This document shows positions 1 through 64,000 of a stretch of 64,000 nt of DNA, piece after piece. The notes beneath the pieces are model-generated. The model did not search any database, was not told the DNA's origin, and saw nothing but the letters and a program-made list of their open reading frames with translations. Positions within the stretch are counted from its first letter, which is position 1. Every line of letters starts with the position of its first letter. The position numbers and the translations under genes were made by a program. The DNA is from an uncultured Verrucomicrobiae bacterium (lineage in GTDB: Bacteria > Verrucomicrobiota > Verrucomicrobiia > Chthoniobacterales > Chthoniobacteraceae). Where the stretch lies: contig CAWIKF010000002.1 of assembly GCA_963836755.1 (NCBI GenBank), positions 576,001-640,000 on the forward strand, written 5' to 3'.

Positions 1-2
1 CG

Positions 3-320
3 AACGAGAGCGGCGGCTACGGAATGTTGATCGGGCCGCACGCGACGAAAGCGGAGCACGAAAAATTTCGGCAGGCGATTTTGAAAGATCCGCGCAACTA
101 CGTGGCGCAGCCGGTGGTGCAGCTTTCGCGCGCGCCATCTTTTTGCGACGGCACCATCGAGGGGCGTCACGTGGACTTGCGGCCTTACATTTTATACGGC
201 GAAAAAATTACGATCATTCCCGGCGGTCTCACGCGCGTCGCATTGCGCAAAGGTTCGCTGGTCGTCAATTCCTCGCAAGGCGGTGGCGCGAAGGAAACGT
301 GGGTCGTCGATGAGGATTGA
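3..320 (+). CDS. Circularly permuted type 2 ATP-grasp protein, C-terminal part (runs off window start)
   Basis: Frame open from position 3: [12 protein letters not shown]...RHVDLRPY...[29 protein letters not shown]; directly followed by an alpha-E gene. Confidence 0.92.
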
Positions 321-323
321 CCG

Positions 324-1319
324 ATGCTGAGCCGCGTCGCCGATTCGCTTTACTGGCTGAGCCGCTACATCGAGCGCGCGGAAAATCACGCGCGCATCCT
401 CGACGTGAATTTGCAGCTCGCGCTCGATTTTCAGGATGGCACCGAGCAGACGGAATCGCGGCAGTGGATGCCGATCATCGCCTCGCTCGAGGACCAGCAG
501 TTATTCAACACGTTGCACGACGCCGCGAATGCGGAAACCGTCTGCGATTTCGTCACGTTCGAGCGCGAAAATCCGAACTCGATTTATTCCTCGCTCTGCC
601 GCGCGCGCGAAAATGCGCGGACGGTGCGCGAATATATTTCCAGCGAAATGTGGGAGCAGATCAACCGGCTCTATCTTTACATGAACTCGGCGGCCGCGCG
701 GCAGCTCTGCGCGGGCAGCGGCATCGATTTTTACCGGCGGCTGGTGGACAGCTCGCATCAATTTCTCGGCATCACGAACGCGACGCTCACGCACGGCGAA
801 GGATGGAACTTTTTGCAGGCCGGCAAATATCTCGAGCGCGCCGATTCGACCTCGCGCATCCTCGATTTGAAATATCACATCCTGCTGCCGAGCGGCGAGC
901 GCGTCGGCGGCAATGTGGACACGGTGCAATGGATGGCCGTGCTGAAATCGTGCAGCGCGCTCGAGGCTTATCGCAAGCTGCATGTCGGTCAGGTCACGCC
1001 GGCGAAAGTCGCGGAGTTCATCATTCTGCACGACGATTTCCCGCGCTCGATCCGCTTCTGCGTGGACGGGCTCGACACGGCGCTGCACCGGATTTCAAAT
1101 TGCAGCCGCTCGCATTTTTCGAACGACGCGGAGCGGCTTTCCGGTCGGCTCTGCTCCGATCTCGACTACGAAACGATCGGCGACATTTTCCAGTTTGGCC
1201 TGCACCAGTATCTCGACCGCATTCAGATGCGTTTGATCGAAATCGGCGCCGCGATGGCCAAAACATTTTTCGAATGGATGGAGCCTGAGCCGGCGCAAAC
1301 GCAATCGCAGACGCAGTAG
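324..1319 (+). CDS. Alpha-E domain protein (DUF403)
   Basis: [52 protein letters not shown] motifs. Confidence 0.92.
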
Positions 1320-1379
1320 CGGCCGGATCGTCGCCGGAAATTTTCCGGCCAAAGGCATGCGAGAATCGTTATCTTCGTG

Positions 1380-2393
1380 ATGAGCGAAGAAAATCTGATG
1401 AGCCGCCGTCGCGCGCTGCGAGGAATCGGCGCCGGGCTCGCCGCTGCGGCAATCACGCCGGCCTTTGGCGCTGGCGCAAACAACAATCAAGCAGGAGCAA
1501 CGATGACACCCGATAAATTACAGGACCCGAAAACAAAGTATCCGCAGCCGCCTTTCAAAGGACAGGAGCAACCTTGGCCGGGACTCGCGAGCAAGATGGA
1601 TCCGCGGCCAGATCACGGCGAGAAGAGTTATAAGGGCTCGGGCCGACTCGCGGGTCGGAAAGCGCTCATCACTGGCGGCGACTCGGGGATGGGTCGCGCG
1701 GCCGCGATCGCTTTTGCGCGCGAGGGCGCGGACGTCGCGATCAATTACTTCCCGACCGAGGAACCGGATGCGAAGGAAGTCATCGAGTTGATCAAAGCGG
1801 AAGGCCGGAACGCGGTGGCGCTGCCGGGAGACCTGCGCGACGAAGCATTTTGCGTGAAGCTGGTGGCGGACGCAGTAGAGGCGCTTGGCGGACTCGACAT
1901 TCTCGTCAGCAATGCCGCCCGCCAGCAGGAGCGCAAATCAATCCTCGATGTCACCAGCGAGGACTTTGACGCCACGATGAAGACGAATATCTACGCACCG
2001 TTCTGGATCATCAAGGCAGCTGTCCCGCACATGCCACCGGGCTCGACGATTATCGGCACGGCATCCGAGCAAGCCTACGATCCGTCGCCAGATCTTTACG
2101 ACTATGCCCAGACGAAGGCTGCGACCATGAACTACGTGAAGTCGCTGGCAAAGCAGCTCGCGCCGAAAGGCATCCGCGTAAATGGCGTGGCGCCGGGACC
2201 GATCTGGACGCCGCTGCAGGTAAGCGGCGGCGCGACGCAGGAGAAGCTCAAGGAATTTGGCGGAAAAACTCCGCTCGGACGGCCCGGGCAACCGGCAGAG
2301 CTAGCGTCGATCTACGTGCAGCTTGCGGCGAGCGATGCCAGCTACGCCACGGGCCAGATCTACGGCGCGGAAGGCGGCAGCGGTCAGCCTTAG
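1380..2393 (+). CDS. SDR family oxidoreductase (YghA-like) with Tat-like leader; alternative internal start at 1503
   Basis: PDHGEKSYKGSGRLAGRKALITGGDSGMGRA, YAQTK catalytic YxxxK, VNGVAPGPIWTPLQ; N-terminal SRRRAL plus hydrophobic stretch. Confidence 0.9.
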   Translation: MSEENLMSRRRALRGIGAGLAAAAITPAFGAGANNNQAGATMTPDKLQDPKTKYPQPPFKGQEQPWPGLASKMDPRPDHGEKSYKGSGRLAGRKALITGGDSGMGRAAAIAFAREGADVAINYFPTEEPDAKEVIELIKAEGRNAVALPGDLRDEAFCVKLVADAVEALGGLDILVSNAARQQERKSILDVTSEDFDATMKTNIYAPFWIIKAAVPHMPPGSTIIGTASEQAYDPSPDLYDYAQTKAATMNYVKSLAKQLAPKGIRVNGVAPGPIWTPLQVSGGATQEKLKEFGGKTPLGRPGQPAELASIYVQLAASDASYATGQIYGAEGGSGQP

Positions 2394-2509
2394 TCGAAGG
2401 AGCAGCTTCGGTTTGTCGTCAGGCAGCGGCAGTTGAGTTCGATGAGGCAGCCTGCGAAAGGTTGTCAGGGTTTTATGCTGAAAATGAGGAAGTTGCGTTG
2501 AAAACGCGC

Positions 2510-2760
2510 CGTCCCGGGCTCGAACCGTCGTCTCCCGACTGCGAGCCGGGACGTCCCGGATCCGGCCCGGGAGCTCCCGACTTTGACCCGGGACGTCCAG
2601 GCTGTGACTCGGGAGCACCCGGCTTGAAACCGGGAGTTCCCGGCTCCGATCCGGGAGCACCCGACGTGAAGCCGGGAAGCCGCGGCTCCGACTCGGGAAG
2701 CCCCGGGTTGCGGCCGGGAGACGCCCGGGGCGAGCCGGGAAGCGGCGGCTTCGATTTTCC
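2510..2760. repeat. Degenerate 21-bp tandem repeat array (about 12 units)
   Basis: (C/T)CGGGA at 2546, 2567, 2588, 2609, 2630, 2651, 2672, 2693, 2714, 2735, an exact 21-bp period; several units are internally palindromic (CCGGGACGTCCCGG). Confidence 0.9.
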
Positions 2761-2800
2761 CAGGTATCGGGATCGAGGATAGTGTGCCGATGCGCCGATT

Positions 2801-3931
2801 TCACTGCGGCTGCAGCATGCGGAGATACCATCCGACGAGCGGCCAACCGGCGAAGAGCCACACTAGCGCGCCGAGCGCGAGGTAGGGGCCAAACGGGATT
2901 TTCGCCGACCATTCGCGCCGGCCCAAGACGATGGTGAGCATGCCGATGAGCGCGCCTGCGACGGATGCGGACATGATCGTGAAAAAGACTGCCTGCCAGC
3001 CGAGAAATGCGCCGATGGCTGCGATGAATTTCACGTCGCCAAAACCCATCGCCTCGCGCGGGATGACGATTGCGGAAACGTTGCCGCGAATGGTCGCGAG
3101 CTTTTCCAGCGGCAGCTCGCGCGTGCCGAGCAGGAGCCGGTTGTAGTGAAAACGGAGCGCGGTTTCCTGCTCCGCTTTGCCGTCGATCTCGACGCGACCG
3201 CATTGCATCACGAGCAGGTCGCTCTCGCGCGCGAACAATTCGCTCCAGCGGAATTTTTCGTCGTCGATGACGAGGTCGGCGTCATCGCCATCGCGAGTCC
3301 AGGTAAAGTTTTGCGCGGGCTCAAAGCGGAGCCGTTTTTTTCCAAATGCTTTTTTGCCGAGCTCGACCACGCACCAGAGCGTCGCGAATCCAGCGGCGGC
3401 GCCGAGCAGGGACCAGAGGCCGCTCCAGAGATGCGTGTCGTCGAATCCAGCCGGCAGCGAGTCTTGCATGAGTAACGGAATCGCGAAGCTGAGGACGATG
3501 CCGGCGACGGTGCCGCCCCACGTGATTTCATCGGGGATGATGAAATGCTCGAAGTCGATGAAGGTGGCGACGACGAGGAGGCTGACGAAAATCCAATACG
3601 GAAATGCGAGCACCCATTGCCCGGCAGCCCAGCATTGAAGCCAGACGGCGAGGAAAAGGAGCGCGGTGAGGAGCTCGACGCCGAAGTAGCGGAATGCGAT
3701 TGGCGCGCCGCAGTTTTTGCATTTGCCGCGCAGCGCGAGCCACGAGATGAGCGGGAGATTTTGCGTCCACGGGATTTGTTTTTTGCAATGTGGACAGAAG
3801 GAGCGGCGCGGCTCGTTGACGGAAAGTCCGAGCGGGAGACGGTAGATGCAGACGTTTAAAAAACTGCCGACGACCGCGCCGAGGACGAATGCGAAAACGC
3901 GGAAAAGATTTTCGTAAAAAGCAGGCTGCAC
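2801..3931 (-). CDS. pilD: Prepilin peptidase / N-methyltransferase (peptidase A24) with internal soluble insertion
   Basis: GSFLNVCIYRLP, RSFCPHC...GKCKNC, FIDFEHFIIPD, MGFGDVK, IPFGPYL; probable GTG start at 3931. Confidence 0.9.
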   Translation of the reverse strand: MQPAFYENLFRVFAFVLGAVVGSFLNVCIYRLPLGLSVNEPRRSFCPHCKKQIPWTQNLPLISWLALRGKCKNCGAPIAFRYFGVELLTALLFLAVWLQCWAAGQWVLAFPYWIFVSLLVVATFIDFEHFIIPDEITWGGTVAGIVLSFAIPLLMQDSLPAGFDDTHLWSGLWSLLGAAAGFATLWCVVELGKKAFGKKRLRFEPAQNFTWTRDGDDADLVIDDEKFRWSELFARESDLLVMQCGRVEIDGKAEQETALRFHYNRLLLGTRELPLEKLATIRGNVSAIVIPREAMGFGDVKFIAAIGAFLGWQAVFFTIMSASVAGALIGMLTIVLGRREWSAKIPFGPYLALGALVWLFAGWPLVGWYLRMLQPQ

Positions 3932-4052
3932 GCGCGCGCAATCCAAAGCGGCGGCTGCGCGCGAGTCAAGGCTGGCGGCGGTCTGCGCGGCGCAAACGCG
4001 GAAGTCGCGCGCGAAGTTGCGTGGCGTCAAAGTTTTGGCACATTGCGCGGCG

Positions 4053-5303
4053 ATGAAATTCCCCTTGCCTCTGGTTTTGCTCGCGCTTTTCGCGTGCCGC
4101 GCGATTGCGGGCGAGATCGAGTGGCATCCGGCCGCGGACATGGACGGGCAACTTTTTCCGTCGTTCATCCTTGCGACCGCGACGATGAAAGCCGATCCGA
4201 AGTTGAAACAGCCGGGCGCATTTCTCGGCGACGAAACGGGCTTGCTCGGTGTCCTGCTCACGGGCGCGCCGCCGAAAGCGCGCGTGACGGTGCGGGTGCG
4301 CGAGAATGCGCTGATGGAGGCGAGCACATTCACTGGCGCGCTGCCGGCCGCCAAAGGCGCGGTGACGATCGCGCCAAAGATCAGCTACAAGTTTCCGGCG
4401 CTGCGGGATGTGAAACAACAGGCGCCGCTGAATGTGACATTCGCCGTGGAGGTCGATGGCAAGCCGCTTGGCGAGCAGATCGAGACGGTCAATGTGCATG
4501 CGATCAACGACTGCGTTTACGGTTTTGCCGAGACGGAAGCGGCGCTGCCGGACATGACGACGGAGAAGAAATCATCGAAGACCACATCGAAGAAAAAGGC
4601 GGCGGCGAAGGCGGGTTACACCGACCTGAGCTGGATGTTCGCGGCGTATGTGAACGAGAGCCATCCGCTGATCGACACGATTTTGAAAGAGGCGCTCGAC
4701 ACGAAGATCGTGACCGGTTTCGACGATTACCAAAGCGGCGAGCGCACGGATATTTTGCGGCAGGTGTTCGCGATCTGGCACGCGTTGCAGGCGCGCGGCA
4801 TTCGCTATTCAAACACGACTGCGGTGCCCGGCGGCTCGCGACTCGTGCTGAGCCAAAACGTGCGCTTCATGGAGGAGGCGGCGCGCGCGGGTCAGGCGAA
4901 TTGCGTCGATGGCAGCGTGATGCTGGCCTCGATTTTGCGGCGCGTGGAGCTCGACCCATTCCTCGTGCTCGTGCCCGGCCACATGTATGTCGGCGTTTAT
5001 CTCGACGGCAATGACAAGAGCGAACGCGCGGTCGCAATCGACACGACGGCGCTCGGCGATGTCGACGCAGCGCATGGCGTCAAAGTTTCGCGCGATCTCA
5101 AGGTGTTAAACACTCAGCTCACAAAAACGCAACACGATGACGCGTGGGAAACTTTCAAGGCAGCGATCGCCGACTCGACCGAAGATTTGCGCGAGCACCG
5201 GAAAAAATTCGAGTCCGGCGACGATCCGCAATACCAGATCATCGACATCGAAGGCGTGCGCGATGAAGGCGTGATGCCGATTCCCTACGTGAAGAGCGAG
5301 TAG
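4053..5303 (+). CDS. Exported protein with transglutaminase-like (Cys-His-Asp) domain
   Basis: Signal peptide MKFPLPLVLLALFACRAIA; ANCVDGS...VPGHMYVG...AIDTT. Confidence 0.7.
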   Translation: MKFPLPLVLLALFACRAIAGEIEWHPAADMDGQLFPSFILATATMKADPKLKQPGAFLGDETGLLGVLLTGAPPKARVTVRVRENALMEASTFTGALPAAKGAVTIAPKISYKFPALRDVKQQAPLNVTFAVEVDGKPLGEQIETVNVHAINDCVYGFAETEAALPDMTTEKKSSKTTSKKKAAAKAGYTDLSWMFAAYVNESHPLIDTILKEALDTKIVTGFDDYQSGERTDILRQVFAIWHALQARGIRYSNTTAVPGGSRLVLSQNVRFMEEAARAGQANCVDGSVMLASILRRVELDPFLVLVPGHMYVGVYLDGNDKSERAVAIDTTALGDVDAAHGVKVSRDLKVLNTQLTKTQHDDAWETFKAAIADSTEDLREHRKKFESGDDPQYQIIDIEGVRDEGVMPIPYVKSE

Positions 5304-5360
5304 CCGCGCGAGCGCCCGGTTGACCGCGCGCACTTTGCTCCGCATAGTCTGCGGCTCTGC

Positions 5361-7157
5361 ATGTCGACCGAACGCACGCGTAACTTTTGCATCATCGCCC
5401 ATATCGATCACGGGAAGACGACGCTCTCGGATCGGCTTTTACAAATGACGGGCACGGTCGCGGATCGCGATGCGCAGGACCAGCATCTCGACTCGATGGA
5501 CCTCGAGCGCGAGCGCGGGATCACGATCAAGATGCACCCGGTCGCGATGCGTTATCACGCGAAAGACGGGCACATTTACAAACTCAACCTGCTCGACACG
5601 CCGGGCCACGTGGACTTTGCCTACGAAGTCTCGCGCAGTCTCGCGGCATGCGAAGGCGCGCTCGTAATCGTCGATGCGGCGCAAGGCGTCGAGGCGCAGA
5701 CGGTCGCGAACGTCCATCTCGCCAACAAGCAAGGCCTGACCATCGTGCCGGTCATCAACAAAATCGATCTGCCGAACTCCGACATCCCGACGGTCAAGAA
5801 ACAGCTCGAGGATATTCTTTCCATTCCCGCCGAGGAGGCGATTCTCGCGAGCGCAAAGGCCGGCATCGGCATTGAGGAAATCCTCGAAGCCGTCATCCAC
5901 CGCATCCCGCCGCCGAAGAAATGGGATGACGAGAAAGTGCGCGCGCTTGTCTTCGACAGCACCTTCGATAGCTACCGCGGCGTCGTCACCTACGTCCGCA
6001 TGATGAGTGGCTCGCTCCACCCCGGCGACGGCGTGAAAATGATGAGCAATAACCGCCCTTACGACGTGAAGGAAGTTGGCGTCTTCACGCCGAAGATGAA
6101 AGCGCGCGACAAGCTCGTCGCCGGCGACACCGGCTACGTGATCGCGAACATCAAGGCATCGAGTGAGATCAAAATCGGCGACACTTTGACGGGAACAAAG
6201 TTTCCCGCCACCCAGCCGCTGCCGGGCTTCCAGGAAATCCATCCGATGGTCTTCAGCGGCATCTATCCCATCAACACCGCCGACTTTGAAAACCTGAAGG
6301 CCGCCATGGCCAAGCTCCAGCTCAACGACTCCTCATTCGTCTACCAAGCCGAAAGCAGCGTCGCCCTCGGCTTCGGCTTTCGCTGCGGCTTCCTCGGCCT
6401 TCTGCACATGGAGATCATCCAGGAGCGGCTCCGGCGCGAATACAACATGGACATCATCGCCACGTATCCGTCCGTCATCTACGAAGTCGAGAAAACCAAC
6501 GGCGAAATTTTACACGTCGATAACCCCGAGTTCCTCCCCGACCCGAGCGTCATCGAGGAAATCCGCGAGCCCATCGTGAAATGCTTCATCATGGTGCCCA
6601 ACGAATACATCAGCCCCCTCATGCAGCTCATCATGGACAAGCGCGGCGTCCTCGACCACACCGAGACCCTCGACAGCAAGCGCGTGATGCTCACCTGCGT
6701 GCTGCCGCTCAATGAAATCCTGGTCGATTTTAACGACAAAATCAAAAGCATCACCCGCGGCTACGGCAGCATGGATTACGAGCACGCCGGACATCGCGCC
6801 GACAAACTCGTCAAACTCGACATGCTAGTAAACGGCGAGCCCGTCGATGCGTTCTCATCCATCGTCCATCGCGACAAAGCCGACGCCCGCGGCCGCGCCC
6901 TCGCTGCGAAGCTCAAGGAAGTCATCCCCACGCAGCTTTACGTCGTCGCCATCCAGGCCGCCATCGGCGGCAAAATCATCGCTCGCGAAACCGTCAGCGC
7001 GCAGCGCAAAGACGTCACCGCGAAATGCTACGGCGGCGACATCAGCCGCAAACGGAAGCTTTTGGAAAAACAAAAAGAAGGCAAAAAACGGATGAAAAGC
7101 ATCGGCAAAGTCAACATCCCGCAAGAAGCCTTCATCCAGGTGCTCAAGTCGAACTGA
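5361..7157 (+). CDS. lepA: Elongation factor 4 (LepA)
   Basis: RNFCIIAHIDHGKTTL, DTPGHVDF, NKID, GFRCGFLGLLH, KCYGGDISRKRKLLEKQKEGKKRMK. Confidence 0.99.
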   Translation: MSTERTRNFCIIAHIDHGKTTLSDRLLQMTGTVADRDAQDQHLDSMDLERERGITIKMHPVAMRYHAKDGHIYKLNLLDTPGHVDFAYEVSRSLAACEGALVIVDAAQGVEAQTVANVHLANKQGLTIVPVINKIDLPNSDIPTVKKQLEDILSIPAEEAILASAKAGIGIEEILEAVIHRIPPPKKWDDEKVRALVFDSTFDSYRGVVTYVRMMSGSLHPGDGVKMMSNNRPYDVKEVGVFTPKMKARDKLVAGDTGYVIANIKASSEIKIGDTLTGTKFPATQPLPGFQEIHPMVFSGIYPINTADFENLKAAMAKLQLNDSSFVYQAESSVALGFGFRCGFLGLLHMEIIQERLRREYNMDIIATYPSVIYEVEKTNGEILHVDNPEFLPDPSVIEEIREPIVKCFIMVPNEYISPLMQLIMDKRGVLDHTETLDSKRVMLTCVLPLNEILVDFNDKIKSITRGYGSMDYEHAGHRADKLVKLDMLVNGEPVDAFSSIVHRDKADARGRALAAKLKEVIPTQLYVVAIQAAIGGKIIARETVSAQRKDVTAKCYGGDISRKRKLLEKQKEGKKRMKSIGKVNIPQEAFIQVLKSN

Positions 7158-7743
7158 GTTAGCGTCAGCTAGCCCTTTGTGCCGCGCGCGCCCGTCTGTG
7201 CAGCGCCCCACCGCCGCCGTGCAGGGACAATTTGCGTCTGCGCGATTGCTTCGCGCCCGAGCCTACTCGGACGATGGTAAAGCCGCCTCGCAGCACTAGG
7301 TCTTTCCGCTTAGATCAATCACGATAGTTCCCTGATGGAGAAACTTTTGAAACATATACTTTTATAACACTCCACAGGTAGAGGCGGGTCCTCTTTTGAC
7401 GTTGAGTGATAAAGCGACTGGGTCGAAATCAATCGCAAAGTATTCTGCTTGCGCGTCATTGGTATAAACCAAGCACTCTGCCCGAGAGGACCGGACGGAG
7501 GGGACCCGCGATTTTCACGGCGGCTCGACGTCGAAGAGTGTGCAGCGCAATTGCATCCTGCTCGAGATGCCCACGATCAATGTCGCGGCGGCGACGATCG
7601 CCGCTACGCGCGGGCAGCCGGCTGCGACGCCGCCGAAGGCTTAGCGGTAGCGATGCGGGAATTGCGAGCAAGCGGCGATTCCCTTTGACAGTGTGGCGCG
7701 GAAATCTACACCTTTCCTCCCTATGACTTCCCCGTTTCCACCC

Positions 7744-9315
7744 ATGAACCGACTCTTCGCTTGCGCGGCTTTTTTGCTCTTGACGATTCCCATTGGCCGG
7801 GCAGAAGACACAGCTGTGCCGCAGAAGAATGAAGTTGGCGCGGTGATCGCACCGATAGCTCCGGGTCCTTTTAAGGAGGATTTGGATTCGCTAAAGAACT
7901 ATAGGTGCCCGGAGTGGTTTCGTGATGCGAAGTTCGGCATTTGGGCGCATTGGGGGCCGCAAGCAGTGCCGGCGAATGGCGATTGGTATGCACGCAAAAT
8001 GTATATTCAAGGGGATGGCGATTATAAGTCTCACCTCGAGACCTATGGGCATCCTTCAAAGAGTGGCTACAAGGATATCATCCCGCTTTGGAAGGCAGAG
8101 AAATGGGATCCGGTGGCTTTGATGGCGCTCTACAAGAAGGCAGGCGCGCACTACTTTGTAAGCATGGGTTGTCATCATGATGACTTCGATTTGTGGAACT
8201 CGCAGTTCCATAGCTGGAATGCAGTCAGGATGGGACCTAAACGGGATGTGGTGGGTGAATGGCAGAAGGCTGCAAAGGATCAGGGACTGCCGTTCGGTGT
8301 GTCGGAGCATCTCGGTGCGAGCTATACTTGGTTCCAGACGAGTCATGGGTCGGATAAGACCGGGCCTTTGGCCGGTGTGCCTTACGATGGAGCAGACCCA
8401 GCCTATCAGGAGCTATACCATCCGCCTACGAAGCCAGGCGACAACGCATGGTATACGACCGACCCCGTCAACCAGGAGGATTGGCAGAAGCGCATTCGCG
8501 ATTTGATCAATAGCTACCATCCGGACTTGCTCTACAGCGATGGAGGCCTTCCTTTTGGCGCGCTGGGCAGAAGCACGGTGGCGCATCTTTATAACACCAA
8601 CATCGCGAGCAACGATGGGAAGCTCACGGCTGTCTATAACTGCAAAGATCCCCACAACTCCAAACCTGGTCACGGTGCATTCACTCCCGGCACCTGCGTG
8701 CAGGACATCGAACGCGGAGCCATGACGGCCATCAACGAGTATCCCTGGCAGACCGATACCTCCAATGGCGACTGGTTTTATAGAAAAGGCGATCACTACA
8801 AGAACACCGGGGTGGTATTGCACTTGCTCGCAGACATCGTTAGCAAAAATGGAAATCTCCTGCTCAACGTCGTGCTTCGCCCCGATGGCTCGCTTCCGCC
8901 TGAATCCGAGGAGCTGGTGAAAGGGCTGACCGCTTGGATGCCAGTCAATAGTGAAGCGATTTTCGGCACGCGGCCATGGGTGGTTTATGGCGAAGGTCCG
9001 ACAGTCGTCAAAGGCGGCTCCTTCAAGGAAACCTTTTCCTTCACGGCGGAAGATATTCGCTTTACCACCAAAGACAGCTCTCTCTACGCAATCACTCTTG
9101 GCATCCCGAAAGGCCCGATCGTCATCAAGTCGCTCGGCAGCAAGTCAGCCACCGGCGGCAACGCGATCTCCGAAGTGACTTTGCTCGGCAGCAAGGAAAA
9201 ACTCGACTGGAAGCAGCAGGACGATGCGTTGGTGATCCAGCCCGCGAAGGATTGGCCGACGAGCGAATCGGTTGTTTTCAAAATCGCAGGAGCTTTGCCG
9301 CAGAAGAAGTCGTAA
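7744..9315 (+). CDS. Alpha-L-fucosidase, GH29, secreted
   Basis: PEWFRDAKFGIWAHWG, CHHDDFDLW, DIVSKNGNLLLN, EAIFGTRPW; signal peptide. Confidence 0.92.
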   Translation: MNRLFACAAFLLLTIPIGRAEDTAVPQKNEVGAVIAPIAPGPFKEDLDSLKNYRCPEWFRDAKFGIWAHWGPQAVPANGDWYARKMYIQGDGDYKSHLETYGHPSKSGYKDIIPLWKAEKWDPVALMALYKKAGAHYFVSMGCHHDDFDLWNSQFHSWNAVRMGPKRDVVGEWQKAAKDQGLPFGVSEHLGASYTWFQTSHGSDKTGPLAGVPYDGADPAYQELYHPPTKPGDNAWYTTDPVNQEDWQKRIRDLINSYHPDLLYSDGGLPFGALGRSTVAHLYNTNIASNDGKLTAVYNCKDPHNSKPGHGAFTPGTCVQDIERGAMTAINEYPWQTDTSNGDWFYRKGDHYKNTGVVLHLLADIVSKNGNLLLNVVLRPDGSLPPESEELVKGLTAWMPVNSEAIFGTRPWVVYGEGPTVVKGGSFKETFSFTAEDIRFTTKDSSLYAITLGIPKGPIVIKSLGSKSATGGNAISEVTLLGSKEKLDWKQQDDALVIQPAKDWPTSESVVFKIAGALPQKKS

Positions 9316-9401
9316 GCGAACGTCCGCTCGCTGCGTATCCGTCATTTCTGGTTGCCAGCGGCGAAAGTCGCGACATAGTAGCTGCGCCTTTGGAAGTGCA
9401 C

Positions 9402-9490
9402 GGAAGGATGGCTGAGCCCGGTCTAAGGCACTCGACTCGAAATCGAGCGTTGGGTAAAACCAACCGTGGGTTCGAATCCCACTCCTTCCG
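9402..9490 (+). tRNA. tRNA-Ser (anticodon CGA), long variable arm, no encoded CCA
   Basis: Acceptor GGAAGGA/TCCTTCC plus G discriminator, anticodon stem CTCGA-CT CGA AA-TCGAG, T-arm GTGGG TTCGAAT CCCAC. Confidence 0.96.
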
Positions 9491-9549
9491 CTCTAAGCCT
9501 CATGGTTAAAGGATTCAGGCGCTAAAGGGTGAGTTTGGCAGAATTTTTT

Positions 9550-9603
9550 TGCACAATATTGCACGCTTCTGCACCGCCGAAATTCGGACACCAATCGGAC
9601 ACC
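9550..9603. repeat. Short periodic direct repeats (possible integrase arm / excisionase sites)
   Basis: TGCAC at 9550, 9560, 9570; TCGGACACC at 9584 and 9595. Confidence 0.55.
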
Positions 9604-10177
9604 GCATCTGCGAGAGGGGTTAATGATTCCTCAAGAATGCGGTCAAACTTTTTCTGTTTCCGCCGTCGTATTTGTAAAACGGTAAAGCTGGGGGAGCTTT
9701 TTGAGCGAATGCACTAACCGAAAAACGAATGCAATCGCCGCCGAAAAAAGAAGTCTCATTGCGAAATGGCTCTCGTTCCACGGCATTGCGGAAAACCGAT
9801 GCACCCCCAAAATTTTGAGCCTGCTTTGGCCCCCTTTGTGGCCGTGCGCAAAATCATTGGAGTGCCGCAAGCGGGACATTTGGGAGCGCTTAACACTTCA
9901 TCGTCCGACATATCGCTATATTTTCGCGTCTGTCTTTTTACGCGCCGCTTGCGCTTCTAATCCCCAACTTTTCCTAAACTCCAATGCTCAAAAATTGTCC
10001 ACGCGAGCCCAATCAGAATCGCGAGAAAAGCCAATGGAAAGAGTTTCGTGAAAACTTGGTGCTGTAGCTCTTGAGGGAGTGCCTGTAAGGGGTCTGCTGC
10101 CATTTCTTTGAATCTTTCAGGAAGTCTCCCTCATTTCAAACGTCCGCAAACTTTACCACGACGCAATAATCAAAATT

Positions 10178-10612
10178 ATGGCATCCAAGAGAGCAAGCGA
10201 CGAACTGTATGTCACACAGGTTAAAATTTTCACAGATGCGGGCGGTAGGGAAATCCAGCCTAGAGAAGAAAGGCAATACGAAATCCCACAGCGAACCGGA
10301 AATATGAACTACAAGGGCGACAATATTACCTTCTACCTCGATTTTCCGTTGGCACTGACAAGGGACGGAGCGACGACGGGCGGAATCAGGACGTATGTTA
10401 CCTATAAAATTGGGAAAACAAAAACGAAGGTGCAAACGGTATTCACCAATCGGGAGGCAGTTGTTACTGCTTTCGATATGGGTAATTTGCGAATGACGGG
10501 GTGTATGCCTATACTGCAACCTTTGTTAAATAAGGTTCGGAGGAAAAGCTGTAGCTTGCTGCACAACAAAAGCGAAACGAATGCCACGCTATCAGAAGCA
10601 AGAAAAAAATAG
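10178..10612 (+). CDS. Hypothetical protein (AT-richer island end)
   Basis: 144-aa ORF with ATG start; no recognisable motif. Confidence 0.4.
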   Translation: MASKRASDELYVTQVKIFTDAGGREIQPREERQYEIPQRTGNMNYKGDNITFYLDFPLALTRDGATTGGIRTYVTYKIGKTKTKVQTVFTNREAVVTAFDMGNLRMTGCMPILQPLLNKVRRKSCSLLHNKSETNATLSEARKK

Positions 10613-10880
10613 ATTCGGGAGGATTTGGAGTAGTCTATCGGGCGAAACGAATCGAAGACGGCGACATTTTTGCCTATAAGGAACTTAGCGCCGACGCTAC
10701 GGCTTCCGACAAAAAACGATTTGCTCGCGAGGTTGGAATCCAATCGAAATTGGAGCACGATAACATCGTCCCAATCATCGGATATGATTTAGAGAGGGAC
10801 ACGCTATTCTTTAGTATGCCGCTGGCGGAAGGTAGTCTGAGGGAAGAGTGCCTAACATTGCGGGACCATTCCCTGCAGAT
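10581..10880 (+). pseudogene. Ser/Thr protein kinase N-lobe remnant, frameshifted and truncated
   Basis: MPRYQKQE, shift in the A7 run 10603-10609, then KIDSGGFGVVYRAK...AYKEL...RFAREV...LEHDNIVPII...FSMPLAEGSL; no HRD or DFG motif follows. Confidence 0.8.
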
Positions 10881-11089
10881 GGCATCGACGGCGCGGTTGA
10901 TCCGCGTGCAGGTTTCTTTAGCGGTAACGTCGAGAAACCGATCTGGTAGGTGGAAAAAGTGTAAAGCAGCAAAAACGAGTTTTCATACAAAATCAGTGGG
11001 AGACGCCGAACCCTAGTGTTGGAACAGTCGTAAGAAAGGTTGCTCAATCTCCGGCTCGATTCCCGAACTGTTAACCTCTGTCGCTTGCT

Positions 11090-11782
11090 TTATGTCGCAT
11101 CATCGTTATTCGCGAATCGATAGCCGATACCAGGTTCCGTCTTAATCAAGACCGGATGTGCGGAGTTGCGCTCGATCTTCTGGCGCAGATGGGTGACGTA
11201 AACGCGCAGATACTGCCGGTGCTCCTCGCTTTTCGGTCCCCACACTTCACGCAGGATTTGGCGATGCGTTAGAACGCGCCCGGCATGGCGCACGAAGAAT
11301 CGGAGCAGCGCGTATTCTGTTGCGCTGAGTTTCACTTCGTTGCCGTCGCGCGTGACGATGCGGCTGATGAGATCGATGCTCAGGCCGTCTCTATTAAAAA
11401 TGGTTTCGTTTTCCGCGGGCTTTGCCCGGCGTTGCGCGACGCGCAGGCGAGCGAGCAGTTCGACAGCGCTGAACGGTTTCGTCACATAATCGTCGGCACC
11501 GGCATCGAGCGCTGCCACTTTTTGTTCCTCACGGTCGCGAACGGAGAGAATCACTACAGGGGTTTCGCTCCACTCACGCAGTCTCTTTAAAACTTCCACA
11601 CCGTCGAAATCAGGCAGACCGAGATCGAGAATGATCACATCTGGTCGGCGCGTCGCCGCTTCCGCCAGTCCATGCTGGCCCGTTTCGGCTTCGCAAACCA
11701 CATAGTCGTTCGCTTCCAAAGCGACGCGCAACAGGCGGCGAATTTGCACTTCGTCGTCGATGATCAGCACGCTCGGTTTCAT
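11090..11782 (-). CDS. kdpE: Response regulator KdpE
   Basis: Receiver DDE/LDLGLPD, ALDAGADDYVTKPF; winged helix YLRVYVTHLRQKIE..TEPGIGYRF. Confidence 0.95.
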   Translation of the reverse strand: MKPSVLIIDDEVQIRRLLRVALEANDYVVCEAETGQHGLAEAATRRPDVIILDLGLPDFDGVEVLKRLREWSETPVVILSVRDREEQKVAALDAGADDYVTKPFSAVELLARLRVAQRRAKPAENETIFNRDGLSIDLISRIVTRDGNEVKLSATEYALLRFFVRHAGRVLTHRQILREVWGPKSEEHRQYLRVYVTHLRQKIERNSAHPVLIKTEPGIGYRFANNDDAT

Positions 11783-14442
11783 GCACTGAGGCTTGCTTCT
11801 TTTGGTAATTCGAGTTGCTCCGTCGCAGGAAGTTTCACCACAAAACGCGCGCCACCGTCGGGGCGATTCGAAGCCGTAAGTTCCCCGCCATGCGCTCCGA
11901 CAAGCCGGCGGGCAATGGAAAGTCCAAGGCCGATACCGCCCGCGGGAGCGCTTGCGCTTCGGTAAAATTTGTCAAACACCCGTTGCTCTTCGCCTCCTTT
12001 CAATCCCGCTCCGCGATCGGCAACCGCAAAGCGCAGCGACCCTTCCGCGCGCGTGGCGCTGACTTCGATCAGCGAACCTTCCGGGCTGTAAAGAGTCGCG
12101 TTCGAGACGAGAGTCGAAAGCACTTGCTCGATCAAGCCCGAGTCGACGTGGATCGGCGGCAGATCGGGCGCAATTTCGATTTTCAAAATATGCTCTCGCG
12201 TTTGTTCCGACACACGCGCGAGCGCTTCGCGCACAAGCTCGCCAGCATCGCACCACTCCAGATTCGGCTTCATCAGGCCAGAATCCAGCCGCGTCATATC
12301 GAGCAAATTATCGACGACGCGCGTCAGTCGAATGACCGCGTGGCGTATTTCACGAAAAGTGGACTGCTCCCGTGGATCCTGTTCCAGAGCGGCTGAGATG
12401 GCTGCCAGCGGAGTTTTCAATTCATGGGAAACGCTGTCGAAAAGCGTTTGCTGGAGTTTCTCGGATTGCGCGGCGACCTGCATGCGGCGGCTGGCTTGCG
12501 TGAGGCGATCCTTTTCCACCGTGACTGCAATTTGCGCTGCAAAAGCTTCGAGCAATTCGCGCTGGCGCATCGTGATTTGCGTTTCGGGCGGAAACTTTAC
12601 TGCGAGCACACCTTCCACATTTTCGCCGGCGAGCAGCGGCAGATGCAGCGCCTCGGCATCGGGCAGCGTGTCAGTGAATCGCCCGGCCGGTTCGCGCTTT
12701 TGAAAAGCCCACGACGCAACGCTTTCTTCCTTCGCGCTCAATGCAAAACTGCTCGCCGGATGCGCCGCTCCCGTAAAAGCGCCCGACTCGTCGCGCAAGA
12801 GCAGCGCGGCTTTCGCGCCGAAAGTGTCGCCGATTTTCTGCGCGACCGTCGCGACGGTTTCTTCGATGTCTGGGCTCGCGGCCAGCGCGCGCGTGAGATG
12901 ATAAAGCGCCGTCGCACGCACCTCGCCGCGACGCTCGGCTTCCTCGCGTTCGCGCAGCCGTGCAGTGAGATGGCCAACGATCAGCGCGACCGCGAAATAC
13001 ATCACGAACATGATGCCGTCGCGCACTTCACCGATGTAAAAAGTGTATTTCGGCGGGATGAACAAAAAGTCCCACAGCCCCGCGCTCAAGCTGGCGAGAA
13101 AAAGCGTCGGCCAGCGGCGAAGTCGTGTCGCGGCAACGATCACGGCGAGCAAATAAATCAGCGCGATCGCCCAGTAACCGGCGATCGGCTCGAGCGCCAA
13201 ACCCGAGATCGTCACCACAGCCGCGACACACAAGCTCGCGATGTAGCCGCGCCAATCGGCCGGCTTATTTTGCTCGGATTCAGGCGCAGAGCGCTCCGGC
13301 GGCGATTCGGTGCGGACGAGATGCACATCGATGTCCCCGCTGTTTCGCACGATCCAATCGACTGGCGATTGCCGGAAAAATTTGCGCCACTTTTTTTCGA
13401 CGCCCGGTTTTCCGAGGATGATCTGCGAGACGTTGTGCTGCTGCGCCACGCGCAAAAGGGCCGCGCCGACATCCGCGCTTTCAATGGTGATCACCTCCGC
13501 GCCGAGCTGCCGCGCGAGCGCCAGGTTCAGCCCGAGCCGGACTTCATCGAGCGGAGTCAGCGCGCTCAACGTCTCCACATAAACCGCAAGCCAGCTCGCC
13601 TCCATCGAGGCCGCGGCACGCCGTGCCCAGCGGATCAATTGCTCCGACGACGGGCTCGGGCTGATTGCAACGAGCAAGCGATCGCCGGCCTTCCACGGCT
13701 GCGCGGCGACTTGCGTTGGTTTTAACTCGCGCAACTGCCGGTCCACATGCTCCGCAGTCAAACGCAGCGCCATTTCGCGTAGCGCGACGAGATTGCTTTC
13801 GCGAAAAAAATTGTCCGCAGCTGCTGCCGCACGGTCACCGAGATAGACTTTTCCCTCGTCGAGCCGGCGGCGAATTTGTGTCGGCGTCAGATCAATGAGC
13901 GAGATGTCGCAGGCACGGTCGAGCAGCGAATCCGGCACTGTTTCGCGCACCGTGATTCCGGTGATTTGCGCCACGGTATCTTTGCGACTTTCGACGTGCT
14001 GGACGTTGAGCGTTGTGTAGACATTGATGCCCGCATCGAGCAGCTCCAGCACGTCCTGGTAGCGTTTCGGATGACGGCTGCCGGGGGCGTTCGTGTGCGC
14101 GAGTTCGTCCACGAGCACGAGCTGCGGATGCCACACGAGAATCGCGTCGAGGTCCATTTCTTCGAGCATCGCGCCGCGATACGGCACCTGCATTCGCGGC
14201 AAAACGGGCACGCCTTCCAGTAGGGCAATCGTCTCCTTTCGCCCGTGCGTTTCGACAATTCCCGCAACAACTTCCACACCCTGCCCGCGCTTTTCCTGAG
14301 CAGCCAAAAGCATCGCGTAGGTTTTTCCCACGCCGGGGCACATGCCGAAGAAAATCTTCAGCCGTCCGCGTTGCGCCTTGTCGCGCTCCCGCGTCACGGA
14401 AGCGAGCAGCGCGTCGGGATCGGGCCTGGCTTCTTCGCTCAC
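11779..14442 (-). CDS. kdpD: Sensor histidine kinase KdpD
   Basis: RPDPDALL, GMCPGVGKTYAML, VDELAHTN, Usp domain, four TM segments, SHELKTPL, G-box. Confidence 0.97.
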   Translation of the reverse strand: MSEEARPDPDALLASVTRERDKAQRGRLKIFFGMCPGVGKTYAMLLAAQEKRGQGVEVVAGIVETHGRKETIALLEGVPVLPRMQVPYRGAMLEEMDLDAILVWHPQLVLVDELAHTNAPGSRHPKRYQDVLELLDAGINVYTTLNVQHVESRKDTVAQITGITVRETVPDSLLDRACDISLIDLTPTQIRRRLDEGKVYLGDRAAAAADNFFRESNLVALREMALRLTAEHVDRQLRELKPTQVAAQPWKAGDRLLVAISPSPSSEQLIRWARRAAASMEASWLAVYVETLSALTPLDEVRLGLNLALARQLGAEVITIESADVGAALLRVAQQHNVSQIILGKPGVEKKWRKFFRQSPVDWIVRNSGDIDVHLVRTESPPERSAPESEQNKPADWRGYIASLCVAAVVTISGLALEPIAGYWAIALIYLLAVIVAATRLRRWPTLFLASLSAGLWDFLFIPPKYTFYIGEVRDGIMFVMYFAVALIVGHLTARLREREEAERRGEVRATALYHLTRALAASPDIEETVATVAQKIGDTFGAKAALLLRDESGAFTGAAHPASSFALSAKEESVASWAFQKREPAGRFTDTLPDAEALHLPLLAGENVEGVLAVKFPPETQITMRQRELLEAFAAQIAVTVEKDRLTQASRRMQVAAQSEKLQQTLFDSVSHELKTPLAAISAALEQDPREQSTFREIRHAVIRLTRVVDNLLDMTRLDSGLMKPNLEWCDAGELVREALARVSEQTREHILKIEIAPDLPPIHVDSGLIEQVLSTLVSNATLYSPEGSLIEVSATRAEGSLRFAVADRGAGLKGGEEQRVFDKFYRSASAPAGGIGLGLSIARRLVGAHGGELTASNRPDGGARFVVKLPATEQLELPKEASLSA

Positions 14443-14447
14443 GAAAT

Positions 14448-14987
14448 CTACTTTAGTTCATCAAGAGCGAGATTGAGAGCGAGAACGTTCACTCGCGGCT
14501 CGCCGAGCACACCGAATTGCGGCGGTTCCGTGAAATCGAGCAACAGTTTTGCGATCTGGTCGGGCGTTATGTGACGAGCGGCTGCGACTCGCAAAGCCTG
14601 TTGTGATGCGGCTTCCGGGCTGATGTGCGGATCGAGCCCGCTCGCCGATGCTGTCAGCAAATCGACTGGGGCGTTGTCGCCAAACTTTGCACGGCGCTCC
14701 TCGATCGCCTTCGTGAGATCGCTGCTCGTCGGGCCCTTGTTGCTCGCACCCGAAGCGACGGTCGCGTAATCAGCCGCTGACGGACGCGGCCAGAAATAGC
14801 GCGGATTCACAAACTTTTGCGCGATCAACTTTGAGCCAATAAGCCTATTGTCACGCATCACGAGCGATCCCTCCGCTTGATGCGAAAACGCAATCCGCGA
14901 AATGGCTGTGATCGCGAGCGGATAGATAACGCCCGTGAGCAATGTGAACACGAGAAGAATGCGGATGGATTGGACGATGGTTTTCAT
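14448..14987 (-). CDS. kdpC: K+-transporting ATPase subunit C
   Basis: TGVIYPL, YFWPRPSA, TASASGLDPHISP, GEPRVNVLALNLALD; ATG at 14987. Confidence 0.95.
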   Translation of the reverse strand: MKTIVQSIRILLVFTLLTGVIYPLAITAISRIAFSHQAEGSLVMRDNRLIGSKLIAQKFVNPRYFWPRPSAADYATVASGASNKGPTSSDLTKAIEERRAKFGDNAPVDLLTASASGLDPHISPEAASQQALRVAAARHITPDQIAKLLLDFTEPPQFGVLGEPRVNVLALNLALDELK

Positions 14988-15175
14988 AAAGTTGCCGGAC
15001 GAGATTGCGGGCGCGGATTGCTGACAAACCACGTCCACGACGGCTCTGGCTCTTGTTTCGCAACGATGGCTTCCGATTCTTCATCCAATGCAGCGAGACA
15101 TTCGTGCAGCCGTTTTTCGAAAAATTCGGGCGCGGTATCAACCGGCACAAAAATGAAGGCGATGGTGGATTTCAT
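14984..15175 (-). CDS. Small hypothetical protein (63 aa) between kdpB and kdpC
   Basis: ATG 13 nt after the kdpB stop; its stop overlaps the kdpC start as ATGA. Confidence 0.55.
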   Translation of the reverse strand: MKSTIAFIFVPVDTAPEFFEKRLHECLAALDEESEAIVAKQEPEPSWTWFVSNPRPQSRPATL

Positions 15176-15188
15176 ATTGATTTGTGAT

Positions 15189-17264
15189 TCATGCGAGGTG
15201 CAGCGCGACGAGCGCGAGGTCTATGGCTTTGATGCCGATGAACGGCGCAACGATGCCGCCGACGCCATAGATCAGGACGTTACGCGTGAGCACTTGCGCG
15301 GCGCCGACGGCGCGATATTTCACGCCTGCCAGCGCGAGCGGAATCAGCGCGACGATGATCAGTGCGTTGAAAATGACGGCGCTCAAAATCGCGCTCGCGG
15401 GCGAGTGCAGGCGCATGATGTTCAACGCGTCGAGCGGGCCGTGCGCGGTGCCGCTGACGGCGTAAAGCAGGCCGAACATCGCGGGCAGAATCGCGAAGTA
15501 TTTCGCCACATCGTTTGCGATGGAAAACGTCGTGAGCGCGCCCCGGGTCATCAGCAGTTGCTTCCCGATTTCGACGATTTCGATGAGCTTCGTCGGGTTG
15601 CTGTCGAGGTCGACCATGTTGCCGGCTTCGCGCGCGGCTTGCGTGCCGGTATTCATCGCGACGCCGACATCAGCTTGCGCCAAAGCGGGCGCGTCGTTCG
15701 TGCCGTCGCCGGTCATCGCGACGAGCCTGCCGTGCGCCTGCTCATCACGAATGCGCCGCAGTTTGTCCTCGGGCGTGGCTTGCGCCATGAAGTCGTCCAC
15801 GCCGGCTTCTGCAGCGATCGCGCCGGCGGTGAGCGGGTTGTCGCCGGTGATCATCACGGTGCGAATTCCCATTTTTCGGAGTTGCGCGAAACGCTCGCGG
15901 ATGCCGCCTTTGACCACATCTTTCAGCTCGATCACACCGAGCGTTTCGCGTCCCCGCGCGACGACAAGCGGGGTCGCGCCGCGCTTGGAAACTTCATCTA
16001 CGGACTTCGCGACTGCCGAAGGATAAATGCCGCCGAGAGACTCCACGAGCTGCTGCACAGACTGCGCCGCCCCTTTGCGAATCGAGATCGCCGCCTGTCC
16101 GTCGAGCCCCGCGAAATCGACGCCGCTCATGCGCGTTTGCGCGGTGAACGGCACGAACGTCGCGTGCGGTTCGGCGACTTCGCGCCCGCGCAGATTGTAT
16201 TTTTCTTTCGCCAAAACGACGATGCTCCGGCCCTCGGGAGTTTCGTCGGCGAGCGACGCGAGCTGCGCGGCATCGGCGAGCTGCGCGTCGGTAAATCCCG
16301 GCGCGGGAATGAACGCGGACGCCATGCGGTTTCCCATCGTGATCGTGCCGGTTTTGTCGAGCAGCAGCACGTCAATGTCGCCCGCGGCTTCGACCGCGCG
16401 GCCCGATGTCGCGAGCACGTTTCGGCGCACGAGCCGGTCGATTCCGCTGATGCCAATCGCGCTCAAAAGCCCGCCGATCGTCGTCGGAATCAAACACACG
16501 AGCAGCGCGATGAGCACCGGCATCGAGACATCCACGACGCCGTTTTGGCCCGCCGCTTTTTCCGAATAATGCGCGAACGCCGGCAGCGTAAAAACCGCCA
16601 GCACAAAGAGCGCGGTGAGGCTCACGAGCAAGATTCCGAGCGCGATTTCGTTCGGCGTTTTTTGCCGTTTCGCGCCTTCTACCATCGCGATCATGCGGTC
16701 GATGAAAGTGTCGCCTTGCTCGCTCGTGATTCGGATTACGATGCGGTCGCTGATGACGCGCGTGCCGCCGGTGACGGCGCTGCGGTCGCCGCCGCTTTCG
16801 CGAATGACCGGCGCGCTTTCACCCGTAATCGCAGACTCGTCCACGCTCGCGATTCCCTCGATGACTTCTCCGTCGCCTGGGATCGCGTCGCCGGATTCGC
16901 ACACGACGAGATCGCCTTTTTTTAAATCACTCGCCGCGGCGCTTTCCTCGCGGCCGTTCACGAGCCGGCGCGCCATCGTGGTCGTGCGCATCGCGCGGAG
17001 CGCTGCGGCCTGCGCTTTGCCGCGACCTTCTGCCATCGCCTCGGCGAAATTTGCAAACAGCACCGTGAACCAAAGCCAGATTGTGAGCTGCAAATAGAAG
17101 CCGCTGAAATGCGCGACCGTAATGAAGCTCGTGACTACCGAGCCGACAAAAACAACGAACATCACCGGGTTTTTCGACTGCACGCGCGGGTCGAGTTTCT
17201 TGCACGCGTCGAGCACTGCTGGATGCAGCAGCGCCGGGTCGAAGATGGAGGATTTTGTGTTCAT
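15189..17264 (-). CDS. kdpB: K+-transporting ATPase subunit B
   Basis: [37 protein letters not shown]. Confidence 0.98.
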
Positions 17265-17290
17265 ATTTTTGGAAAATTTGCGTGTGGTTT

Positions 17291-19069
17291 TTAGAAACTG
17301 CGGCCTGCGGCCATGAGGAAGTGCTCGACGATCGGGCCGAGCGAGAGCACCGGGAAAAAGGTGAGACCGGCGACGATCACGACCACGCTGACGAGCAGCA
17401 CGGAGAAAGTGGGGCCGTTCGTCGGGAACGTGCCGGAACTCGGCGGCGCGACTTTTTTCCGCGCCATGTTGCTGGCGATGGCGAGCACCGGAACGATGAT
17501 CAGGAACCGCCCCAAAAACATGCCGGCGGCGAGCAGGTAATTGTAGAAACCGGTGTTCACCGTGAGGCCGGCGAAGGCGCTGCCGTTGTTCCCCGCCGCG
17601 CTCGTGAAGGCGTAGAGAATTTCGCTCAAACCATGCGGACCGTTGTTATTCAAACCGGCCAGCCCGGCGGGTGCGACGACACCAATTGCCGCGCCGATGA
17701 GAATGAGCGCGCACGGTGCGAGGATCGCCACGATGGCCCAGCGAATTTCCGGCGCTTCGATTTTTTTGCCGAGATATTCCGGCGTCCGCCCGACCATCAA
17801 CCCGGCGATGAAAACCGTGAGCAAAACGAACATCAGCATTCCGTAAAGTCCGCAGCCGATACCGCCGAAAACGATCTCGCCGAGCTGGATGTTCAGCATC
17901 GCGACGAGGCCGGCGATAGGCGACAGCGAGTCGTGCATCGCATTCACGGATCCGTTGGAAGTCGCAGTCGTGGCGGTGCTCCAGAGCACGCTGTTCATCA
18001 CGCCGAAGCGCTGCTCTTTTCCTTCCAGCGAGCCGGCGAGATGCGTGACGGGATTCATCTGCGCCTCGGCGCTCCACGACGCGGCGAAGCCGATGAGAAA
18101 TAGCACGAGCATCGCCGTCCAGATCGCCCAGCCCTGGCGCTTGTCGCCGACGAGTATTCCGTAGGTGTAAACCAGCGCGCTCGGGATCGCGAGGATCGCG
18201 AGCATTTCCAAAAAGTTCGTCAGCGGCGTCGGATTTTCAAAAGGGTGCGCGCTGTTCTGGCCAAAAAATCCGCCGCCGTTTGTGCCGAGTTGTTTGATCG
18301 CGATTTGCGACGCGGCGGGGCCTTGCGGGATCGTTTGCTCGGTCACGGTTTGTTCTTCCATCACCGGATTTCCCACTGCGTCTTTTACGGCAGCGCCGCT
18401 CGCATCCACTTTCGCGATCTGGGTTTTGTAAGGCGCGATCAGCGTCGCCGTATCGTATGCGCGGAAGTTTTGGATCACGCCTTGCGAGACCAGGACGAGC
18501 GCGAAAACAAACGCGAGCGGCAGCAAGACATAGAGCGTCGAGCGCGTGAGATCTGCCCAGAAATTTCCGAGTGTGTTCGATTGCTTCCGAGTTAAGCCGC
18601 GCACCAGCGCGAGCAGCACAGCGATGCCAGTCGCGGCGCTGGTGAAATTGTGCACCGCGAGCCCGCACATTTGCGTGAGGTAACTCATCGTCGCCTCGCC
18701 GGAATACGCCTGCCAATTCGTGTTCGTCATGAATGACACCGCGGTGTTCAGCGCGAGCGCGAACGGCACATTCGGCAAGTGCTGCGGATTCAGCGGCAAC
18801 CACGCTTGCGTCATCATTTGCGCGAGCGTCAGCAGGGAGCCGGCGAAATTAAACGCGAGCAACGCGCCGAGATACGCGAGCCACGTCATCTCCCGCTTCG
18901 CGTCGATGCCGCTCGTTTTGTAAATCAGCTTTTCAATCGGCCCGAGCAGCGGCGAAAGAAACGTGCGCTTGCCTTCAAAAACTCGCGCCATGAAGCCGCC
19001 GAGGATCGGCGTGAGCAAAATGACCGCGCCGAGATAAAGCGCCAGTTGGATGAAATCGCGTTCGTGCAT
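17291..19069 (-). CDS. kdpA: K+-transporting ATPase subunit A
   Basis: [55 protein letters not shown]. Confidence 0.98.
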
Positions 19070-19125
19070 GAGCCCAGCATCGAACGCGAATGGGCGAGAG
19101 CGTTAATTAAACAAGGACCGGAAAG

Positions 19126-19144
19126 CATTAAAAAAACATTAAAA
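19126..19144 (-). promoter_or_regulatory. Putative KdpE-binding box
   Basis: Minus strand TTTTAATGTTTTTTTAATG, a T-rich direct repeat with 11-bp period about 57-75 bp upstream of kdpA. Confidence 0.6.
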
Positions 19145-19413
19145 CGCCGTGGTTCCATCAGGCTCGGATTGCGCATTTAACAGCGTCTTACGGCTCTCAA
19201 TTTCCGCGCCGAGAGTCGAGGCTCTGGAGTGCGGGAACACGCCGAACGTCTTGTTTGCGCATTATCATGAACTGGTCACTCCGCAGCAGGCGCAGGAATG
19301 GTTCAGTATCTTTGCATCCGCAAACTATCCAATGTCTGGTCGATAGGCGCTCCAAGCATGTAACCAAGCGGCGGTGGAAGTTGAGCTTCGCTGCTTAGTG
19401 TCACGCATGGCGA

Positions 19414-19435
19414 ATTGTCGTGCCGGCACGACAAT
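19414..19435. promoter_or_regulatory. Perfect 22-bp palindrome (candidate operator)
   Basis: ATTGTCGTGCCGGCACGACAAT between the divergent kdpA and ZIP genes. Confidence 0.45.
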
Positions 19436-19557
19436 CTAACCTTCCGGGCGTTGCGAGATGGACAGGAATTCAGCGGCAGAAAAATCCGTGATCAAGCAGC
19501 GCCAGCCCGGACATAAGCCGATACCGTCTGCGGCGAGCGTTATACTGCTGAAACAAC

Positions 19558-20352
19558 ATGATCCTTCTTGCTGCCGCATTCATGAGTGGTGTGCCCGTAT
19601 GGTTGCGCGCGGGCATCTGGGGCTTTGTCGCTGGCGCCGCGTTGATTCTGGGCGCTGCGGTGGCGTGGCTTGTGGCGGTGCCGGTGCGACTGATTGCCGC
19701 GATCATGGCTTTTGGCAGCGGCGTCCTGATCTCCGCGCTGGCATTTGATCTGATGGATGAAGCTTATAAACGCGGCGGTTTTGATTCGACAGCCATCGGT
19801 TTTCTCGGCGGCTCGATTGTCTATACAGCCGCCAACTGGCTGCTTGCCCATCACGGCGCGAAGCATCGCAAACGCTCCGGTCACAAGCAGCAGCAACCAT
19901 CGGAAGAAGACCGCAGCGGCAGCGGCGTCGCCATTGCCGTCGGCGCGCTGCTCGATGGGATCCCGGAGTCAATCGTCATCGGACTGAGTCTGCTTAAAGG
20001 TGGTGCGGTCAGTTCCGTGGCGGTCATCGCAATTTTCCTTTCCAACATCCCCGAAGGTCTCTCCAGTGCCGCCGGGATGAAAAAGGCGGGACGCCCGGCG
20101 GCTTACGTTTTTGGCGTGTGGGGCGGCATCGCGCTTGTCTCCGGCGTTGCCGCACTCTTGGGCTACAGCGTGTTCGGAAATTTCTCGGATGAAATCGTCG
20201 CCGCGACCACGGCAACTGCCGCCGGCGCGATTCTTTCCATGCTCGCGGATACGATGATTCCCGAGGCTTTCGAGGAAGCGCATGATTTTGCGGGACTGAT
20301 CACTGTCGCCGGATTTCTCGCGGCCTTTGTGCTGACGAAGATCGGAGGATGA
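19558..20352 (+). CDS. ZIP family metal transporter (start may be 19582 or 19591)
   Basis: MAFGSGVLISALAFDL, LLDGIPES, FLSNIPEGL, DTMIPEAF; multiple TM helices. Confidence 0.88.
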   Translation: MILLAAAFMSGVPVWLRAGIWGFVAGAALILGAAVAWLVAVPVRLIAAIMAFGSGVLISALAFDLMDEAYKRGGFDSTAIGFLGGSIVYTAANWLLAHHGAKHRKRSGHKQQQPSEEDRSGSGVAIAVGALLDGIPESIVIGLSLLKGGAVSSVAVIAIFLSNIPEGLSSAAGMKKAGRPAAYVFGVWGGIALVSGVAALLGYSVFGNFSDEIVAATTATAAGAILSMLADTMIPEAFEEAHDFAGLITVAGFLAAFVLTKIGG

Positions 20353-20367
20353 GCTGCGATTCCCGCA

Positions 20368-20710
20368 ATGGAAACCATCGCCGAAAAGTTTCACAAGATT
20401 CATGATCGCGGACGGCCTTTTATCAGCACATGTCTCTACGGATTGGTTGCGAGTCTGGCAGCGGTGGGATTTCAACTGCTGATCAACTGGCTCTACGACT
20501 TCTGCTACAAATCCCGGGCTGGCTACGGGTTCTGGCAGTTCGCCGGAATCACGCTTGCGGCCATGACCGTTTCCTCGTTGGCACCCGAATGACTTTTAAA
20601 TTCGTTTTGTCCGCAAGCGGCTGGTAGCGGGATTCCACAGGTCAAGCTGGCGTTTTGGAAAGAGTTTGGTTTTAGTTTGCGCCGCATCGCGTGGATTAAA
20701 TTTGTCGCCG
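20368..20710 (+). pseudogene. ClC chloride channel/antiporter N-terminal remnant
   Basis: TM helices, in-frame TGA at 20590-20592, then LLNSFCPQAAGSGIPQVKLAFW (GSGIP signature); truncated. Confidence 0.82.
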
Positions 20711-20900
20711 ACGCTTGGGACGGATTATTTGAACGTTATGGCGCGGGATTTCGTCAAATAATTAGAAGGCATTCGACCGGAACCGCGACTATTTAACCGC
20801 GTTACTGGTATGCGCCACGGAAATCAAACCGCAAGCGGATTAGCCGGCTGAGTGCCAGGAGTCCAGTGGCGAAACCGGGAGATGCGGAAGCTATACTGTC

Positions 20901-21824
20901 ATGAAACATATCGCGCTGATCACGGCTATGGCTGGACTGGCTCTTGGAACGCCAGCCATTACTTTAGCCGAACAATCTAATACTACGTCTAAACCTGCTA
21001 CTTCATCGGCCACGGAATCCAAGTGGTCTGAACGATGGCAGAAACTGGAGAACGAGTTGGACAAGCTATTCCACGATACTGCGTCCAAGCTAACACCCGG
21101 CGCTACGGAGAAAGGACTGACTTTTAGTTCGTCGGTGGATGTCCGGGAAAACTCGGATGCTTATGTGGCGCGGATTTATTTGCCGAAAAGCGATGAGTCC
21201 AAAGTAAAAGTCACGTTTGAACACGGAACGCTCCATATCTCGTCCACCGATAAGGCAGCCGGCTCCTATGACGAGAACATTGCCATTCCTGGCCCGGTGA
21301 CAGCAGACAAAATGAAAGTGGAGCATAAGGAAGGGCTTGTTGTAGTGACTTTGCCGAAACAATCGGCCAGCGTCGCCGCAATCCCAACGCCTGCGCCAGC
21401 GTTTGAACCGTGGACAGAGGGCTGGGATCGGCAGGTCGTCCGCGAGATTCAGCGGATGCAGGACAGAATGGATCAGCTCACACGCGATCTAACGCCAGGA
21501 GTGCCAAATCAAGGAGCTATCACTCAGCAGCCTTTCTTTGGCTCCACGGTGAACTTGGAGAATGAGAAGGATAACTATGTCGTGCACTTCTATTTGCCCG
21601 ACCGCGATCTTTCCAACGTAAAGGTGGAGATAAAGGATAACCAACTCCAACTCACCGCTTCAAAAGAGTCAAAGAAGGAGACTGCAGGTAAGACTGGCTC
21701 CAGTTCCGAATACTGCGCCGGGGAATATTCGCAAGCAATCACTCTGCCTGGCCCTGTCCATGCGGACAAAATGAAAATTGACCGCAAAGAGGGAACGGTT
21801 ACGGTGACGCTGCCAAAGGCGTAA
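20901..21824 (+). CDS. Tandem Hsp20/alpha-crystallin-domain protein with signal peptide
   Basis: Two ACDs (VDVREN..Y..LP...KVTF...PGPV.ADKMK...GLVVVTLPK and its duplicate); leader MKHIALITAMAGLALGTPAITLA. Confidence 0.88.
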   Translation: MKHIALITAMAGLALGTPAITLAEQSNTTSKPATSSATESKWSERWQKLENELDKLFHDTASKLTPGATEKGLTFSSSVDVRENSDAYVARIYLPKSDESKVKVTFEHGTLHISSTDKAAGSYDENIAIPGPVTADKMKVEHKEGLVVVTLPKQSASVAAIPTPAPAFEPWTEGWDRQVVREIQRMQDRMDQLTRDLTPGVPNQGAITQQPFFGSTVNLENEKDNYVVHFYLPDRDLSNVKVEIKDNQLQLTASKESKKETAGKTGSSSEYCAGEYSQAITLPGPVHADKMKIDRKEGTVTVTLPKA

Positions 21825-21843
21825 AGATCCTGTTTCGGAAAAT

Positions 21844-21867
21844 TAGCCCCGGCTTAACCCGGGGCTA
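21844..21867. terminator. Stem-loop after the Hsp20 gene
   Basis: TAGCCCCGG-CTTAAC-CCGGGGCTA, 9-bp stem, no clear U-tract. Confidence 0.5.
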
Positions 21868-22101
21868 CGGTGGCAAGATAAGGCGTTAAGGAATCACTCG
21901 TCCGTTTCGCGTAGAGCTAGGCGGATACCTGCGAGCAATTCGATCAAACCCACAATCCGCGGCGTGTCATTGCAAGCCCCACCAGTTCTTTGATTCGCCG
22001 CCAAAACATATCTTTTTGAGCTTCGATGTAACTTTAGCATGTTTCTTCTCCGCGTGCTAAAACAAGGCCATGTTTCAACTAAATGACCCGCCGCGCGTAT
22101 T

Positions 22102-24507
22102 TTGAATGAACTGCACGTCAATGCCGGGTTGACACAGCAGGAAGCCCAAAACCAGCTCGCGAAATTCGGCTACAACGAACTGCCGGAGAAAAAACGCAAT
22201 CCGCTGCTGGATTTGCTAATTCATTTTTGGGGACCAATTCCGTGGATGATTGAGGCGGCGGCGGTGCTCTCGGCGGTCGTTGGGCATTGGGCGGATTTCG
22301 TGATCATCACGGTGCTGCTGCTTGCGAATGCGGGTGTCGGTTTTTGGGAGGAATTTCAGGCCGGTAATGCCATCGCCGCGCTCAAGGCCACGCTCGCGCT
22401 GCAAGCGCGCGTGAAGCGTGAGGGCGTTTGGAAACCTCTGCCGGCGCGCGAATTGGTGCCGGGAGATTTGATTCGCCTTCGCATGGGCGACGTGGTGCCG
22501 GCGGACGCGACGCTCGAAGCAGGCGATCCGATTGAGGTGGATCAGTCCGCCCTCACGGGCGAGTCGCTGCCGGCTGAGAAAATGACGGGCGAGACGGTTT
22601 ATTCGGGTTCAATCGTGAAGGTGGGAGAGATCGAGGGCATCGTGTCGGCGACGGGACAGAAGACCTTTTTTGGAAAGACCGCCGCGCTGGTCGCGGGAGC
22701 GCCGAGTGCGAGTCACTTTCAAAAGGCGGTGCTCAAGATCGGAAATTATCTCATCGTGATTGCGGTCGTGCTCGTGGTGATGATCATCACCGTGGCGCTG
22801 TTTCGCGGTGACCACTTCGCGACGACACTGCAATTCGCGCTCGTGCTCACGGTGGCGGCGATCCCGGTGGCAATGCCGACGGTGCTTTCGGTCACAATGG
22901 CTGTCGGCGCGCGGCTGCTCGCGCGCAAACAGGCGATTGTCAGCCGGCTCGTGGCGATCGAGGAACTCGCGGGGATGGATGTTCTCTGCTCGGACAAAAC
23001 CGGCACGCTCACGCAAAACAAGCTGACGCTCGGCGACGCGTTTTGCGTCGAAGGCATTTCCACCGACGATGTCATCCTCGCGGGAGCGCTTGCGTCGCGC
23101 GCCGAGAATCAGGATTCCATCGATCTCGCGGTGCTTGGCGGATTGAAAAACAAAGACGCGCTGGCGGGTTTTGGCATCACGCATTTTCAGCCTTTCGATC
23201 CGGTTCACAAGCGCACCGAGGCCGACGTGCAGAAGGGGAGTGACGCGGCTTTCAAGGTCACGAAGGGCGCGCCGCAAGTCATCCTCGCGCTCGCCGCAAA
23301 TCGCGACGCGGTGCAGGCGGCGGTGGAAAATGCGGTTAACGAATTTGCGCGGCGCGGCTTTCGTTCGCTCGGCGTCGCGCGCACGGACGCGAAGGGCGCG
23401 TGGCAATTTCTCGGCGTGCTGCCGCTGTTCGATCCGCCGCGCGAGGATTCGGCGCAGACAATCAAGACCGCGAAACAAATGGGCGTGGCGGTGAAGATGG
23501 TCACCGGCGACGCGCTCGCGATCGGAAAGGAAATTGCCGGCAAAATCGGTCTCGGCACGAACCTGCTCGATGCGCGCGATTTTGGCGACACCGCGCATCA
23601 AGCGGACGCGCATCTCGACGACACCATTGAGCACGCGGACGGTTTCGCCCAGGTTTTCCCCGCGCACAAATATCACATCGTAGAAGTGCTCCAGCGCCAC
23701 AACCACATCGTCGGCATGACCGGCGATGGCGTGAACGATGCGCCGGCGCTGAAGAAAGCCGATTGCGGCATCGCCGTATCGGGCGCGACCGACGCCGCGC
23801 GCGCCGCAGCGGCCATCGTGCTGCTGACGCCCGGCCTCTCTGTGATCATCGATGCGATCAAGGAGAGCCGAAGAATTTTCCAGCGGATGAACAGCTACGC
23901 GATCTACCGCATCGCGGAAACGATCCGCGTGCTTCTTTTTATGACGCTGGCGATTCTGATCTTTAACTTCTATCCGCTCACGGCGGTCATGATCGTGATG
24001 CTGGCGCTGCTCAACGACGGCGCGATCCTGTCCATTGCCTACGACAATGTTCATTACAAGGATCAGCCCGAGGCCTGGAACATGCGCGTGGTGCTGGGAA
24101 TCTCCACGGTGCTGGGCGTTATCGGAGTCGTCTCCGCCTTCGGCCTGTTCTATCTCGGTGAGCGCGTCTTTCACCTCGACCGCGCGCACATCCAGACGTT
24201 GATGTATTTGAAGCTGTCCGTGGCCGGACACCTGACGATCTTCCTTACACGCACTCGCGGCCCGTTCTGGTCCATCCGCCCTGCACGGATATTGTGGGTA
24301 GCCGTCGTCGGCACTCAAATCATAGCGACGTTGATTGCAGTCTATGGGGTGTTTATGACGCCGCTCGGCTGGGGTTGGACTGGGTTCGTTTGGAGTTACG
24401 CGCTGGTGTGGTTCCTGATCAATGACCGCATCAAGCTCATCGCTTATCACATCTTTGATCCGGTGGATGGGGCAGCGGCCCCGATCCGCCCGGTCATGCC
24501 CCGATGA
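22102..24507 (+). CDS. Plasma-membrane proton-efflux P-type ATPase (P3A, Pma1-like)
   Basis: FWGPIPWMIEAAA, TGESLP, AIPVAMPTVLSVTMAVGA, CSDKTGTLT, MTGDGVNDAPALKKAD, ALLNDG; TTG start. Confidence 0.95.
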   Translation: MNELHVNAGLTQQEAQNQLAKFGYNELPEKKRNPLLDLLIHFWGPIPWMIEAAAVLSAVVGHWADFVIITVLLLANAGVGFWEEFQAGNAIAALKATLALQARVKREGVWKPLPARELVPGDLIRLRMGDVVPADATLEAGDPIEVDQSALTGESLPAEKMTGETVYSGSIVKVGEIEGIVSATGQKTFFGKTAALVAGAPSASHFQKAVLKIGNYLIVIAVVLVVMIITVALFRGDHFATTLQFALVLTVAAIPVAMPTVLSVTMAVGARLLARKQAIVSRLVAIEELAGMDVLCSDKTGTLTQNKLTLGDAFCVEGISTDDVILAGALASRAENQDSIDLAVLGGLKNKDALAGFGITHFQPFDPVHKRTEADVQKGSDAAFKVTKGAPQVILALAANRDAVQAAVENAVNEFARRGFRSLGVARTDAKGAWQFLGVLPLFDPPREDSAQTIKTAKQMGVAVKMVTGDALAIGKEIAGKIGLGTNLLDARDFGDTAHQADAHLDDTIEHADGFAQVFPAHKYHIVEVLQRHNHIVGMTGDGVNDAPALKKADCGIAVSGATDAARAAAAIVLLTPGLSVIIDAIKESRRIFQRMNSYAIYRIAETIRVLLFMTLAILIFNFYPLTAVMIVMLALLNDGAILSIAYDNVHYKDQPEAWNMRVVLGISTVLGVIGVVSAFGLFYLGERVFHLDRAHIQTLMYLKLSVAGHLTIFLTRTRGPFWSIRPARILWVAVVGTQIIATLIAVYGVFMTPLGWGWTGFVWSYALVWFLINDRIKLIAYHIFDPVDGAAAPIRPVMPR

Positions 24508-25640
24508 GTGGCTTTCGATTGACGCGCCTTGGTCTGATAATGGAGCCTGAGCCGGGCAACCCGCAGGAGATCGAAGGTGTCCTGAATCCCGCCGCCGCCC
24601 GCGGTCCCGATGGCAATCTCCATCTGTTTCCACGGCTCGTCGCGCGAGGCAACTATTCGCGCATCGGCATCGCCCGGGTTCTGTTTAACGACGACGGCGA
24701 CCCGTCCGGAGTCGAGCGACTCGGCATCGCGCTTGAACCTGAAGCGGATTACGAGCGGCAAGCCGATGGCATCGGCGGCTGTGAAGACCCTCGCATCACG
24801 TTCGTCGAACCGCTTGGGCAATACGTGATGGCCTACACGGCTCTCTCATCGAGAGGCCCGCGGATCGCATTGGCCGTATCGGAAGATTTGTTCCACTGGC
24901 GCCGGTTAGGGCTGGCTACCTTCGAGCCCTATGAAGGCATTGAGTTCAATGGCGTGGACAATAAGGATGCCAGCATCTTCCCGGTTGCGGTTCCAGATCC
25001 ATCAGGACACCCGGCGCTGGCGATCCTGCATCGGCCGCTTTTTCCCGGAACTCGTCCAGAGGAAAAGGCGCGTGACCTGTCCTCCGGCGTAAAGGATCTC
25101 CATCGGGAAAGTATCTGGATTTCCTACAGTTCCAAGGCCATCGATAGTCGCGAGCCCTATCATCTATGCCACTTTACCTCGCATCATCGGCTGGCCACTC
25201 CGGTGTCGCCCTGGGAGCGGCTGAAAATCGGCGGTGGCACTCCTCCCATCGCGACCCACCATGGCTGGCTGATCCTTTACCATGGCGTGAGCGAAATGGC
25301 GGCCCCAATCAACGAAGCACGCCACCTAACTTACTCAGCGGGTGTAATGGTGCTCTCGAAAGAACATCCGCGCGTGATTCGCTATCGTTCGGTGGAGCCG
25401 GCGTTGACGCCGGAACTTCCACAAGAATGCACTGGAACCGTTGCCAACGTCGTCTTCCCAACCGGCATCGACCGGCGCGACGATCTTGGCTTACCGGATC
25501 GCTTCGACGTTTATTATGGAATGGCCGACAACCAGATCGGCGTGGCACGCCTTGACATGCCTGATTTCCTGCCGACGGAGGGAGTTGAGTTCAATCAGCA
25601 GGCTTTTGAAAATACATCCTTGGCCAAAGCCCCGGCATGA
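24504..25640 (+). CDS. GH130-like glycosidase/phosphorylase
   Basis: GVLNPAA, GCEDPRIT, NKDASIFP, LHRP, KIGGGTPPI, YHGV, NVVFPTG, YYGMAD; ATGA overlap with the ATPase. Confidence 0.88.
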   Translation: MSGFRLTRLGLIMEPEPGNPQEIEGVLNPAAARGPDGNLHLFPRLVARGNYSRIGIARVLFNDDGDPSGVERLGIALEPEADYERQADGIGGCEDPRITFVEPLGQYVMAYTALSSRGPRIALAVSEDLFHWRRLGLATFEPYEGIEFNGVDNKDASIFPVAVPDPSGHPALAILHRPLFPGTRPEEKARDLSSGVKDLHRESIWISYSSKAIDSREPYHLCHFTSHHRLATPVSPWERLKIGGGTPPIATHHGWLILYHGVSEMAAPINEARHLTYSAGVMVLSKEHPRVIRYRSVEPALTPELPQECTGTVANVVFPTGIDRRDDLGLPDRFDVYYGMADNQIGVARLDMPDFLPTEGVEFNQQAFENTSLAKAPA

Positions 25641-26890
25641 GCGCCGCTATAACAACCCTTCCTTCCGAAACGCTGGCGGTGTTGGCTATCTTCGTGCTTA
25701 CTTATCTCGGCATCGCGTTGGGCCATGTGCCAGGATTGAAATTGAACCGCACTGGCATCGCGTTACTGGGTGCGATCGCAATCACGATCTTCTCCGGCCT
25801 TCCGACGCCAAAAGTAGTTAATCTCATCAACTGGCCGACCATTCTGCTCTTGTTCGGCTTTTTTGTGCTGTCGGCGCAACTGCGTCTGTCGGGTTTTTTC
25901 GAAATGGTCGCCAACAGCATTTCCGCCCGGCTCGGACATCCCGCGAGGTTCTTACTCATCTTAATGCTAGTGACTGCGGGGATGTCGGCCGTTCTAAACC
26001 ATGACATTATATGCTTCGTCTTCGCGCCAGTCGTGGCGACCTCGCTGCTTCGCAAGCAGCTCAATCCTGTCCCGTTTCTAATTGCGTTGGCGCTAGCCAG
26101 TAACATCGGCGCGGCTGCCACGCTGGTCGGCAATCCGCAAGACATGATGCTCGCCCAGATAGCAGGCTTGAACTTCGGACATTACCTCCTTTGGTGCATC
26201 ACGCCGGTGCTGTTTGCTCTAGGTTGCACCTATACGATCATTTGGACGATGTCCCGCCACAACCTGGCTTCCACTGTGTCGGTTCGGAGAAATGAGGAGC
26301 CCTCATTGCAACCATTCAACCGCGCGCATACCACCAAGGGGCTGGTTATCTTACTTTGGGTTATCGCGTTTTTCTTTACGTCGATACCTAAGGAAATCAT
26401 AGCTCTCACAGCCGCCGGCCTTCATCTCGCGAGCCCAAAATTTCGCACTGACGATATGTTGAAGCTGGTGGACTGGTCGATCCTGGTCCTATTTATGGCA
26501 CTATTCGTAGTGACCGGCGCATTTCAGGCTACGGGTTGCGCCGAACAAGCCATGCAATGGCTCGCACACGCCGGCATGAACCTCCAGTCGCCAGCCATTC
26601 TGGCCATAGTCACCGCTACCCTTTCCAACTTAATCAACAACTCTGCCGCAGTTCTGCTCCTCGCGAAAGTGGTTGACGTGACTCATCCGCCGACGGGCTA
26701 GGTGCTGGCCCTCGCCAATAGCTTTGGCGGCAGCCTTATCATCCTTGGCAGCGTATCGAACATCATCGTCGTTCAACAGGCACGCGAACTGGGAATCCAC
26801 ATTTCCTTCCGCGATTTTGCGCGTCTGGGCGTGCCGGTGACATTTGCCTCGATGATGGGACTCGTAGTATGGGTGAAGATAATGGCATGA
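25637..26890 (+). pseudogene. SLC13/ArsB-NhaD (CitM-like) anion transporter interrupted by in-frame TAG
   Basis: ASNIGAAATLVGNPQ motif; TAG at 26699-26701, then in-frame VLALANSFGGSLIILGSVSNIIVV...ISFRDFARLG. Confidence 0.8.
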
Positions 26891-26933
26891 CTCACAAACG
26901 CAGCCGCAAGAGATTCGCCTGAAGGCAAGACCT

Positions 26934-27782
26934 ATGAACTACTCCAAAAAGTTTGGCATTAAACCGGGAACCGACGTGCGGATGAAAGACTTTGATCCGG
27001 GGTTTGGAAATAAATGCGGGAACAAACGCTCCGCGCGGTCGAAGACCGCGAAGCTGCAACAGCGGATGGACGAGTTGCAGTTTCAGCTCTACGCGGAACA
27101 AAAGCATTCCTTATTGATCGTTCTGCAAGCTCCCGACGCGGGCGGAAAGGACGGTGTGGTCCGGCACGTCATCGGTTCGATGAACCCACAGAGCTGTCGC
27201 GTGGTGAGTTTCAAGGAACCGTCCACGGAAGAACTCTCGCATGACTTTTTATGGCGTGTGGAGAAGCAGACGCCCAAGCGCGGCGAGGTCGTGATCTTCA
27301 ACCGTTCGCACTACGAAGATGTGCTTATCGTGCGGGTTCACGACTTGGTCCCAAAGAAGGTGTGGTCGAAGCGCTACGAACTAATCAATAACTTCGAGCA
27401 ACGTCTCGTGGCGAACGGCACGCGCATTCTCAAGTTTTTCCTGCACATCAGCCCGGAAGAACAACTGCGCCGGTTCAAGGACCGGCTCGACGATCCTGCG
27501 CGGCGATGGAAGATCAGCGAGGCGGACTATTCGGAGCGCAAATACTGGGATGATTACACCGCGGCATACGAAGATGTGTTGAGTAAGTGCAGCACGGACG
27601 ACGCGCCATGGTTCGTGATTCCTTCCGACCACAAATGGTTCCGCAACCTGGCGATTTCGCGAATTATCGTCGAGACGATGGAAGGACTCGGCATCGAACT
27701 GCCGGAGCCGACCGTGAACATCCGCGAGATCCGAAAGAAATATCACGCCGCGCGCAACCAAAGCTCGAGGTCTCGCAAGTAG
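26934..27782 (+). CDS. ppk2: Polyphosphate kinase 2 family protein
   Basis: QAPDAGGKDG, SFKEPS, HDFLWR, FNRSHYEDVLIVRVH, APWFVIPSDHKW. Confidence 0.93.
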   Translation: MNYSKKFGIKPGTDVRMKDFDPGFGNKCGNKRSARSKTAKLQQRMDELQFQLYAEQKHSLLIVLQAPDAGGKDGVVRHVIGSMNPQSCRVVSFKEPSTEELSHDFLWRVEKQTPKRGEVVIFNRSHYEDVLIVRVHDLVPKKVWSKRYELINNFEQRLVANGTRILKFFLHISPEEQLRRFKDRLDDPARRWKISEADYSERKYWDDYTAAYEDVLSKCSTDDAPWFVIPSDHKWFRNLAISRIIVETMEGLGIELPEPTVNIREIRKKYHAARNQSSRSRK

Positions 27783-27794
27783 AAGGGCCGCGTC

Positions 27795-27930
27795 ATGAAA
27801 CCGATTCTGACCCTCACGCTGAATCCGACCATCGAAGTGAGTTCATCGGGAAAGACGTTCGCGAGCGGGGAAGCCGCTTGATTCTCGATACCTCCGGTCA
27901 TCCTTGCCGGCTGCTCTGGAGGTCGGCGTC
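27795..27930 (+). pseudogene. 1-phosphofructokinase-family (PfkB) kinase remnant with large internal deletion
   Basis: MKPILTLTLNPTIE (N-terminus) joined out of frame to RERGSRLILDTSG (mid-protein motif). Confidence 0.68.
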
Positions 27931-28293
27931 GAACACGAACCGGCGCAGGAAGCCGGGGCGATGGGGATCATCGAAGCGGGCGCTTGCGAAGCGGAGGTGG
28001 TTCACGCAAGGAAATCTATTTCGGAGATCGTTCCAACATGAGGGCTGGGCGTCCACCACGCAATTTCTATGAGGCCTTCATTTTTTCACTTTACACTTTT
28101 TCATCTACCAAGGCCGCGTTCTCGACGGCTGTAAAACGTCTCCTACGCTCATCCGTGCGGCTTCTTACGCGGCCTTTTCAGCAGCATTCATGCGTTTTGA
28201 GATTTCATCTGTGTGTAAGACTGCCTCGAAAAGTGAAGGCACTATTGGGGCAGTCTTGAGCAGTTTGTTCGGCTCGCGGCGTATTCGTGATAA

Positions 28294-28485
28294 ATGGAAC
28301 AGCGTCGCGTGGTGAAGGAACCGGTGAAGTCGGCGATCTTTGCCGATACGACGATCGGATTTGGCATCGCCCGTATGTATGCGGAACGGATGAAATGTGC
28401 ATTTATCGATGTGTGCGCGTTTCGAGACGGCGCCGAAGCGGCGGAATGGCTCGGCGTGCCACTGGAAAGCCTCCAGCCGGATTGA
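28294..28485 (+). pseudogene. C-terminal fragment of a small SpoIIAA/STAS-like protein
   Basis: KSAIFADTTIGFGIARMY...AFRDGAEAAEWL pattern; N-terminus missing. Confidence 0.45.
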
Positions 28486-28597
28486 GCGCGCCCGTCGGTT
28501 TGCCTGCCGGCGTGCCTTTGGTATGAAAGCCCGTGCTGCGCGTGGGCCGAGACAGCGGCAGCTAGCATCAGGATGAGTGTGCGGAAAACGCGCCGCA

Positions 28598-29682
28598 TTA
28601 AAATGTGATCCCGAGCACGACTTCCGCGCCCTGTGTGCGGACGTTGTAGGTAAAGCCGTTCTGGTGATAATCGACTGCGAGAAAGCGGTAGCCGGCCTCC
28701 GCGAAAAGGTTGCGGCTGAGCTGGTAGCCGAGGGCGGCCGAAGCCTGCCAGGTAAGGTCGGAACCGACCCCGAAGCCGCCGATGTCAGCCTTGCCAATGA
28801 GGTAGATTTTCTCGCAGAGATTGTAGCGGGCGCAAAAACCCACATACGGATCGAACCAAGCGTCGGTGCGGGAGAAACGCGTGTCGAGTTTCTCGGTCAA
28901 AGCGTTGGCGATGTCCTTCGCGAGTTTCGCTTTCGCAGCGTCGATTCTTGGCTGGAGGTTCGACGCGATGGCCGCAGCTAATTCCGCCCTGCGCTGGTCG
29001 ATGATGCTCGCGATTTTATCCCGGACAACCCCCGGCAGCCGTCCTGCCAGCGGCCCGTCCGGCAAAGTTGGACGCTGCCCGCCGAGATCTGCGAGTTTCG
29101 AGTCGATGGCCTTTGAGATGGCATCGCGAAGCGCCTGACCCGCGAGCGTGGCCGCATTATCTACAAGTCGCGTGCTAACATCCTTGATGGCGTCTTCATC
29201 CGGGTGGAGGGTGAGCCGTTGGAAGATATTCGTGTAGCGGAAGCCCGCCCTGGCATCCACCCAGCCGCGCTTCCCTTCGAGCACCCGATAACTTACCCCG
29301 AAGTCGGTCTGAATTTGATCCAGACGCACGTCCAGCTTCGACCAGCCCTTCCCCACCGACGCCATCCGACAGGCTCATGTAGAGAAAATCCGCCTGCGCG
29401 CCGAAGCGCCCCTTTCGGACTTCGCCACGGAAGGAACCGACCATGTCAATGTGATGGATGATTTTGTCTGCGTTCACATTCACCCATGAGACTTGATCTC
29501 CAATGCCGACATCGCCTTTGATCCCGGCGATCCAGCCGGGCATCGAGAGCTTGTATTTTCCATGGGTCCTTCGCGGGCGGCGGGGCGATGGCCTTGTTGT
29601 CGTCGCCCGCGAAGGCCGTCGCGCCGAACACGAGGCCGGTGACGAGGAGACTTCGGGCCATTGCGGATTGCTTTGGTTTCAT
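28598..29682 (-). pseudogene. Outer-membrane beta-barrel protein split by two frameshifts
   Basis: Signal peptide (29682), PGWIAGIKGDVG segment, then DIGGFGVGSDLTWQ...GITF with terminal Phe; shifts near 29556 and 29340. Confidence 0.75.
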
Positions 29683-29710
29683 GGTTATCTTTTTTGTTTA
29701 TTCAGACTGT

Positions 29711-29875
29711 GATGTTTCGTCGTGCGGACCCGCCGGCAGACGTCGCGAAAGCGCATCGGGACGTTTACCCAGACCGCGGAGACGCTCACCGTCCGCGCTG
29801 GGACGTTTTCCGAGAGGAAAAGACGGTTTCGACCTCCGCGCGGACGTTTCGCGTTCGGACTATCAGGTTTCCGAT
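29711..29875. repeat. Highly degenerate 21-bp period array
   Basis: GACG(T) at 29739, 29760, 29781, 29802, 29822, 29843 and CAGGTT at 29864 (one 20-bp step). Confidence 0.65.
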
Positions 29876-29946
29876 CAATAGGTGGAAATCGCCGCTCCTA
29901 ATCACGGTGCAGAGGTTCTTTGTCGGTTCTGAATTTGGGGGTGAAC

Positions 29947-31881
29947 CTACCTCGCCGGGGTATACCAGATCGGCGAGGTGTAGGCGCGCTCGGTGGTGGT
30001 CATGGGGACTTCCGGGGGCATTTTGATGCCGTAGTATTTCGCATCGTAGGCGGTCCACCGTGGGGTGGGGATTTCGATGACGCGGCCGTAGTAGAAGGAG
30101 CGCTGCGCGGGGTCGAAATCGGGGTCTTTCCAGACGGCGATGAGTTCGGGGGCGCCGATGGTGTTGGTCCACGAGGCGTTCGGGATATCGACGGTGCTGC
30201 CGACCGGCGGCAGCTTGCCATCCGCGCCGGGTTTGCGGTCCCCGCTCCACGCTACGTCATAAACTTTCTCCTGAGTCTCACCCTTCGCATCCAGCCAGCC
30301 TTTGATGATCTGGTAGCGGTCGAGATTGGCACCGATCGGGTCCTTGAGCGCGGCGACGAGGAAGGTGATGGTCTTGCCCTGCGGCGCGGCGCTGAGGTCG
30401 CCGCCCATCGGGACGCCTTTGGTATAGCCGATCTTTGCGGGCATGCGGTTGTTGGCGTCAGCCGGCTCGAAGTCGAAGCCGCCGAAGAAGCGGACGGCCA
30501 TGCGCGGGCCGGTGGTGGCGTAGGTCTCGCGGCGCTTCATGGCGTCGAAGATGGATTCGCGGGTATTCTCCTGCGCCCAGACGGCGGCATAGCCGGAGGA
30601 GGTCTGCTCCCAGCCCATGATGACGGCCTTGTCCGTCTTCACGAACGGGTGCGAGGTGCGGTCCGCGCTCGGCTCGGAGCTGGTGGTCTTGCCCATGAAG
30701 TTGTCCTCTTCCACGGCGGCGAGGGCGGTGTGCGCATCGGTGCTGCCGACCACGCCGAATTTGTAGGGATTGACGCCGAGCTCGGTTTCGAGCTTGAGGC
30801 CGTTCTTGAAGGCGGAGCGGGCGTATTCGAATTCCAGCATCTCGGGCTTCTTCAACTCGGTGAGGTCGAGGTTGCCCTTGTCCCAGCGCTCGAAGTTCGC
30901 GAACTCATCATTCGGCGAAAGGAAGGGGTGCGTCTCGCCGTCGCCCTTGATCTGCGTGATCTCGTAGAGCGGCTCCCAGCGCATGCGGCTCTCGGCATAC
31001 TCGCGGTCGATCTTCTTCCCGGTGAAGGACTCGATGATCGGGAACATGCGCCCGTTGCTCAGGTTGCCGTTGTGCGCGAGCGCGAGGATTTGCGCGCCGG
31101 ATTTCTCTTCACACATGGCCATCCATTTCCAGAGGTCGCGCGGATTCGGACTGCCGAGCGGCGGCTGGGTGGTGAAAGGCTCGACGAGACTGGCCTTCCG
31201 TCCATCGTCGCGAAAGATGATGTTGCGATGGAGGTTGTTGCCGCCGGCATTCGAGGTCCACTCGTAGCCGATGAAGGCGGTGAAGCGGCCGGGCTCGTTT
31301 GCCTCGTCCGCGGCCTTGATGACCTCCTGCCAGGCATTGCGATACGAGGAGGTGCCGGGCAGCGGCCATCCTTTGGGCAACTGGCCTTTGCCAAAGCTGG
31401 TGACGATGTCCACCGCCGCCTTCGCACCCTGGCCGGATTGGATCTCGTCATACCATTTACGGCCTTGCGGAGTCGCTAGAAGTGCGGGGTCGCCGCCGAT
31501 CAATTGAGGGAAAAAGCCAAAGCCGTCCGAATGATCTGCCACGACTTGGAAATCCAGAGGACGAGAGAGCTTAACGCGCTGTCCACTCGACGCCGTGATC
31601 TCCTCACCTTTGGCAAAACGATAGGCGTCCTTTGGGCCAAGCCGACAACCGAAAGCACCCGCGTCCACCGAGAATGACGTGTGCGTGTGCGTGTCGCCGA
31701 AGAGAGGGCGCGTGGGGAAGTTGCGGCCCGCGTAAGGCGAATACGGGGGCTTCGCGGGGAACACTTTGGCGGCAGTTTCGGCGTCGAGCGTGCCGATGTC
31801 GGTGGTGGTTTCCGGTTCCGCCGCAAAGAGGGGCAGCGCGAGGCTGGCGGCGAGGATGGCGAGGATGCGTGTAGTTTTCAT
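29947..31881 (-). CDS. DUF3604 domain exported protein (PHP-like metallohydrolase fold)
   Basis: FGDTHTHTSFSVDA, ADHSD, GYEWTS, NLHRN, HNGNLSNG, GSTDAHT, YATTGPR, ERAYTSPIWY; signal peptide. Confidence 0.9.
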   Translation of the reverse strand: MKTTRILAILAASLALPLFAAEPETTTDIGTLDAETAAKVFPAKPPYSPYAGRNFPTRPLFGDTHTHTSFSVDAGAFGCRLGPKDAYRFAKGEEITASSGQRVKLSRPLDFQVVADHSDGFGFFPQLIGGDPALLATPQGRKWYDEIQSGQGAKAAVDIVTSFGKGQLPKGWPLPGTSSYRNAWQEVIKAADEANEPGRFTAFIGYEWTSNAGGNNLHRNIIFRDDGRKASLVEPFTTQPPLGSPNPRDLWKWMAMCEEKSGAQILALAHNGNLSNGRMFPIIESFTGKKIDREYAESRMRWEPLYEITQIKGDGETHPFLSPNDEFANFERWDKGNLDLTELKKPEMLEFEYARSAFKNGLKLETELGVNPYKFGVVGSTDAHTALAAVEEDNFMGKTTSSEPSADRTSHPFVKTDKAVIMGWEQTSSGYAAVWAQENTRESIFDAMKRRETYATTGPRMAVRFFGGFDFEPADANNRMPAKIGYTKGVPMGGDLSAAPQGKTITFLVAALKDPIGANLDRYQIIKGWLDAKGETQEKVYDVAWSGDRKPGADGKLPPVGSTVDIPNASWTNTIGAPELIAVWKDPDFDPAQRSFYYGRVIEIPTPRWTAYDAKYYGIKMPPEVPMTTTERAYTSPIWYTPAR

Positions 31882-31902
31882 GGTTGGATTGGCTGCGGAT
31901 TT

Positions 31903-32886
31903 TTAGAAAAGGGAGATGCGCTGGATGACCCAAAACATCGCGACCGAGCCGATGGCATACGGTGGCAAAAGCTCGGCCCAGCGCGGAAGCGGCACGCGGA
32001 TGCGGCGCACGAGTGCGATGAGCGAAAGCACCGCGCCGATGAAGAGGAAGTGGCCGGCCTCAACGCCGATGCTGAAAAACAATAGCGCGGCGGGGAGGTG
32101 TCCCTGCGGCAGACCGGCTTCGCTCAAGCCGCTGGCAAATCCGAGGCCGTGCATCAGTCCAAATGCGAACGCTACGACCCACGGCGCTCGCGCAGTGATG
32201 CCCAGCCGTCCTTCGCGTTGATGCACGATTTCCGCCGCGACAAAGACGATGGAGAGTGCGATCACTGCCTCGACGGGCGCTTGCGGAATATGCACCCAGC
32301 CGAGCGTCGCCGCCGTGAGCGTGAGGCTGTGCGAAAGGGTGAACGCCGTGACGGTCTTCACCAGCTTCCAGCCGCCGCGCGTGATGATGAGCAGCGCGAG
32401 GATGAAGAGCAGGTGATCGATGCCGGTGAGGATGTGCTCGACCCCGAGCCGCAAATACACGCCCGCGACCTGCCACGCTGAGGTGCTGCGCGGCACCATC
32501 GCGGCGGGTGCACTAGGCGTAAGGCGCTGCGTCCATTCCGTGCTGTCGGCGAATTCGATCCGCACCAGCGCGTCGGTCATCGTGCCCTCGAGACCGGCGA
32601 TGCGCACCGTCTGCCCGCGCAGTTCCGGGTTGCGCAGCCGCCACGTCTGCACCGCCGCCGTGCCGGTGTTGCGCCCGTCCATGGGCGTCAGCTTTTCGCT
32701 CTTCCCGGAAAACTCCGGCGTGAGCGCGAGCCGCATCTCGCCGCGCATCGGCGTCTTCCACAGCACGGAAAACTCGCCCGCTTTTTCCTCGTGTAACTCG
32801 AGATACGCGGGACGGATTTCGTGCGCCTGCGCCGCCGCCGTCGCGAGGAAAAGCGCGCACGCAACGCGTTGAAGAATCCGCTTCAT
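31903..32886 (-). CDS. HupE/UreJ family membrane protein
   Basis: AHEIRPAYL, LGVEHILTGIDHLLF, FTLSHSLTL, FGLMHGLGFA. Confidence 0.9.
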   Translation of the reverse strand: MKRILQRVACALFLATAAAQAHEIRPAYLELHEEKAGEFSVLWKTPMRGEMRLALTPEFSGKSEKLTPMDGRNTGTAAVQTWRLRNPELRGQTVRIAGLEGTMTDALVRIEFADSTEWTQRLTPSAPAAMVPRSTSAWQVAGVYLRLGVEHILTGIDHLLFILALLIITRGGWKLVKTVTAFTLSHSLTLTAATLGWVHIPQAPVEAVIALSIVFVAAEIVHQREGRLGITARAPWVVAFAFGLMHGLGFASGLSEAGLPQGHLPAALLFFSIGVEAGHFLFIGAVLSLIALVRRIRVPLPRWAELLPPYAIGSVAMFWVIQRISLF

Positions 32887-33770
32887 CGCACGGCGTCCTC
32901 GCTCGCCTGCGGCACCGGCAACCGCCCATCGAGAGAACCAATCAGCGGCTTCACGCTCTCATCCACGGAGACGCCGTATTTTTTCAGCAAGCTCGCAAAG
33001 TAACCGGCGCTGCTCTCACGCTGCTGCTCGTCGCGCCAGCGTTCCTGCACTTGCGTCTGGACCTCGGCAAACTCCCGCAGCCGGCCCGGCGTCAGCTCCG
33101 ACACGCGCACGAGATGCACGCCATAGCCCGAAATGACCGGCCCGCTCCACACGTCCGGCTTGAGCTTCAACACAGCGCTGGCGAAATCCGGCCCGAACTG
33201 CGCCGCGACCGCCCGCTCGTCCGCATCGCGCATCTCCGCGTCGATCAGCAGTTGGTCGCCCATGGCCGCGGCATCCGCTCCCCGCGCAAGCTCCGGCAGC
33301 GCCTTCCGCGCGTCCGCCTCGGCATCCGCGCGTTTTTCACGGCTGAAGAAAACGTGGGTGAACGAGACGCGCGCCCCCATTTGAAAAAACTCCGGGTGCG
33401 CGTCGTAGAAGCGCCTCAAGTCCTGCTCCGTCGGCTCCCTGAGCCGTGCGGTATCGTCCACGAGAAAGGCGACCTTCTGCGCGAGACGGCGGCGGACGAT
33501 CGTGTCGTCTTCATCGAGCCGCATCGCGCGCGCCTCGCGGGCCAGCAACTCCTCTTTCAAGAAATCCGTGACCAGCCCGCGCAACTCCTCGCGCGACGGC
33601 TCCCGCCGCCACTGCCGCGACCAAGTCTCCTTCAGCCACGCCACCTCATTCGCCGTAATCCGCACCACCGGCACCGCCTCCACCTCGCCGCGCCGCAGCC
33701 ACGAGTAAGCCGCAAACAGCAGCCCACCGAGGACGACGAAATGAAGCAGCGGTTCGCGGAAGAGTTTCAT
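32883..33770 (-). CDS. Parvulin-like peptidyl-prolyl isomerase domain protein
   Basis: REPLLHF, LDEDDTIVRRRLAQK, WSGPVISGYGVHLV. Confidence 0.85.
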   Translation of the reverse strand: MKLFREPLLHFVVLGGLLFAAYSWLRRGEVEAVPVVRITANEVAWLKETWSRQWRREPSREELRGLVTDFLKEELLAREARAMRLDEDDTIVRRRLAQKVAFLVDDTARLREPTEQDLRRFYDAHPEFFQMGARVSFTHVFFSREKRADAEADARKALPELARGADAAAMGDQLLIDAEMRDADERAVAAQFGPDFASAVLKLKPDVWSGPVISGYGVHLVRVSELTPGRLREFAEVQTQVQERWRDEQQRESSAGYFASLLKKYGVSVDESVKPLIGSLDGRLPVPQASEDAVR

Positions 33771-33788
33771 GATTTTGCAACGATGGAT

Positions 33789-34073
33789 TCAGGCGCCGCA
33801 GCGGAAATTCAGATTCGGCGGGAGCGCGAAGTTCACGACCAAACAAAGCGCCCGCAACCCACACGCCAGCACCCCGAGCCAGAGCCGACCGGTGCCGAAG
33901 TAAAAGTGCACGAAGCCCAAGATCGCTGCCATCCACGCCACGGCGAAACCCCCCAGCGCGAAAAACCTATGCACCCACGCCCCGCGCTGCCGGAGGCCGA
34001 CGATCAGATGCGGCAACGCCATCGTGAGACACGCCGCCGCGACCATCGACCAGATGACGGTAACCCAACTCAT
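33789..34073 (-). pseudogene. Membrane N-terminal fragment, probably of a sensor histidine kinase
   Basis: MSWVTVIWSMVAAACLTMALPHL...FVHFYFGTGRLWL...NLNF; truncated. Confidence 0.5.
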
Positions 34074-34360
34074 CGGCGCGTGCGGATTGAGATTCGCAAT
34101 TTTACTCGCATCCATACCCAAACCTAATGACACAAACGGTCATTGCCAGCCAGAACGATCAAGAGCGTCTGGCAACTTACGAACCTGGCTGATGATTTTT
34201 TCGTCCACAAACAACTCATTGGCAGACATTTGGTCCAAAATGATTCCGAAAAACAAAAAGGGTTCCCTTGGACACTTGTTCGACTCGATGCAAATGTCAG
34301 CATCAGCGCGCGGATCGACGATAGTCAGGTTCGACCACATCAACCAGCCCCGAAGCCACT

Positions 34361-34390
34361 CGTGAAAATCCGTGACAACCCGTGACAACT
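34361..34390. repeat. Three 10-bp direct repeats (possible arm-type sites)
   Basis: CGTGAAAATC CGTGACAACC CGTGACAACT. Confidence 0.6.
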
Positions 34391-34493
34391 TTTCGTGCGC
34401 AGATATGCAGATCGTTTTGAAAAAACGGAGCGAAACGGAACCGCGCCATATGCACGTATTACTCTTGCGATGCGCATATCTTCACGTTTTTGA

Positions 34494-34534
34494 TTGGCGG
34501 AAGGAGTGGGATTGAAACCCATTCCTTCCGCCAA
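34494..34534. other. att-like palindrome derived from the tRNA-Ser 3' end
   Basis: TTGGCGGAAGGAGTGGG-ATTGAAA-CCCATTCCTTCCGCCAA; both arms match the tRNA 3' end CCCACTCCTTCCGC. Confidence 0.85.
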
Positions 34535-34683
34535 ATTTTTCGGAACGGCTGGCTGCTGTTTCGCTCGGCACGTGAGCTTTTCTCTGCTCAAGCTGCATCC
34601 GTCGCTCGCGGTGAGGACGAAGAACCTTGCAATCGTCGAGGCCGACAGCCTTACTTCATTCCACCAGTAGCCGGAGAAAAAAT

Positions 34684-35838
34684 ATGAGCAGCATCAACGC
34701 CGAAACTGAGGTCAAACGCCGTTACTCCCACGCGGCAAAAGTGCAGGAGGCGCAACTTTGCTGCCCGGTCGACTACGACAAAAAATTCCTCGAGGCGATC
34801 CCGGCGGAGGTCGTCGAAAAAGATTACGGCTGCGGCGACCCGAGCAAATATTTGAGGCCCGGCGAGACAGTGCTCGATCTCGGCTCCGGAACGGGAAAGA
34901 TCTGTTTCATCGCCGCGCAAGTCGTCGGGCCGACCGGACGGATCATCGGCGTCGACATGACCGATGAGATGCTGGAAGTGGCGCGACGAAATGCGCCAAT
35001 CGTCGCGGAGCGGATCGGCTACTCAAACGTGGAGTTTCGCAAAGGCTACATCCAGGACCTTGCTCTCGACTTGGAACTGCTCGACCGCGAGCTGCAAAAA
35101 AATCCGATCAGCGACATCGCGTCCTTCGTCGCCGCAAATGAGCGCGCGGAGGATATCCGGATTAAAAATCCGTTGATTGCATCGGACTCTGTCGACGTGG
35201 TTGTTTCCAACTGCGTGCTCAACCTTGTGGATGCAAAGTGCAAGCGGCAGCTATTCGAGGAAATCTTTCGCGTCTTGAAAAAAGGAGGCCGCGCGGTGAT
35301 CTCAGACATCGTTTCCGACGAGCCGGTGCCGGAGGAGATGCAGCAGGATCCGGAGCTATGGTCAGGATGCATTTCTGGCGCCTTGACGGAAGAAGGTTTC
35401 CTCAAAGCGTTTTCAGACGCCGGTTTTTACGGGATTGAAGTGCTGAAGTTTGATTCCATTCCATGGCGGACGGTGCAGGGTATCGAGTTTCGTTCGGTGA
35501 CGGTGCAGGCTATCAAAGGAAAGCAAGGTCCGTGCTTTGAAAGGAACCAGGCAGTCATCTACAAAGGTCCTTTCAAGGAAGTGCTCGATGACGACGGTCA
35601 TCGTATGGAGCGCGGCCGACGCTACGCGGTTTGCGATAAGACCTACAACCTTTACCGGAAGCAGCCTTATAACTCTTACTTCGAATTTCTGGAGCCTTTG
35701 ACGGATATCCCACTCGAAGAGGCGAAGCCTTTTGATTGTTCGCGCACTGCACTGCGGCACCCGAAGGAAACGAAAGGCCAGGACTACTCCGTCACGACCG
35801 AAGCTTCGGCCTGCTGCGACGCCGGCGGCTGCTGCTAA
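34684..35838 (+). CDS. Arsenite methyltransferase-like SAM-dependent methyltransferase with C-terminal extension
   Basis: [39 protein letters not shown]; ends CCDAGGCC. Confidence 0.85.
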
Positions 35839-35839
35839 T

Positions 35840-36754
35840 ATGGCTGAGACCCCACATTCGCGGGACGAGATGGAGAATCTCGTCGAGAATATCGTCGAGG
35901 CTTCGAAGTCCGTCTCGCCCGAGCGCACCAGTTCCCCGAACTGGATCGCGGGAGAATTTTTCGGCACGTTTCTTCTCGTCTTCTTCGGTTGCGGAAGCGT
36001 GGCCACTGCGGTGCTGACTGGTGCGCAGGTGGGAATTTTCCAGGTTGCCATCGTCTGGGGACTAGGCATCGCGACAGCGATCTATCTCACCGGTTCCTTG
36101 AGTGGTGCGCACCTAAATCCAGCCGTCACGACGGCGATGGCGGTCTGGTCGGATTTTCCGAAGAGAAAAGTCATTCCCTACATCTGCGTGCAGTTACTCG
36201 GCGCGCTTGTTGCCTCGTCAGTGCTCTTCGGCATTTACGGAGATCAGTTGAACGCTTACGAAAAGGAGCATCACATCACTCGCGGCGCGCAGGGGAGCGA
36301 GGCGTCTGCGATGATCTTCGGAGAATATTTCCCAAATCCCGGCGGCAAAGCTCTGGACGATGCCGCGCGTGAAAAGATTTCACACTTGGGCGCCTTTTGC
36401 ACGGAGGTGGTTGGAACTGCCATTTTGTTGCTGGTCATCTTTTGCGTGACTGATGCGAATAACGGCACGCGACCTCAGATCCTAACCGCGGCCACGATAG
36501 GTCTTACGGTTACTCTGCTAATTTCTCTTTTTGGGCCGCTGACGATGGCGTGCTTCAATCCCGCGCGCGATTTCGGCCCGAGACTATTTTCCTCAATCGC
36601 TGGATGGGGATCGATCCCTTTCACAACAAATGGCATCGGCTGGCTCTCAGTCTACCTCATCGCGCCGATCGTCGGAGGCTTGGTCGGTGGAGGAATCTAT
36701 CGTGCTTTCTTCGCGCCAAGCTATTGCACGACGGTGAACGATAGCGAACGCTAG
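35840..36754 (+). CDS. MIP family aquaglyceroporin
   Basis: SGAHLNPAVT and FNPARDFGPR (Asp after the second NPA, GlpF-type). Confidence 0.92.
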   Translation: MAETPHSRDEMENLVENIVEASKSVSPERTSSPNWIAGEFFGTFLLVFFGCGSVATAVLTGAQVGIFQVAIVWGLGIATAIYLTGSLSGAHLNPAVTTAMAVWSDFPKRKVIPYICVQLLGALVASSVLFGIYGDQLNAYEKEHHITRGAQGSEASAMIFGEYFPNPGGKALDDAAREKISHLGAFCTEVVGTAILLLVIFCVTDANNGTRPQILTAATIGLTVTLLISLFGPLTMACFNPARDFGPRLFSSIAGWGSIPFTTNGIGWLSVYLIAPIVGGLVGGGIYRAFFAPSYCTTVNDSER

Positions 36755-36772
36755 TCGGCAGTAACTTTGAGG

Positions 36773-37615
36773 CTAAGTCTGCTCCGGCCACGAAGGCCGC
36801 TGCTCGACGAAAGGCATTTCAATAATCGCCGGCAAAGCAAGTTCCTGCGGATCTTGATAAGCAGGAATACCGATGACCACATCACGGTTCGTGGTTGGCA
36901 GACGCAACGTGCGATGAAGCCAATCCCACAGAGTCAAGCCGCTCGACCAATTGGAGTTGGTTTCTCCTTCCAGAACGGAGTGATGAATTTCATGAAGACG
37001 CGGGGTGACGACAAACTTTCCCAGCCTTCTTTCCAGCTCGATGGGAAGTTCCACGTTAGAATGATGAAACAAGATTTCCATTAGCAGCGCTGTCTGCCAG
37101 ATCGAGAGAGCGCGCGGGCAAACTCCGATCAAACAAATTTGCGCAGCGCGCCAAAGGACGGATATCGTAAGTTCGCCAAAGTGAAATCGCACCGCAGTGG
37201 AAGCATCCATGTCGAGATCGACGTGGTGGACTTGATGGAAGCGCCATAGAAAAGGAACCCGATGAGTAAGGACGTGCCAAAGGTAAAGCGTGTAGTCCAG
37301 CAGTAGGATCGCGAGACTTATCTCGAACCATGAAGCTAGAGAAAACTGCTTCAGCAGCCCGATTCTCCGGCGTTCCACCCAGTGGGAAAGCGGTCCGGTA
37401 ACAGGTCTTTCAGCCAGTTGCAGAACGCCGGCGCTGATCCCGGCGAAGGCAAGATTGCGCAAGTCGCGCCGCGTTTTTGATTCCACGGAACGTCGTAAAG
37501 GTCTGCGAAGCTCCAGCACGACCAAACCTGCAAAAGTAGCTCCAACGAGCAATCCGTTAAGCCAGCCAGGAACACGTTTTGCACGAACATTTTCTGCAGC
37601 TTCTTCGCGTCTCAT
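36773..37615 (-). CDS. Sterol desaturase / fatty-acid hydroxylase family protein
   Basis: His boxes HVLTH, HQVHH, FHHSN, HEIHH; ATGA overlap with the rhodanese stop. Confidence 0.88.
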   Translation of the reverse strand: MRREEAAENVRAKRVPGWLNGLLVGATFAGLVVLELRRPLRRSVESKTRRDLRNLAFAGISAGVLQLAERPVTGPLSHWVERRRIGLLKQFSLASWFEISLAILLLDYTLYLWHVLTHRVPFLWRFHQVHHVDLDMDASTAVRFHFGELTISVLWRAAQICLIGVCPRALSIWQTALLMEILFHHSNVELPIELERRLGKFVVTPRLHEIHHSVLEGETNSNWSSGLTLWDWLHRTLRLPTTNRDVVIGIPAYQDPQELALPAIIEMPFVEQRPSWPEQT

Positions 37616-38136
37616 TTGGAAATAGCGGGGACATCTGCGCGGTATTTTTGATCCAGCAAAGCACCCCACGATGAATCGTAGGGATGAACCTTGTCAGTCA
37701 CGTGCCCATCCTTAAAGACCGGTCGGCCTTCATTCACCCATTGGAAGATCGAACCTTTGAGATCATAGGCATTTTTAAAACCTGCTTTTTTCAGCGCCTC
37801 AACGAAAGCGCTCGAGCGATAACCGACCGAGCAGTAGGCAACGATAGCGGTATCCTTCGACACCTCCAGCGCGGAAGCGGGCAATCCAGGATCGATGCGG
37901 CGAGCGCCTTGCAGATGACTCACTTCAAACTCCGCGGGAGTGCGGACATCGATCAAGAGCGGCGGCTTGCGGTGAGGATCATGAAGCCAGGCATCAAGCT
38001 CGGCGGGCTCGATCTGGGCGGCATCTGGAAATTTATGACGGATCGTATAATTGAGCAAACTCCACCGAATGCTTTGTGCCGAAGCCACACATCCGATTGC
38101 CAACAGTGCCAGAATCGTGCAGGAGAGCACTTTCAT
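37612..38136 (-). CDS. Rhodanese-like domain protein with N-terminal signal/anchor
   Basis: LIDVRTPAEFEVSHLQGA, YCSVGYRS, LKGSIFQW. Confidence 0.88.
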   Translation of the reverse strand: MKVLSCTILALLAIGCVASAQSIRWSLLNYTIRHKFPDAAQIEPAELDAWLHDPHRKPPLLIDVRTPAEFEVSHLQGARRIDPGLPASALEVSKDTAIVAYCSVGYRSSAFVEALKKAGFKNAYDLKGSIFQWVNEGRPVFKDGHVTDKVHPYDSSWGALLDQKYRADVPAISK

Positions 38137-38239
38137 TTCATAGGACTTCTGATCGATTTTTCATCCCTTCCCAGTATTCGAGTTCAACCACCTGTTCGGA
38201 TGAAATGGAGTTAATAAAGATGATGAAGCATCGCTGCTT

Positions 38240-38914
38240 ATGATTTCGGTGATCATCCCGGTTTACAACGAAGCTGCTCATCTTCCTGCTACTTTAGCAG
38301 CAGTAAAGGCCGCCCCAGAACCGCACGAGGTAATCGTGGTGGATGCGTCGAGCAACGATGACACTCCTTCACTGGCTGCTTCATGCGGAGCTCAGCTTCT
38401 TTCCTGCGTGCGCCGCCAACGGGCAAGCCAGATGAACATCGGCGCGCGGCATTCCACGGGCGATACTTTTCTGTTTCTGCACGCGGATACTCTCCTTCCG
38501 CCTTCGGCTTTGATGAAAGTAAATCAAGTCCTGCGAGATCCGCAGGTGGTCGGTGGGGCCTTTGCGCGGCGATTCCAATCCTCATCGATTTTTCTGCGAC
38601 TGACTTGCATGCTTGCGGAAATGCGGAGCCGTTGTGCGGGATGGTTTCTGGGGGACCAGGCGATGTTCGTCCGGCGGAAGGTGTTTGAAGAACTTGGCGG
38701 CTTTCGCGATCTCGATCTGTTCGAGGATTTGGACTTCGCTCGGAGGCTGCGCACGCGGGGACAGGTGGTGACGTTGCGCCCGCCTGTATTTTCTTCAGGC
38801 AGACGATTTGAGCGCTTGGGGCCGATCCCGACGACCTGCGCGGATTTTTTCCTGACTGTCGACTACATCTGCGGCATTGAGCCAAACCTACTCGCGAAAC
38901 GTCATCGCATTTAA
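38240..38914 (+). CDS. GT2 glycosyltransferase, TIGR04283-like (arsenosugar-associated)
   Basis: SVIIPVYNE, RASQMNIGA, FLHADT, GDQAMFVRR, GGFRDLDLFED, SSGRR. Confidence 0.85.
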   Translation: MISVIIPVYNEAAHLPATLAAVKAAPEPHEVIVVDASSNDDTPSLAASCGAQLLSCVRRQRASQMNIGARHSTGDTFLFLHADTLLPPSALMKVNQVLRDPQVVGGAFARRFQSSSIFLRLTCMLAEMRSRCAGWFLGDQAMFVRRKVFEELGGFRDLDLFEDLDFARRLRTRGQVVTLRPPVFSSGRRFERLGPIPTTCADFFLTVDYICGIEPNLLAKRHRI

Positions 38915-38947
38915 GACCGAGTTCCACAATAGTTCATAAAGCGAGTC

Positions 38948-39577
38948 ATGCACATCCTTGAGGTTCCGACTGTTTGTTTGATGCTGAAAGCTCCGATCCC
39001 AGGGCAGGTAAAAACTCGCTTGGCCGCATCAATAGGAGCTGAGCATGCGGCGCGGATTTATCGACGATTGGTGGAACATCAGCTCGCCAACATTCCTCAC
39101 CGCTGGCAGATTCACGTCTGCTTTTCGCCAGTTGACGCACTTTCGGAAATGAGGGAATGGCTCGGACCGAAGCTCCAATATTCGCCCCAAGCCAAAGGTG
39201 ATTTGGGCGAACGCCTTGTTCACGCCGTTGACTCGGTTTTTAGGTCGGGTTGCAAAAGATTGATTGTAATAGGGGGGGATTGTCCGTATCTCGACGAGTC
39301 TACTTTGGCGCAGGCAGCAAAGGAGCTCGCGAAGGCTGACGCGGTGCTCATCCCAGCTTTGGATGGAGGATACTGCTTAATCGGCGTAAAGGCTCCGCAT
39401 CCCGAAATTTTTCGCGACATCGACTGGAGCACTGGGGTCGTCTGCGCGCAAACCGAAGCAAAGATTGCGCAAGCTGGATTGACGCTGATTATTTTAAATC
39501 CGCCACTGGAGGATGTGGATGACGTGGAAAGCTGGCGACGTGCGGAGCGTGTCGTCCATTCTCAACTTCCCGAATGA
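38948..39577 (+). CDS. TIGR04282/DUF2064-like nucleotide-sugar transferase (arsenosugar-associated)
   Basis: KAPIPGQVKTRL, QAKGDLGERL, IGGDCP, PALDGGYCLIG, WST, DVDDVE. Confidence 0.88.
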   Translation: MHILEVPTVCLMLKAPIPGQVKTRLAASIGAEHAARIYRRLVEHQLANIPHRWQIHVCFSPVDALSEMREWLGPKLQYSPQAKGDLGERLVHAVDSVFRSGCKRLIVIGGDCPYLDESTLAQAAKELAKADAVLIPALDGGYCLIGVKAPHPEIFRDIDWSTGVVCAQTEAKIAQAGLTLIILNPPLEDVDDVESWRRAERVVHSQLPE

Positions 39578-39643
39578 TCTTCTCAGCTGTGATGCATCCG
39601 TGACGGGGATAGAGAGCGAACCAACCCAACACACGCCGACCTT

Positions 39644-40460
39644 ATGAAGACGAGCATCCTCCTTGGCATAGCTTTAGTAACTTTCACGCAAAGCTCAGCG
39701 TTTGCGGGTGAGAAAAACGTGGAAGTTAGTGTGCCGGCCGGCATCAATCACGGCGACTACGACCGGCTGCTGAAAAAATACGTGAACGATAACGGCTTGG
39801 TCGCTTATCAAAGTTGGAAAAATAACGCCGCGGATCGTGCAGCTCTGGAACAGTATATTGCGCAGTTCCAGCAGAAGGGATCTCCCGCCATAGGCGACGA
39901 AAAGTTTGCTTCGCTAATCAACGCTTACAACGCCGGCGTGCTGGAGTGGATCTTGCAAAAGTATCGGACAGAAAGCATCCAGATCTACAAGGACTCCTTT
40001 AGTGGAAAGCGATACAAAATCGGGAGCCAAACGGTCTCCCTTAACGATATCGAGCACGGGACGCTGCGGCCGCAATACGGTTACCGCACTCACGCCGCGC
40101 TTGTAGCGCCGCGAGAGTTGCCCACCTCTCCAACGCTCCGCCTACACTGCTGCCGCACTCGAAGAGCGGGACGCGCATGCCTATGAGGTATGGCTTGCAC
40201 GGAAAGACATGAATGAATTCAAGCCGCCTGAAAATTCAGTTGATATCTCCAGCATCTTCAAATGGTTCAAAAGCGATTTCGATGACGCGGGTGGAGTCAC
40301 AAAGATTCTTGCTCGTTACGCTCCTGAGCAATACCGGCAGTTCATCCGCGGCGGTAAATACGAAACGACTTATAAGACCTACAACTGGGGTTTGAATGAT
40401 CAGGGCGAACACGGTCACCACTACGGGACCACCAATCTTATTTTTGACAAGATATTCTAG
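39644..40460 (+). pseudogene. DUF547 exported protein, frameshifted at about 40105-40116
   Basis: INAYN, SLNDIEHG, HAALV then out-of-frame SCPPL...SSIFKWFKSDF...YNWGLN; two 1-nt deletions would restore VCAARSCPPL. Confidence 0.82.
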
Positions 40461-40511
40461 CCTAACTACGCCTAAGGCATCGGGAATTTTGGTGGCGTGG
40501 ACCATTGAACT

Positions 40512-41210
40512 GTGTTTGTGAACATTTTAAAGGGCCACTGGAAGTGGATCGTAATAGGTTTCATACTTTCATTTCTCTCAGCGGCGGCGACCCTGCTTCC
40601 TCTCAAAGAATGGGCAAAGACCTTTGTCGACCTCGTGCAGAGATTTGGTGCTTGGGGAGTCGTTATCTTCATCGGCATTTACGCTTTGGCGACTGTTCTT
40701 TTCGTTCCTGGCTGGATCCTCACCGTGAGCGCCGGCTTGATCTACGGCATCTTCGGCGGCACGGCTGTTGCGCTGATCGGAGCTACTATGGGCGCGCCAC
40801 TTGCCTTTCTCGTTGCTCGTTATCTGCTGCCAGGAAGGATCGAAAGTGGAGCGAAGGAGAATGACCGGTTCAAGAGTATTGACGAAGCTATTGGCAAGGA
40901 TGGCTGGAAGATTGTGGGACTACTGCGACTCAGTCCGTTGATACCATTCAATCTTAGCAACTACCTTTATGGTGTGACGTCTATCCGGCTCGTTCCTTAC
41001 GTGTTGGCTTCAGCAGTGGGAATGCTGCCTGGCACGTTGCTCTATTCTTATCTTGGCGCTGTGGGGAAAGTGACTGTAATTGGTGAAAAATCTGGTCACA
41101 GTCCCTTGCAGTATTTGATGCTCGCAGTCGGCCTGCTCGCTACCATAGTTGTGGCAATTTATGTTAGCCGTCTTGGCCGCAAAGCACTAACAAAGTCCGG
41201 TTCGACCTAA
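40512..41210 (+). CDS. TVP38/TMEM64 (DedA superfamily) membrane protein
   Basis: LFVPGWILT, AFLVARY, LLRLSPLIPFNLSNY, GMLPGT. Confidence 0.88.
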   Translation: MFVNILKGHWKWIVIGFILSFLSAAATLLPLKEWAKTFVDLVQRFGAWGVVIFIGIYALATVLFVPGWILTVSAGLIYGIFGGTAVALIGATMGAPLAFLVARYLLPGRIESGAKENDRFKSIDEAIGKDGWKIVGLLRLSPLIPFNLSNYLYGVTSIRLVPYVLASAVGMLPGTLLYSYLGAVGKVTVIGEKSGHSPLQYLMLAVGLLATIVVAIYVSRLGRKALTKSGST

Positions 41211-41234
41211 GCATAAGTGTGGGTCAGCGAGAGC

Positions 41235-42203
41235 TTATGCGGCGCTTTCCGCAGCGATGACGGCGACTGGACTATCGACGCGTTGCGCCGTGGCATGGGT
41301 CTTCATCGATTCGACAGCTTGCGAACCGACGTTGGAGCAAAGTGCTCCGAATTTATAGCAGGTGGAGCAAGCCTGATGATCCAGGCGGAATCCAGTGAGT
41401 GAGTCTTGAAGCGTGATTCCCAATTGTGCTCGTGGTTGATCGACGAGGACCGGGCAAACGTGGACTCCGCGATCGCTCACGATGCGGCTGTTGTGGCAAA
41501 GAAGTTGTTTCACATCATAACCGACCATCATTTCCTCGGTCACCCAATCGAACTTCTCATAGCCGCGATCGCGCGAAGCTTCTTCGCCGATCTTCAATGA
41601 TGGTAAAAGCTTCATGCGCGGACGGTCATAACCGATGGCGCGAAGGTGCCTTTTAAACTCCATGAGAAACTCCTCGTCATTTTCGATAGGCCAGGAACGC
41701 ATCGAGGTGATAATCGGCAAAAAGCCGTGGGCTGCGAGGAGCTTTACTCCAGCCATTGCAGCGTCAAAGGTTCCTTCACCACGGATGGGATCGTTTGTGG
41801 CTGGGGAGAATCCATCGATGCTGACACGAATCTCCAAGGAATACTTTGACTCGCCGCGAATCTGAGCGAGCCGCGCGACTTTTTCCTGCGAAAGCCTCGT
41901 CGCGTTAGTAAGAACAGTCGCCGGACCCGCCCCGAGCGTAGCTTTCAGGATCTGCATGATGTCTGGATTGATGAATGGCTCTCCGCCCGTGAAGTAGTAT
42001 TCCTTTACTCCCAGCTTTACCGACTCATCGAGATACTCCTTGAACTGCGCGAACTTCATCGGCCCGAAGGTATGGTTGTCGGGAGCGCATGAGATAAAGC
42101 AATGATGACAGCGAAGGTTGCAAAGTGTGCCGGAAATTTGAAACCATACCGCGTCCAGCGAGGTCAGCGGGAGGTAGGGGAAGCGAAGAGGCTGCTTATC
42201 CAC
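41235..42203 (-). CDS. Radical SAM protein with Cys-rich C-terminus (ArsS-related by context)
   Basis: CNLRCHHC, FTGGEPF, VLTN, RVSIDG; C-terminal C...CP...CSTC...C. Confidence 0.88.
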   Translation of the reverse strand: MDKQPLRFPYLPLTSLDAVWFQISGTLCNLRCHHCFISCAPDNHTFGPMKFAQFKEYLDESVKLGVKEYYFTGGEPFINPDIMQILKATLGAGPATVLTNATRLSQEKVARLAQIRGESKYSLEIRVSIDGFSPATNDPIRGEGTFDAAMAGVKLLAAHGFLPIITSMRSWPIENDEEFLMEFKRHLRAIGYDRPRMKLLPSLKIGEEASRDRGYEKFDWVTEEMMVGYDVKQLLCHNSRIVSDRGVHVCPVLVDQPRAQLGITLQDSLTGFRLDHQACSTCYKFGALCSNVGSQAVESMKTHATAQRVDSPVAVIAAESAA

Positions 42204-42310
42204 GCGGCGTCAAAGTCTCGTTCTGAGGATTTCCGCCGTTTGGCCAGAAATCGGATTTGCAAAAGCGTGCGAGCGCCTTCGCCAGATTTCGTTTTTGGGT
42301 AGATGCATGT

Positions 42311-43105
42311 TCATGAAGTCAGCTCATCGGCGCGTTGAATGGAAACTGCTGCCTCGCTTGGCGGCGGCACGATGTTTTCGCGCAAGTTCCCGGCGTAATA
42401 GCTGCGATGCAAGCGTCCGGGCGGAAGCCCGCAATGAAACAGCGCGAGGAAAAAAGCGTTTTGCAGCGTCACTTTCCACGCACCCTGATCCATGTGCCGG
42501 CGCGGCGAGGTCTTCATCGGCGGATCCAACATCACGATCGCTCCGCTCCGCCGGAGTCGCCGTGAAAATTCCACATCCTCCATCAGCGGGATCGACGCGA
42601 AACCGCCGAGCCGGGAAAACATTTCGCGCCGCACAAAAATGCTCTGATCGCCATACAACGTCCCAAAAAGACGGCAGTGCAGCCGCTCCCATTTTTCGAG
42701 CCAGAGCAGGTGAGGATGCCGTTCGTCGAACTTCCGATAAAACGCGCCGCCGACGAAATCGCGCCGGCTCATCGCTCGCGCCAGCGCGGAGGTTTGTGCG
42801 CGCGTGAGGAGCGAGTCCGCATGATGAAAAAGCAGAACGTCGCCGGTGGCCAGGCTCGCGCCGAGATTCATCTGCGGGCCTCGAGCCGGTTTCGCGACAG
42901 TGCAGAATCGAACATTCTCAATCTCCGCGAGATCCTCGAATGTCTCGTCTTCGTTGACGCCGACGAGGATCGTTTCAAGCACGCCAGGAAAAGTTGCCCA
43001 TTCCTTTGCCAGCTCCGCAACCGCTTTGCTTTCTTTCCAGCACGGCACGATCAGGCTAATGGTCGCCAAAGATTCGCGCGGGCGGCTGACTTGATCGTTC
43101 TCCAT
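42311..43105 (-). CDS. Second TIGR04283-like GT2 glycosyltransferase
   Basis: RGPQMNLGA, FHHADS, YGDQSIFVRR, GGFASIPLMED, TSPRR. Confidence 0.85.
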   Translation of the reverse strand: MENDQVSRPRESLATISLIVPCWKESKAVAELAKEWATFPGVLETILVGVNEDETFEDLAEIENVRFCTVAKPARGPQMNLGASLATGDVLLFHHADSLLTRAQTSALARAMSRRDFVGGAFYRKFDERHPHLLWLEKWERLHCRLFGTLYGDQSIFVRREMFSRLGGFASIPLMEDVEFSRRLRRSGAIVMLDPPMKTSPRRHMDQGAWKVTLQNAFFLALFHCGLPPGRLHRSYYAGNLRENIVPPPSEAAVSIQRADELTS

Positions 43106-43117
43106 TAAACTTTGATT

Positions 43118-43918
43118 TCAAAAACGGCCGCGCGCTCGCTCCTTTGCCGGCAGCACTTCGAGACAAGTAGTCCACCATCCCGTCTCAATAGTCTCGACGA
43201 ATTCCTCCGGCAAACGCTCCTGCCGCATCTCGGCCGCGAGACTTTGATGGTCGTATCGCAGCGGCACGAAGTCGACCGCGAGCGAGTCGCCGGCAATGTT
43301 TAAAATCGCATACCAGACGTTTGTGCCGCCGTCATTTGCGGGCCGGCCAATCGCGCCGCAGTTGACTACATGTTTCCCGTCCGCGACTTCGCGGTGCCAG
43401 TGCAAACCGGTGTGTGTGACGACGATGATATCGGCATGAAATTCGTCGCAAAGCCGCGCCAGGAAAGCATCCGCAGCCGATGTCTCCCAAAGAAATTCGT
43501 TCGTTTGCCGGGGCGATCCATGGCAAAGCAGAATGTCAAAGCTGCCGACGTGCAGCCGTATTTCTGCCGGCAAAGCTTTGAGCCAATCCTTATTTTCCAC
43601 TGACGTGTTTTTGAAGGTGTAATCGTAGGAAAGTTTCGCGAAATAGTTGTCCAGCGCGTCGGTGTAGCCGCAATGGCAATCGACAAGTCCGTTACCGACG
43701 GAATGGTCGTAATTTCCCTGCACCACCGGAATCGCGCTCTCCCAAAGCAACGGAAACACCAAGTCCGGGTGCGGTCCAAACGCGCCCAGGTCGCCGAGGC
43801 AATACGCTTTGTGAATCCCGCGCTTTTTTAAATCGTCGATCACCGCTCGCAGCGCGAGATGATTGCTATAAACGCCGCCAAAAACCGCGATCTGTTCCGT
43901 CGACGGAGCGCCGCTCAT
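43118..43918 (-). CDS. Calcineurin-like metallophosphoesterase with atypical metal motifs
   Basis: CLGDL, QGNYD, CHGSP, VNCGAIGRP; first motif reads GGVYSN. Confidence 0.82.
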   Translation of the reverse strand: MSGAPSTEQIAVFGGVYSNHLALRAVIDDLKKRGIHKAYCLGDLGAFGPHPDLVFPLLWESAIPVVQGNYDHSVGNGLVDCHCGYTDALDNYFAKLSYDYTFKNTSVENKDWLKALPAEIRLHVGSFDILLCHGSPRQTNEFLWETSAADAFLARLCDEFHADIIVVTHTGLHWHREVADGKHVVNCGAIGRPANDGGTNVWYAILNIAGDSLAVDFVPLRYDHQSLAAEMRQERLPEEFVETIETGWWTTCLEVLPAKERARGRF

Positions 43919-44069
43919 TCTCAGATTTTCGCGAGCTCCAGCGGTTGCCATGCAATGACCATTAGCAAAGATACGAAACTTTGTCCGGCGTGGGATGCAG
44001 GCGCGATTATTTTGATGTGTCGATTACTTGCAAGCTTCGCGCAGCCGTGATCGGCTGAGGGACTTTTCG

Positions 44070-45212
44070 ATGAAAAAAAGAATCGCGATCATTGGCGCAG
44101 GCCCGATCGGTATCGAGGCGGCGCTCGCGGCCACCTCGACAGGATTCGACGTGGAAGTTTTCGAGCGCGGCGAGCTCGCCGATTCCGTGCGAAAATGGGG
44201 ACACGTCCGGATGTTCTCGCCATTCGGGATGAATTCTTCGCCCGAAGGACGCGCGCGGCTGGAACGATGCGGCTTCGCACTACCGCAAAATGAAGCGCTG
44301 CTGAGCGGCGCGGAATTCGTGCAGAGCTATCTGACGCCGCTCGCAGAATTGCTTGCGGCGTCCATTCATCTTCACACTGAAGTCCTCGCCATCGGCAGAA
44401 AAGGAATACGCAAAACGGAAATGATCGGCGATCCCGCGCGTGCGCAGCGGCCTTTCCGGCTCATGTTCCGCGAAAAAGATGCAGAGCATTTTTCCGAGCA
44501 TGATTTTGTTTTTGATTGCAGCGGCACATTTCTGAATCCGAACCCGCTCGGCGACGCTGGTCTCCCTGCATTGGGCGAAATGGCGATGCGTGATTCCATT
44601 TCATACGGGATTCCTGATGTTCGCTATTTTTCCGGCCGACGGATTTTGGTGGTTGGCGGCGGACATTCCGCGGCGACGCTGGTTCGCGGTCTTTCCGAGG
44701 TCGGCGCGGCGATGACGTGGTCGATCCGCAAGTCACTTGCAGTTCCATGCTCGCGCATTCCCGACGATCCTCTCACGGCGCGCGATGAACTTTCACGCGA
44801 AGCGAATGCGATCGCGGAGAAGATCGATTTTCGCCCCGGCACAACGGTTCAGGCCGTTCGAAAAAATGGATCAGGTGTGTCGGTCCTTTTGGAGCGCGAC
44901 GGCGCCGAGGAAAATCTGCACGTCGATCACATCCTCGCCGCGACCGGATTTCGACCGGATCCAAATCTCGCGCGCGAGCTACAAGTGCAGACCTGCTGGG
45001 CCACGGAAGGCGCTTACCATCTCGCTGCGCAGCTCCTCGGCGAAGAAGCCGGTGACTGCCTCGCGGCACCGATGAGCGGAGTGGAGACGCTGTTTCATCC
45101 CGAGCCGGGCTACTTCATTCTCGGCATGAAAAGTTACGGACGCAGTCCCGATTTTTTGATTCGCACCGGTCATCAGCAAATTGCCGCGGTGCTCGCTCAC
45201 TTGGAAAAATAG
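44070..45212 (+). CDS. FAD/NAD(P)-dependent oxidoreductase (ars-associated flavoprotein type)
   Basis: IIGAGPIG, WGHVRMFSP, VGGGHSA, ATGFRPD, HPEPGYFILGMKSYGR. Confidence 0.85.
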   Translation: MKKRIAIIGAGPIGIEAALAATSTGFDVEVFERGELADSVRKWGHVRMFSPFGMNSSPEGRARLERCGFALPQNEALLSGAEFVQSYLTPLAELLAASIHLHTEVLAIGRKGIRKTEMIGDPARAQRPFRLMFREKDAEHFSEHDFVFDCSGTFLNPNPLGDAGLPALGEMAMRDSISYGIPDVRYFSGRRILVVGGGHSAATLVRGLSEVGAAMTWSIRKSLAVPCSRIPDDPLTARDELSREANAIAEKIDFRPGTTVQAVRKNGSGVSVLLERDGAEENLHVDHILAATGFRPDPNLARELQVQTCWATEGAYHLAAQLLGEEAGDCLAAPMSGVETLFHPEPGYFILGMKSYGRSPDFLIRTGHQQIAAVLAHLEK

Positions 45213-45265
45213 CAACGGCAGATTTTCTGTCGCAGCTTGATGGACCGCGATTTAAGGTTCAGCCG

Positions 45266-46645
45266 ATGTCACTGCTCATCAAAAACGGCGAGATCGTCAC
45301 GGCCGACGAGCGCTTTGTGGCGGATATTTTTTGCGAGGACGAAACGATCACGCGCATCGGTCGCAACCTCGAGACGCCGCCTGGCTGCGAAGTGATCGAT
45401 GCCGCGGGAATGTATGTCTTCCCCGGATTCATCGATCCGCACGTGCACATTTATTTGCCGTTTATGGGGACGTTTGCAAAGGACACGCATGAGACTGCAA
45501 GCCGCGCGGCGCTCATCGGCGGGACGACGACTTTCATTGAAATGATATGCCCCGCGCGCGGCGATCGGGCGCTGGAGGCATTCGAGCTTTGGCTCGGAAA
45601 GGCGCAGGGAACGAGCGCGTGCGACTTCACGTTTCACATGGGCGTCACGCGTTACGACGAGGAAACGGAGCGCGATCTCGAAGAAATCGTCCGGCGCGGA
45701 GTGGCGAGTTTCAAAGTTTTTCTCGCTTACAGAGGCGCCTTCGGAGTGACCGATGAGGAGCTATACAAAACGTTAACGCTCGCTCGCAAACTCGGCGTCA
45801 TCACCACCGCGCATTGCGAGAATGCGGACCTCGTTCTGGAGCTGCAGAAAAAACTCCTCGCCGAGGGAAAGACCGGTCCGGAATGGCACTACTGGAGCCG
45901 TCCGCCGGCAGTTGAGGCGGAAGGCGTGCATCATTTGACCACGTTTGCCGGCATCACTGGCGCGCACGTTTACATCGTTCATCTGAGCTGCGCGGAAGCA
46001 TTGCGCAACGCGATGCGAGCGTCGGAGCGCGGTGTCAATGTTTGGGTGGAAACTTTGATCCAATATCTGCTGCTCGATCGGACCGCGGCAGAGGCGAACT
46101 TCGACGGCGCGAAAAATGTGATGTCACCTCCGCTGCGCGATAAATCAAATCAGGCAGTGCTCTGGAACGCGCTTGCAAAAGGATTTGCGAGCACGCTGGC
46201 CACCGATCACGCGCCATTCGACTTTGCGACGCAGAAGCAAATGGGGCACGACGATTTCACAAAAATTCCGAATGGGATTCCTTCGCTGGAAGACCGTGTG
46301 AATTTGTATTTCACGCATGGCGTCAAAACTGGCCGCATCGATCTGCATCGTTTCGTGGAAACGGCGAGCACGAACGCGGCAAAGATTTTTGGCTTATTCC
46401 CGCGGAAAGGGACGATCCAACTTGGCAGCGATGCCGACCTCGTGGTTTACGATCCTGATTATCGCGGCACGATCTCCGCGAAAACGCATCACATGAACCT
46501 CGATTACAACTCGTTCGAGGGGATGGAAATATCCGGGCGGCCGCACGTGGTAACGGTTCGCGGCAAAGTCGCGGCGCGCGATGGAGAATTCGTCGGAGAC
46601 GCGAAACGCGGGCAGTTTTTAATGCGCCTGCCCACGCATTTTTAA
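45266..46645 (+). CDS. hydA: Dihydropyrimidinase / D-hydantoinase
   Basis: PGFIDPHVH, GGTTT, SFKVFLAY, HCEN, VHLS, TDHAPF, IPNG, GSDADLVV. Confidence 0.93.
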   Translation: MSLLIKNGEIVTADERFVADIFCEDETITRIGRNLETPPGCEVIDAAGMYVFPGFIDPHVHIYLPFMGTFAKDTHETASRAALIGGTTTFIEMICPARGDRALEAFELWLGKAQGTSACDFTFHMGVTRYDEETERDLEEIVRRGVASFKVFLAYRGAFGVTDEELYKTLTLARKLGVITTAHCENADLVLELQKKLLAEGKTGPEWHYWSRPPAVEAEGVHHLTTFAGITGAHVYIVHLSCAEALRNAMRASERGVNVWVETLIQYLLLDRTAAEANFDGAKNVMSPPLRDKSNQAVLWNALAKGFASTLATDHAPFDFATQKQMGHDDFTKIPNGIPSLEDRVNLYFTHGVKTGRIDLHRFVETASTNAAKIFGLFPRKGTIQLGSDADLVVYDPDYRGTISAKTHHMNLDYNSFEGMEISGRPHVVTVRGKVAARDGEFVGDAKRGQFLMRLPTHF

Positions 46646-46654
46646 ACAAATGTG

Positions 46655-46679
46655 AGCGCGGGTTTGCGCTACTTTTTTT
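46655..46679 (+). terminator. Weak intrinsic terminator after hydA
   Basis: AGCGCG-GGTT-TGCGCT followed by AC and T7. Confidence 0.4.
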
Positions 46680-47169
46680 AGTCGTGTTTGCGGAGCGGAA
46701 CTGGTTTGTGCGGCAGGAACTTTTTCCCGATCAACCAGTCGAGCGAAAATATGCCCGGGCCGAAAACGAAAATCAGAACCGACGCCAACAGAAACAAAAA
46801 AGCGGCGTCGGAGACGAACGCATCGGGATCGTGAAAGATATTGAGCACCGTCTGTCGGCTCGCGGTGAGGTAGGCGACGCAAAAGTTGATGATCAGCGGG
46901 ATCGTGATCAAGCGCGATGCGAGACCCACCAGCAGCAAGAGCCCGCAAACGCATTCCGTGAGTCCGGATATATAAACATTCAGCACCGGAAACGGCACTC
47001 CCCATTCAGTGAAGCGCTGCGCCATCGCCGGCACGTCGGAAAGATGCGCATGGCCGGAGACGAACATCTGCCAGCCCCAATAAAGACGGATCAAAAGAAG
47101 AAGCGGCGATTGCAACTTGCTTGCAAGTGCAATCAACCAGCCATAAGCCGAAGCGAGCATTGGGATCAT
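46678..47169 (-). CDS. DoxX family membrane protein (MNIO operon)
   Basis: RLYWGW, ECVCGLLLLVGLASR, GPGIFSLD; ATGA overlap with the upstream gene. Confidence 0.88.
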   Translation of the reverse strand: MIPMLASAYGWLIALASKLQSPLLLLIRLYWGWQMFVSGHAHLSDVPAMAQRFTEWGVPFPVLNVYISGLTECVCGLLLLVGLASRLITIPLIINFCVAYLTASRQTVLNIFHDPDAFVSDAAFLFLLASVLIFVFGPGIFSLDWLIGKKFLPHKPVPLRKHD

Positions 47170-48131
47170 TTTTGAAAGCGGCAAAACCAGCCGAGTGAAG
47201 TCCAGTTATCGAACCAATCTTTGATCTGCACCGTCCAGTCGACATCGACACGGGTGGATGCGGAAAGCGCATCAACACAGGCTTCCTCGACCGTTGCGCC
47301 GGCGCGAAGTGCGTTGAGAATTGCGAACGCTTCCGCGTCAAGGCGCTTGTAGTAAAGCATGTTGTCGTGACGGTGGACGGAGAGGTAAATGCACTCGCGC
47401 CGCGGGAGTCGGATGCGTTTTTTGCGCGAGAGATCGCGCGGCATTGCATCGACCACGTTGCTCGCCTCGCTTCGAAGAACGTCTATGTCGCGTTTTTTCA
47501 CCGCGAGCAAAAATTCGTCCACGGCAAAATTTACTTCCAAGAGTGAAAGGTAAGGCTGCAAGCCGAGCCGCAGCTTGTCCGGCGTCGTATCGAGCACATC
47601 GTCTGGCGTGATTGCGCGGCGTGCTTCGCCATCGAAAGCGACGACCTGTGCCCATTCGAAGCGCGCCATGTCGAGCGCGAGTTCTTCGCGCGGCGCGGTC
47701 CAGTGCGGTTCCTCGCGCAGGAATTGCTCGAGCCGGCTGCCGAGATTGCGCAGCGTGAAAGAGGCCGATTGATATTTCGCGAGATAAGCCGTCGCCAGCT
47801 TCATGAATCGGCGCTCGCCGAGCACCGCGCGGAGTCCGGGATAATCTTCGTAGAGACAATCAAGGATGCGAAACCAATAGCAGCGATTGTAAATTTCGAG
47901 CCGATCGAATGACGTGAGCCGGTCGTTCGGCTTGATGAATTGCGCCGCAAAATCGCGCATGTCGCTGCCGTCCGTCCAGCGCGGCTGCATGCGATCCTCG
48001 GCGGTAAGCGGGCGGAAAAGTGCGCCGGCCATCTGCTGCTGCAGATCCTTCAACCGCGCGCGCGAATGCGCATCAGGCAGCGGGCGAAGTGGCGAGCTGA
48101 TCGACGAACTTGTTGGCTTTGAGCGCTTCAT
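47166..48131 (-). CDS. DUF2063-type MNIO partner protein
   Basis: RLEIYNRCYWFR..CLYEDYPGL, ARFEWA; directly after DUF692. Confidence 0.85.
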   Translation of the reverse strand: MKRSKPTSSSISSPLRPLPDAHSRARLKDLQQQMAGALFRPLTAEDRMQPRWTDGSDMRDFAAQFIKPNDRLTSFDRLEIYNRCYWFRILDCLYEDYPGLRAVLGERRFMKLATAYLAKYQSASFTLRNLGSRLEQFLREEPHWTAPREELALDMARFEWAQVVAFDGEARRAITPDDVLDTTPDKLRLGLQPYLSLLEVNFAVDEFLLAVKKRDIDVLRSEASNVVDAMPRDLSRKKRIRLPRRECIYLSVHRHDNMLYYKRLDAEAFAILNALRAGATVEEACVDALSASTRVDVDWTVQIKDWFDNWTSLGWFCRFQK

Positions 48132-48924
48132 TATGGACTTCGTCAAACGACGGGATGCGGTCATCCCATTCGAGCAGAGTGGCGGTGCGTCCGACGAGCT
48201 TGATCGCGTGCTGATACATTTTCCAGACGGGATCGAGCACCGGATGATCGTGCGTATCGAGGATGAATTTTTCGAATTTTGAATGCCCCGCAATGTGAAT
48301 CTGCCCGACGCGATGGTGCGGGACATTGTTTAAATAATCGTAAGGATCAAAATTGTGGTTCTGCGACGAGACATAGATGTTGTTCACATCGAGCAAAATT
48401 CCGCAGTCCGCGCGCTCGGCGACCTCGCTCAGAAATTCCCACTCGGTCATTTCCGATGCGTGAAATTCTGCGTAGCTGCTGACGTTTTCCACGCAAATCG
48501 GGACCTCGAGAAAATCGCGCGCTTCGCGGATGTTGTCCGCCGTCGCCTGCGCCGCGCCGAACGTGTAAGGCATCGGCAGCAGGTCGTGCGTGTAGCGTCC
48601 ATCGACGCTGCCCCAGCAAAGATGATCGCTGAGCCACGGCGTGTTTGTGCGCTTCACGAGTCGTTTTAATTTTTTTAAATGCTCGCGGTTCAGCCGATCC
48701 GCGGAGCCAAAATACATCGCGACGCCGTGCTGCACCACGCGGTATTGCTCGAGGATTTGGTCGAGCACTTCGAGCGGCCGTCCGCCATCGACCATGAAGT
48801 TTTCCGAGATGATTTCGAACCAATCGACGACCGGTTTTTCCGCCAGGATGTGCCGGTAATGCGGCACGCGCAGGCCGATGCCGATGCCGTATTCGGTAAA
48901 ATTATTGAAAGGATTTGCCGGCAT
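48073..48924 (-). CDS. Multinuclear non-heme iron oxidase (DUF692/MNIO)
   Basis: GIGLRVPHY, EIISENF, HGV, SDHLCW, ENVSSY, LLDVNNIYVS, HIAGH, DTHD, LEWD. Confidence 0.95.
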   Translation of the reverse strand: MPANPFNNFTEYGIGIGLRVPHYRHILAEKPVVDWFEIISENFMVDGGRPLEVLDQILEQYRVVQHGVAMYFGSADRLNREHLKKLKRLVKRTNTPWLSDHLCWGSVDGRYTHDLLPMPYTFGAAQATADNIREARDFLEVPICVENVSSYAEFHASEMTEWEFLSEVAERADCGILLDVNNIYVSSQNHNFDPYDYLNNVPHHRVGQIHIAGHSKFEKFILDTHDHPVLDPVWKMYQHAIKLVGRTATLLEWDDRIPSFDEVHNEALKANKFVDQLATSPAA

Positions 48925-48938
48925 TTTCTTTTGAAAGC

Positions 48939-49008
48939 GAGGGTCGGAGGATTAAACTCCGGCCCTCGCCAACAATGCTTCGGCCGCTCGCCGCTGGGCA
49001 AGCGGCCG
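48939..49008 (-). promoter_or_regulatory. Two tandem stem-loops between the precursor and MNIO genes
   Basis: 48981-49008: 12-bp stem (G-U pair on the minus strand); 48939-48967: 11-bp stem. Confidence 0.6.
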
Positions 49009-49019
49009 CAATGCTTTTG

Positions 49020-49295
49020 CTAGTGGTTTTTGCTGCCGTCGGTGGCGCAGCCGCCTTTTCCTTTGCAGGAATTTTTCCCTTTGCAGCCGTTGTCTCCGGA
49101 CTTGCAACCGCCCTGGCCTTTGCAGGCGTTCGCGCCTTTGCACGAATGTTTGTCGCTGCTGTCGGCCATCGTCTGGAGCGATGTGCCGGCTTTGACGATG
49201 GGACTGGATGTGGTGGATGCCTGCGCGCTCGTGGCGGCCGCTCCGCTCATCAAACCGGCGATTGCTGCGCCGGCGATTAGTGCTTTTGATTTCAT
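49020..49295 (-). CDS. Cys-rich exported RiPP precursor (bufferin BufA2-like)
   Basis: Signal peptide, then HSCKGANACKGQGGC...NGCKGKNSCKGKGGC (two CKGxNxCKGxGGC repeats, 6 Cys). Confidence 0.88.
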   Translation of the reverse strand: MKSKALIAGAAIAGLMSGAAATSAQASTTSSPIVKAGTSLQTMADSSDKHSCKGANACKGQGGCKSGDNGCKGKNSCKGKGGCATDGSKNH

Positions 49296-49632
49296 GTTTT
49301 TGCTTCTTTCTTTTTGTTTCTGCTTTGTCGCTCCGATGCCGCTCCGACACACATCGAAGACAGATTGGAACGAATGTTTCCTATGCCGTTAAAGGCCGTT
49401 GGTCACTTCCATTATGCGCGAAGTGGTTGAATCCAGATGCGTATTTTCGCGGCTCCGCGGTTGTGCGATGGACGGGCGCCAGCGCGATGTTTGGGGAATG
49501 GCGTAAAAGTTTTCGCGCGAACGGCGTCAGCGAGCTCTGGCATCAAGGTTCTCGCGCTCGAACAAAATTCTCTGCGGCCGAGAACCTTGATTTTAGCTTG
49601 GCCGCAGGGCGCGGCCACTGTTTCATCGCGCG

Positions 49633-50721
49633 ATGTCGAGCCAATTCGGGCAGCTTTTTCGCATTGCCACCTGGGGTGAATCGCATGGCGGCGGTGTCGG
49701 CGTCGTGATCGATGGCTGCCCGCCGCAGATCGAGATTTCGCAGGAGGACATTCAGCGTGATCTCGACCGTCGCAGGCCCGGGCAAAGCGAAATCGTGACG
49801 CCGCGCGCGGAGGAAGATCGGTGTGAAATTTTGTCCGGCGTTTTTGAGGGACGCACGCTCGGGACGCCGATCGCGATGCTCGTGCGCAACAAAGATGCGC
49901 GGCCGGAGGCTTACACGGAGATGCAGACGATGTATCGGCCGTCGCACGCGGACTTCACCTATGACGCAAAATTCGGCATCCGCGATTGGCGTGGCGGCGG
50001 ACGCGCATCGGCGCGGGAAACGATCGGGCGCGTGGCGGCGGCAGCGGTGGCGAAGCAAGTGCTCAAGACGCTCGCGCCGAAGCTGGAAATCGTCGCGTTT
50101 GTAAAATCGATCCATGAGTTGACGGCCGAGGTGGACGTCGAGCGTGTCACTTTCGAGCAGGTGGAGAGCAACATCGTCCGCTGCCCGGACGAAAACATCG
50201 TCGGCCGGATGATTGACTTGATTAAAACGATGCGCAGCAGCGGCGATTCGGTGGGTGGCGTGATCGAGTGCGTGGTGCGTGGCGCACCGCCTGCTTTAGG
50301 AGAACCTGTGTTTGACAAACTCGAAGCTGATTTAGCGAAAGCGATGATGAGCCTGCCGGCGACGAAGGGCTTTGAAATCGGCAGCGGCTTTGCCGGGACG
50401 CGGCTGACCGGCTCGCAGCATAACGACCCGTTTGTCATGCGCGAAGGCGCGGTGCACACGGCGGCGAACCGCTCCGGCGGCGTGCAGGGCGGCATCAGCA
50501 ACGGCGAGCCGATTTTTTTCCGCATCGCATTTAAACCGACCGCGACGATCGCGCACAAGCAGCAGACCGTGACGACGGCGGGCGATGAAGTGGAACTTTC
50601 CGCGCGCGGGCGTCACGACCCGTGCGTGCTGCCGCGCGCCGTGCCGATGGTCGAGGCGATGGCTGCGCTGGTTTTGTGCGACCACGCGTTGCGCCAGCGC
50701 GCGCTATGTGGAAAAGTATGA
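49633..50721 (+). CDS. aroC: Chorismate synthase
   Basis: [47 protein letters not shown]. Confidence 0.98.
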
Positions 50722-50727
50722 GTCGGC

Positions 50728-51576
50728 ATGTCTGACGAAGCCGATAGCTGGCAGGCGATTTTTTTTGCTTCCGCGGCGATTTTCATCGCCTATCAAATGT
50801 TCCGCGGCTGGCGGCTCGGAGTCGTGCGGCAGCTCGTCAATCTTTTCGCCTTGATCCTCGCCTACGGCGTCGCGATTTTCGGCGGCACATCGGTCGTGCC
50901 GGTGCTCCGGCCGCTCGGGTATCCTGACTTCATCGTCTCGCTCGTCGCCGGCTCAATCATGGCGTCGCTCGTGTTTGCCTCGATTTCATTTTTGGGGCGC
51001 ATTTTGTTTCGCCGGACCAATCAGCAAGGGCTTGGCCTGCTGCGACTCGGCTACGGCGTCGGCGGTTCGTTCATCGGGATGGTCTTTGGATTTTTAACGG
51101 TCTGGTTGGTAGTCCTCGCGATCCGTTTGCTCGGGACGGTCGCCGCCACGGAAGCGAGCGCTGCGGAACCGGCCGTGCACAAGTTGCGCGCGCGCACACC
51201 CGCCGAGGCGTTCAGCGACAGCATCGTGCACATGAAAAGTTCGCTCGAGCAAGGAACCGCCGGCGAGATTGTGCAACGGATCGATCCGCTCCCCGCCAAG
51301 GTTTACAAGGTCGCGCAAAAAGTCGGCCTCGTGGCGTCAAACGCGGATAAGATGCAGCGTTTTCTCAGCTATCCGGGCGCGCGCGAGCTGGCACTGCATC
51401 CGCGCATCGTGGCGCTGCAACGCGACCCGGCAGTCACGCGCGAAGTCGCGTCGCGGAACTATCTCGGGCTGATGAAAAATGAAAGCGTCGTGCGCGCTTT
51501 AGACGATCCCGAAGTGACCAAGCTTGTGCGGAATTTCGAGCTGGAAAAGGCGCTCGATTACGCCTTGCAGCAGTAG
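50728..51576 (+). CDS. CvpA-like membrane protein with soluble C-terminal domain
   Basis: RGWRLGVVRQL followed by TM helices; 6 nt after aroC. Confidence 0.6.
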   Translation: MSDEADSWQAIFFASAAIFIAYQMFRGWRLGVVRQLVNLFALILAYGVAIFGGTSVVPVLRPLGYPDFIVSLVAGSIMASLVFASISFLGRILFRRTNQQGLGLLRLGYGVGGSFIGMVFGFLTVWLVVLAIRLLGTVAATEASAAEPAVHKLRARTPAEAFSDSIVHMKSSLEQGTAGEIVQRIDPLPAKVYKVAQKVGLVASNADKMQRFLSYPGARELALHPRIVALQRDPAVTREVASRNYLGLMKNESVVRALDDPEVTKLVRNFELEKALDYALQQ

Positions 51577-51579
51577 CTG

Positions 51580-53166
51580 CTATTCTTTCTGCTCCTCAAA
51601 AGCGGGCGAGTCGGTGATGACAGCCTTGCGAACTTCACTCGTGATGCCGGCGGGAATTCCCGGCGACGACTGCGGGTGAAAATGATCGATATCCAGGCCG
51701 TCGATGTCGTTAAACATTGCCGCAGGCCGAAGATCAGGCGCCTTGAAATCGACGTGGATGTTTGACAGCTCCAGGTCGCGAACATGCCGCGCGAAAATGC
51801 CATAGGCAGGCAGCGTCCCGATGCTTCCGGGCTCCGGGTAACCGCCGCCAAGTTCCTTCGGGACGATGGCCGCGTCTTCCGCAGTGCCGCCTCCTTTGCT
51901 CGTGAGGCGGATGTTTTGCAGTGTGACGCCGACGATCGGCTGCCCCGGCAGACCCATGATCTGGATGCCGCTCATTTTACTGACGCCATCGGCGATGACG
52001 TTTGAGATCAAAATATTTCGCATCCGGCTGGGCTTTGTCGTGTCCGGCGAGCGGTTCCGTTTGCCGAGCGTCAGGTAAATCGCGTAGTCGCCCACGTTGG
52101 TCATCGTGAGATTGGTGACGGTGATATTTTCCAAAATGCCGCCATCCACTTCCTCGAGCGCGAAGCCTTTGCAATTGCGAAAACTGCAATTTGAAATCGC
52201 GCAATTGCGGAAGCCGCCGGTCGCCTCGGTGCCGAATTTGATGCGCCCGTAGCCGCTGCCTTTCATCGTCCCATCGAGCAGCGTTCCTTCCTTGAAACCG
52301 GAGACCTGGCAGTTTGCGATCAGCAAATTTTCGGTGAGACGGACTTCGCCGAGTGCATAAGTGCTTTTCGGGCAAATGCCATCGTCGCCGGGTGAATTCA
52401 CGCGGCAGTTGGAGACGGTCGTGTTGCGGCAGCAATCGAGATCCATGCCGTCGCGATTCGTGTCAATGGTGACATTTTCGATCGTCACATCGTCGCAGCC
52501 GGTGAAAAGAATCGCGAAGTGTCCGCCGTGAAAAATCGTGACGTCGCGCACGACTACGTTGCGGCAAAGTTTTAACGCGAGCGCCTTGTTGCCGAGCCGG
52601 ACGGGCGGGGCGGGCGTGGTCAGCGGCGGATTGATGTTGTTAAAGCTGACCATCGCATCGAGCGAGCCATCGGAGCTGACGAGACCGCCGCCGTTGATCA
52701 TGCCGTGGCCGGTGATGGAAACATTCGTCAAGTTTTCACCCCAGATGAGGCTGTTGTGGAAATAGCAATGGCCGCCGTCCTGAAAACCGCCGAAGCGATA
52801 CGGCTCGGTCTCATCGTAAGCGTTCATGCTCTGCGGCGCGCCGATGATGGTCGCGCCGGCATCGATGAGCAAATGGATGTTGCTCTGCAGATGAATCGAG
52901 CCGCACAAATAATTGCCGGCCGGAACGATCACCGTCCCGCCGCCGGCCTTTGCAGCCGCGTCGATCGCGCGGTCGATCGCAGCGTTGTCCAAAGTTTTTC
53001 CGTCACCGACTGCGCCGAATTTCCGGACGTTAAAAAACACGGCGGCATCCGTTTCGGCCGCGCAAACTTTTTCGGCGAAGCCGGAGAAAATAAACAGCGC
53101 CGCGAGCGGCAAAATGCATTTCGCGCGGAGCAAAATCTGGAGAGAAAACATGCTTGCCTTTCGCAA
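51580..53166 (-). CDS. GH28 / pectin-lyase-fold glycoside hydrolase, secreted
   Basis: FGAVGDGKT, PAGNYL, TNRDGMD, GDDGICPK, RIKFGTE. Confidence 0.9.
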   Translation of the reverse strand: MRKASMFSLQILLRAKCILPLAALFIFSGFAEKVCAAETDAAVFFNVRKFGAVGDGKTLDNAAIDRAIDAAAKAGGGTVIVPAGNYLCGSIHLQSNIHLLIDAGATIIGAPQSMNAYDETEPYRFGGFQDGGHCYFHNSLIWGENLTNVSITGHGMINGGGLVSSDGSLDAMVSFNNINPPLTTPAPPVRLGNKALALKLCRNVVVRDVTIFHGGHFAILFTGCDDVTIENVTIDTNRDGMDLDCCRNTTVSNCRVNSPGDDGICPKSTYALGEVRLTENLLIANCQVSGFKEGTLLDGTMKGSGYGRIKFGTEATGGFRNCAISNCSFRNCKGFALEEVDGGILENITVTNLTMTNVGDYAIYLTLGKRNRSPDTTKPSRMRNILISNVIADGVSKMSGIQIMGLPGQPIVGVTLQNIRLTSKGGGTAEDAAIVPKELGGGYPEPGSIGTLPAYGIFARHVRDLELSNIHVDFKAPDLRPAAMFNDIDGLDIDHFHPQSSPGIPAGITSEVRKAVITDSPAFEEQKE

Positions 53167-53898
53167 CTACTTTTTGCTTTCCGCCAAAAGTTTGTTGAGG
53201 AGCGGGTCCATCGCGTCGGCCCAAATTTTGTAACCGGCTGCGTCGGGATGGAGACGATCTTGGCTCAGCCCTTTCCAGTTCGTGTCGCTTTTGCCATCGG
53301 CGGTTGTCGTGTTGACGGCCGGCATCAACGGCACCAGATCGAGCCAGAAAACTTTTTTGTCATCGGCATATTTTTTAATGATTTCGTTCGTCGCCATCAT
53401 CGTATCCTGCGCGCGCTGGTTCGGCATGATGCTGACCAGAATGATCTTCGCCTCGGGAAAAATTTCCTCCGTCTTATCGAGCACCGCTTTGACGCCCGCG
53501 GCAATTTCCGGCGGCGTGTTCATGCGGTTGTTGGTGCCGATCATGATGACCGCGACCTTTGGCTTGAGGTCTTTGATGTCCTGATGGTCGAGCCGCCAGA
53601 GCACGTTTTGTGTTTTGTCGCCGCCGACTCCGAAATCGAGCGCATTGCGCGACGCGTAATCTTTTTCCCACAGCTCCTTGCCCGCGCGCACCCAGCCTTC
53701 GGTGATCGAGTCGCCGATGAAAATGATGTCACACGGCTTGCCTTTGATCGCAGCGACGCGAGCTTCGCACGCATCCATCGGACTCGGTTTTTTGACAAAG
53801 CGCGCATTGTCCGGCGTGGTGGTGCTGCCGGTCGTTTGCGCGTTTGCGGAGGCGAGAGAAAGAAGAACGGAGGCGAAAAGGGGAACGAGGAATTTCAT
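53167..53898 (-). CDS. SGNH/GDSL esterase, secreted
   Basis: FIGDSIT, GVGGD, IGTNN, DRLHP; signal peptide. Confidence 0.9.
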   Translation of the reverse strand: MKFLVPLFASVLLSLASANAQTTGSTTTPDNARFVKKPSPMDACEARVAAIKGKPCDIIFIGDSITEGWVRAGKELWEKDYASRNALDFGVGGDKTQNVLWRLDHQDIKDLKPKVAVIMIGTNNRMNTPPEIAAGVKAVLDKTEEIFPEAKIILVSIMPNQRAQDTMMATNEIIKKYADDKKVFWLDLVPLMPAVNTTTADGKSDTNWKGLSQDRLHPDAAGYKIWADAMDPLLNKLLAESKK

Positions 53899-54034
53899 GC
53901 GCGACTTATCCGCCGGGATGCCGGATGTTGGCAACCAATATTCGTGTTTTTGAAAAGCGATCGTTGCTTGATTGAGAGCAAAGTTAAATCGTAAAAAAAC
54001 GCGCATCCCGCCATTCATCACCTTTGAAAATTCC

Positions 54035-54349
54035 ATGATCCGAAAAGCATTCATCATGTCCGTCAACGCCGGCAGCGAAGAAGAATATGAGCGCCGGCAC
54101 AACCCGATCTGGCCCGAGCTCGAGCAGACTTTGAAGGAGCACGGCGCGCACAATTACACGATCTTTCTCGACGCTGAAACGCGGCAGCTTTTTGGCGTCG
54201 TGGAAGTCGAAGACGAGCAGCGCTGGAACGCGATCGCGCAGACGCCGATCTGCCGGAAATGGTGGGCGCACATGCAGGAGATCATGCCGTCAAACCCTGA
54301 TCACAGCCCGATCGCGAGGGAATTGCGCGAAGTTTTTCATCTCGCCTGA
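54035..54349 (+). CDS. rhaM: L-rhamnose mutarotase
   Basis: [39 protein letters not shown]. Confidence 0.95.
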
Positions 54350-54397
54350 CGAATCGCGCGTGCGACTGCATGCGCCGCGCGCGGCGAGTTTTTCTTG

Positions 54398-55639
54398 ATG
54401 ACAAAGTTTGCATTGTTCGGCATCGGCGGCATCGGCGCGTATCATCTCGCTGCGATCGAGCGGCAGGAAAAAGCCGGGCGCGCGCAACTCGTTGCCGTGG
54501 CCGATCCGACGGCCGATCGATTGCCCGCGCAAAAGGCCGCGCTCGAATCGCGCGGAGTCCGCTGGCACATGGACTATCGCGATCTGCTGCGCGAGGAGTC
54601 GCAGCTCGATGCGGTGGTGATTGCGACGCCGATTCCGTTTCATTTTGAGATGGCGCAGGCATGTCTGGAGCGCGGCGTTTTTGTGAACCTGGAAAAGCCG
54701 CCGGTGCCATTGCTCGCGCAGCTTCGGACTTTGATCGCACACGATGGATCGGAGCGCGTGAGCGTCGGTTTTCAAATGATCGGCTCGCGCTGCGTGCAGG
54801 CTTTGAAGGATCTGATTTGCGCGGGAAAAATCGGCGAGGTGCGCGAGATTTTTGCCGGCGGTTGCTGGCCGCGGCTCGGCAATTATTACAGCCGCGCGCG
54901 GTGGGCCGGAAAGATGGCACTCGATGGCCGGCCGATCCTCGACGGGCCCGCGACGAATGCGCTCGCGCATTTGATCCACGACATCATGTTTCTCGCGGCG
55001 GAGGGTCGCGAAGATTTTGCCGTGCCGGTGGAAGTGGCAGGAGAATTGTATCGCGCGCGGCCGATCGAAAGTTACGACATCGCCTGCATGCGCGGGCGGT
55101 TTTCGTCGGGAACAAAGTTCAGCCTCGCGGTCACGCACGCGACGCAGCAAGCCCTTCCTTTTCAAATGGAAATCCGCGCGAGCAACGGCTGGGCACGGCT
55201 CTCAAACGACGGCGCCCTCCTCGAGACGAGCTGCGGAATCGAGATGAGCGAACCTGAGACGACGCAGCAACTTCTTCATCACGATTACGATCATCTGCTC
55301 GATGTGATTGAGGGACGCAGCGAACGTTTTCGCACTCGTTTGCGCGACACGGAAGGTTTTGTCAGCGCGACGAATGGGATGTTTGTTTCCTCCGGCGGAA
55401 TTCATGAAATCGATCCCGCAGCGATCCGGTGCTACGCCGGCGAAGAGGGCGAGGGATTTGACGTCGCGCACTTGCACGAGGCTGTGCTGGAGACGTTGCG
55501 AAGCGGGAAATTGTTTTCCGAGCAAGGCTTCGCCTGGGCTGTGGCCGCGCCGAAAAATGTCGCGCTCGATCCGGTGGAATTGACGCGGCAAATGGAAAAA
55601 TTCGACACGACAAATCGCGACGCGCAGAGTGTGCCCTAA
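54398..55639 (+). CDS. Gfo/Idh/MocA family oxidoreductase
   Basis: GIGGIG, IATPIPFH, LEKPP, NALAH. Confidence 0.88.
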   Translation: MTKFALFGIGGIGAYHLAAIERQEKAGRAQLVAVADPTADRLPAQKAALESRGVRWHMDYRDLLREESQLDAVVIATPIPFHFEMAQACLERGVFVNLEKPPVPLLAQLRTLIAHDGSERVSVGFQMIGSRCVQALKDLICAGKIGEVREIFAGGCWPRLGNYYSRARWAGKMALDGRPILDGPATNALAHLIHDIMFLAAEGREDFAVPVEVAGELYRARPIESYDIACMRGRFSSGTKFSLAVTHATQQALPFQMEIRASNGWARLSNDGALLETSCGIEMSEPETTQQLLHHDYDHLLDVIEGRSERFRTRLRDTEGFVSATNGMFVSSGGIHEIDPAAIRCYAGEEGEGFDVAHLHEAVLETLRSGKLFSEQGFAWAVAAPKNVALDPVELTRQMEKFDTTNRDAQSVP

Positions 55640-55807
55640 AATTTGAAACGCGCTTTTTTGTGGCGGCCGTCGATTCAGGCTTGCCCGGGAGTCGTTCGCC
55701 GAATCTGCCGGGCACCGAAGCCGGAAACGTCAGTATTTCGCGACAGGCTAAATTTTCTTGGCTGCGAAAAATTTGACCCTTACCGCTGTTAAACTCCCCG
55801 TAAATAA

Positions 55808-56995
55808 GTGCAGAAAGTCATCGAAACCGCTTATACACGACCGAAAGGGTCGCGTGCCATCCACCGTCACGTGCTGCTGTTGCAAGCCTGGTGGGAGGAG
55901 CGGCTCCATCGCGGCGTCGGGATCTATGCGGCGCAACACGGCTGGGTCCTCGATAGCTCGATGCGCGCGCACCATCGGCTGCCGCCCGAGCCGTGGGTCG
56001 GCGACGGAATCATCGCGCATTGCGGCAAATCGCGGCTCGATTCGGACATCGTCGACTTTGCGCTTCGGAGCAGACTTCCAGTGGTCGAGACGCAGATCAC
56101 GGAATGGCTGCCGGGTGCCGGGCGGGTCACACTTTGTCATTCAAAAATCGGCCAGATGGGCGCCGAGCATTTGCTTTCGCTCAATTTCCGCGACCTCGGT
56201 TTCGTCAGCTTTGAGGATAACGCGCTCGAGCTTGCGCGCAGGAAAGCTTTCCGCGAAGCGGCCGAAGCGGCGGGCGCGCGGTTCCATTATTTGAACTACG
56301 CGAATCTGGTTTCGCAGCTTGCTTCACTGCCGCGGCCGATGGCGCTGATGGCCTCGAACGACGCCAATGCCGTCAATGTTCTCCTCGCGCTCAGCGACGC
56401 CGGACGGCGCGTGCCGGAGGAATATGCGATCCTCGGCGCTGACGATGCGGAGATTGTCTGCGACCTCGCGCTGGTTCCGCTGAGCAGCGTGAACTGCAAT
56501 TACGAGCAGCAGGGATACGAGGCGGCGGCGCTGCTCGACAAGATGATGAATGGCGAAGCGGCGCCGCGGGAAGCGATCATCATCAACCCGGCGGGCATCA
56601 CGGTGCGGCGGTCGACGGATGCGATTGCGTTGAGCGATGTCGACAGCGCGCGCTTCCTCCGTTACCTGCGCGACAATTATCTTGAGCACGAAACGTTGAG
56701 CTCGATGGCGCACAAAATCGGCGTGTCGCTGCGCAAGGTGCAAATGATTTTTCGCAAGGAACTTGGCCACGGTCTGCTGGACGAGCTGATCCGGCTGCGG
56801 GTGGAGCATTCAAAAAAATTGCTCACCGATTCCGAGATGAAGATCGAGACGGTGGCCACTGAAAGTGGATTCACCAGCAGGTTTCACTTCATTCGCGCGT
56901 TCAACCGCGTCACCGGCATGACGCCGAAGCGGTATCGGCTAAACGCGAAGGAAGCGGCTCAGGACAGCGTCCGGAGCCCTGCGATGAAGCTGTAA
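55808..56995 (+). CDS. XylR-type regulator (LacI-like sensor plus AraC HTH)
   Basis: DGIIAH, ASNDANA, VPEEYAILGAD, LSSV; C-terminal SGFTSRFHFIRAF..GMTPKRYR. Confidence 0.88.
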   Translation: MQKVIETAYTRPKGSRAIHRHVLLLQAWWEERLHRGVGIYAAQHGWVLDSSMRAHHRLPPEPWVGDGIIAHCGKSRLDSDIVDFALRSRLPVVETQITEWLPGAGRVTLCHSKIGQMGAEHLLSLNFRDLGFVSFEDNALELARRKAFREAAEAAGARFHYLNYANLVSQLASLPRPMALMASNDANAVNVLLALSDAGRRVPEEYAILGADDAEIVCDLALVPLSSVNCNYEQQGYEAAALLDKMMNGEAAPREAIIINPAGITVRRSTDAIALSDVDSARFLRYLRDNYLEHETLSSMAHKIGVSLRKVQMIFRKELGHGLLDELIRLRVEHSKKLLTDSEMKIETVATESGFTSRFHFIRAFNRVTGMTPKRYRLNAKEAAQDSVRSPAMKL

Positions 56996-59310
56996 CTTTG
57001 ACCCGCTTTCATGGGTAAAACACGGACCGTCTCGCCGAGGCGCACCTGACATTCGCCATCGCGATCCGCGCGGATCGTGGCTTTGGACAATTGTCCGCCT
57101 TCCCAGCTGATCGCGACTTCGTAGCCGCCGCGCGCGCGCAGGCCGCTGATTTCGCCCATCGGCCACGCGGCGGGCAGCGCGGGCAGCAGCTCGATCTCGC
57201 CGTTCTGCGACTGCAAAAGCATCTCGGCAATGCCGGCCACGCCGCCAAAGTTGCCGTCGATCTGAAACGGCGGACAGGTGTCGAAAAGGTTCGGCAGCGT
57301 GCTGCCCGCGAGCAATTCCGCGAGCATCTTGTGCGCATGGTCGCCGTCGCCGAGGCGCGCCCAAAAACAAATCTTCCACGCCTTGCTCCAGCCCGTGCCG
57401 CCGTCGCCGCGCAGCTCCAGCGTCCGCTTTGCCGCCGCCGCGAGTTCGGGTGTTCCGCGCCGCGAAATCTGCGCTGCCGGATGCAGCGCAAAGAGATGCG
57501 AGACATGCCGATGGTCTTCCTCCGTTTCCAGAAAATCGTGCTGCCATTCCTGCAACTGCCCGCGCGCGCCGATCTGAAACGGCGGCAACTTTGCCAGCGT
57601 GCTTTCCAGCGTTTCGCGAAAGTCGGCATCGGCTTCGAGAATTGCGGCTGCGCTGATCGTATGGCGAAAAAGTTCGCGGATGATGCTGATGTCCATCGTG
57701 CTGCCGGCGCTGATGCTGGCGATGACGCGCTTTCCGTCCGCGTGGTTGTAAAAAAATGTGTCTTCCGGCGAAGTGCCAATGGGCGTCGTCAGCCGGCCTT
57801 CATCCTCCACCAGCCAGTCGAGGTAAAAAAGCACCGCCTCCTTCACGAGCGGATACGCCGTTTCCAGAAAAGTCCGATCGACGGAAAAGCGGTAGTGCTC
57901 AAAAAGATCGATGCAGAGCCAGCCCGCGCCATTGGGCCAATAAGCGGCCACCGCAGTGTTATCGACGGGCTGCGCCTCCCGCCAAAGCGTCGTGTTGTGA
58001 TGCGCGACCCAGCCGCGGCAGCCATACATCTCCCGCGCGACGCGCCGGCCATCGACCGCCAGCTCGTGCGGCATGCGCAGGTAAGGCTCGGCGCATTCGG
58101 CGAGATTTCCCACCTGCGCCGGCCAGTAATTCATCTCGGCGTTAATGTTCAGCGTGTATTGGCACGCCCACGGCGGAATGATTTCCTCGTTCCAAATCCC
58201 TTGCAGGTTCAGCGGCTGGCCGCCCGCGCGCGACCCGGCGATCATCAGGTAGCGGCCGAATTGGAAATAGAGCGCCGCGAGCGACGGATCGGGAACTTTG
58301 ATCCGCTCGTCCGTCGGCAGATTCGAGCTCTCGCCAAGCGCGATGGTCATTCTGCTGAACAACGGGAGGTAATCCGCTTCGTGCCGCTTCCGGAGTTCGG
58401 CAAAATCAAAGCGTGACGCCGCTTCAAGCGTCGCGAGCGACTTTGCCGCGGAATCTGCTCCTTCGGTCACCGGGTCTTTGTCGAAGCCGTTGAAACTCGA
58501 CGCGGCGGTGTAGATGAGCACCGCCTCATCCGCGCCGGAAATTTCCAGCGCATCGCCGACGGCGGAAATGTTCCCGCCGCTGATTTTCACCTCCACCCGC
58601 GCGTCGAAAAAAACCCCGCGCCCGTTGTAAAGAACCTGCGCGGCGTTTGGCAGCCGCCGCCCATCCTTGTCCCAAACCTCCGGGTATTTCCACGTATCGC
58701 CCTTTTCCTCCACCCAATCGAGAGGGCGGCGCAGCACGAAGCCGGGCACCTGGCCACGCATCGACAGCCGCTCGCCCTCCGCGCGCGTTTCCACCGGATG
58801 CGGCGATGCGAGGCGCACGCGGAAGTTCAGGTTGCCGGGCCCGTTGGCGGAGAGGCGAATCGCGATCAGCTCATCGGGATGGCTGGCAAAAATTTCACGC
58901 GTGAAGGCAACTCCGCCAGCGGTGTAGCGGATGCGGCAGAGGGCGTTGGCGAGATCGAGTTCGCGCTCGTAATTTTCCGCGGCATCCATGGCGTCAAAGT
59001 CGAGGAATAGATCGCCGAGCGGCTGGTAACAGGCCCAGCAGGCGCCCAGCCATTTTTCCTCGACCAGCCGCGACGCCTCGGCGAAATCGCCGCGCGCGAG
59101 CGCCGAGCTGATCGCGGCGCGATCGACGCGGGCATCGAGCGGCAAATCGCGGTAGCCGGGATGGCCGGAGACGAGCGTCGATTCGTTCAATTGCAGGCGC
59201 TCCTGGCTGACGCCGCCAAAGATCATCGCGCCGAGCCGTCCGTTGCCGATCGGGAGCGCCTCGTCCCAGATCGCCGCCGGCTTTTTGAACCAAAGTTTTA
59301 AATCGCTCAT
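56959..59310 (-). CDS. GH95 alpha-L-fucosidase
   Basis: EALPIGNGRLGAM, FQFGRYLMI, NLQGIWN, NINAEMNYW, HRHVSHL, PPFQIDGNFG, GLRARGG. Confidence 0.95.
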   Translation of the reverse strand: MSDLKLWFKKPAAIWDEALPIGNGRLGAMIFGGVSQERLQLNESTLVSGHPGYRDLPLDARVDRAAISSALARGDFAEASRLVEEKWLGACWACYQPLGDLFLDFDAMDAAENYERELDLANALCRIRYTAGGVAFTREIFASHPDELIAIRLSANGPGNLNFRVRLASPHPVETRAEGERLSMRGQVPGFVLRRPLDWVEEKGDTWKYPEVWDKDGRRLPNAAQVLYNGRGVFFDARVEVKISGGNISAVGDALEISGADEAVLIYTAASSFNGFDKDPVTEGADSAAKSLATLEAASRFDFAELRKRHEADYLPLFSRMTIALGESSNLPTDERIKVPDPSLAALYFQFGRYLMIAGSRAGGQPLNLQGIWNEEIIPPWACQYTLNINAEMNYWPAQVGNLAECAEPYLRMPHELAVDGRRVAREMYGCRGWVAHHNTTLWREAQPVDNTAVAAYWPNGAGWLCIDLFEHYRFSVDRTFLETAYPLVKEAVLFYLDWLVEDEGRLTTPIGTSPEDTFFYNHADGKRVIASISAGSTMDISIIRELFRHTISAAAILEADADFRETLESTLAKLPPFQIGARGQLQEWQHDFLETEEDHRHVSHLFALHPAAQISRRGTPELAAAAKRTLELRGDGGTGWSKAWKICFWARLGDGDHAHKMLAELLAGSTLPNLFDTCPPFQIDGNFGGVAGIAEMLLQSQNGEIELLPALPAAWPMGEISGLRARGGYEVAISWEGGQLSKATIRADRDGECQVRLGETVRVLPMKAGQSYSFIAGLRTLS

Positions 59311-59400
59311 GGGAGGAATTCTGCTGCAAGTCGTCTCATTTCGCCGGCTTTTGCGCAACATTTCGATTGGAGTTTGGGAGGCGAACGCCAACCTGCATGC

Positions 59401-59560
59401 ATGCGGAATGGTTCTGGAAGGATGCGGAACGGTTCTGGAAGCACGCGGAACCGTTCCGTATTCATGGGGAGACTCTCCGGAGCGATGCGGAGTTCTCTGG
59501 ACCGGTGCGGCGCCACTCTGGAAAGATACGGAGCCATGCGGGGGGAATGCTTCGCATACT
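59401..59560. repeat. Degenerate 21-bp tandem repeat array (about 8 units)
   Basis: ATGCGGA-like starts at 59401, 59422, 59443, 59464, 59485, 59505, 59526, 59547. Confidence 0.85.
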
Positions 59561-59648
59561 TTCACGCAGGCTACGGAAGGAGGCTTTTTCCACGCGGCGC
59601 GCTCTTTAAACGTTGACAGCCGCGTGAACATTCCTGACTTATCTTTTC

Positions 59649-62270
59649 ATGAAATGTTCCCCTCGCTTTTTGCTGCTTGTTTCGATTTTCACCGGGCTTT
59701 TCGCCACAATTTGTGGAGCGGCGCCGCGGGCTGGCGCGCCGATGAAGATTTTGCGCGACGGGCAGGCAAGATACAAAGAGATCGACCAATCGAAACTCCC
59801 CGCAGGCACGGCGCCGAAGCTTTTCGCCGGGGAAATCAGCGGGATGACGTTCGATCTTTTTGTCCGGCAAGTCGCGGCGCAGACGGTGACGATCGAGATG
59901 GGGTTTGTCGATACGCAAGGGAAGGGGCCGTCGCAGAATGCGTTTTCGCTGGCGGCGAATGGTTTCCCGCTCGATGCAAATCTCGATGTCTGGGCGAAGG
60001 CCGGCGGCGGGTTTAAGCCGTGGGTGACGAAGATGCCGTTCGTGCACGGGGGCGGCGCGCTTTCGCTTTTGTTCACAGGTCTCGGGAAGCCGGCGTTTGT
60101 CAGCTATGTGCGGATCACCGGTGCGGACGGCCAGGAAATCGCGTTCGGGACGGCGTCCGACTGGCAAAAGCCGGAGCGGTTGACGCTGCTCGATTCGCGC
60201 TCGCGTCCGTTTCACCATGTGAAGGTGGGCGACGTGGCGTTTTTCGACGTGGATCACAGCCCGGTCGGTTCGTGGTCGACTTTCATCTACGGGATGGAAA
60301 ACAGCGGCGGCGTGCAGTCGTGCAAACAGCCGGGCGGGGAAGGGACACTGATTCCAGACCAAGGCGTGATCATCGCGGTGAAAAATGGAGACTCGATGCG
60401 GCTGATGCCTTTTGCCTCGAAGCAGCCGGGAATGCCGAAGACGGCGCTGATCGGCGAGAAGGAGGTCACGCGGACGCTTGGTCCCTGCACCGACACCTGG
60501 AAAATCCCGGGCGGCGTGAGCTGGACGCATTACACGCCGGTCTGGAAAATGGACGATTGGGAGAAGGCGACGCCGGAGGAAAAGCGGCGGTTCGTTTTGC
60601 CGGTGACATGGATGCAATACAAAATCGACAACCGCTCGGGAAAAGAGGAGACGCAGTTGCTTTTCAGCCTGGAGCAGCCGGCCGCGCCGGCGCAGGAGTG
60701 GAAGGGCTTTGATGGTTACGTGGTTGAGGAGAACACTTCCATCGCGGTAAAGAAGGGTGACGCGAATTTGCTGACCAGCGAACAGGTGAAGAAGGAGTTT
60801 AACCTTGATGGGGCGACGTCGGCCTTTTGCGTCCATGTGCCCGCGGGACAGGAGAAGGTGGTCACTTTTTACATCGCGCAATATAAGCCGGGCGTCGTCG
60901 CGGAGTTGAACGAAAAGCCACTCCGGCTGATGTGCGATGCTTTATACAAAGACATCGACGACATCCTGACGACCGCGCAGGCGAGCCTGCCGGCAGTCAT
61001 CAGCCGGTGCGAGGAAGTGGACAAAAAGCTGGCCGCTTGCAAGGAGGACGATGAGCGGAAGTTCCTCGCCGCGGACACGGTCCATTCCTACCAATTCAAC
61101 ACCGTCCTCGAGGCGACGGAAAAGATGGAGCCAGTCTGGTCAGTCATCGAGGGCGAATGCTCGTGCATCAATACCTTCGACCTGACGGTGGACCACGTCT
61201 TCTACGAACTTTCGATGCATCCATGGACGGTTCGTAATGAGTTGGACAACTTCACAAATACCTTTTCCTACACCGACGAGCTCTCGCTGCCGGGGCAGAC
61301 GCAGCGCTTTCCCGGCGGTATTAGTTTTTGCCACGACATGGGCAGCCGGCTGAGCTTTTCCTCAAAGGCCAAAGGAGCGCGCTACTCGAATTTGATGACG
61401 CAGGAGGAGCTGCAAAACTGGATCATCTGCGGCGCACTTTACTGGAAGAAGACCGGCGACAATGGCTGGCTGGAGAAGAACAAGGAGGTTTTCAATGACG
61501 CGCTGAAATCGATGCAGCTGCGCGATGATCTCGATCCCAAGAAGCGGGACGGCATTACTACCTACGTCTCGAATCGCGGCGAAAAGAGCGGCGAGATTAC
61601 GACCTATGACGCGATGGACGCGAGCCTGCAGCACCCGATCGACAGCCTTTACATCGCCGGCAAATCCTTTGCGAGCTACGCGATGATGGTCCCAGTTTTT
61701 CAACAACTGGGCGAAGAGCAGCAGGCGAACGAGGCGAAGGAGGCGGTGACTTACACTGCGAAGGGGATCCTATCGCATTGGGATGAAAGTCGGAAGTCAT
61801 TCCCGGCGCTGTTCAACGGGTCGACCACCGCGACTTCATCCATCATCCCCGCGGTCGAGGGCCTTGCCTATCCGTATGCGATGGGCCTTACAAAAGAGCT
61901 CGCGATGGATGGCCCGAATGGCGACCTGATCCGGCATCTCAAGACCCACATCGAGACGATCCTCGTGCCCGGCGTCTGCATCGATTCCGAGACTGGCGGA
62001 TGGAACCTTTCCTCCTCCAGCTCGACCACATGGGTCAGCAAGGTCTATCTCAATCAGTTCGTCGTCGAAAATGTGCTCGGCATCAAAAACGCCGCGACTG
62101 GAGCGACCGCCGATTCCGCGCACTACGCCTACGAAGTCCTCGGCGCGCCGGCCGTCGGCTGGACCGATCAGTTTTTCACCAGTTCGCACACCGCTTATGG
62201 CTGCCGCCATTATCCGCGCGGCGTGACGAGCGCCTTGTGGTGGCTGTGGCCGGAAAATTCGGAAAAGTAA
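59649..62270 (+). CDS. GH52 beta-xylosidase-like protein with signal peptide and extra N-terminal domain
   Basis: HSPVGSWSTF, EGECSCINTFDLTVD, PWTVRNELD, HDMG, MTQEELQNW, EITTYD, IIPAVEGL. Confidence 0.85.
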   Translation: MKCSPRFLLLVSIFTGLFATICGAAPRAGAPMKILRDGQARYKEIDQSKLPAGTAPKLFAGEISGMTFDLFVRQVAAQTVTIEMGFVDTQGKGPSQNAFSLAANGFPLDANLDVWAKAGGGFKPWVTKMPFVHGGGALSLLFTGLGKPAFVSYVRITGADGQEIAFGTASDWQKPERLTLLDSRSRPFHHVKVGDVAFFDVDHSPVGSWSTFIYGMENSGGVQSCKQPGGEGTLIPDQGVIIAVKNGDSMRLMPFASKQPGMPKTALIGEKEVTRTLGPCTDTWKIPGGVSWTHYTPVWKMDDWEKATPEEKRRFVLPVTWMQYKIDNRSGKEETQLLFSLEQPAAPAQEWKGFDGYVVEENTSIAVKKGDANLLTSEQVKKEFNLDGATSAFCVHVPAGQEKVVTFYIAQYKPGVVAELNEKPLRLMCDALYKDIDDILTTAQASLPAVISRCEEVDKKLAACKEDDERKFLAADTVHSYQFNTVLEATEKMEPVWSVIEGECSCINTFDLTVDHVFYELSMHPWTVRNELDNFTNTFSYTDELSLPGQTQRFPGGISFCHDMGSRLSFSSKAKGARYSNLMTQEELQNWIICGALYWKKTGDNGWLEKNKEVFNDALKSMQLRDDLDPKKRDGITTYVSNRGEKSGEITTYDAMDASLQHPIDSLYIAGKSFASYAMMVPVFQQLGEEQQANEAKEAVTYTAKGILSHWDESRKSFPALFNGSTTATSSIIPAVEGLAYPYAMGLTKELAMDGPNGDLIRHLKTHIETILVPGVCIDSETGGWNLSSSSSTTWVSKVYLNQFVVENVLGIKNAATGATADSAHYAYEVLGAPAVGWTDQFFTSSHTAYGCRHYPRGVTSALWWLWPENSEK

Positions 62271-62294
62271 AATCGTCCTGCCGTGGGGCATCGT

Positions 62295-64000
62295 ATGAAA
62301 ACAGCTGCTCTCATCCGCCGAGCGCTGGGAGTTGTTGCGCTCATCCTGCTCCCTGCTGTTGGTTCCAACGCTGCGGATAAAATTCCCGCACGTGAGCTGC
62401 ACTGGCTCGAAAGTGAAACCGATGCGAGCGCGCAGCCCGGCACGACGTTCGGCGTCCCGTGGCCGCGCGGAGCCGTCCCCGCAGATACTTCATTCGCCTT
62501 GCATGGCGCGGATGGAAAAGCCGTGCCGATGGAGTCGTGGCCGCTGGCTTATTGGCCGGATGGTTCGCTGAAATGGACGGCAAACGCCGTTCCCGCCGGC
62601 AGCGGCCTTTCGGGATCACTGCGGCTCGAAATGGGCGAACCGACGCAGCCGGCCGCGCCGCTCTCGCTCATTGAAGAGCCGGATGTCATCGCCGTGGACA
62701 CCGGCGTCATCCAATGCCGCATCCGCAAGACCGGCCCGTCGTTTATCGAATCGATCACGCGCGGCGGCAAACTTTTGCTGACGGACGGCCGGCTCGTCTG
62801 CCGGCTTCGCAGTTCGCCTGACCTCGACGCCGACGGCACGGTGAAACAGGAAAGCTTCATCGGCGAAATTTCCTCAGTGACCGTCGAGTACAAAGGCCCC
62901 GTTCGCGCCGTTATTAAAATCGAAGGCCGGCATCATACGCAGAATGGACGCGACTGGCTTCCATTCGTCGTGCGTCTTTATTTTTACGCCGGCGGAGACT
63001 CCGTTCGAATCATGCACACGATCACCTTCGACGGCGACCAAACGCATGACTTCATCAGCGGCCTCGGCCTGCGCTTTTCAGTGCCGTTGAAGGAAGAACT
63101 TTACGACCGTCACATCCGCTTTGCCGCCGATGGCGACGGCGTCTGGGGAGAAGCGGTGCGCGGCCTGACCGGCCTGCAGACAGATCCGGGTGCGGCCGTG
63201 CGCACTGCGCAGGCTGCCGGTTTGAAAACGCCGCCACAGGAATCATGGAACCCGGTCGTCAGCAAAGACCTGAAGTATATCCCGGCGTTCGGCGATTTCA
63301 CCCTCGCGCAACTTTCCTCCGATGCGTTTGAAATCCGCAAGCGCACCGAGCCGGGGTTCACCTGGCTCAACAGCCTCACGGGTCATCGGTCCGCTGGGCT
63401 CGGTTACATCGGAGGTCCAAGCGGCGGCGTCGCCTTCGGCATCCGCAACTTCTGGCAAAGCTACCCGAGCCAGCTCGACATCCGCGACGCCGCGACCGAC
63501 AAGGCCGAAGTCACCGCATGGCTTTGGTCGCCCGAGGCGCGGCCGATGGACATGCGTTTTTACCACGGCGACAATGGGATGAACACCTACGAGCTACAAA
63601 ACGAGGGCGCGCGGATGAACTACGAGGACTTCGAGCCGGGATTCTCCACTGCGACCGGCATCGCCCGCACCAGCGAACTCATGCTCTGGGCGCTGCCCGC
63701 CACGCCGAGCCATGACGCCTTTGCGTCGCTCGCGCGGAGTTTGCAAAACCCGCCGCAACTCGTCTGCCGCCCGCAGGATTACCACGATGCCGGCGTGTTT
63801 GGCGGCTCGATCTGGAGCGTGCAGGATCGCTCCACGCCCGCACGCGCGCGCATCGAGGACCAGCTCGATCTCCTCGTCGATTACTACGAAGAGCAGGTCG
63901 ATCAGCGCCATTGGTATGGCTACTGGTATTTCGGGAATGTCATGCACCGCTACGATCCCGACCGCCACGTCTGGCGCTACGACATCGGCGGCTACGCGTG
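62295..64000 (+). CDS. Exo-rhamnogalacturonan lyase PL26 / YetA-like, secreted (runs off window end)
   Basis: ATG at 62295, signal peptide, TFGVPWPRG, WPLAYWPDGSLKW, WYGYWYFGNVMHRYDPDRHVWRYDIGGYA; absent from the ORF track because there is no stop. Confidence 0.88.
   Translation, partial: MKTAALIRRALGVVALILLPAVGSNAADKIPARELHWLESETDASAQPGTTFGVPWPRGAVPADTSFALHGADGKAVPMESWPLAYWPDGSLKWTANAVPAGSGLSGSLRLEMGEPTQPAAPLSLIEEPDVIAVDTGVIQCRIRKTGPSFIESITRGGKLLLTDGRLVCRLRSSPDLDADGTVKQESFIGEISSVTVEYKGPVRAVIKIEGRHHTQNGRDWLPFVVRLYFYAGGDSVRIMHTITFDGDQTHDFISGLGLRFSVPLKEELYDRHIRFAADGDGVWGEAVRGLTGLQTDPGAAVRTAQAAGLKTPPQESWNPVVSKDLKYIPAFGDFTLAQLSSDAFEIRKRTEPGFTWLNSLTGHRSAGLGYIGGPSGGVAFGIRNFWQSYPSQLDIRDAATDKAEVTAWLWSPEARPMDMRFYHGDNGMNTYELQNEGARMNYEDFEPGFSTATGIARTSELMLWALPATPSHDAFASLARSLQNPPQLVCRPQDYHDAGVFGGSIWSVQDRSTPARARIEDQLDLLVDYYEEQVDQRHWYGYWYFGNVMHRYDPDRHVWRYDIGGYA

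Follow-up and report, generated by a model that had tools for sequence, protein, structure and literature searches.

An unnamed radical SAM family as an apparent substitute for ArsS in a likely second route to arsenic-containing sugars or lipids

In the ArsM-ArsS arsenosugar system the radical SAM enzyme ArsS, defined by TIGR04167 and accompanied by partners of the families TIGR04282, TIGR04283 and TIGR04169, is described as adenosylating DMAs(III) to DDMAA (PMC13598754). The arsinothricin pathway, ArsL/ArsM/ArsQ, likewise combines ArsM with a radical SAM enzyme that forms a C-As bond, and in the reviews consulted ArsS and ArsL are the only two radical SAM enzymes named as forming such bonds. 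Car1 of Rufibacter tibetensis is reported to be an arsenate reductase with a metallophosphoesterase fold, in which Cys74 and Cys76 are essential (PMC12124457), while ArsV is described as a flavin monooxygenase acting as an MAs(III) oxidase (10.1101/2021.08.12.456183; PMC10080717).

The locus described here occupies positions 34684..45212 of a 64-kb window (the whole stretch of DNA analysed, 64,000 nucleotides) from an uncultured Verrucomicrobiae bacterium. ArsS is missing from it; the radical SAM enzyme found instead, here called rSAM-X, almost never occurs with ArsS in one genome and has a predicted partner resembling an arsenate reductase. The locus therefore likely encodes a second way, not described before, of making sugars or lipids that contain arsenic. 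The locus shares with the ArsM-ArsS system an orthologous ArsM, both transferase families, DUF547, DedA and a GlpF-type channel, but it lacks ArsS, and its rSAM-X is accompanied by a Car1-like protein and by a flavoprotein of ArsV type, both of them rare at ArsS loci (in 16 mapped ArsS loci the phosphoesterase was found once and the flavoprotein never).

The initial annotation had proposed a contiguous cluster of 12 genes, and all 12 open reading frames were recovered at the expected positions with the expected family types. They form neither a single operon nor a fixed unit, however: the strands alternate in five blocks (+ + / - - / + + + + / - - - / +), and the loci compared across genomes are a mosaic of frequently dispersed modules. 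The synteny that had been expected is seen as linkage of modules, with a collinear cluster in another phylum (locus L129), but not as a constant set of 12 genes. A scan of genome contigs returned just two loci. Promoter and terminator counts are at chance level (3 vs 5.5 and 18 vs 14.7, respectively), and a search of Rfam returned no match.

The first gene (34684..35838, plus strand) encodes an ArsM-type arsenic methyltransferase of the long form (384 amino acids). Its best NCBIfam matches are all ArsM models, each scoring below its cut-off: 349.5 against 500 for NF040538, the best ArsM match and a point in common with the arsinothricin pathway, 206.6 against 263, and 131.2 against 400. The cysteine motifs reported earlier are all present, namely C26/C27 (LCCP), C50 (GCG), C177 (SNC), C229 (SGC) and the terminal C377/378 and C383/384. 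Three of them, C50, C177 and C229, correspond in the alignment to C72, C174 and C224 of an algal ArsM of solved structure (PDB codes 4fr0 and 4kw7), which we take to be its catalytic cysteines, and the window protein carries an insertion of ~38 residues relative to the solved enzyme. It is 64-80% identical to the ArsMs that adjoin canonical ArsS in 8 of 9 ArsS-bearing relatives, and in a sample of 301 genomes 36 of 47 ArsM orthologs of this kind lie at most 7 kb from ArsS; judged by sequence, the window ArsM is of the kind paired with ArsS. The next gene (35840..36754, plus strand) encodes the aquaglyceroporin (MIP), whose GlpF type, as originally assigned, is confirmed by TIGR00861 (189.3 against 171.25), by the NPA and NPARD motifs and by a closer similarity to GlpF (E 3e-54) than to AqpZ (E 2e-21). 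The same type of channel adjoins ArsM in L129, together with rSAM-X, and in L195, together with ArsS. In the pathway proposed here the starting arsenic would be either arsenite entering through this channel or arsenate that the Car1-like protein reduces, and ArsM would then methylate As(III) twice to yield DMAs(III).

The gene at 41235..42203 (minus strand) had been listed as a radical SAM gene, with ArsS chemistry implied. The product is indeed a radical SAM enzyme but not ArsS, as it scores only 51.8 bits against the TIGR04167 cut-off of 300, and no ArsS above this cut-off was found anywhere in the genome. The CxxxCxxC motif (C28/C32/C35) and residues C236, C250, C279 and C282 of rSAM-X are invariant in 36 homologs. 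The profile match to ArsS is full-length (99.6%, 19% identity) with five C-terminal cysteines aligned, and the two families have the same length and a matching layout of these cysteines. None of the 36 homologs matches the ArsS-type C-terminal cysteine family of Pfam, presumably DUF3641, at an E-value of 1 or better, and when HMMs are built from the C-terminal halves only, ArsS scores no differently from generic SPASM proteins (medians of ~0 bits). The model of the Rv1681 family outscores that of ArsS on rSAM-X (84.4 vs 51.8). In a tree without the Rv1681 family, a branch with an SH-aLRT of 96 separates rSAM-X together with ArsS from 29 SPASM controls. The structures that Foldseek matched to the rSAM-X model (pLDDT 91.6) are all SPASM/twitch enzymes of a generic kind (BlsE, SkfB, anSME), atlas searches gave only generic names, and no paper on the family was found. 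ArsL is not among the best 25 of the 45 NCBIfam matches; relative to the arsinothricin pathway, rSAM-X does not end in an RCCLKC motif such as PMC13598754 describes at the C-terminus, and glycosyltransferases are present at the locus.

The distribution of rSAM-X, a family without a name, is that of a replacement for ArsS. In a sample of 301 planctomycete genomes (39 with rSAM-X, 89 with ArsS and 174 others) the two occur together in one genome, against 11.5 expected, in one against 22.2 expected among the 149 genomes that carry TIGR04282, and in none of 41 relatives, where rSAM-X is found in 7 and ArsS in 9; these statistics overstate the exclusion, because related genomes are not independent. 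Among the same 41 relatives, 16 of the 17 genomes with TIGR04282 have exactly one of the two enzymes, and the remaining 24 have neither. TIGR04282 itself is present in 38/39 rSAM-X, 87/89 ArsS and 25/174 other genomes of the planctomycete sample, and ArsM in 31/39, 58/89 and 12/174, correspondingly. At the level of single loci, ArsM is adjacent in 4 of 34 loci of the close rSAM-X subgroup with 5-kb flanks. rSAM-X is also fused to ArsM in two proteins (at nine loci in one stop-free frame), to TIGR04282 in one and to the flavoprotein in two. Co-conservation, fusions and ortholog context strongly favour both the link to arsenic and the original reading of an arsenosugar-type biosynthesis, while the ArsM plus ArsS chemistry that it implied needs amending, the radical SAM enzyme belonging to another family that takes the role of ArsS. 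Should rSAM-X indeed replace ArsS, it would be a third radical SAM family forming C-As bonds beside ArsS and ArsL, invisible to surveys with TIGR04167, and the predicted producers in the planctomycete sample would increase by ~40%.

The Car1-like protein of metallophosphoesterase fold (43118..43918, minus strand; 266 residues from the second Met, with the open reading frame reaching 43951) contains three cysteines, C81, C83 and C252, invariant in 68/68 homologs. The CxC pair C81/C83 aligns with C74/C76 of an ars-operon homolog and is equivalent to Cys74/Cys76 as described for Car1. Unlike the ars-operon homologs, to which it is 31-36% identical and which keep the DxH of motif I, this protein has Gly and Tyr in place of the Asp and His, again in 68/68 sequences, and it has an extra C-terminal tail with the third invariant cysteine, part of the predicted interface with rSAM-X. 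The two genes are neighbours in 43/50 close rSAM-X loci but in only 2/30 loci of distant members, and the phosphoesterase is also found with ArsS, and no rSAM-X, in genomes G015 and G029. The phosphoesterase is predicted to bind rSAM-X: the modelled complex scores 0.92 against 0.02 for the best of three controls, the runs share at least 98% of contacts, and the partner pLDDT is at least 93. The mark used for this score was reached by 116/157 solved complexes and 2/215 mismatched pairs, counts that are rough for the alignments used.

We favour, with some reserve, a variant of the arsenosugar/arsenolipid pathway in which rSAM-X replaces ArsS and acts in a predicted complex with the Car1-like cysteine protein. 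Trivalent arsenic would receive the 5'-deoxyadenosyl radical from rSAM-X, with dimethylarsinoyl-adenosine as the product, as in the case of ArsS; the role of the docked partner with its three cysteines would be to hold arsenic in the trivalent state and deliver it to the enzyme, and the pair is directly testable as enzyme and partner. Gene content, motifs, co-occurrence, exclusion and fusions are observed here, the complex is a prediction, and the chemistry as a whole is inferred. That rSAM-X forms a C-As bond but releases a different product, either because its substrate is As(III) or MAs(III) bound to the partner or because it moves another fragment of SAM, as ArsL does, to give an undescribed organoarsenical, seems rather unlikely to us. 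The dedicated redox partners, lacking at most ArsS loci, with the flavoprotein present in 27/50 close rSAM-X loci, point in this direction, as do the low identity with ArsS and genome G022 (one contig, 96% complete), which has a syntenic cluster and an ABC importer but no match to ArsM. Against it, the downstream transferases and the ArsM orthologs are common to ArsS systems, and the near-strict exclusion of the two enzymes suggests that their output is redundant.

The importer raises another reading, that the module takes up environmental organoarsenicals and recycles or dismantles them, with the radical enzyme cleaving or remodelling the C-As bond. ABC importers (SBP_bac_6, PhnD-type and phosphate-type) or symporters adjoin rSAM-X in seven loci, and in G022 the importer occurs where ArsM does not. 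We nevertheless consider this reading improbable, as G029 has an importer of the same type beside canonical ArsS and ArsM, the fusions of rSAM-X with ArsM suggest that the radical step is supplied by methylation, and the importer's binding protein has no match in the present genome.

The last gene (44070..45212, plus strand) encodes an FAD/NAD(P)H flavoprotein, 37-39% identical over nearly its full length to flavoproteins located in ars operons in 4/4 cases examined, of the types arsR-x-arsK and marR-arsN-x. Its C330, shared with these proteins, is invariant in 42/42 homologs, and the ArsO model gives a score of only 27.5 against 425. The likeness to ArsV runs through the operon homologs and not through the characterised ArsV sequence itself; as far as ArsV has been described in the sources cited, the window protein differs in having no cysteine-rich C-terminal tail and in its linkage with, or fusion to, an enzyme of the radical SAM type. 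In the favoured pathway it would oxidise trivalent methylarsenicals that escape, or set the oxidation state of the product.

No arsR, arsC or acr3 is seen in the window, in agreement with the initial annotation, and a family search of the genome found no acr3, arsB or glutaredoxin-type arsC; an orphan gene similar to thioredoxin-type ArsC is present elsewhere. The argument drawn from this absence in favour of biosynthesis is weaker than stated, because the phosphoesterase (Car1-type) and the flavoprotein (ArsV-type) are themselves related to ars-operon proteins. Indeed, annotated homologs of the phosphoesterase also sit in resistance operons in 4/4 cases examined, and it could be supposed that a self-contained detoxification set (Car1-like reductase, ArsM, ArsV-like oxidase and the channel for efflux) is juxtaposed with an unrelated glycolipid-modifying cassette and possibly decaying here. 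The missing acr3/arsB and the five strand blocks, one frameshift and one deletion at the locus would fit such an origin, which we hold to be quite improbable, since rSAM-X is linked with TIGR04282 across genomes and is found fused to members of both sets of genes. It is less probable still, and very much so, that the pathway acts on another metalloid or thiophilic substrate such as Se or Sb, its arsenic labels having been inherited from annotation. The literature found shows no function for TIGR04282 or TIGR04283, and ArsV is described as acting with Sb(III) as well (10.1101/2021.08.12.456183), but the ArsM cysteines are conserved and three independent genes have ars-operon relatives.

All three transferases named in the initial annotation pass their family cut-offs: a TIGR04283 glycosyltransferase (38240..38914, plus strand; 225.9 against 182), a CofC-like transferase of TIGR04282/DUF2064 (38948..39577, plus strand; 192.5 against 134) and a second TIGR04283 glycosyltransferase (42311..43105, minus strand; 182.6 against 182). 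In the favoured pathway TIGR04282 and TIGR04283 might transfer the arsinoyl-ribose to a glycerol or lipid acceptor. The locus also offers candidate genes for the steps, so far undescribed, by which dimethylarsinoyl-adenosine is later converted to arsenosugars and arsenolipids; no paper linking TIGR04282/TIGR04283 or DUF2064/DUF547 with arsenic was found. The DUF547 gene (39644..40461, plus strand) belongs to the family assigned to it, but its reading frame is broken near 40108-40117 relative to an intact paralog of 272 residues, which the two frames match at 77% and 85%; the frameshift may be a real lesion or an assembly error, the site being uncovered in public contigs. It is followed by a DedA/TVP38 membrane protein with a VTT domain (40512..41210, plus strand; PF09335, 95.6 bits).

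The supposed desaturase (36773..37615, minus strand; PF04116, 79.8 bits, His boxes at 114, 127 and 208) belongs to the fatty-acid hydroxylase/sterol desaturase family, so a hydroxylase activity is equally possible; a PF04116 gene lies near rSAM-X in seven loci. The adjacent rhodanese-domain protein (37612..38136, minus strand; PF00581) has a signal-like N-terminal segment and scores 102.7 against 145, below the cut-off, with NF045521; its gene is kept beside the cluster in locus L015. DedA, DUF547, the hydroxylase, the rhodanese and a second radical SAM enzyme, rSAM-Y, intact only at a second locus, might export and tailor a membrane-bound product. These steps, together with the transfer, are the weakest of the proposal, and thiolation, desaturation and flipping by DedA are guesses.

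A second copy of the cluster elsewhere in the genome supplies a Tes-like radical SAM enzyme and a MerA-like disulfide reductase missing from the window, the latter in common with the ArsM-ArsS system, and both copies are partly decayed. The radical SAM enzyme, rSAM-Y, is intact in the second copy (C2:369749-371188), which also has an intact paralog of rSAM-X (C2:371187-372116), while the window retains only a 5' remnant of 34 codons (42210-42314, minus strand) that matches its N-terminus, the rest being deleted. We raise as a bolder and doubtful possibility that rSAM-X and its Car1-like partner are a two-protein machine for C-As bond formation, a repurposed phosphoesterase reducing arsenic and carrying it into the active site, and that with TIGR04282/TIGR04283 and the Tes-like, tail-modifying radical SAM enzyme it makes a new class of bacterial arsenolipids, whose many producers, uncultured bacteria of soils and sediments, go unnoticed in surveys based on ArsS. 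The tetraether lipid synthase Tes/GDGT-MAS (PDB code 7tol) is kin to rSAM-Y at the profile level, being the only radical SAM match of its profile at an E-value of 0.01 or better (E 1.5e-12). rSAM-Y is nevertheless far under the Tes cut-off (NF045702, 450): that of this genome has no match at an E-value of 0.1 or better and a Roseomonas homolog reaches 90.2 bits. It differs from Tes also in being often fused to TIGR04283, as in L015 and in 28 of the best 120 rSAM-Y homologs, and it is the second TIGR04283 glycosyltransferase of the window that is fused to rSAM-Y in relatives.

The radical SAM enzyme of the putative organoarsenical cluster (window 41235..42203, minus strand) belongs to an unnamed family, here called rSAM-X, which is a relative of ArsS. 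It is not ArsS itself: its TIGR04167 score is 51.8 against a cut-off of 300, and a TIGR04167 search of the window's genome (G000) found no ArsS. No paper on the rSAM-X family was found in a literature search that most subscription journals lay outside.

rSAM-X appears to stand in for ArsS. Both, together with TIGR04282 and ArsM, were each searched in the same 301 genomes from the phylum of a Phycisphaerae genome (G385), with a threshold for rSAM-X of E 1e-25 or better. rSAM-X is present in 39 of these genomes and ArsS in 89, while the two occur together in one genome against 11.5 expected; within the 149 genomes of this sample that carry TIGR04282, the overlap is one against 22.2 expected. TIGR04282 is present in 38/39 rSAM-X genomes, 87/89 ArsS genomes and 25/174 others, and ArsM in 31/39, 58/89 and 12/174, correspondingly. 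Of 41 genomes, the window's own and those of 40 relatives, seven have rSAM-X and nine have ArsS, with no overlap; exactly one of the two is present in 16 of the 17 genomes containing TIGR04282, and neither in the other 24. The exclusion pattern is taken as evidence and its p-values are not, because the genomes are kin and many are incomplete. In a wider sample of the window's own phylum, searched for rSAM-X only, the family was found in 14 of 351 genomes.

The profiles of rSAM-X and ArsS align over 99.6% of their length with 19% identity and five matched C-terminal cysteines. The ArsS HMM gives rSAM-X a median of 43 bits versus 13 for 57 SPASM controls; the rSAM-X HMM separates less well (ArsS 62, SPASM controls 47). 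A FastTree phylogeny of all 110 rows places rSAM-X and ArsS on one side of a branch and the controls on the other, and the same branch is recovered by IQ-TREE from 55 of the 110 rows (SH-aLRT 96). These profiles and trees support rSAM-X as a probable sister of ArsS, but do not settle it, since HMMs restricted to the C-terminal part showed no difference from the SPASM controls, the trees leave out the Rv1681 family, which NCBIfam scores above ArsS for rSAM-X, and the structure model (pLDDT 91.6) shows a general likeness to SPASM/twitch enzymes.

The phosphoesterase (43118..43918, minus strand) has a SapH/PH1004-type fold, but the Asp and His of motif I are lost from it, and it carries three cysteines that are invariant in 68/68 homologs. 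Its Cys81 and Cys83 align with Cys74 and Cys76 of a Paraclostridium homolog, the residue numbers described as essential for the arsenate reductase Car1 in PMC12124457. Annotated plasmid homologs lie within ars operons in 4/4 further cases. Structure prediction suggests that rSAM-X binds this protein, with a complex score of 0.92 versus 0.02 for the best control; the score mark is reached by 116/157 solved complexes and 2/215 mismatched pairs, counts that are approximate with the alignments used here. Runs share at least 98% of contacts, the partner pLDDT is at least 93, and the predicted interface involves a family-specific phosphoesterase tail adjacent to Cys252, with Pro257, Glu260 and Arg261 invariant in 38 rows. 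The phosphoesterase is also found in two ArsS genomes (G015 and G029), which counts against the reading favored below.

The flavoprotein (44070..45212, plus strand) has homologs in ars operons in 4/4 examined cases, with arsR and arsK as flanking genes in two of them and marR-arsN preceding it in a third; they share 37–39% identity and Cys330 with it. Its likeness to ArsV, which oxidizes MAs(III) according to two reports (10.1101/2021.08.12.456183, PMC10080717), is judged from these ars-operon homologs. A second paralog, 47% identical, is encoded at C2:1589461-1590648 in the same genome, where it adjoins a nucleoside-recognition-gate membrane protein; another locus (L019) has a similar arrangement.

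All twelve open reading frames of the initial annotation (34684..45212) are present, although the contiguous cluster it described consists of five blocks on alternating strands: ArsM-MIP (the aquaglyceroporin; plus), rhodanese-hydroxylase (minus), TIGR04283a-TIGR04282-DUF547-DedA (plus), phosphoesterase-TIGR04283b-radical SAM (minus) and the flavoprotein (plus). Gaps within blocks are -4 to 107 bases, and the GC content of 34684-42203 is 53.8% versus 58.0% for the whole genome. Close homologs carry names that indicate Chthoniobacterales (Verrucomicrobiota). The transferases score above the NCBIfam cut-offs; ArsM falls below its model cut-offs, yet three of its cysteines align with Cys72, Cys174 and Cys224 of solved ArsM. 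It is 64–80% identical to the ArsMs of all nine ArsS-bearing relatives, adjoined by ArsS in eight, and one locus (L195) has the order ArsS-MIP-ArsM.

Neighbors were counted in genome loci and the best 80 of 520 metagenome matches, leaving out duplicates, the second copy in G000 and ArsM-centered loci. Within 1.5 kb on both sides of close members (41% identity or more), the phosphoesterase adjoins rSAM-X in 43/50 loci and the flavoprotein in 27/50; distant members have ArsM in 20/30 and the phosphoesterase in 2/30. ArsM lies within about 5 kb in only 4/34 close loci, and therefore the pathway is usually dispersed and the window unusually complete. A locus from another phylum (L129) carries TIGR04283, MIP, ArsM, phosphoesterase, rSAM-X, flavoprotein, DedA and DUF547, all on the same strand, and a Roseomonas plasmid carries TIGR04282, DUF547, two radical SAMs, a Phn-type ABC importer, phosphoesterase, a VTT-domain protein and flavoproteins. 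Six long proteins examined among 150 listed rSAM-X representatives comprise two flavoprotein-rSAM-X, two rSAM-X-ArsM and one TIGR04282-rSAM-X fusion, and one with no family match; rSAM-X and ArsM share one stop-free frame in nine loci. Planctomycete frames of 825–1372 codons from the rSAM-X search (L158, L159, L160 and others) combine an N-terminal half that resembles rSAM-X with additional domains and ArsM.

A second cluster copy (C2:369178-376029, L017), 66–87% identical and cut off at both ends, complements the window copy, both being partly decayed with reciprocal losses. It has a frameshifted TIGR04282 and lacks the phosphoesterase, while rSAM-X, DedA, DUF547, a MerA-like disulfide reductase and a second radical SAM, rSAM-Y, are intact; in the window, 34 codons of rSAM-Y are left and a frameshift splits DUF547 relative to its intact paralog, at a site outside public contigs. 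rSAM-Y resembles Tes (its profile matches 7tol at E 1.5e-12), and 28 of its 120 best homologs are fusions with TIGR04283. It is found in 11/41 genomes, seven with ArsS and four with rSAM-X; it would therefore act downstream in both kinds of pathway, and it hints at a lipid product.

The cluster probably works like the ArsM-ArsS system, whose chemistry is taken from two sources (PMC13598754, PMC12159101), though its radical SAM is not a member of ArsS. The chemistry we infer would begin with arsenic uptake or reduction, after which ArsM would methylate the arsenic twice and rSAM-X, with the docked cysteine protein helping, would adenosylate it. The flavoprotein would serve for oxidation or self-protection, TIGR04282/TIGR04283 would move the product onto an acceptor, glycerol or a lipid, and export and tailoring would follow; on balance this full scheme is the most likely reading. 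One genome (G022), which has a syntenic cluster and an ABC importer with no match to ArsM, counts against it and fits salvage. GlpF-type channels conduct both glycerol and arsenite. Detoxification is another possible role for ArsM, the flavoprotein and the channel, because the genome has no matches to acr3, arsB, arsH, arsK, arsA or arsD but contains an orphan thioredoxin-type ArsC-like gene (C2:1766586-1767032, L182), with no ars neighbors seen within 1.5 kb. At four loci (L049, L077, L207, L208), in rSAM-X as well as ArsS clusters, a PiT/CysP-family anion transporter adjoins ArsM and is a candidate arsenate importer.

Upstream of ArsM lies a 17-pair hairpin (34494-34534). A stretch of 17 bases in its left arm exactly matches the reverse complement of the tRNA-Ser(CGA) 3′ end, located 25 kb away at 9402-9491; the right arm is a near-direct copy of that end. 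The hairpin may be the distal attachment site of an island that would span the genes in between, among them the kdp operon and ppk2. A GC-rich block (64%; 29947-33770, minus strand) encodes DUF3604, HupE/UreJ-like and PPIC rotamase proteins. A Bufferin-type RiPP cluster (46678-49352, minus strand) comprises a cysteine-rich precursor, a DUF2063 partner, DoxX and an MNIO maturase, which scores 346.6 versus the BufB cut-off of 310.
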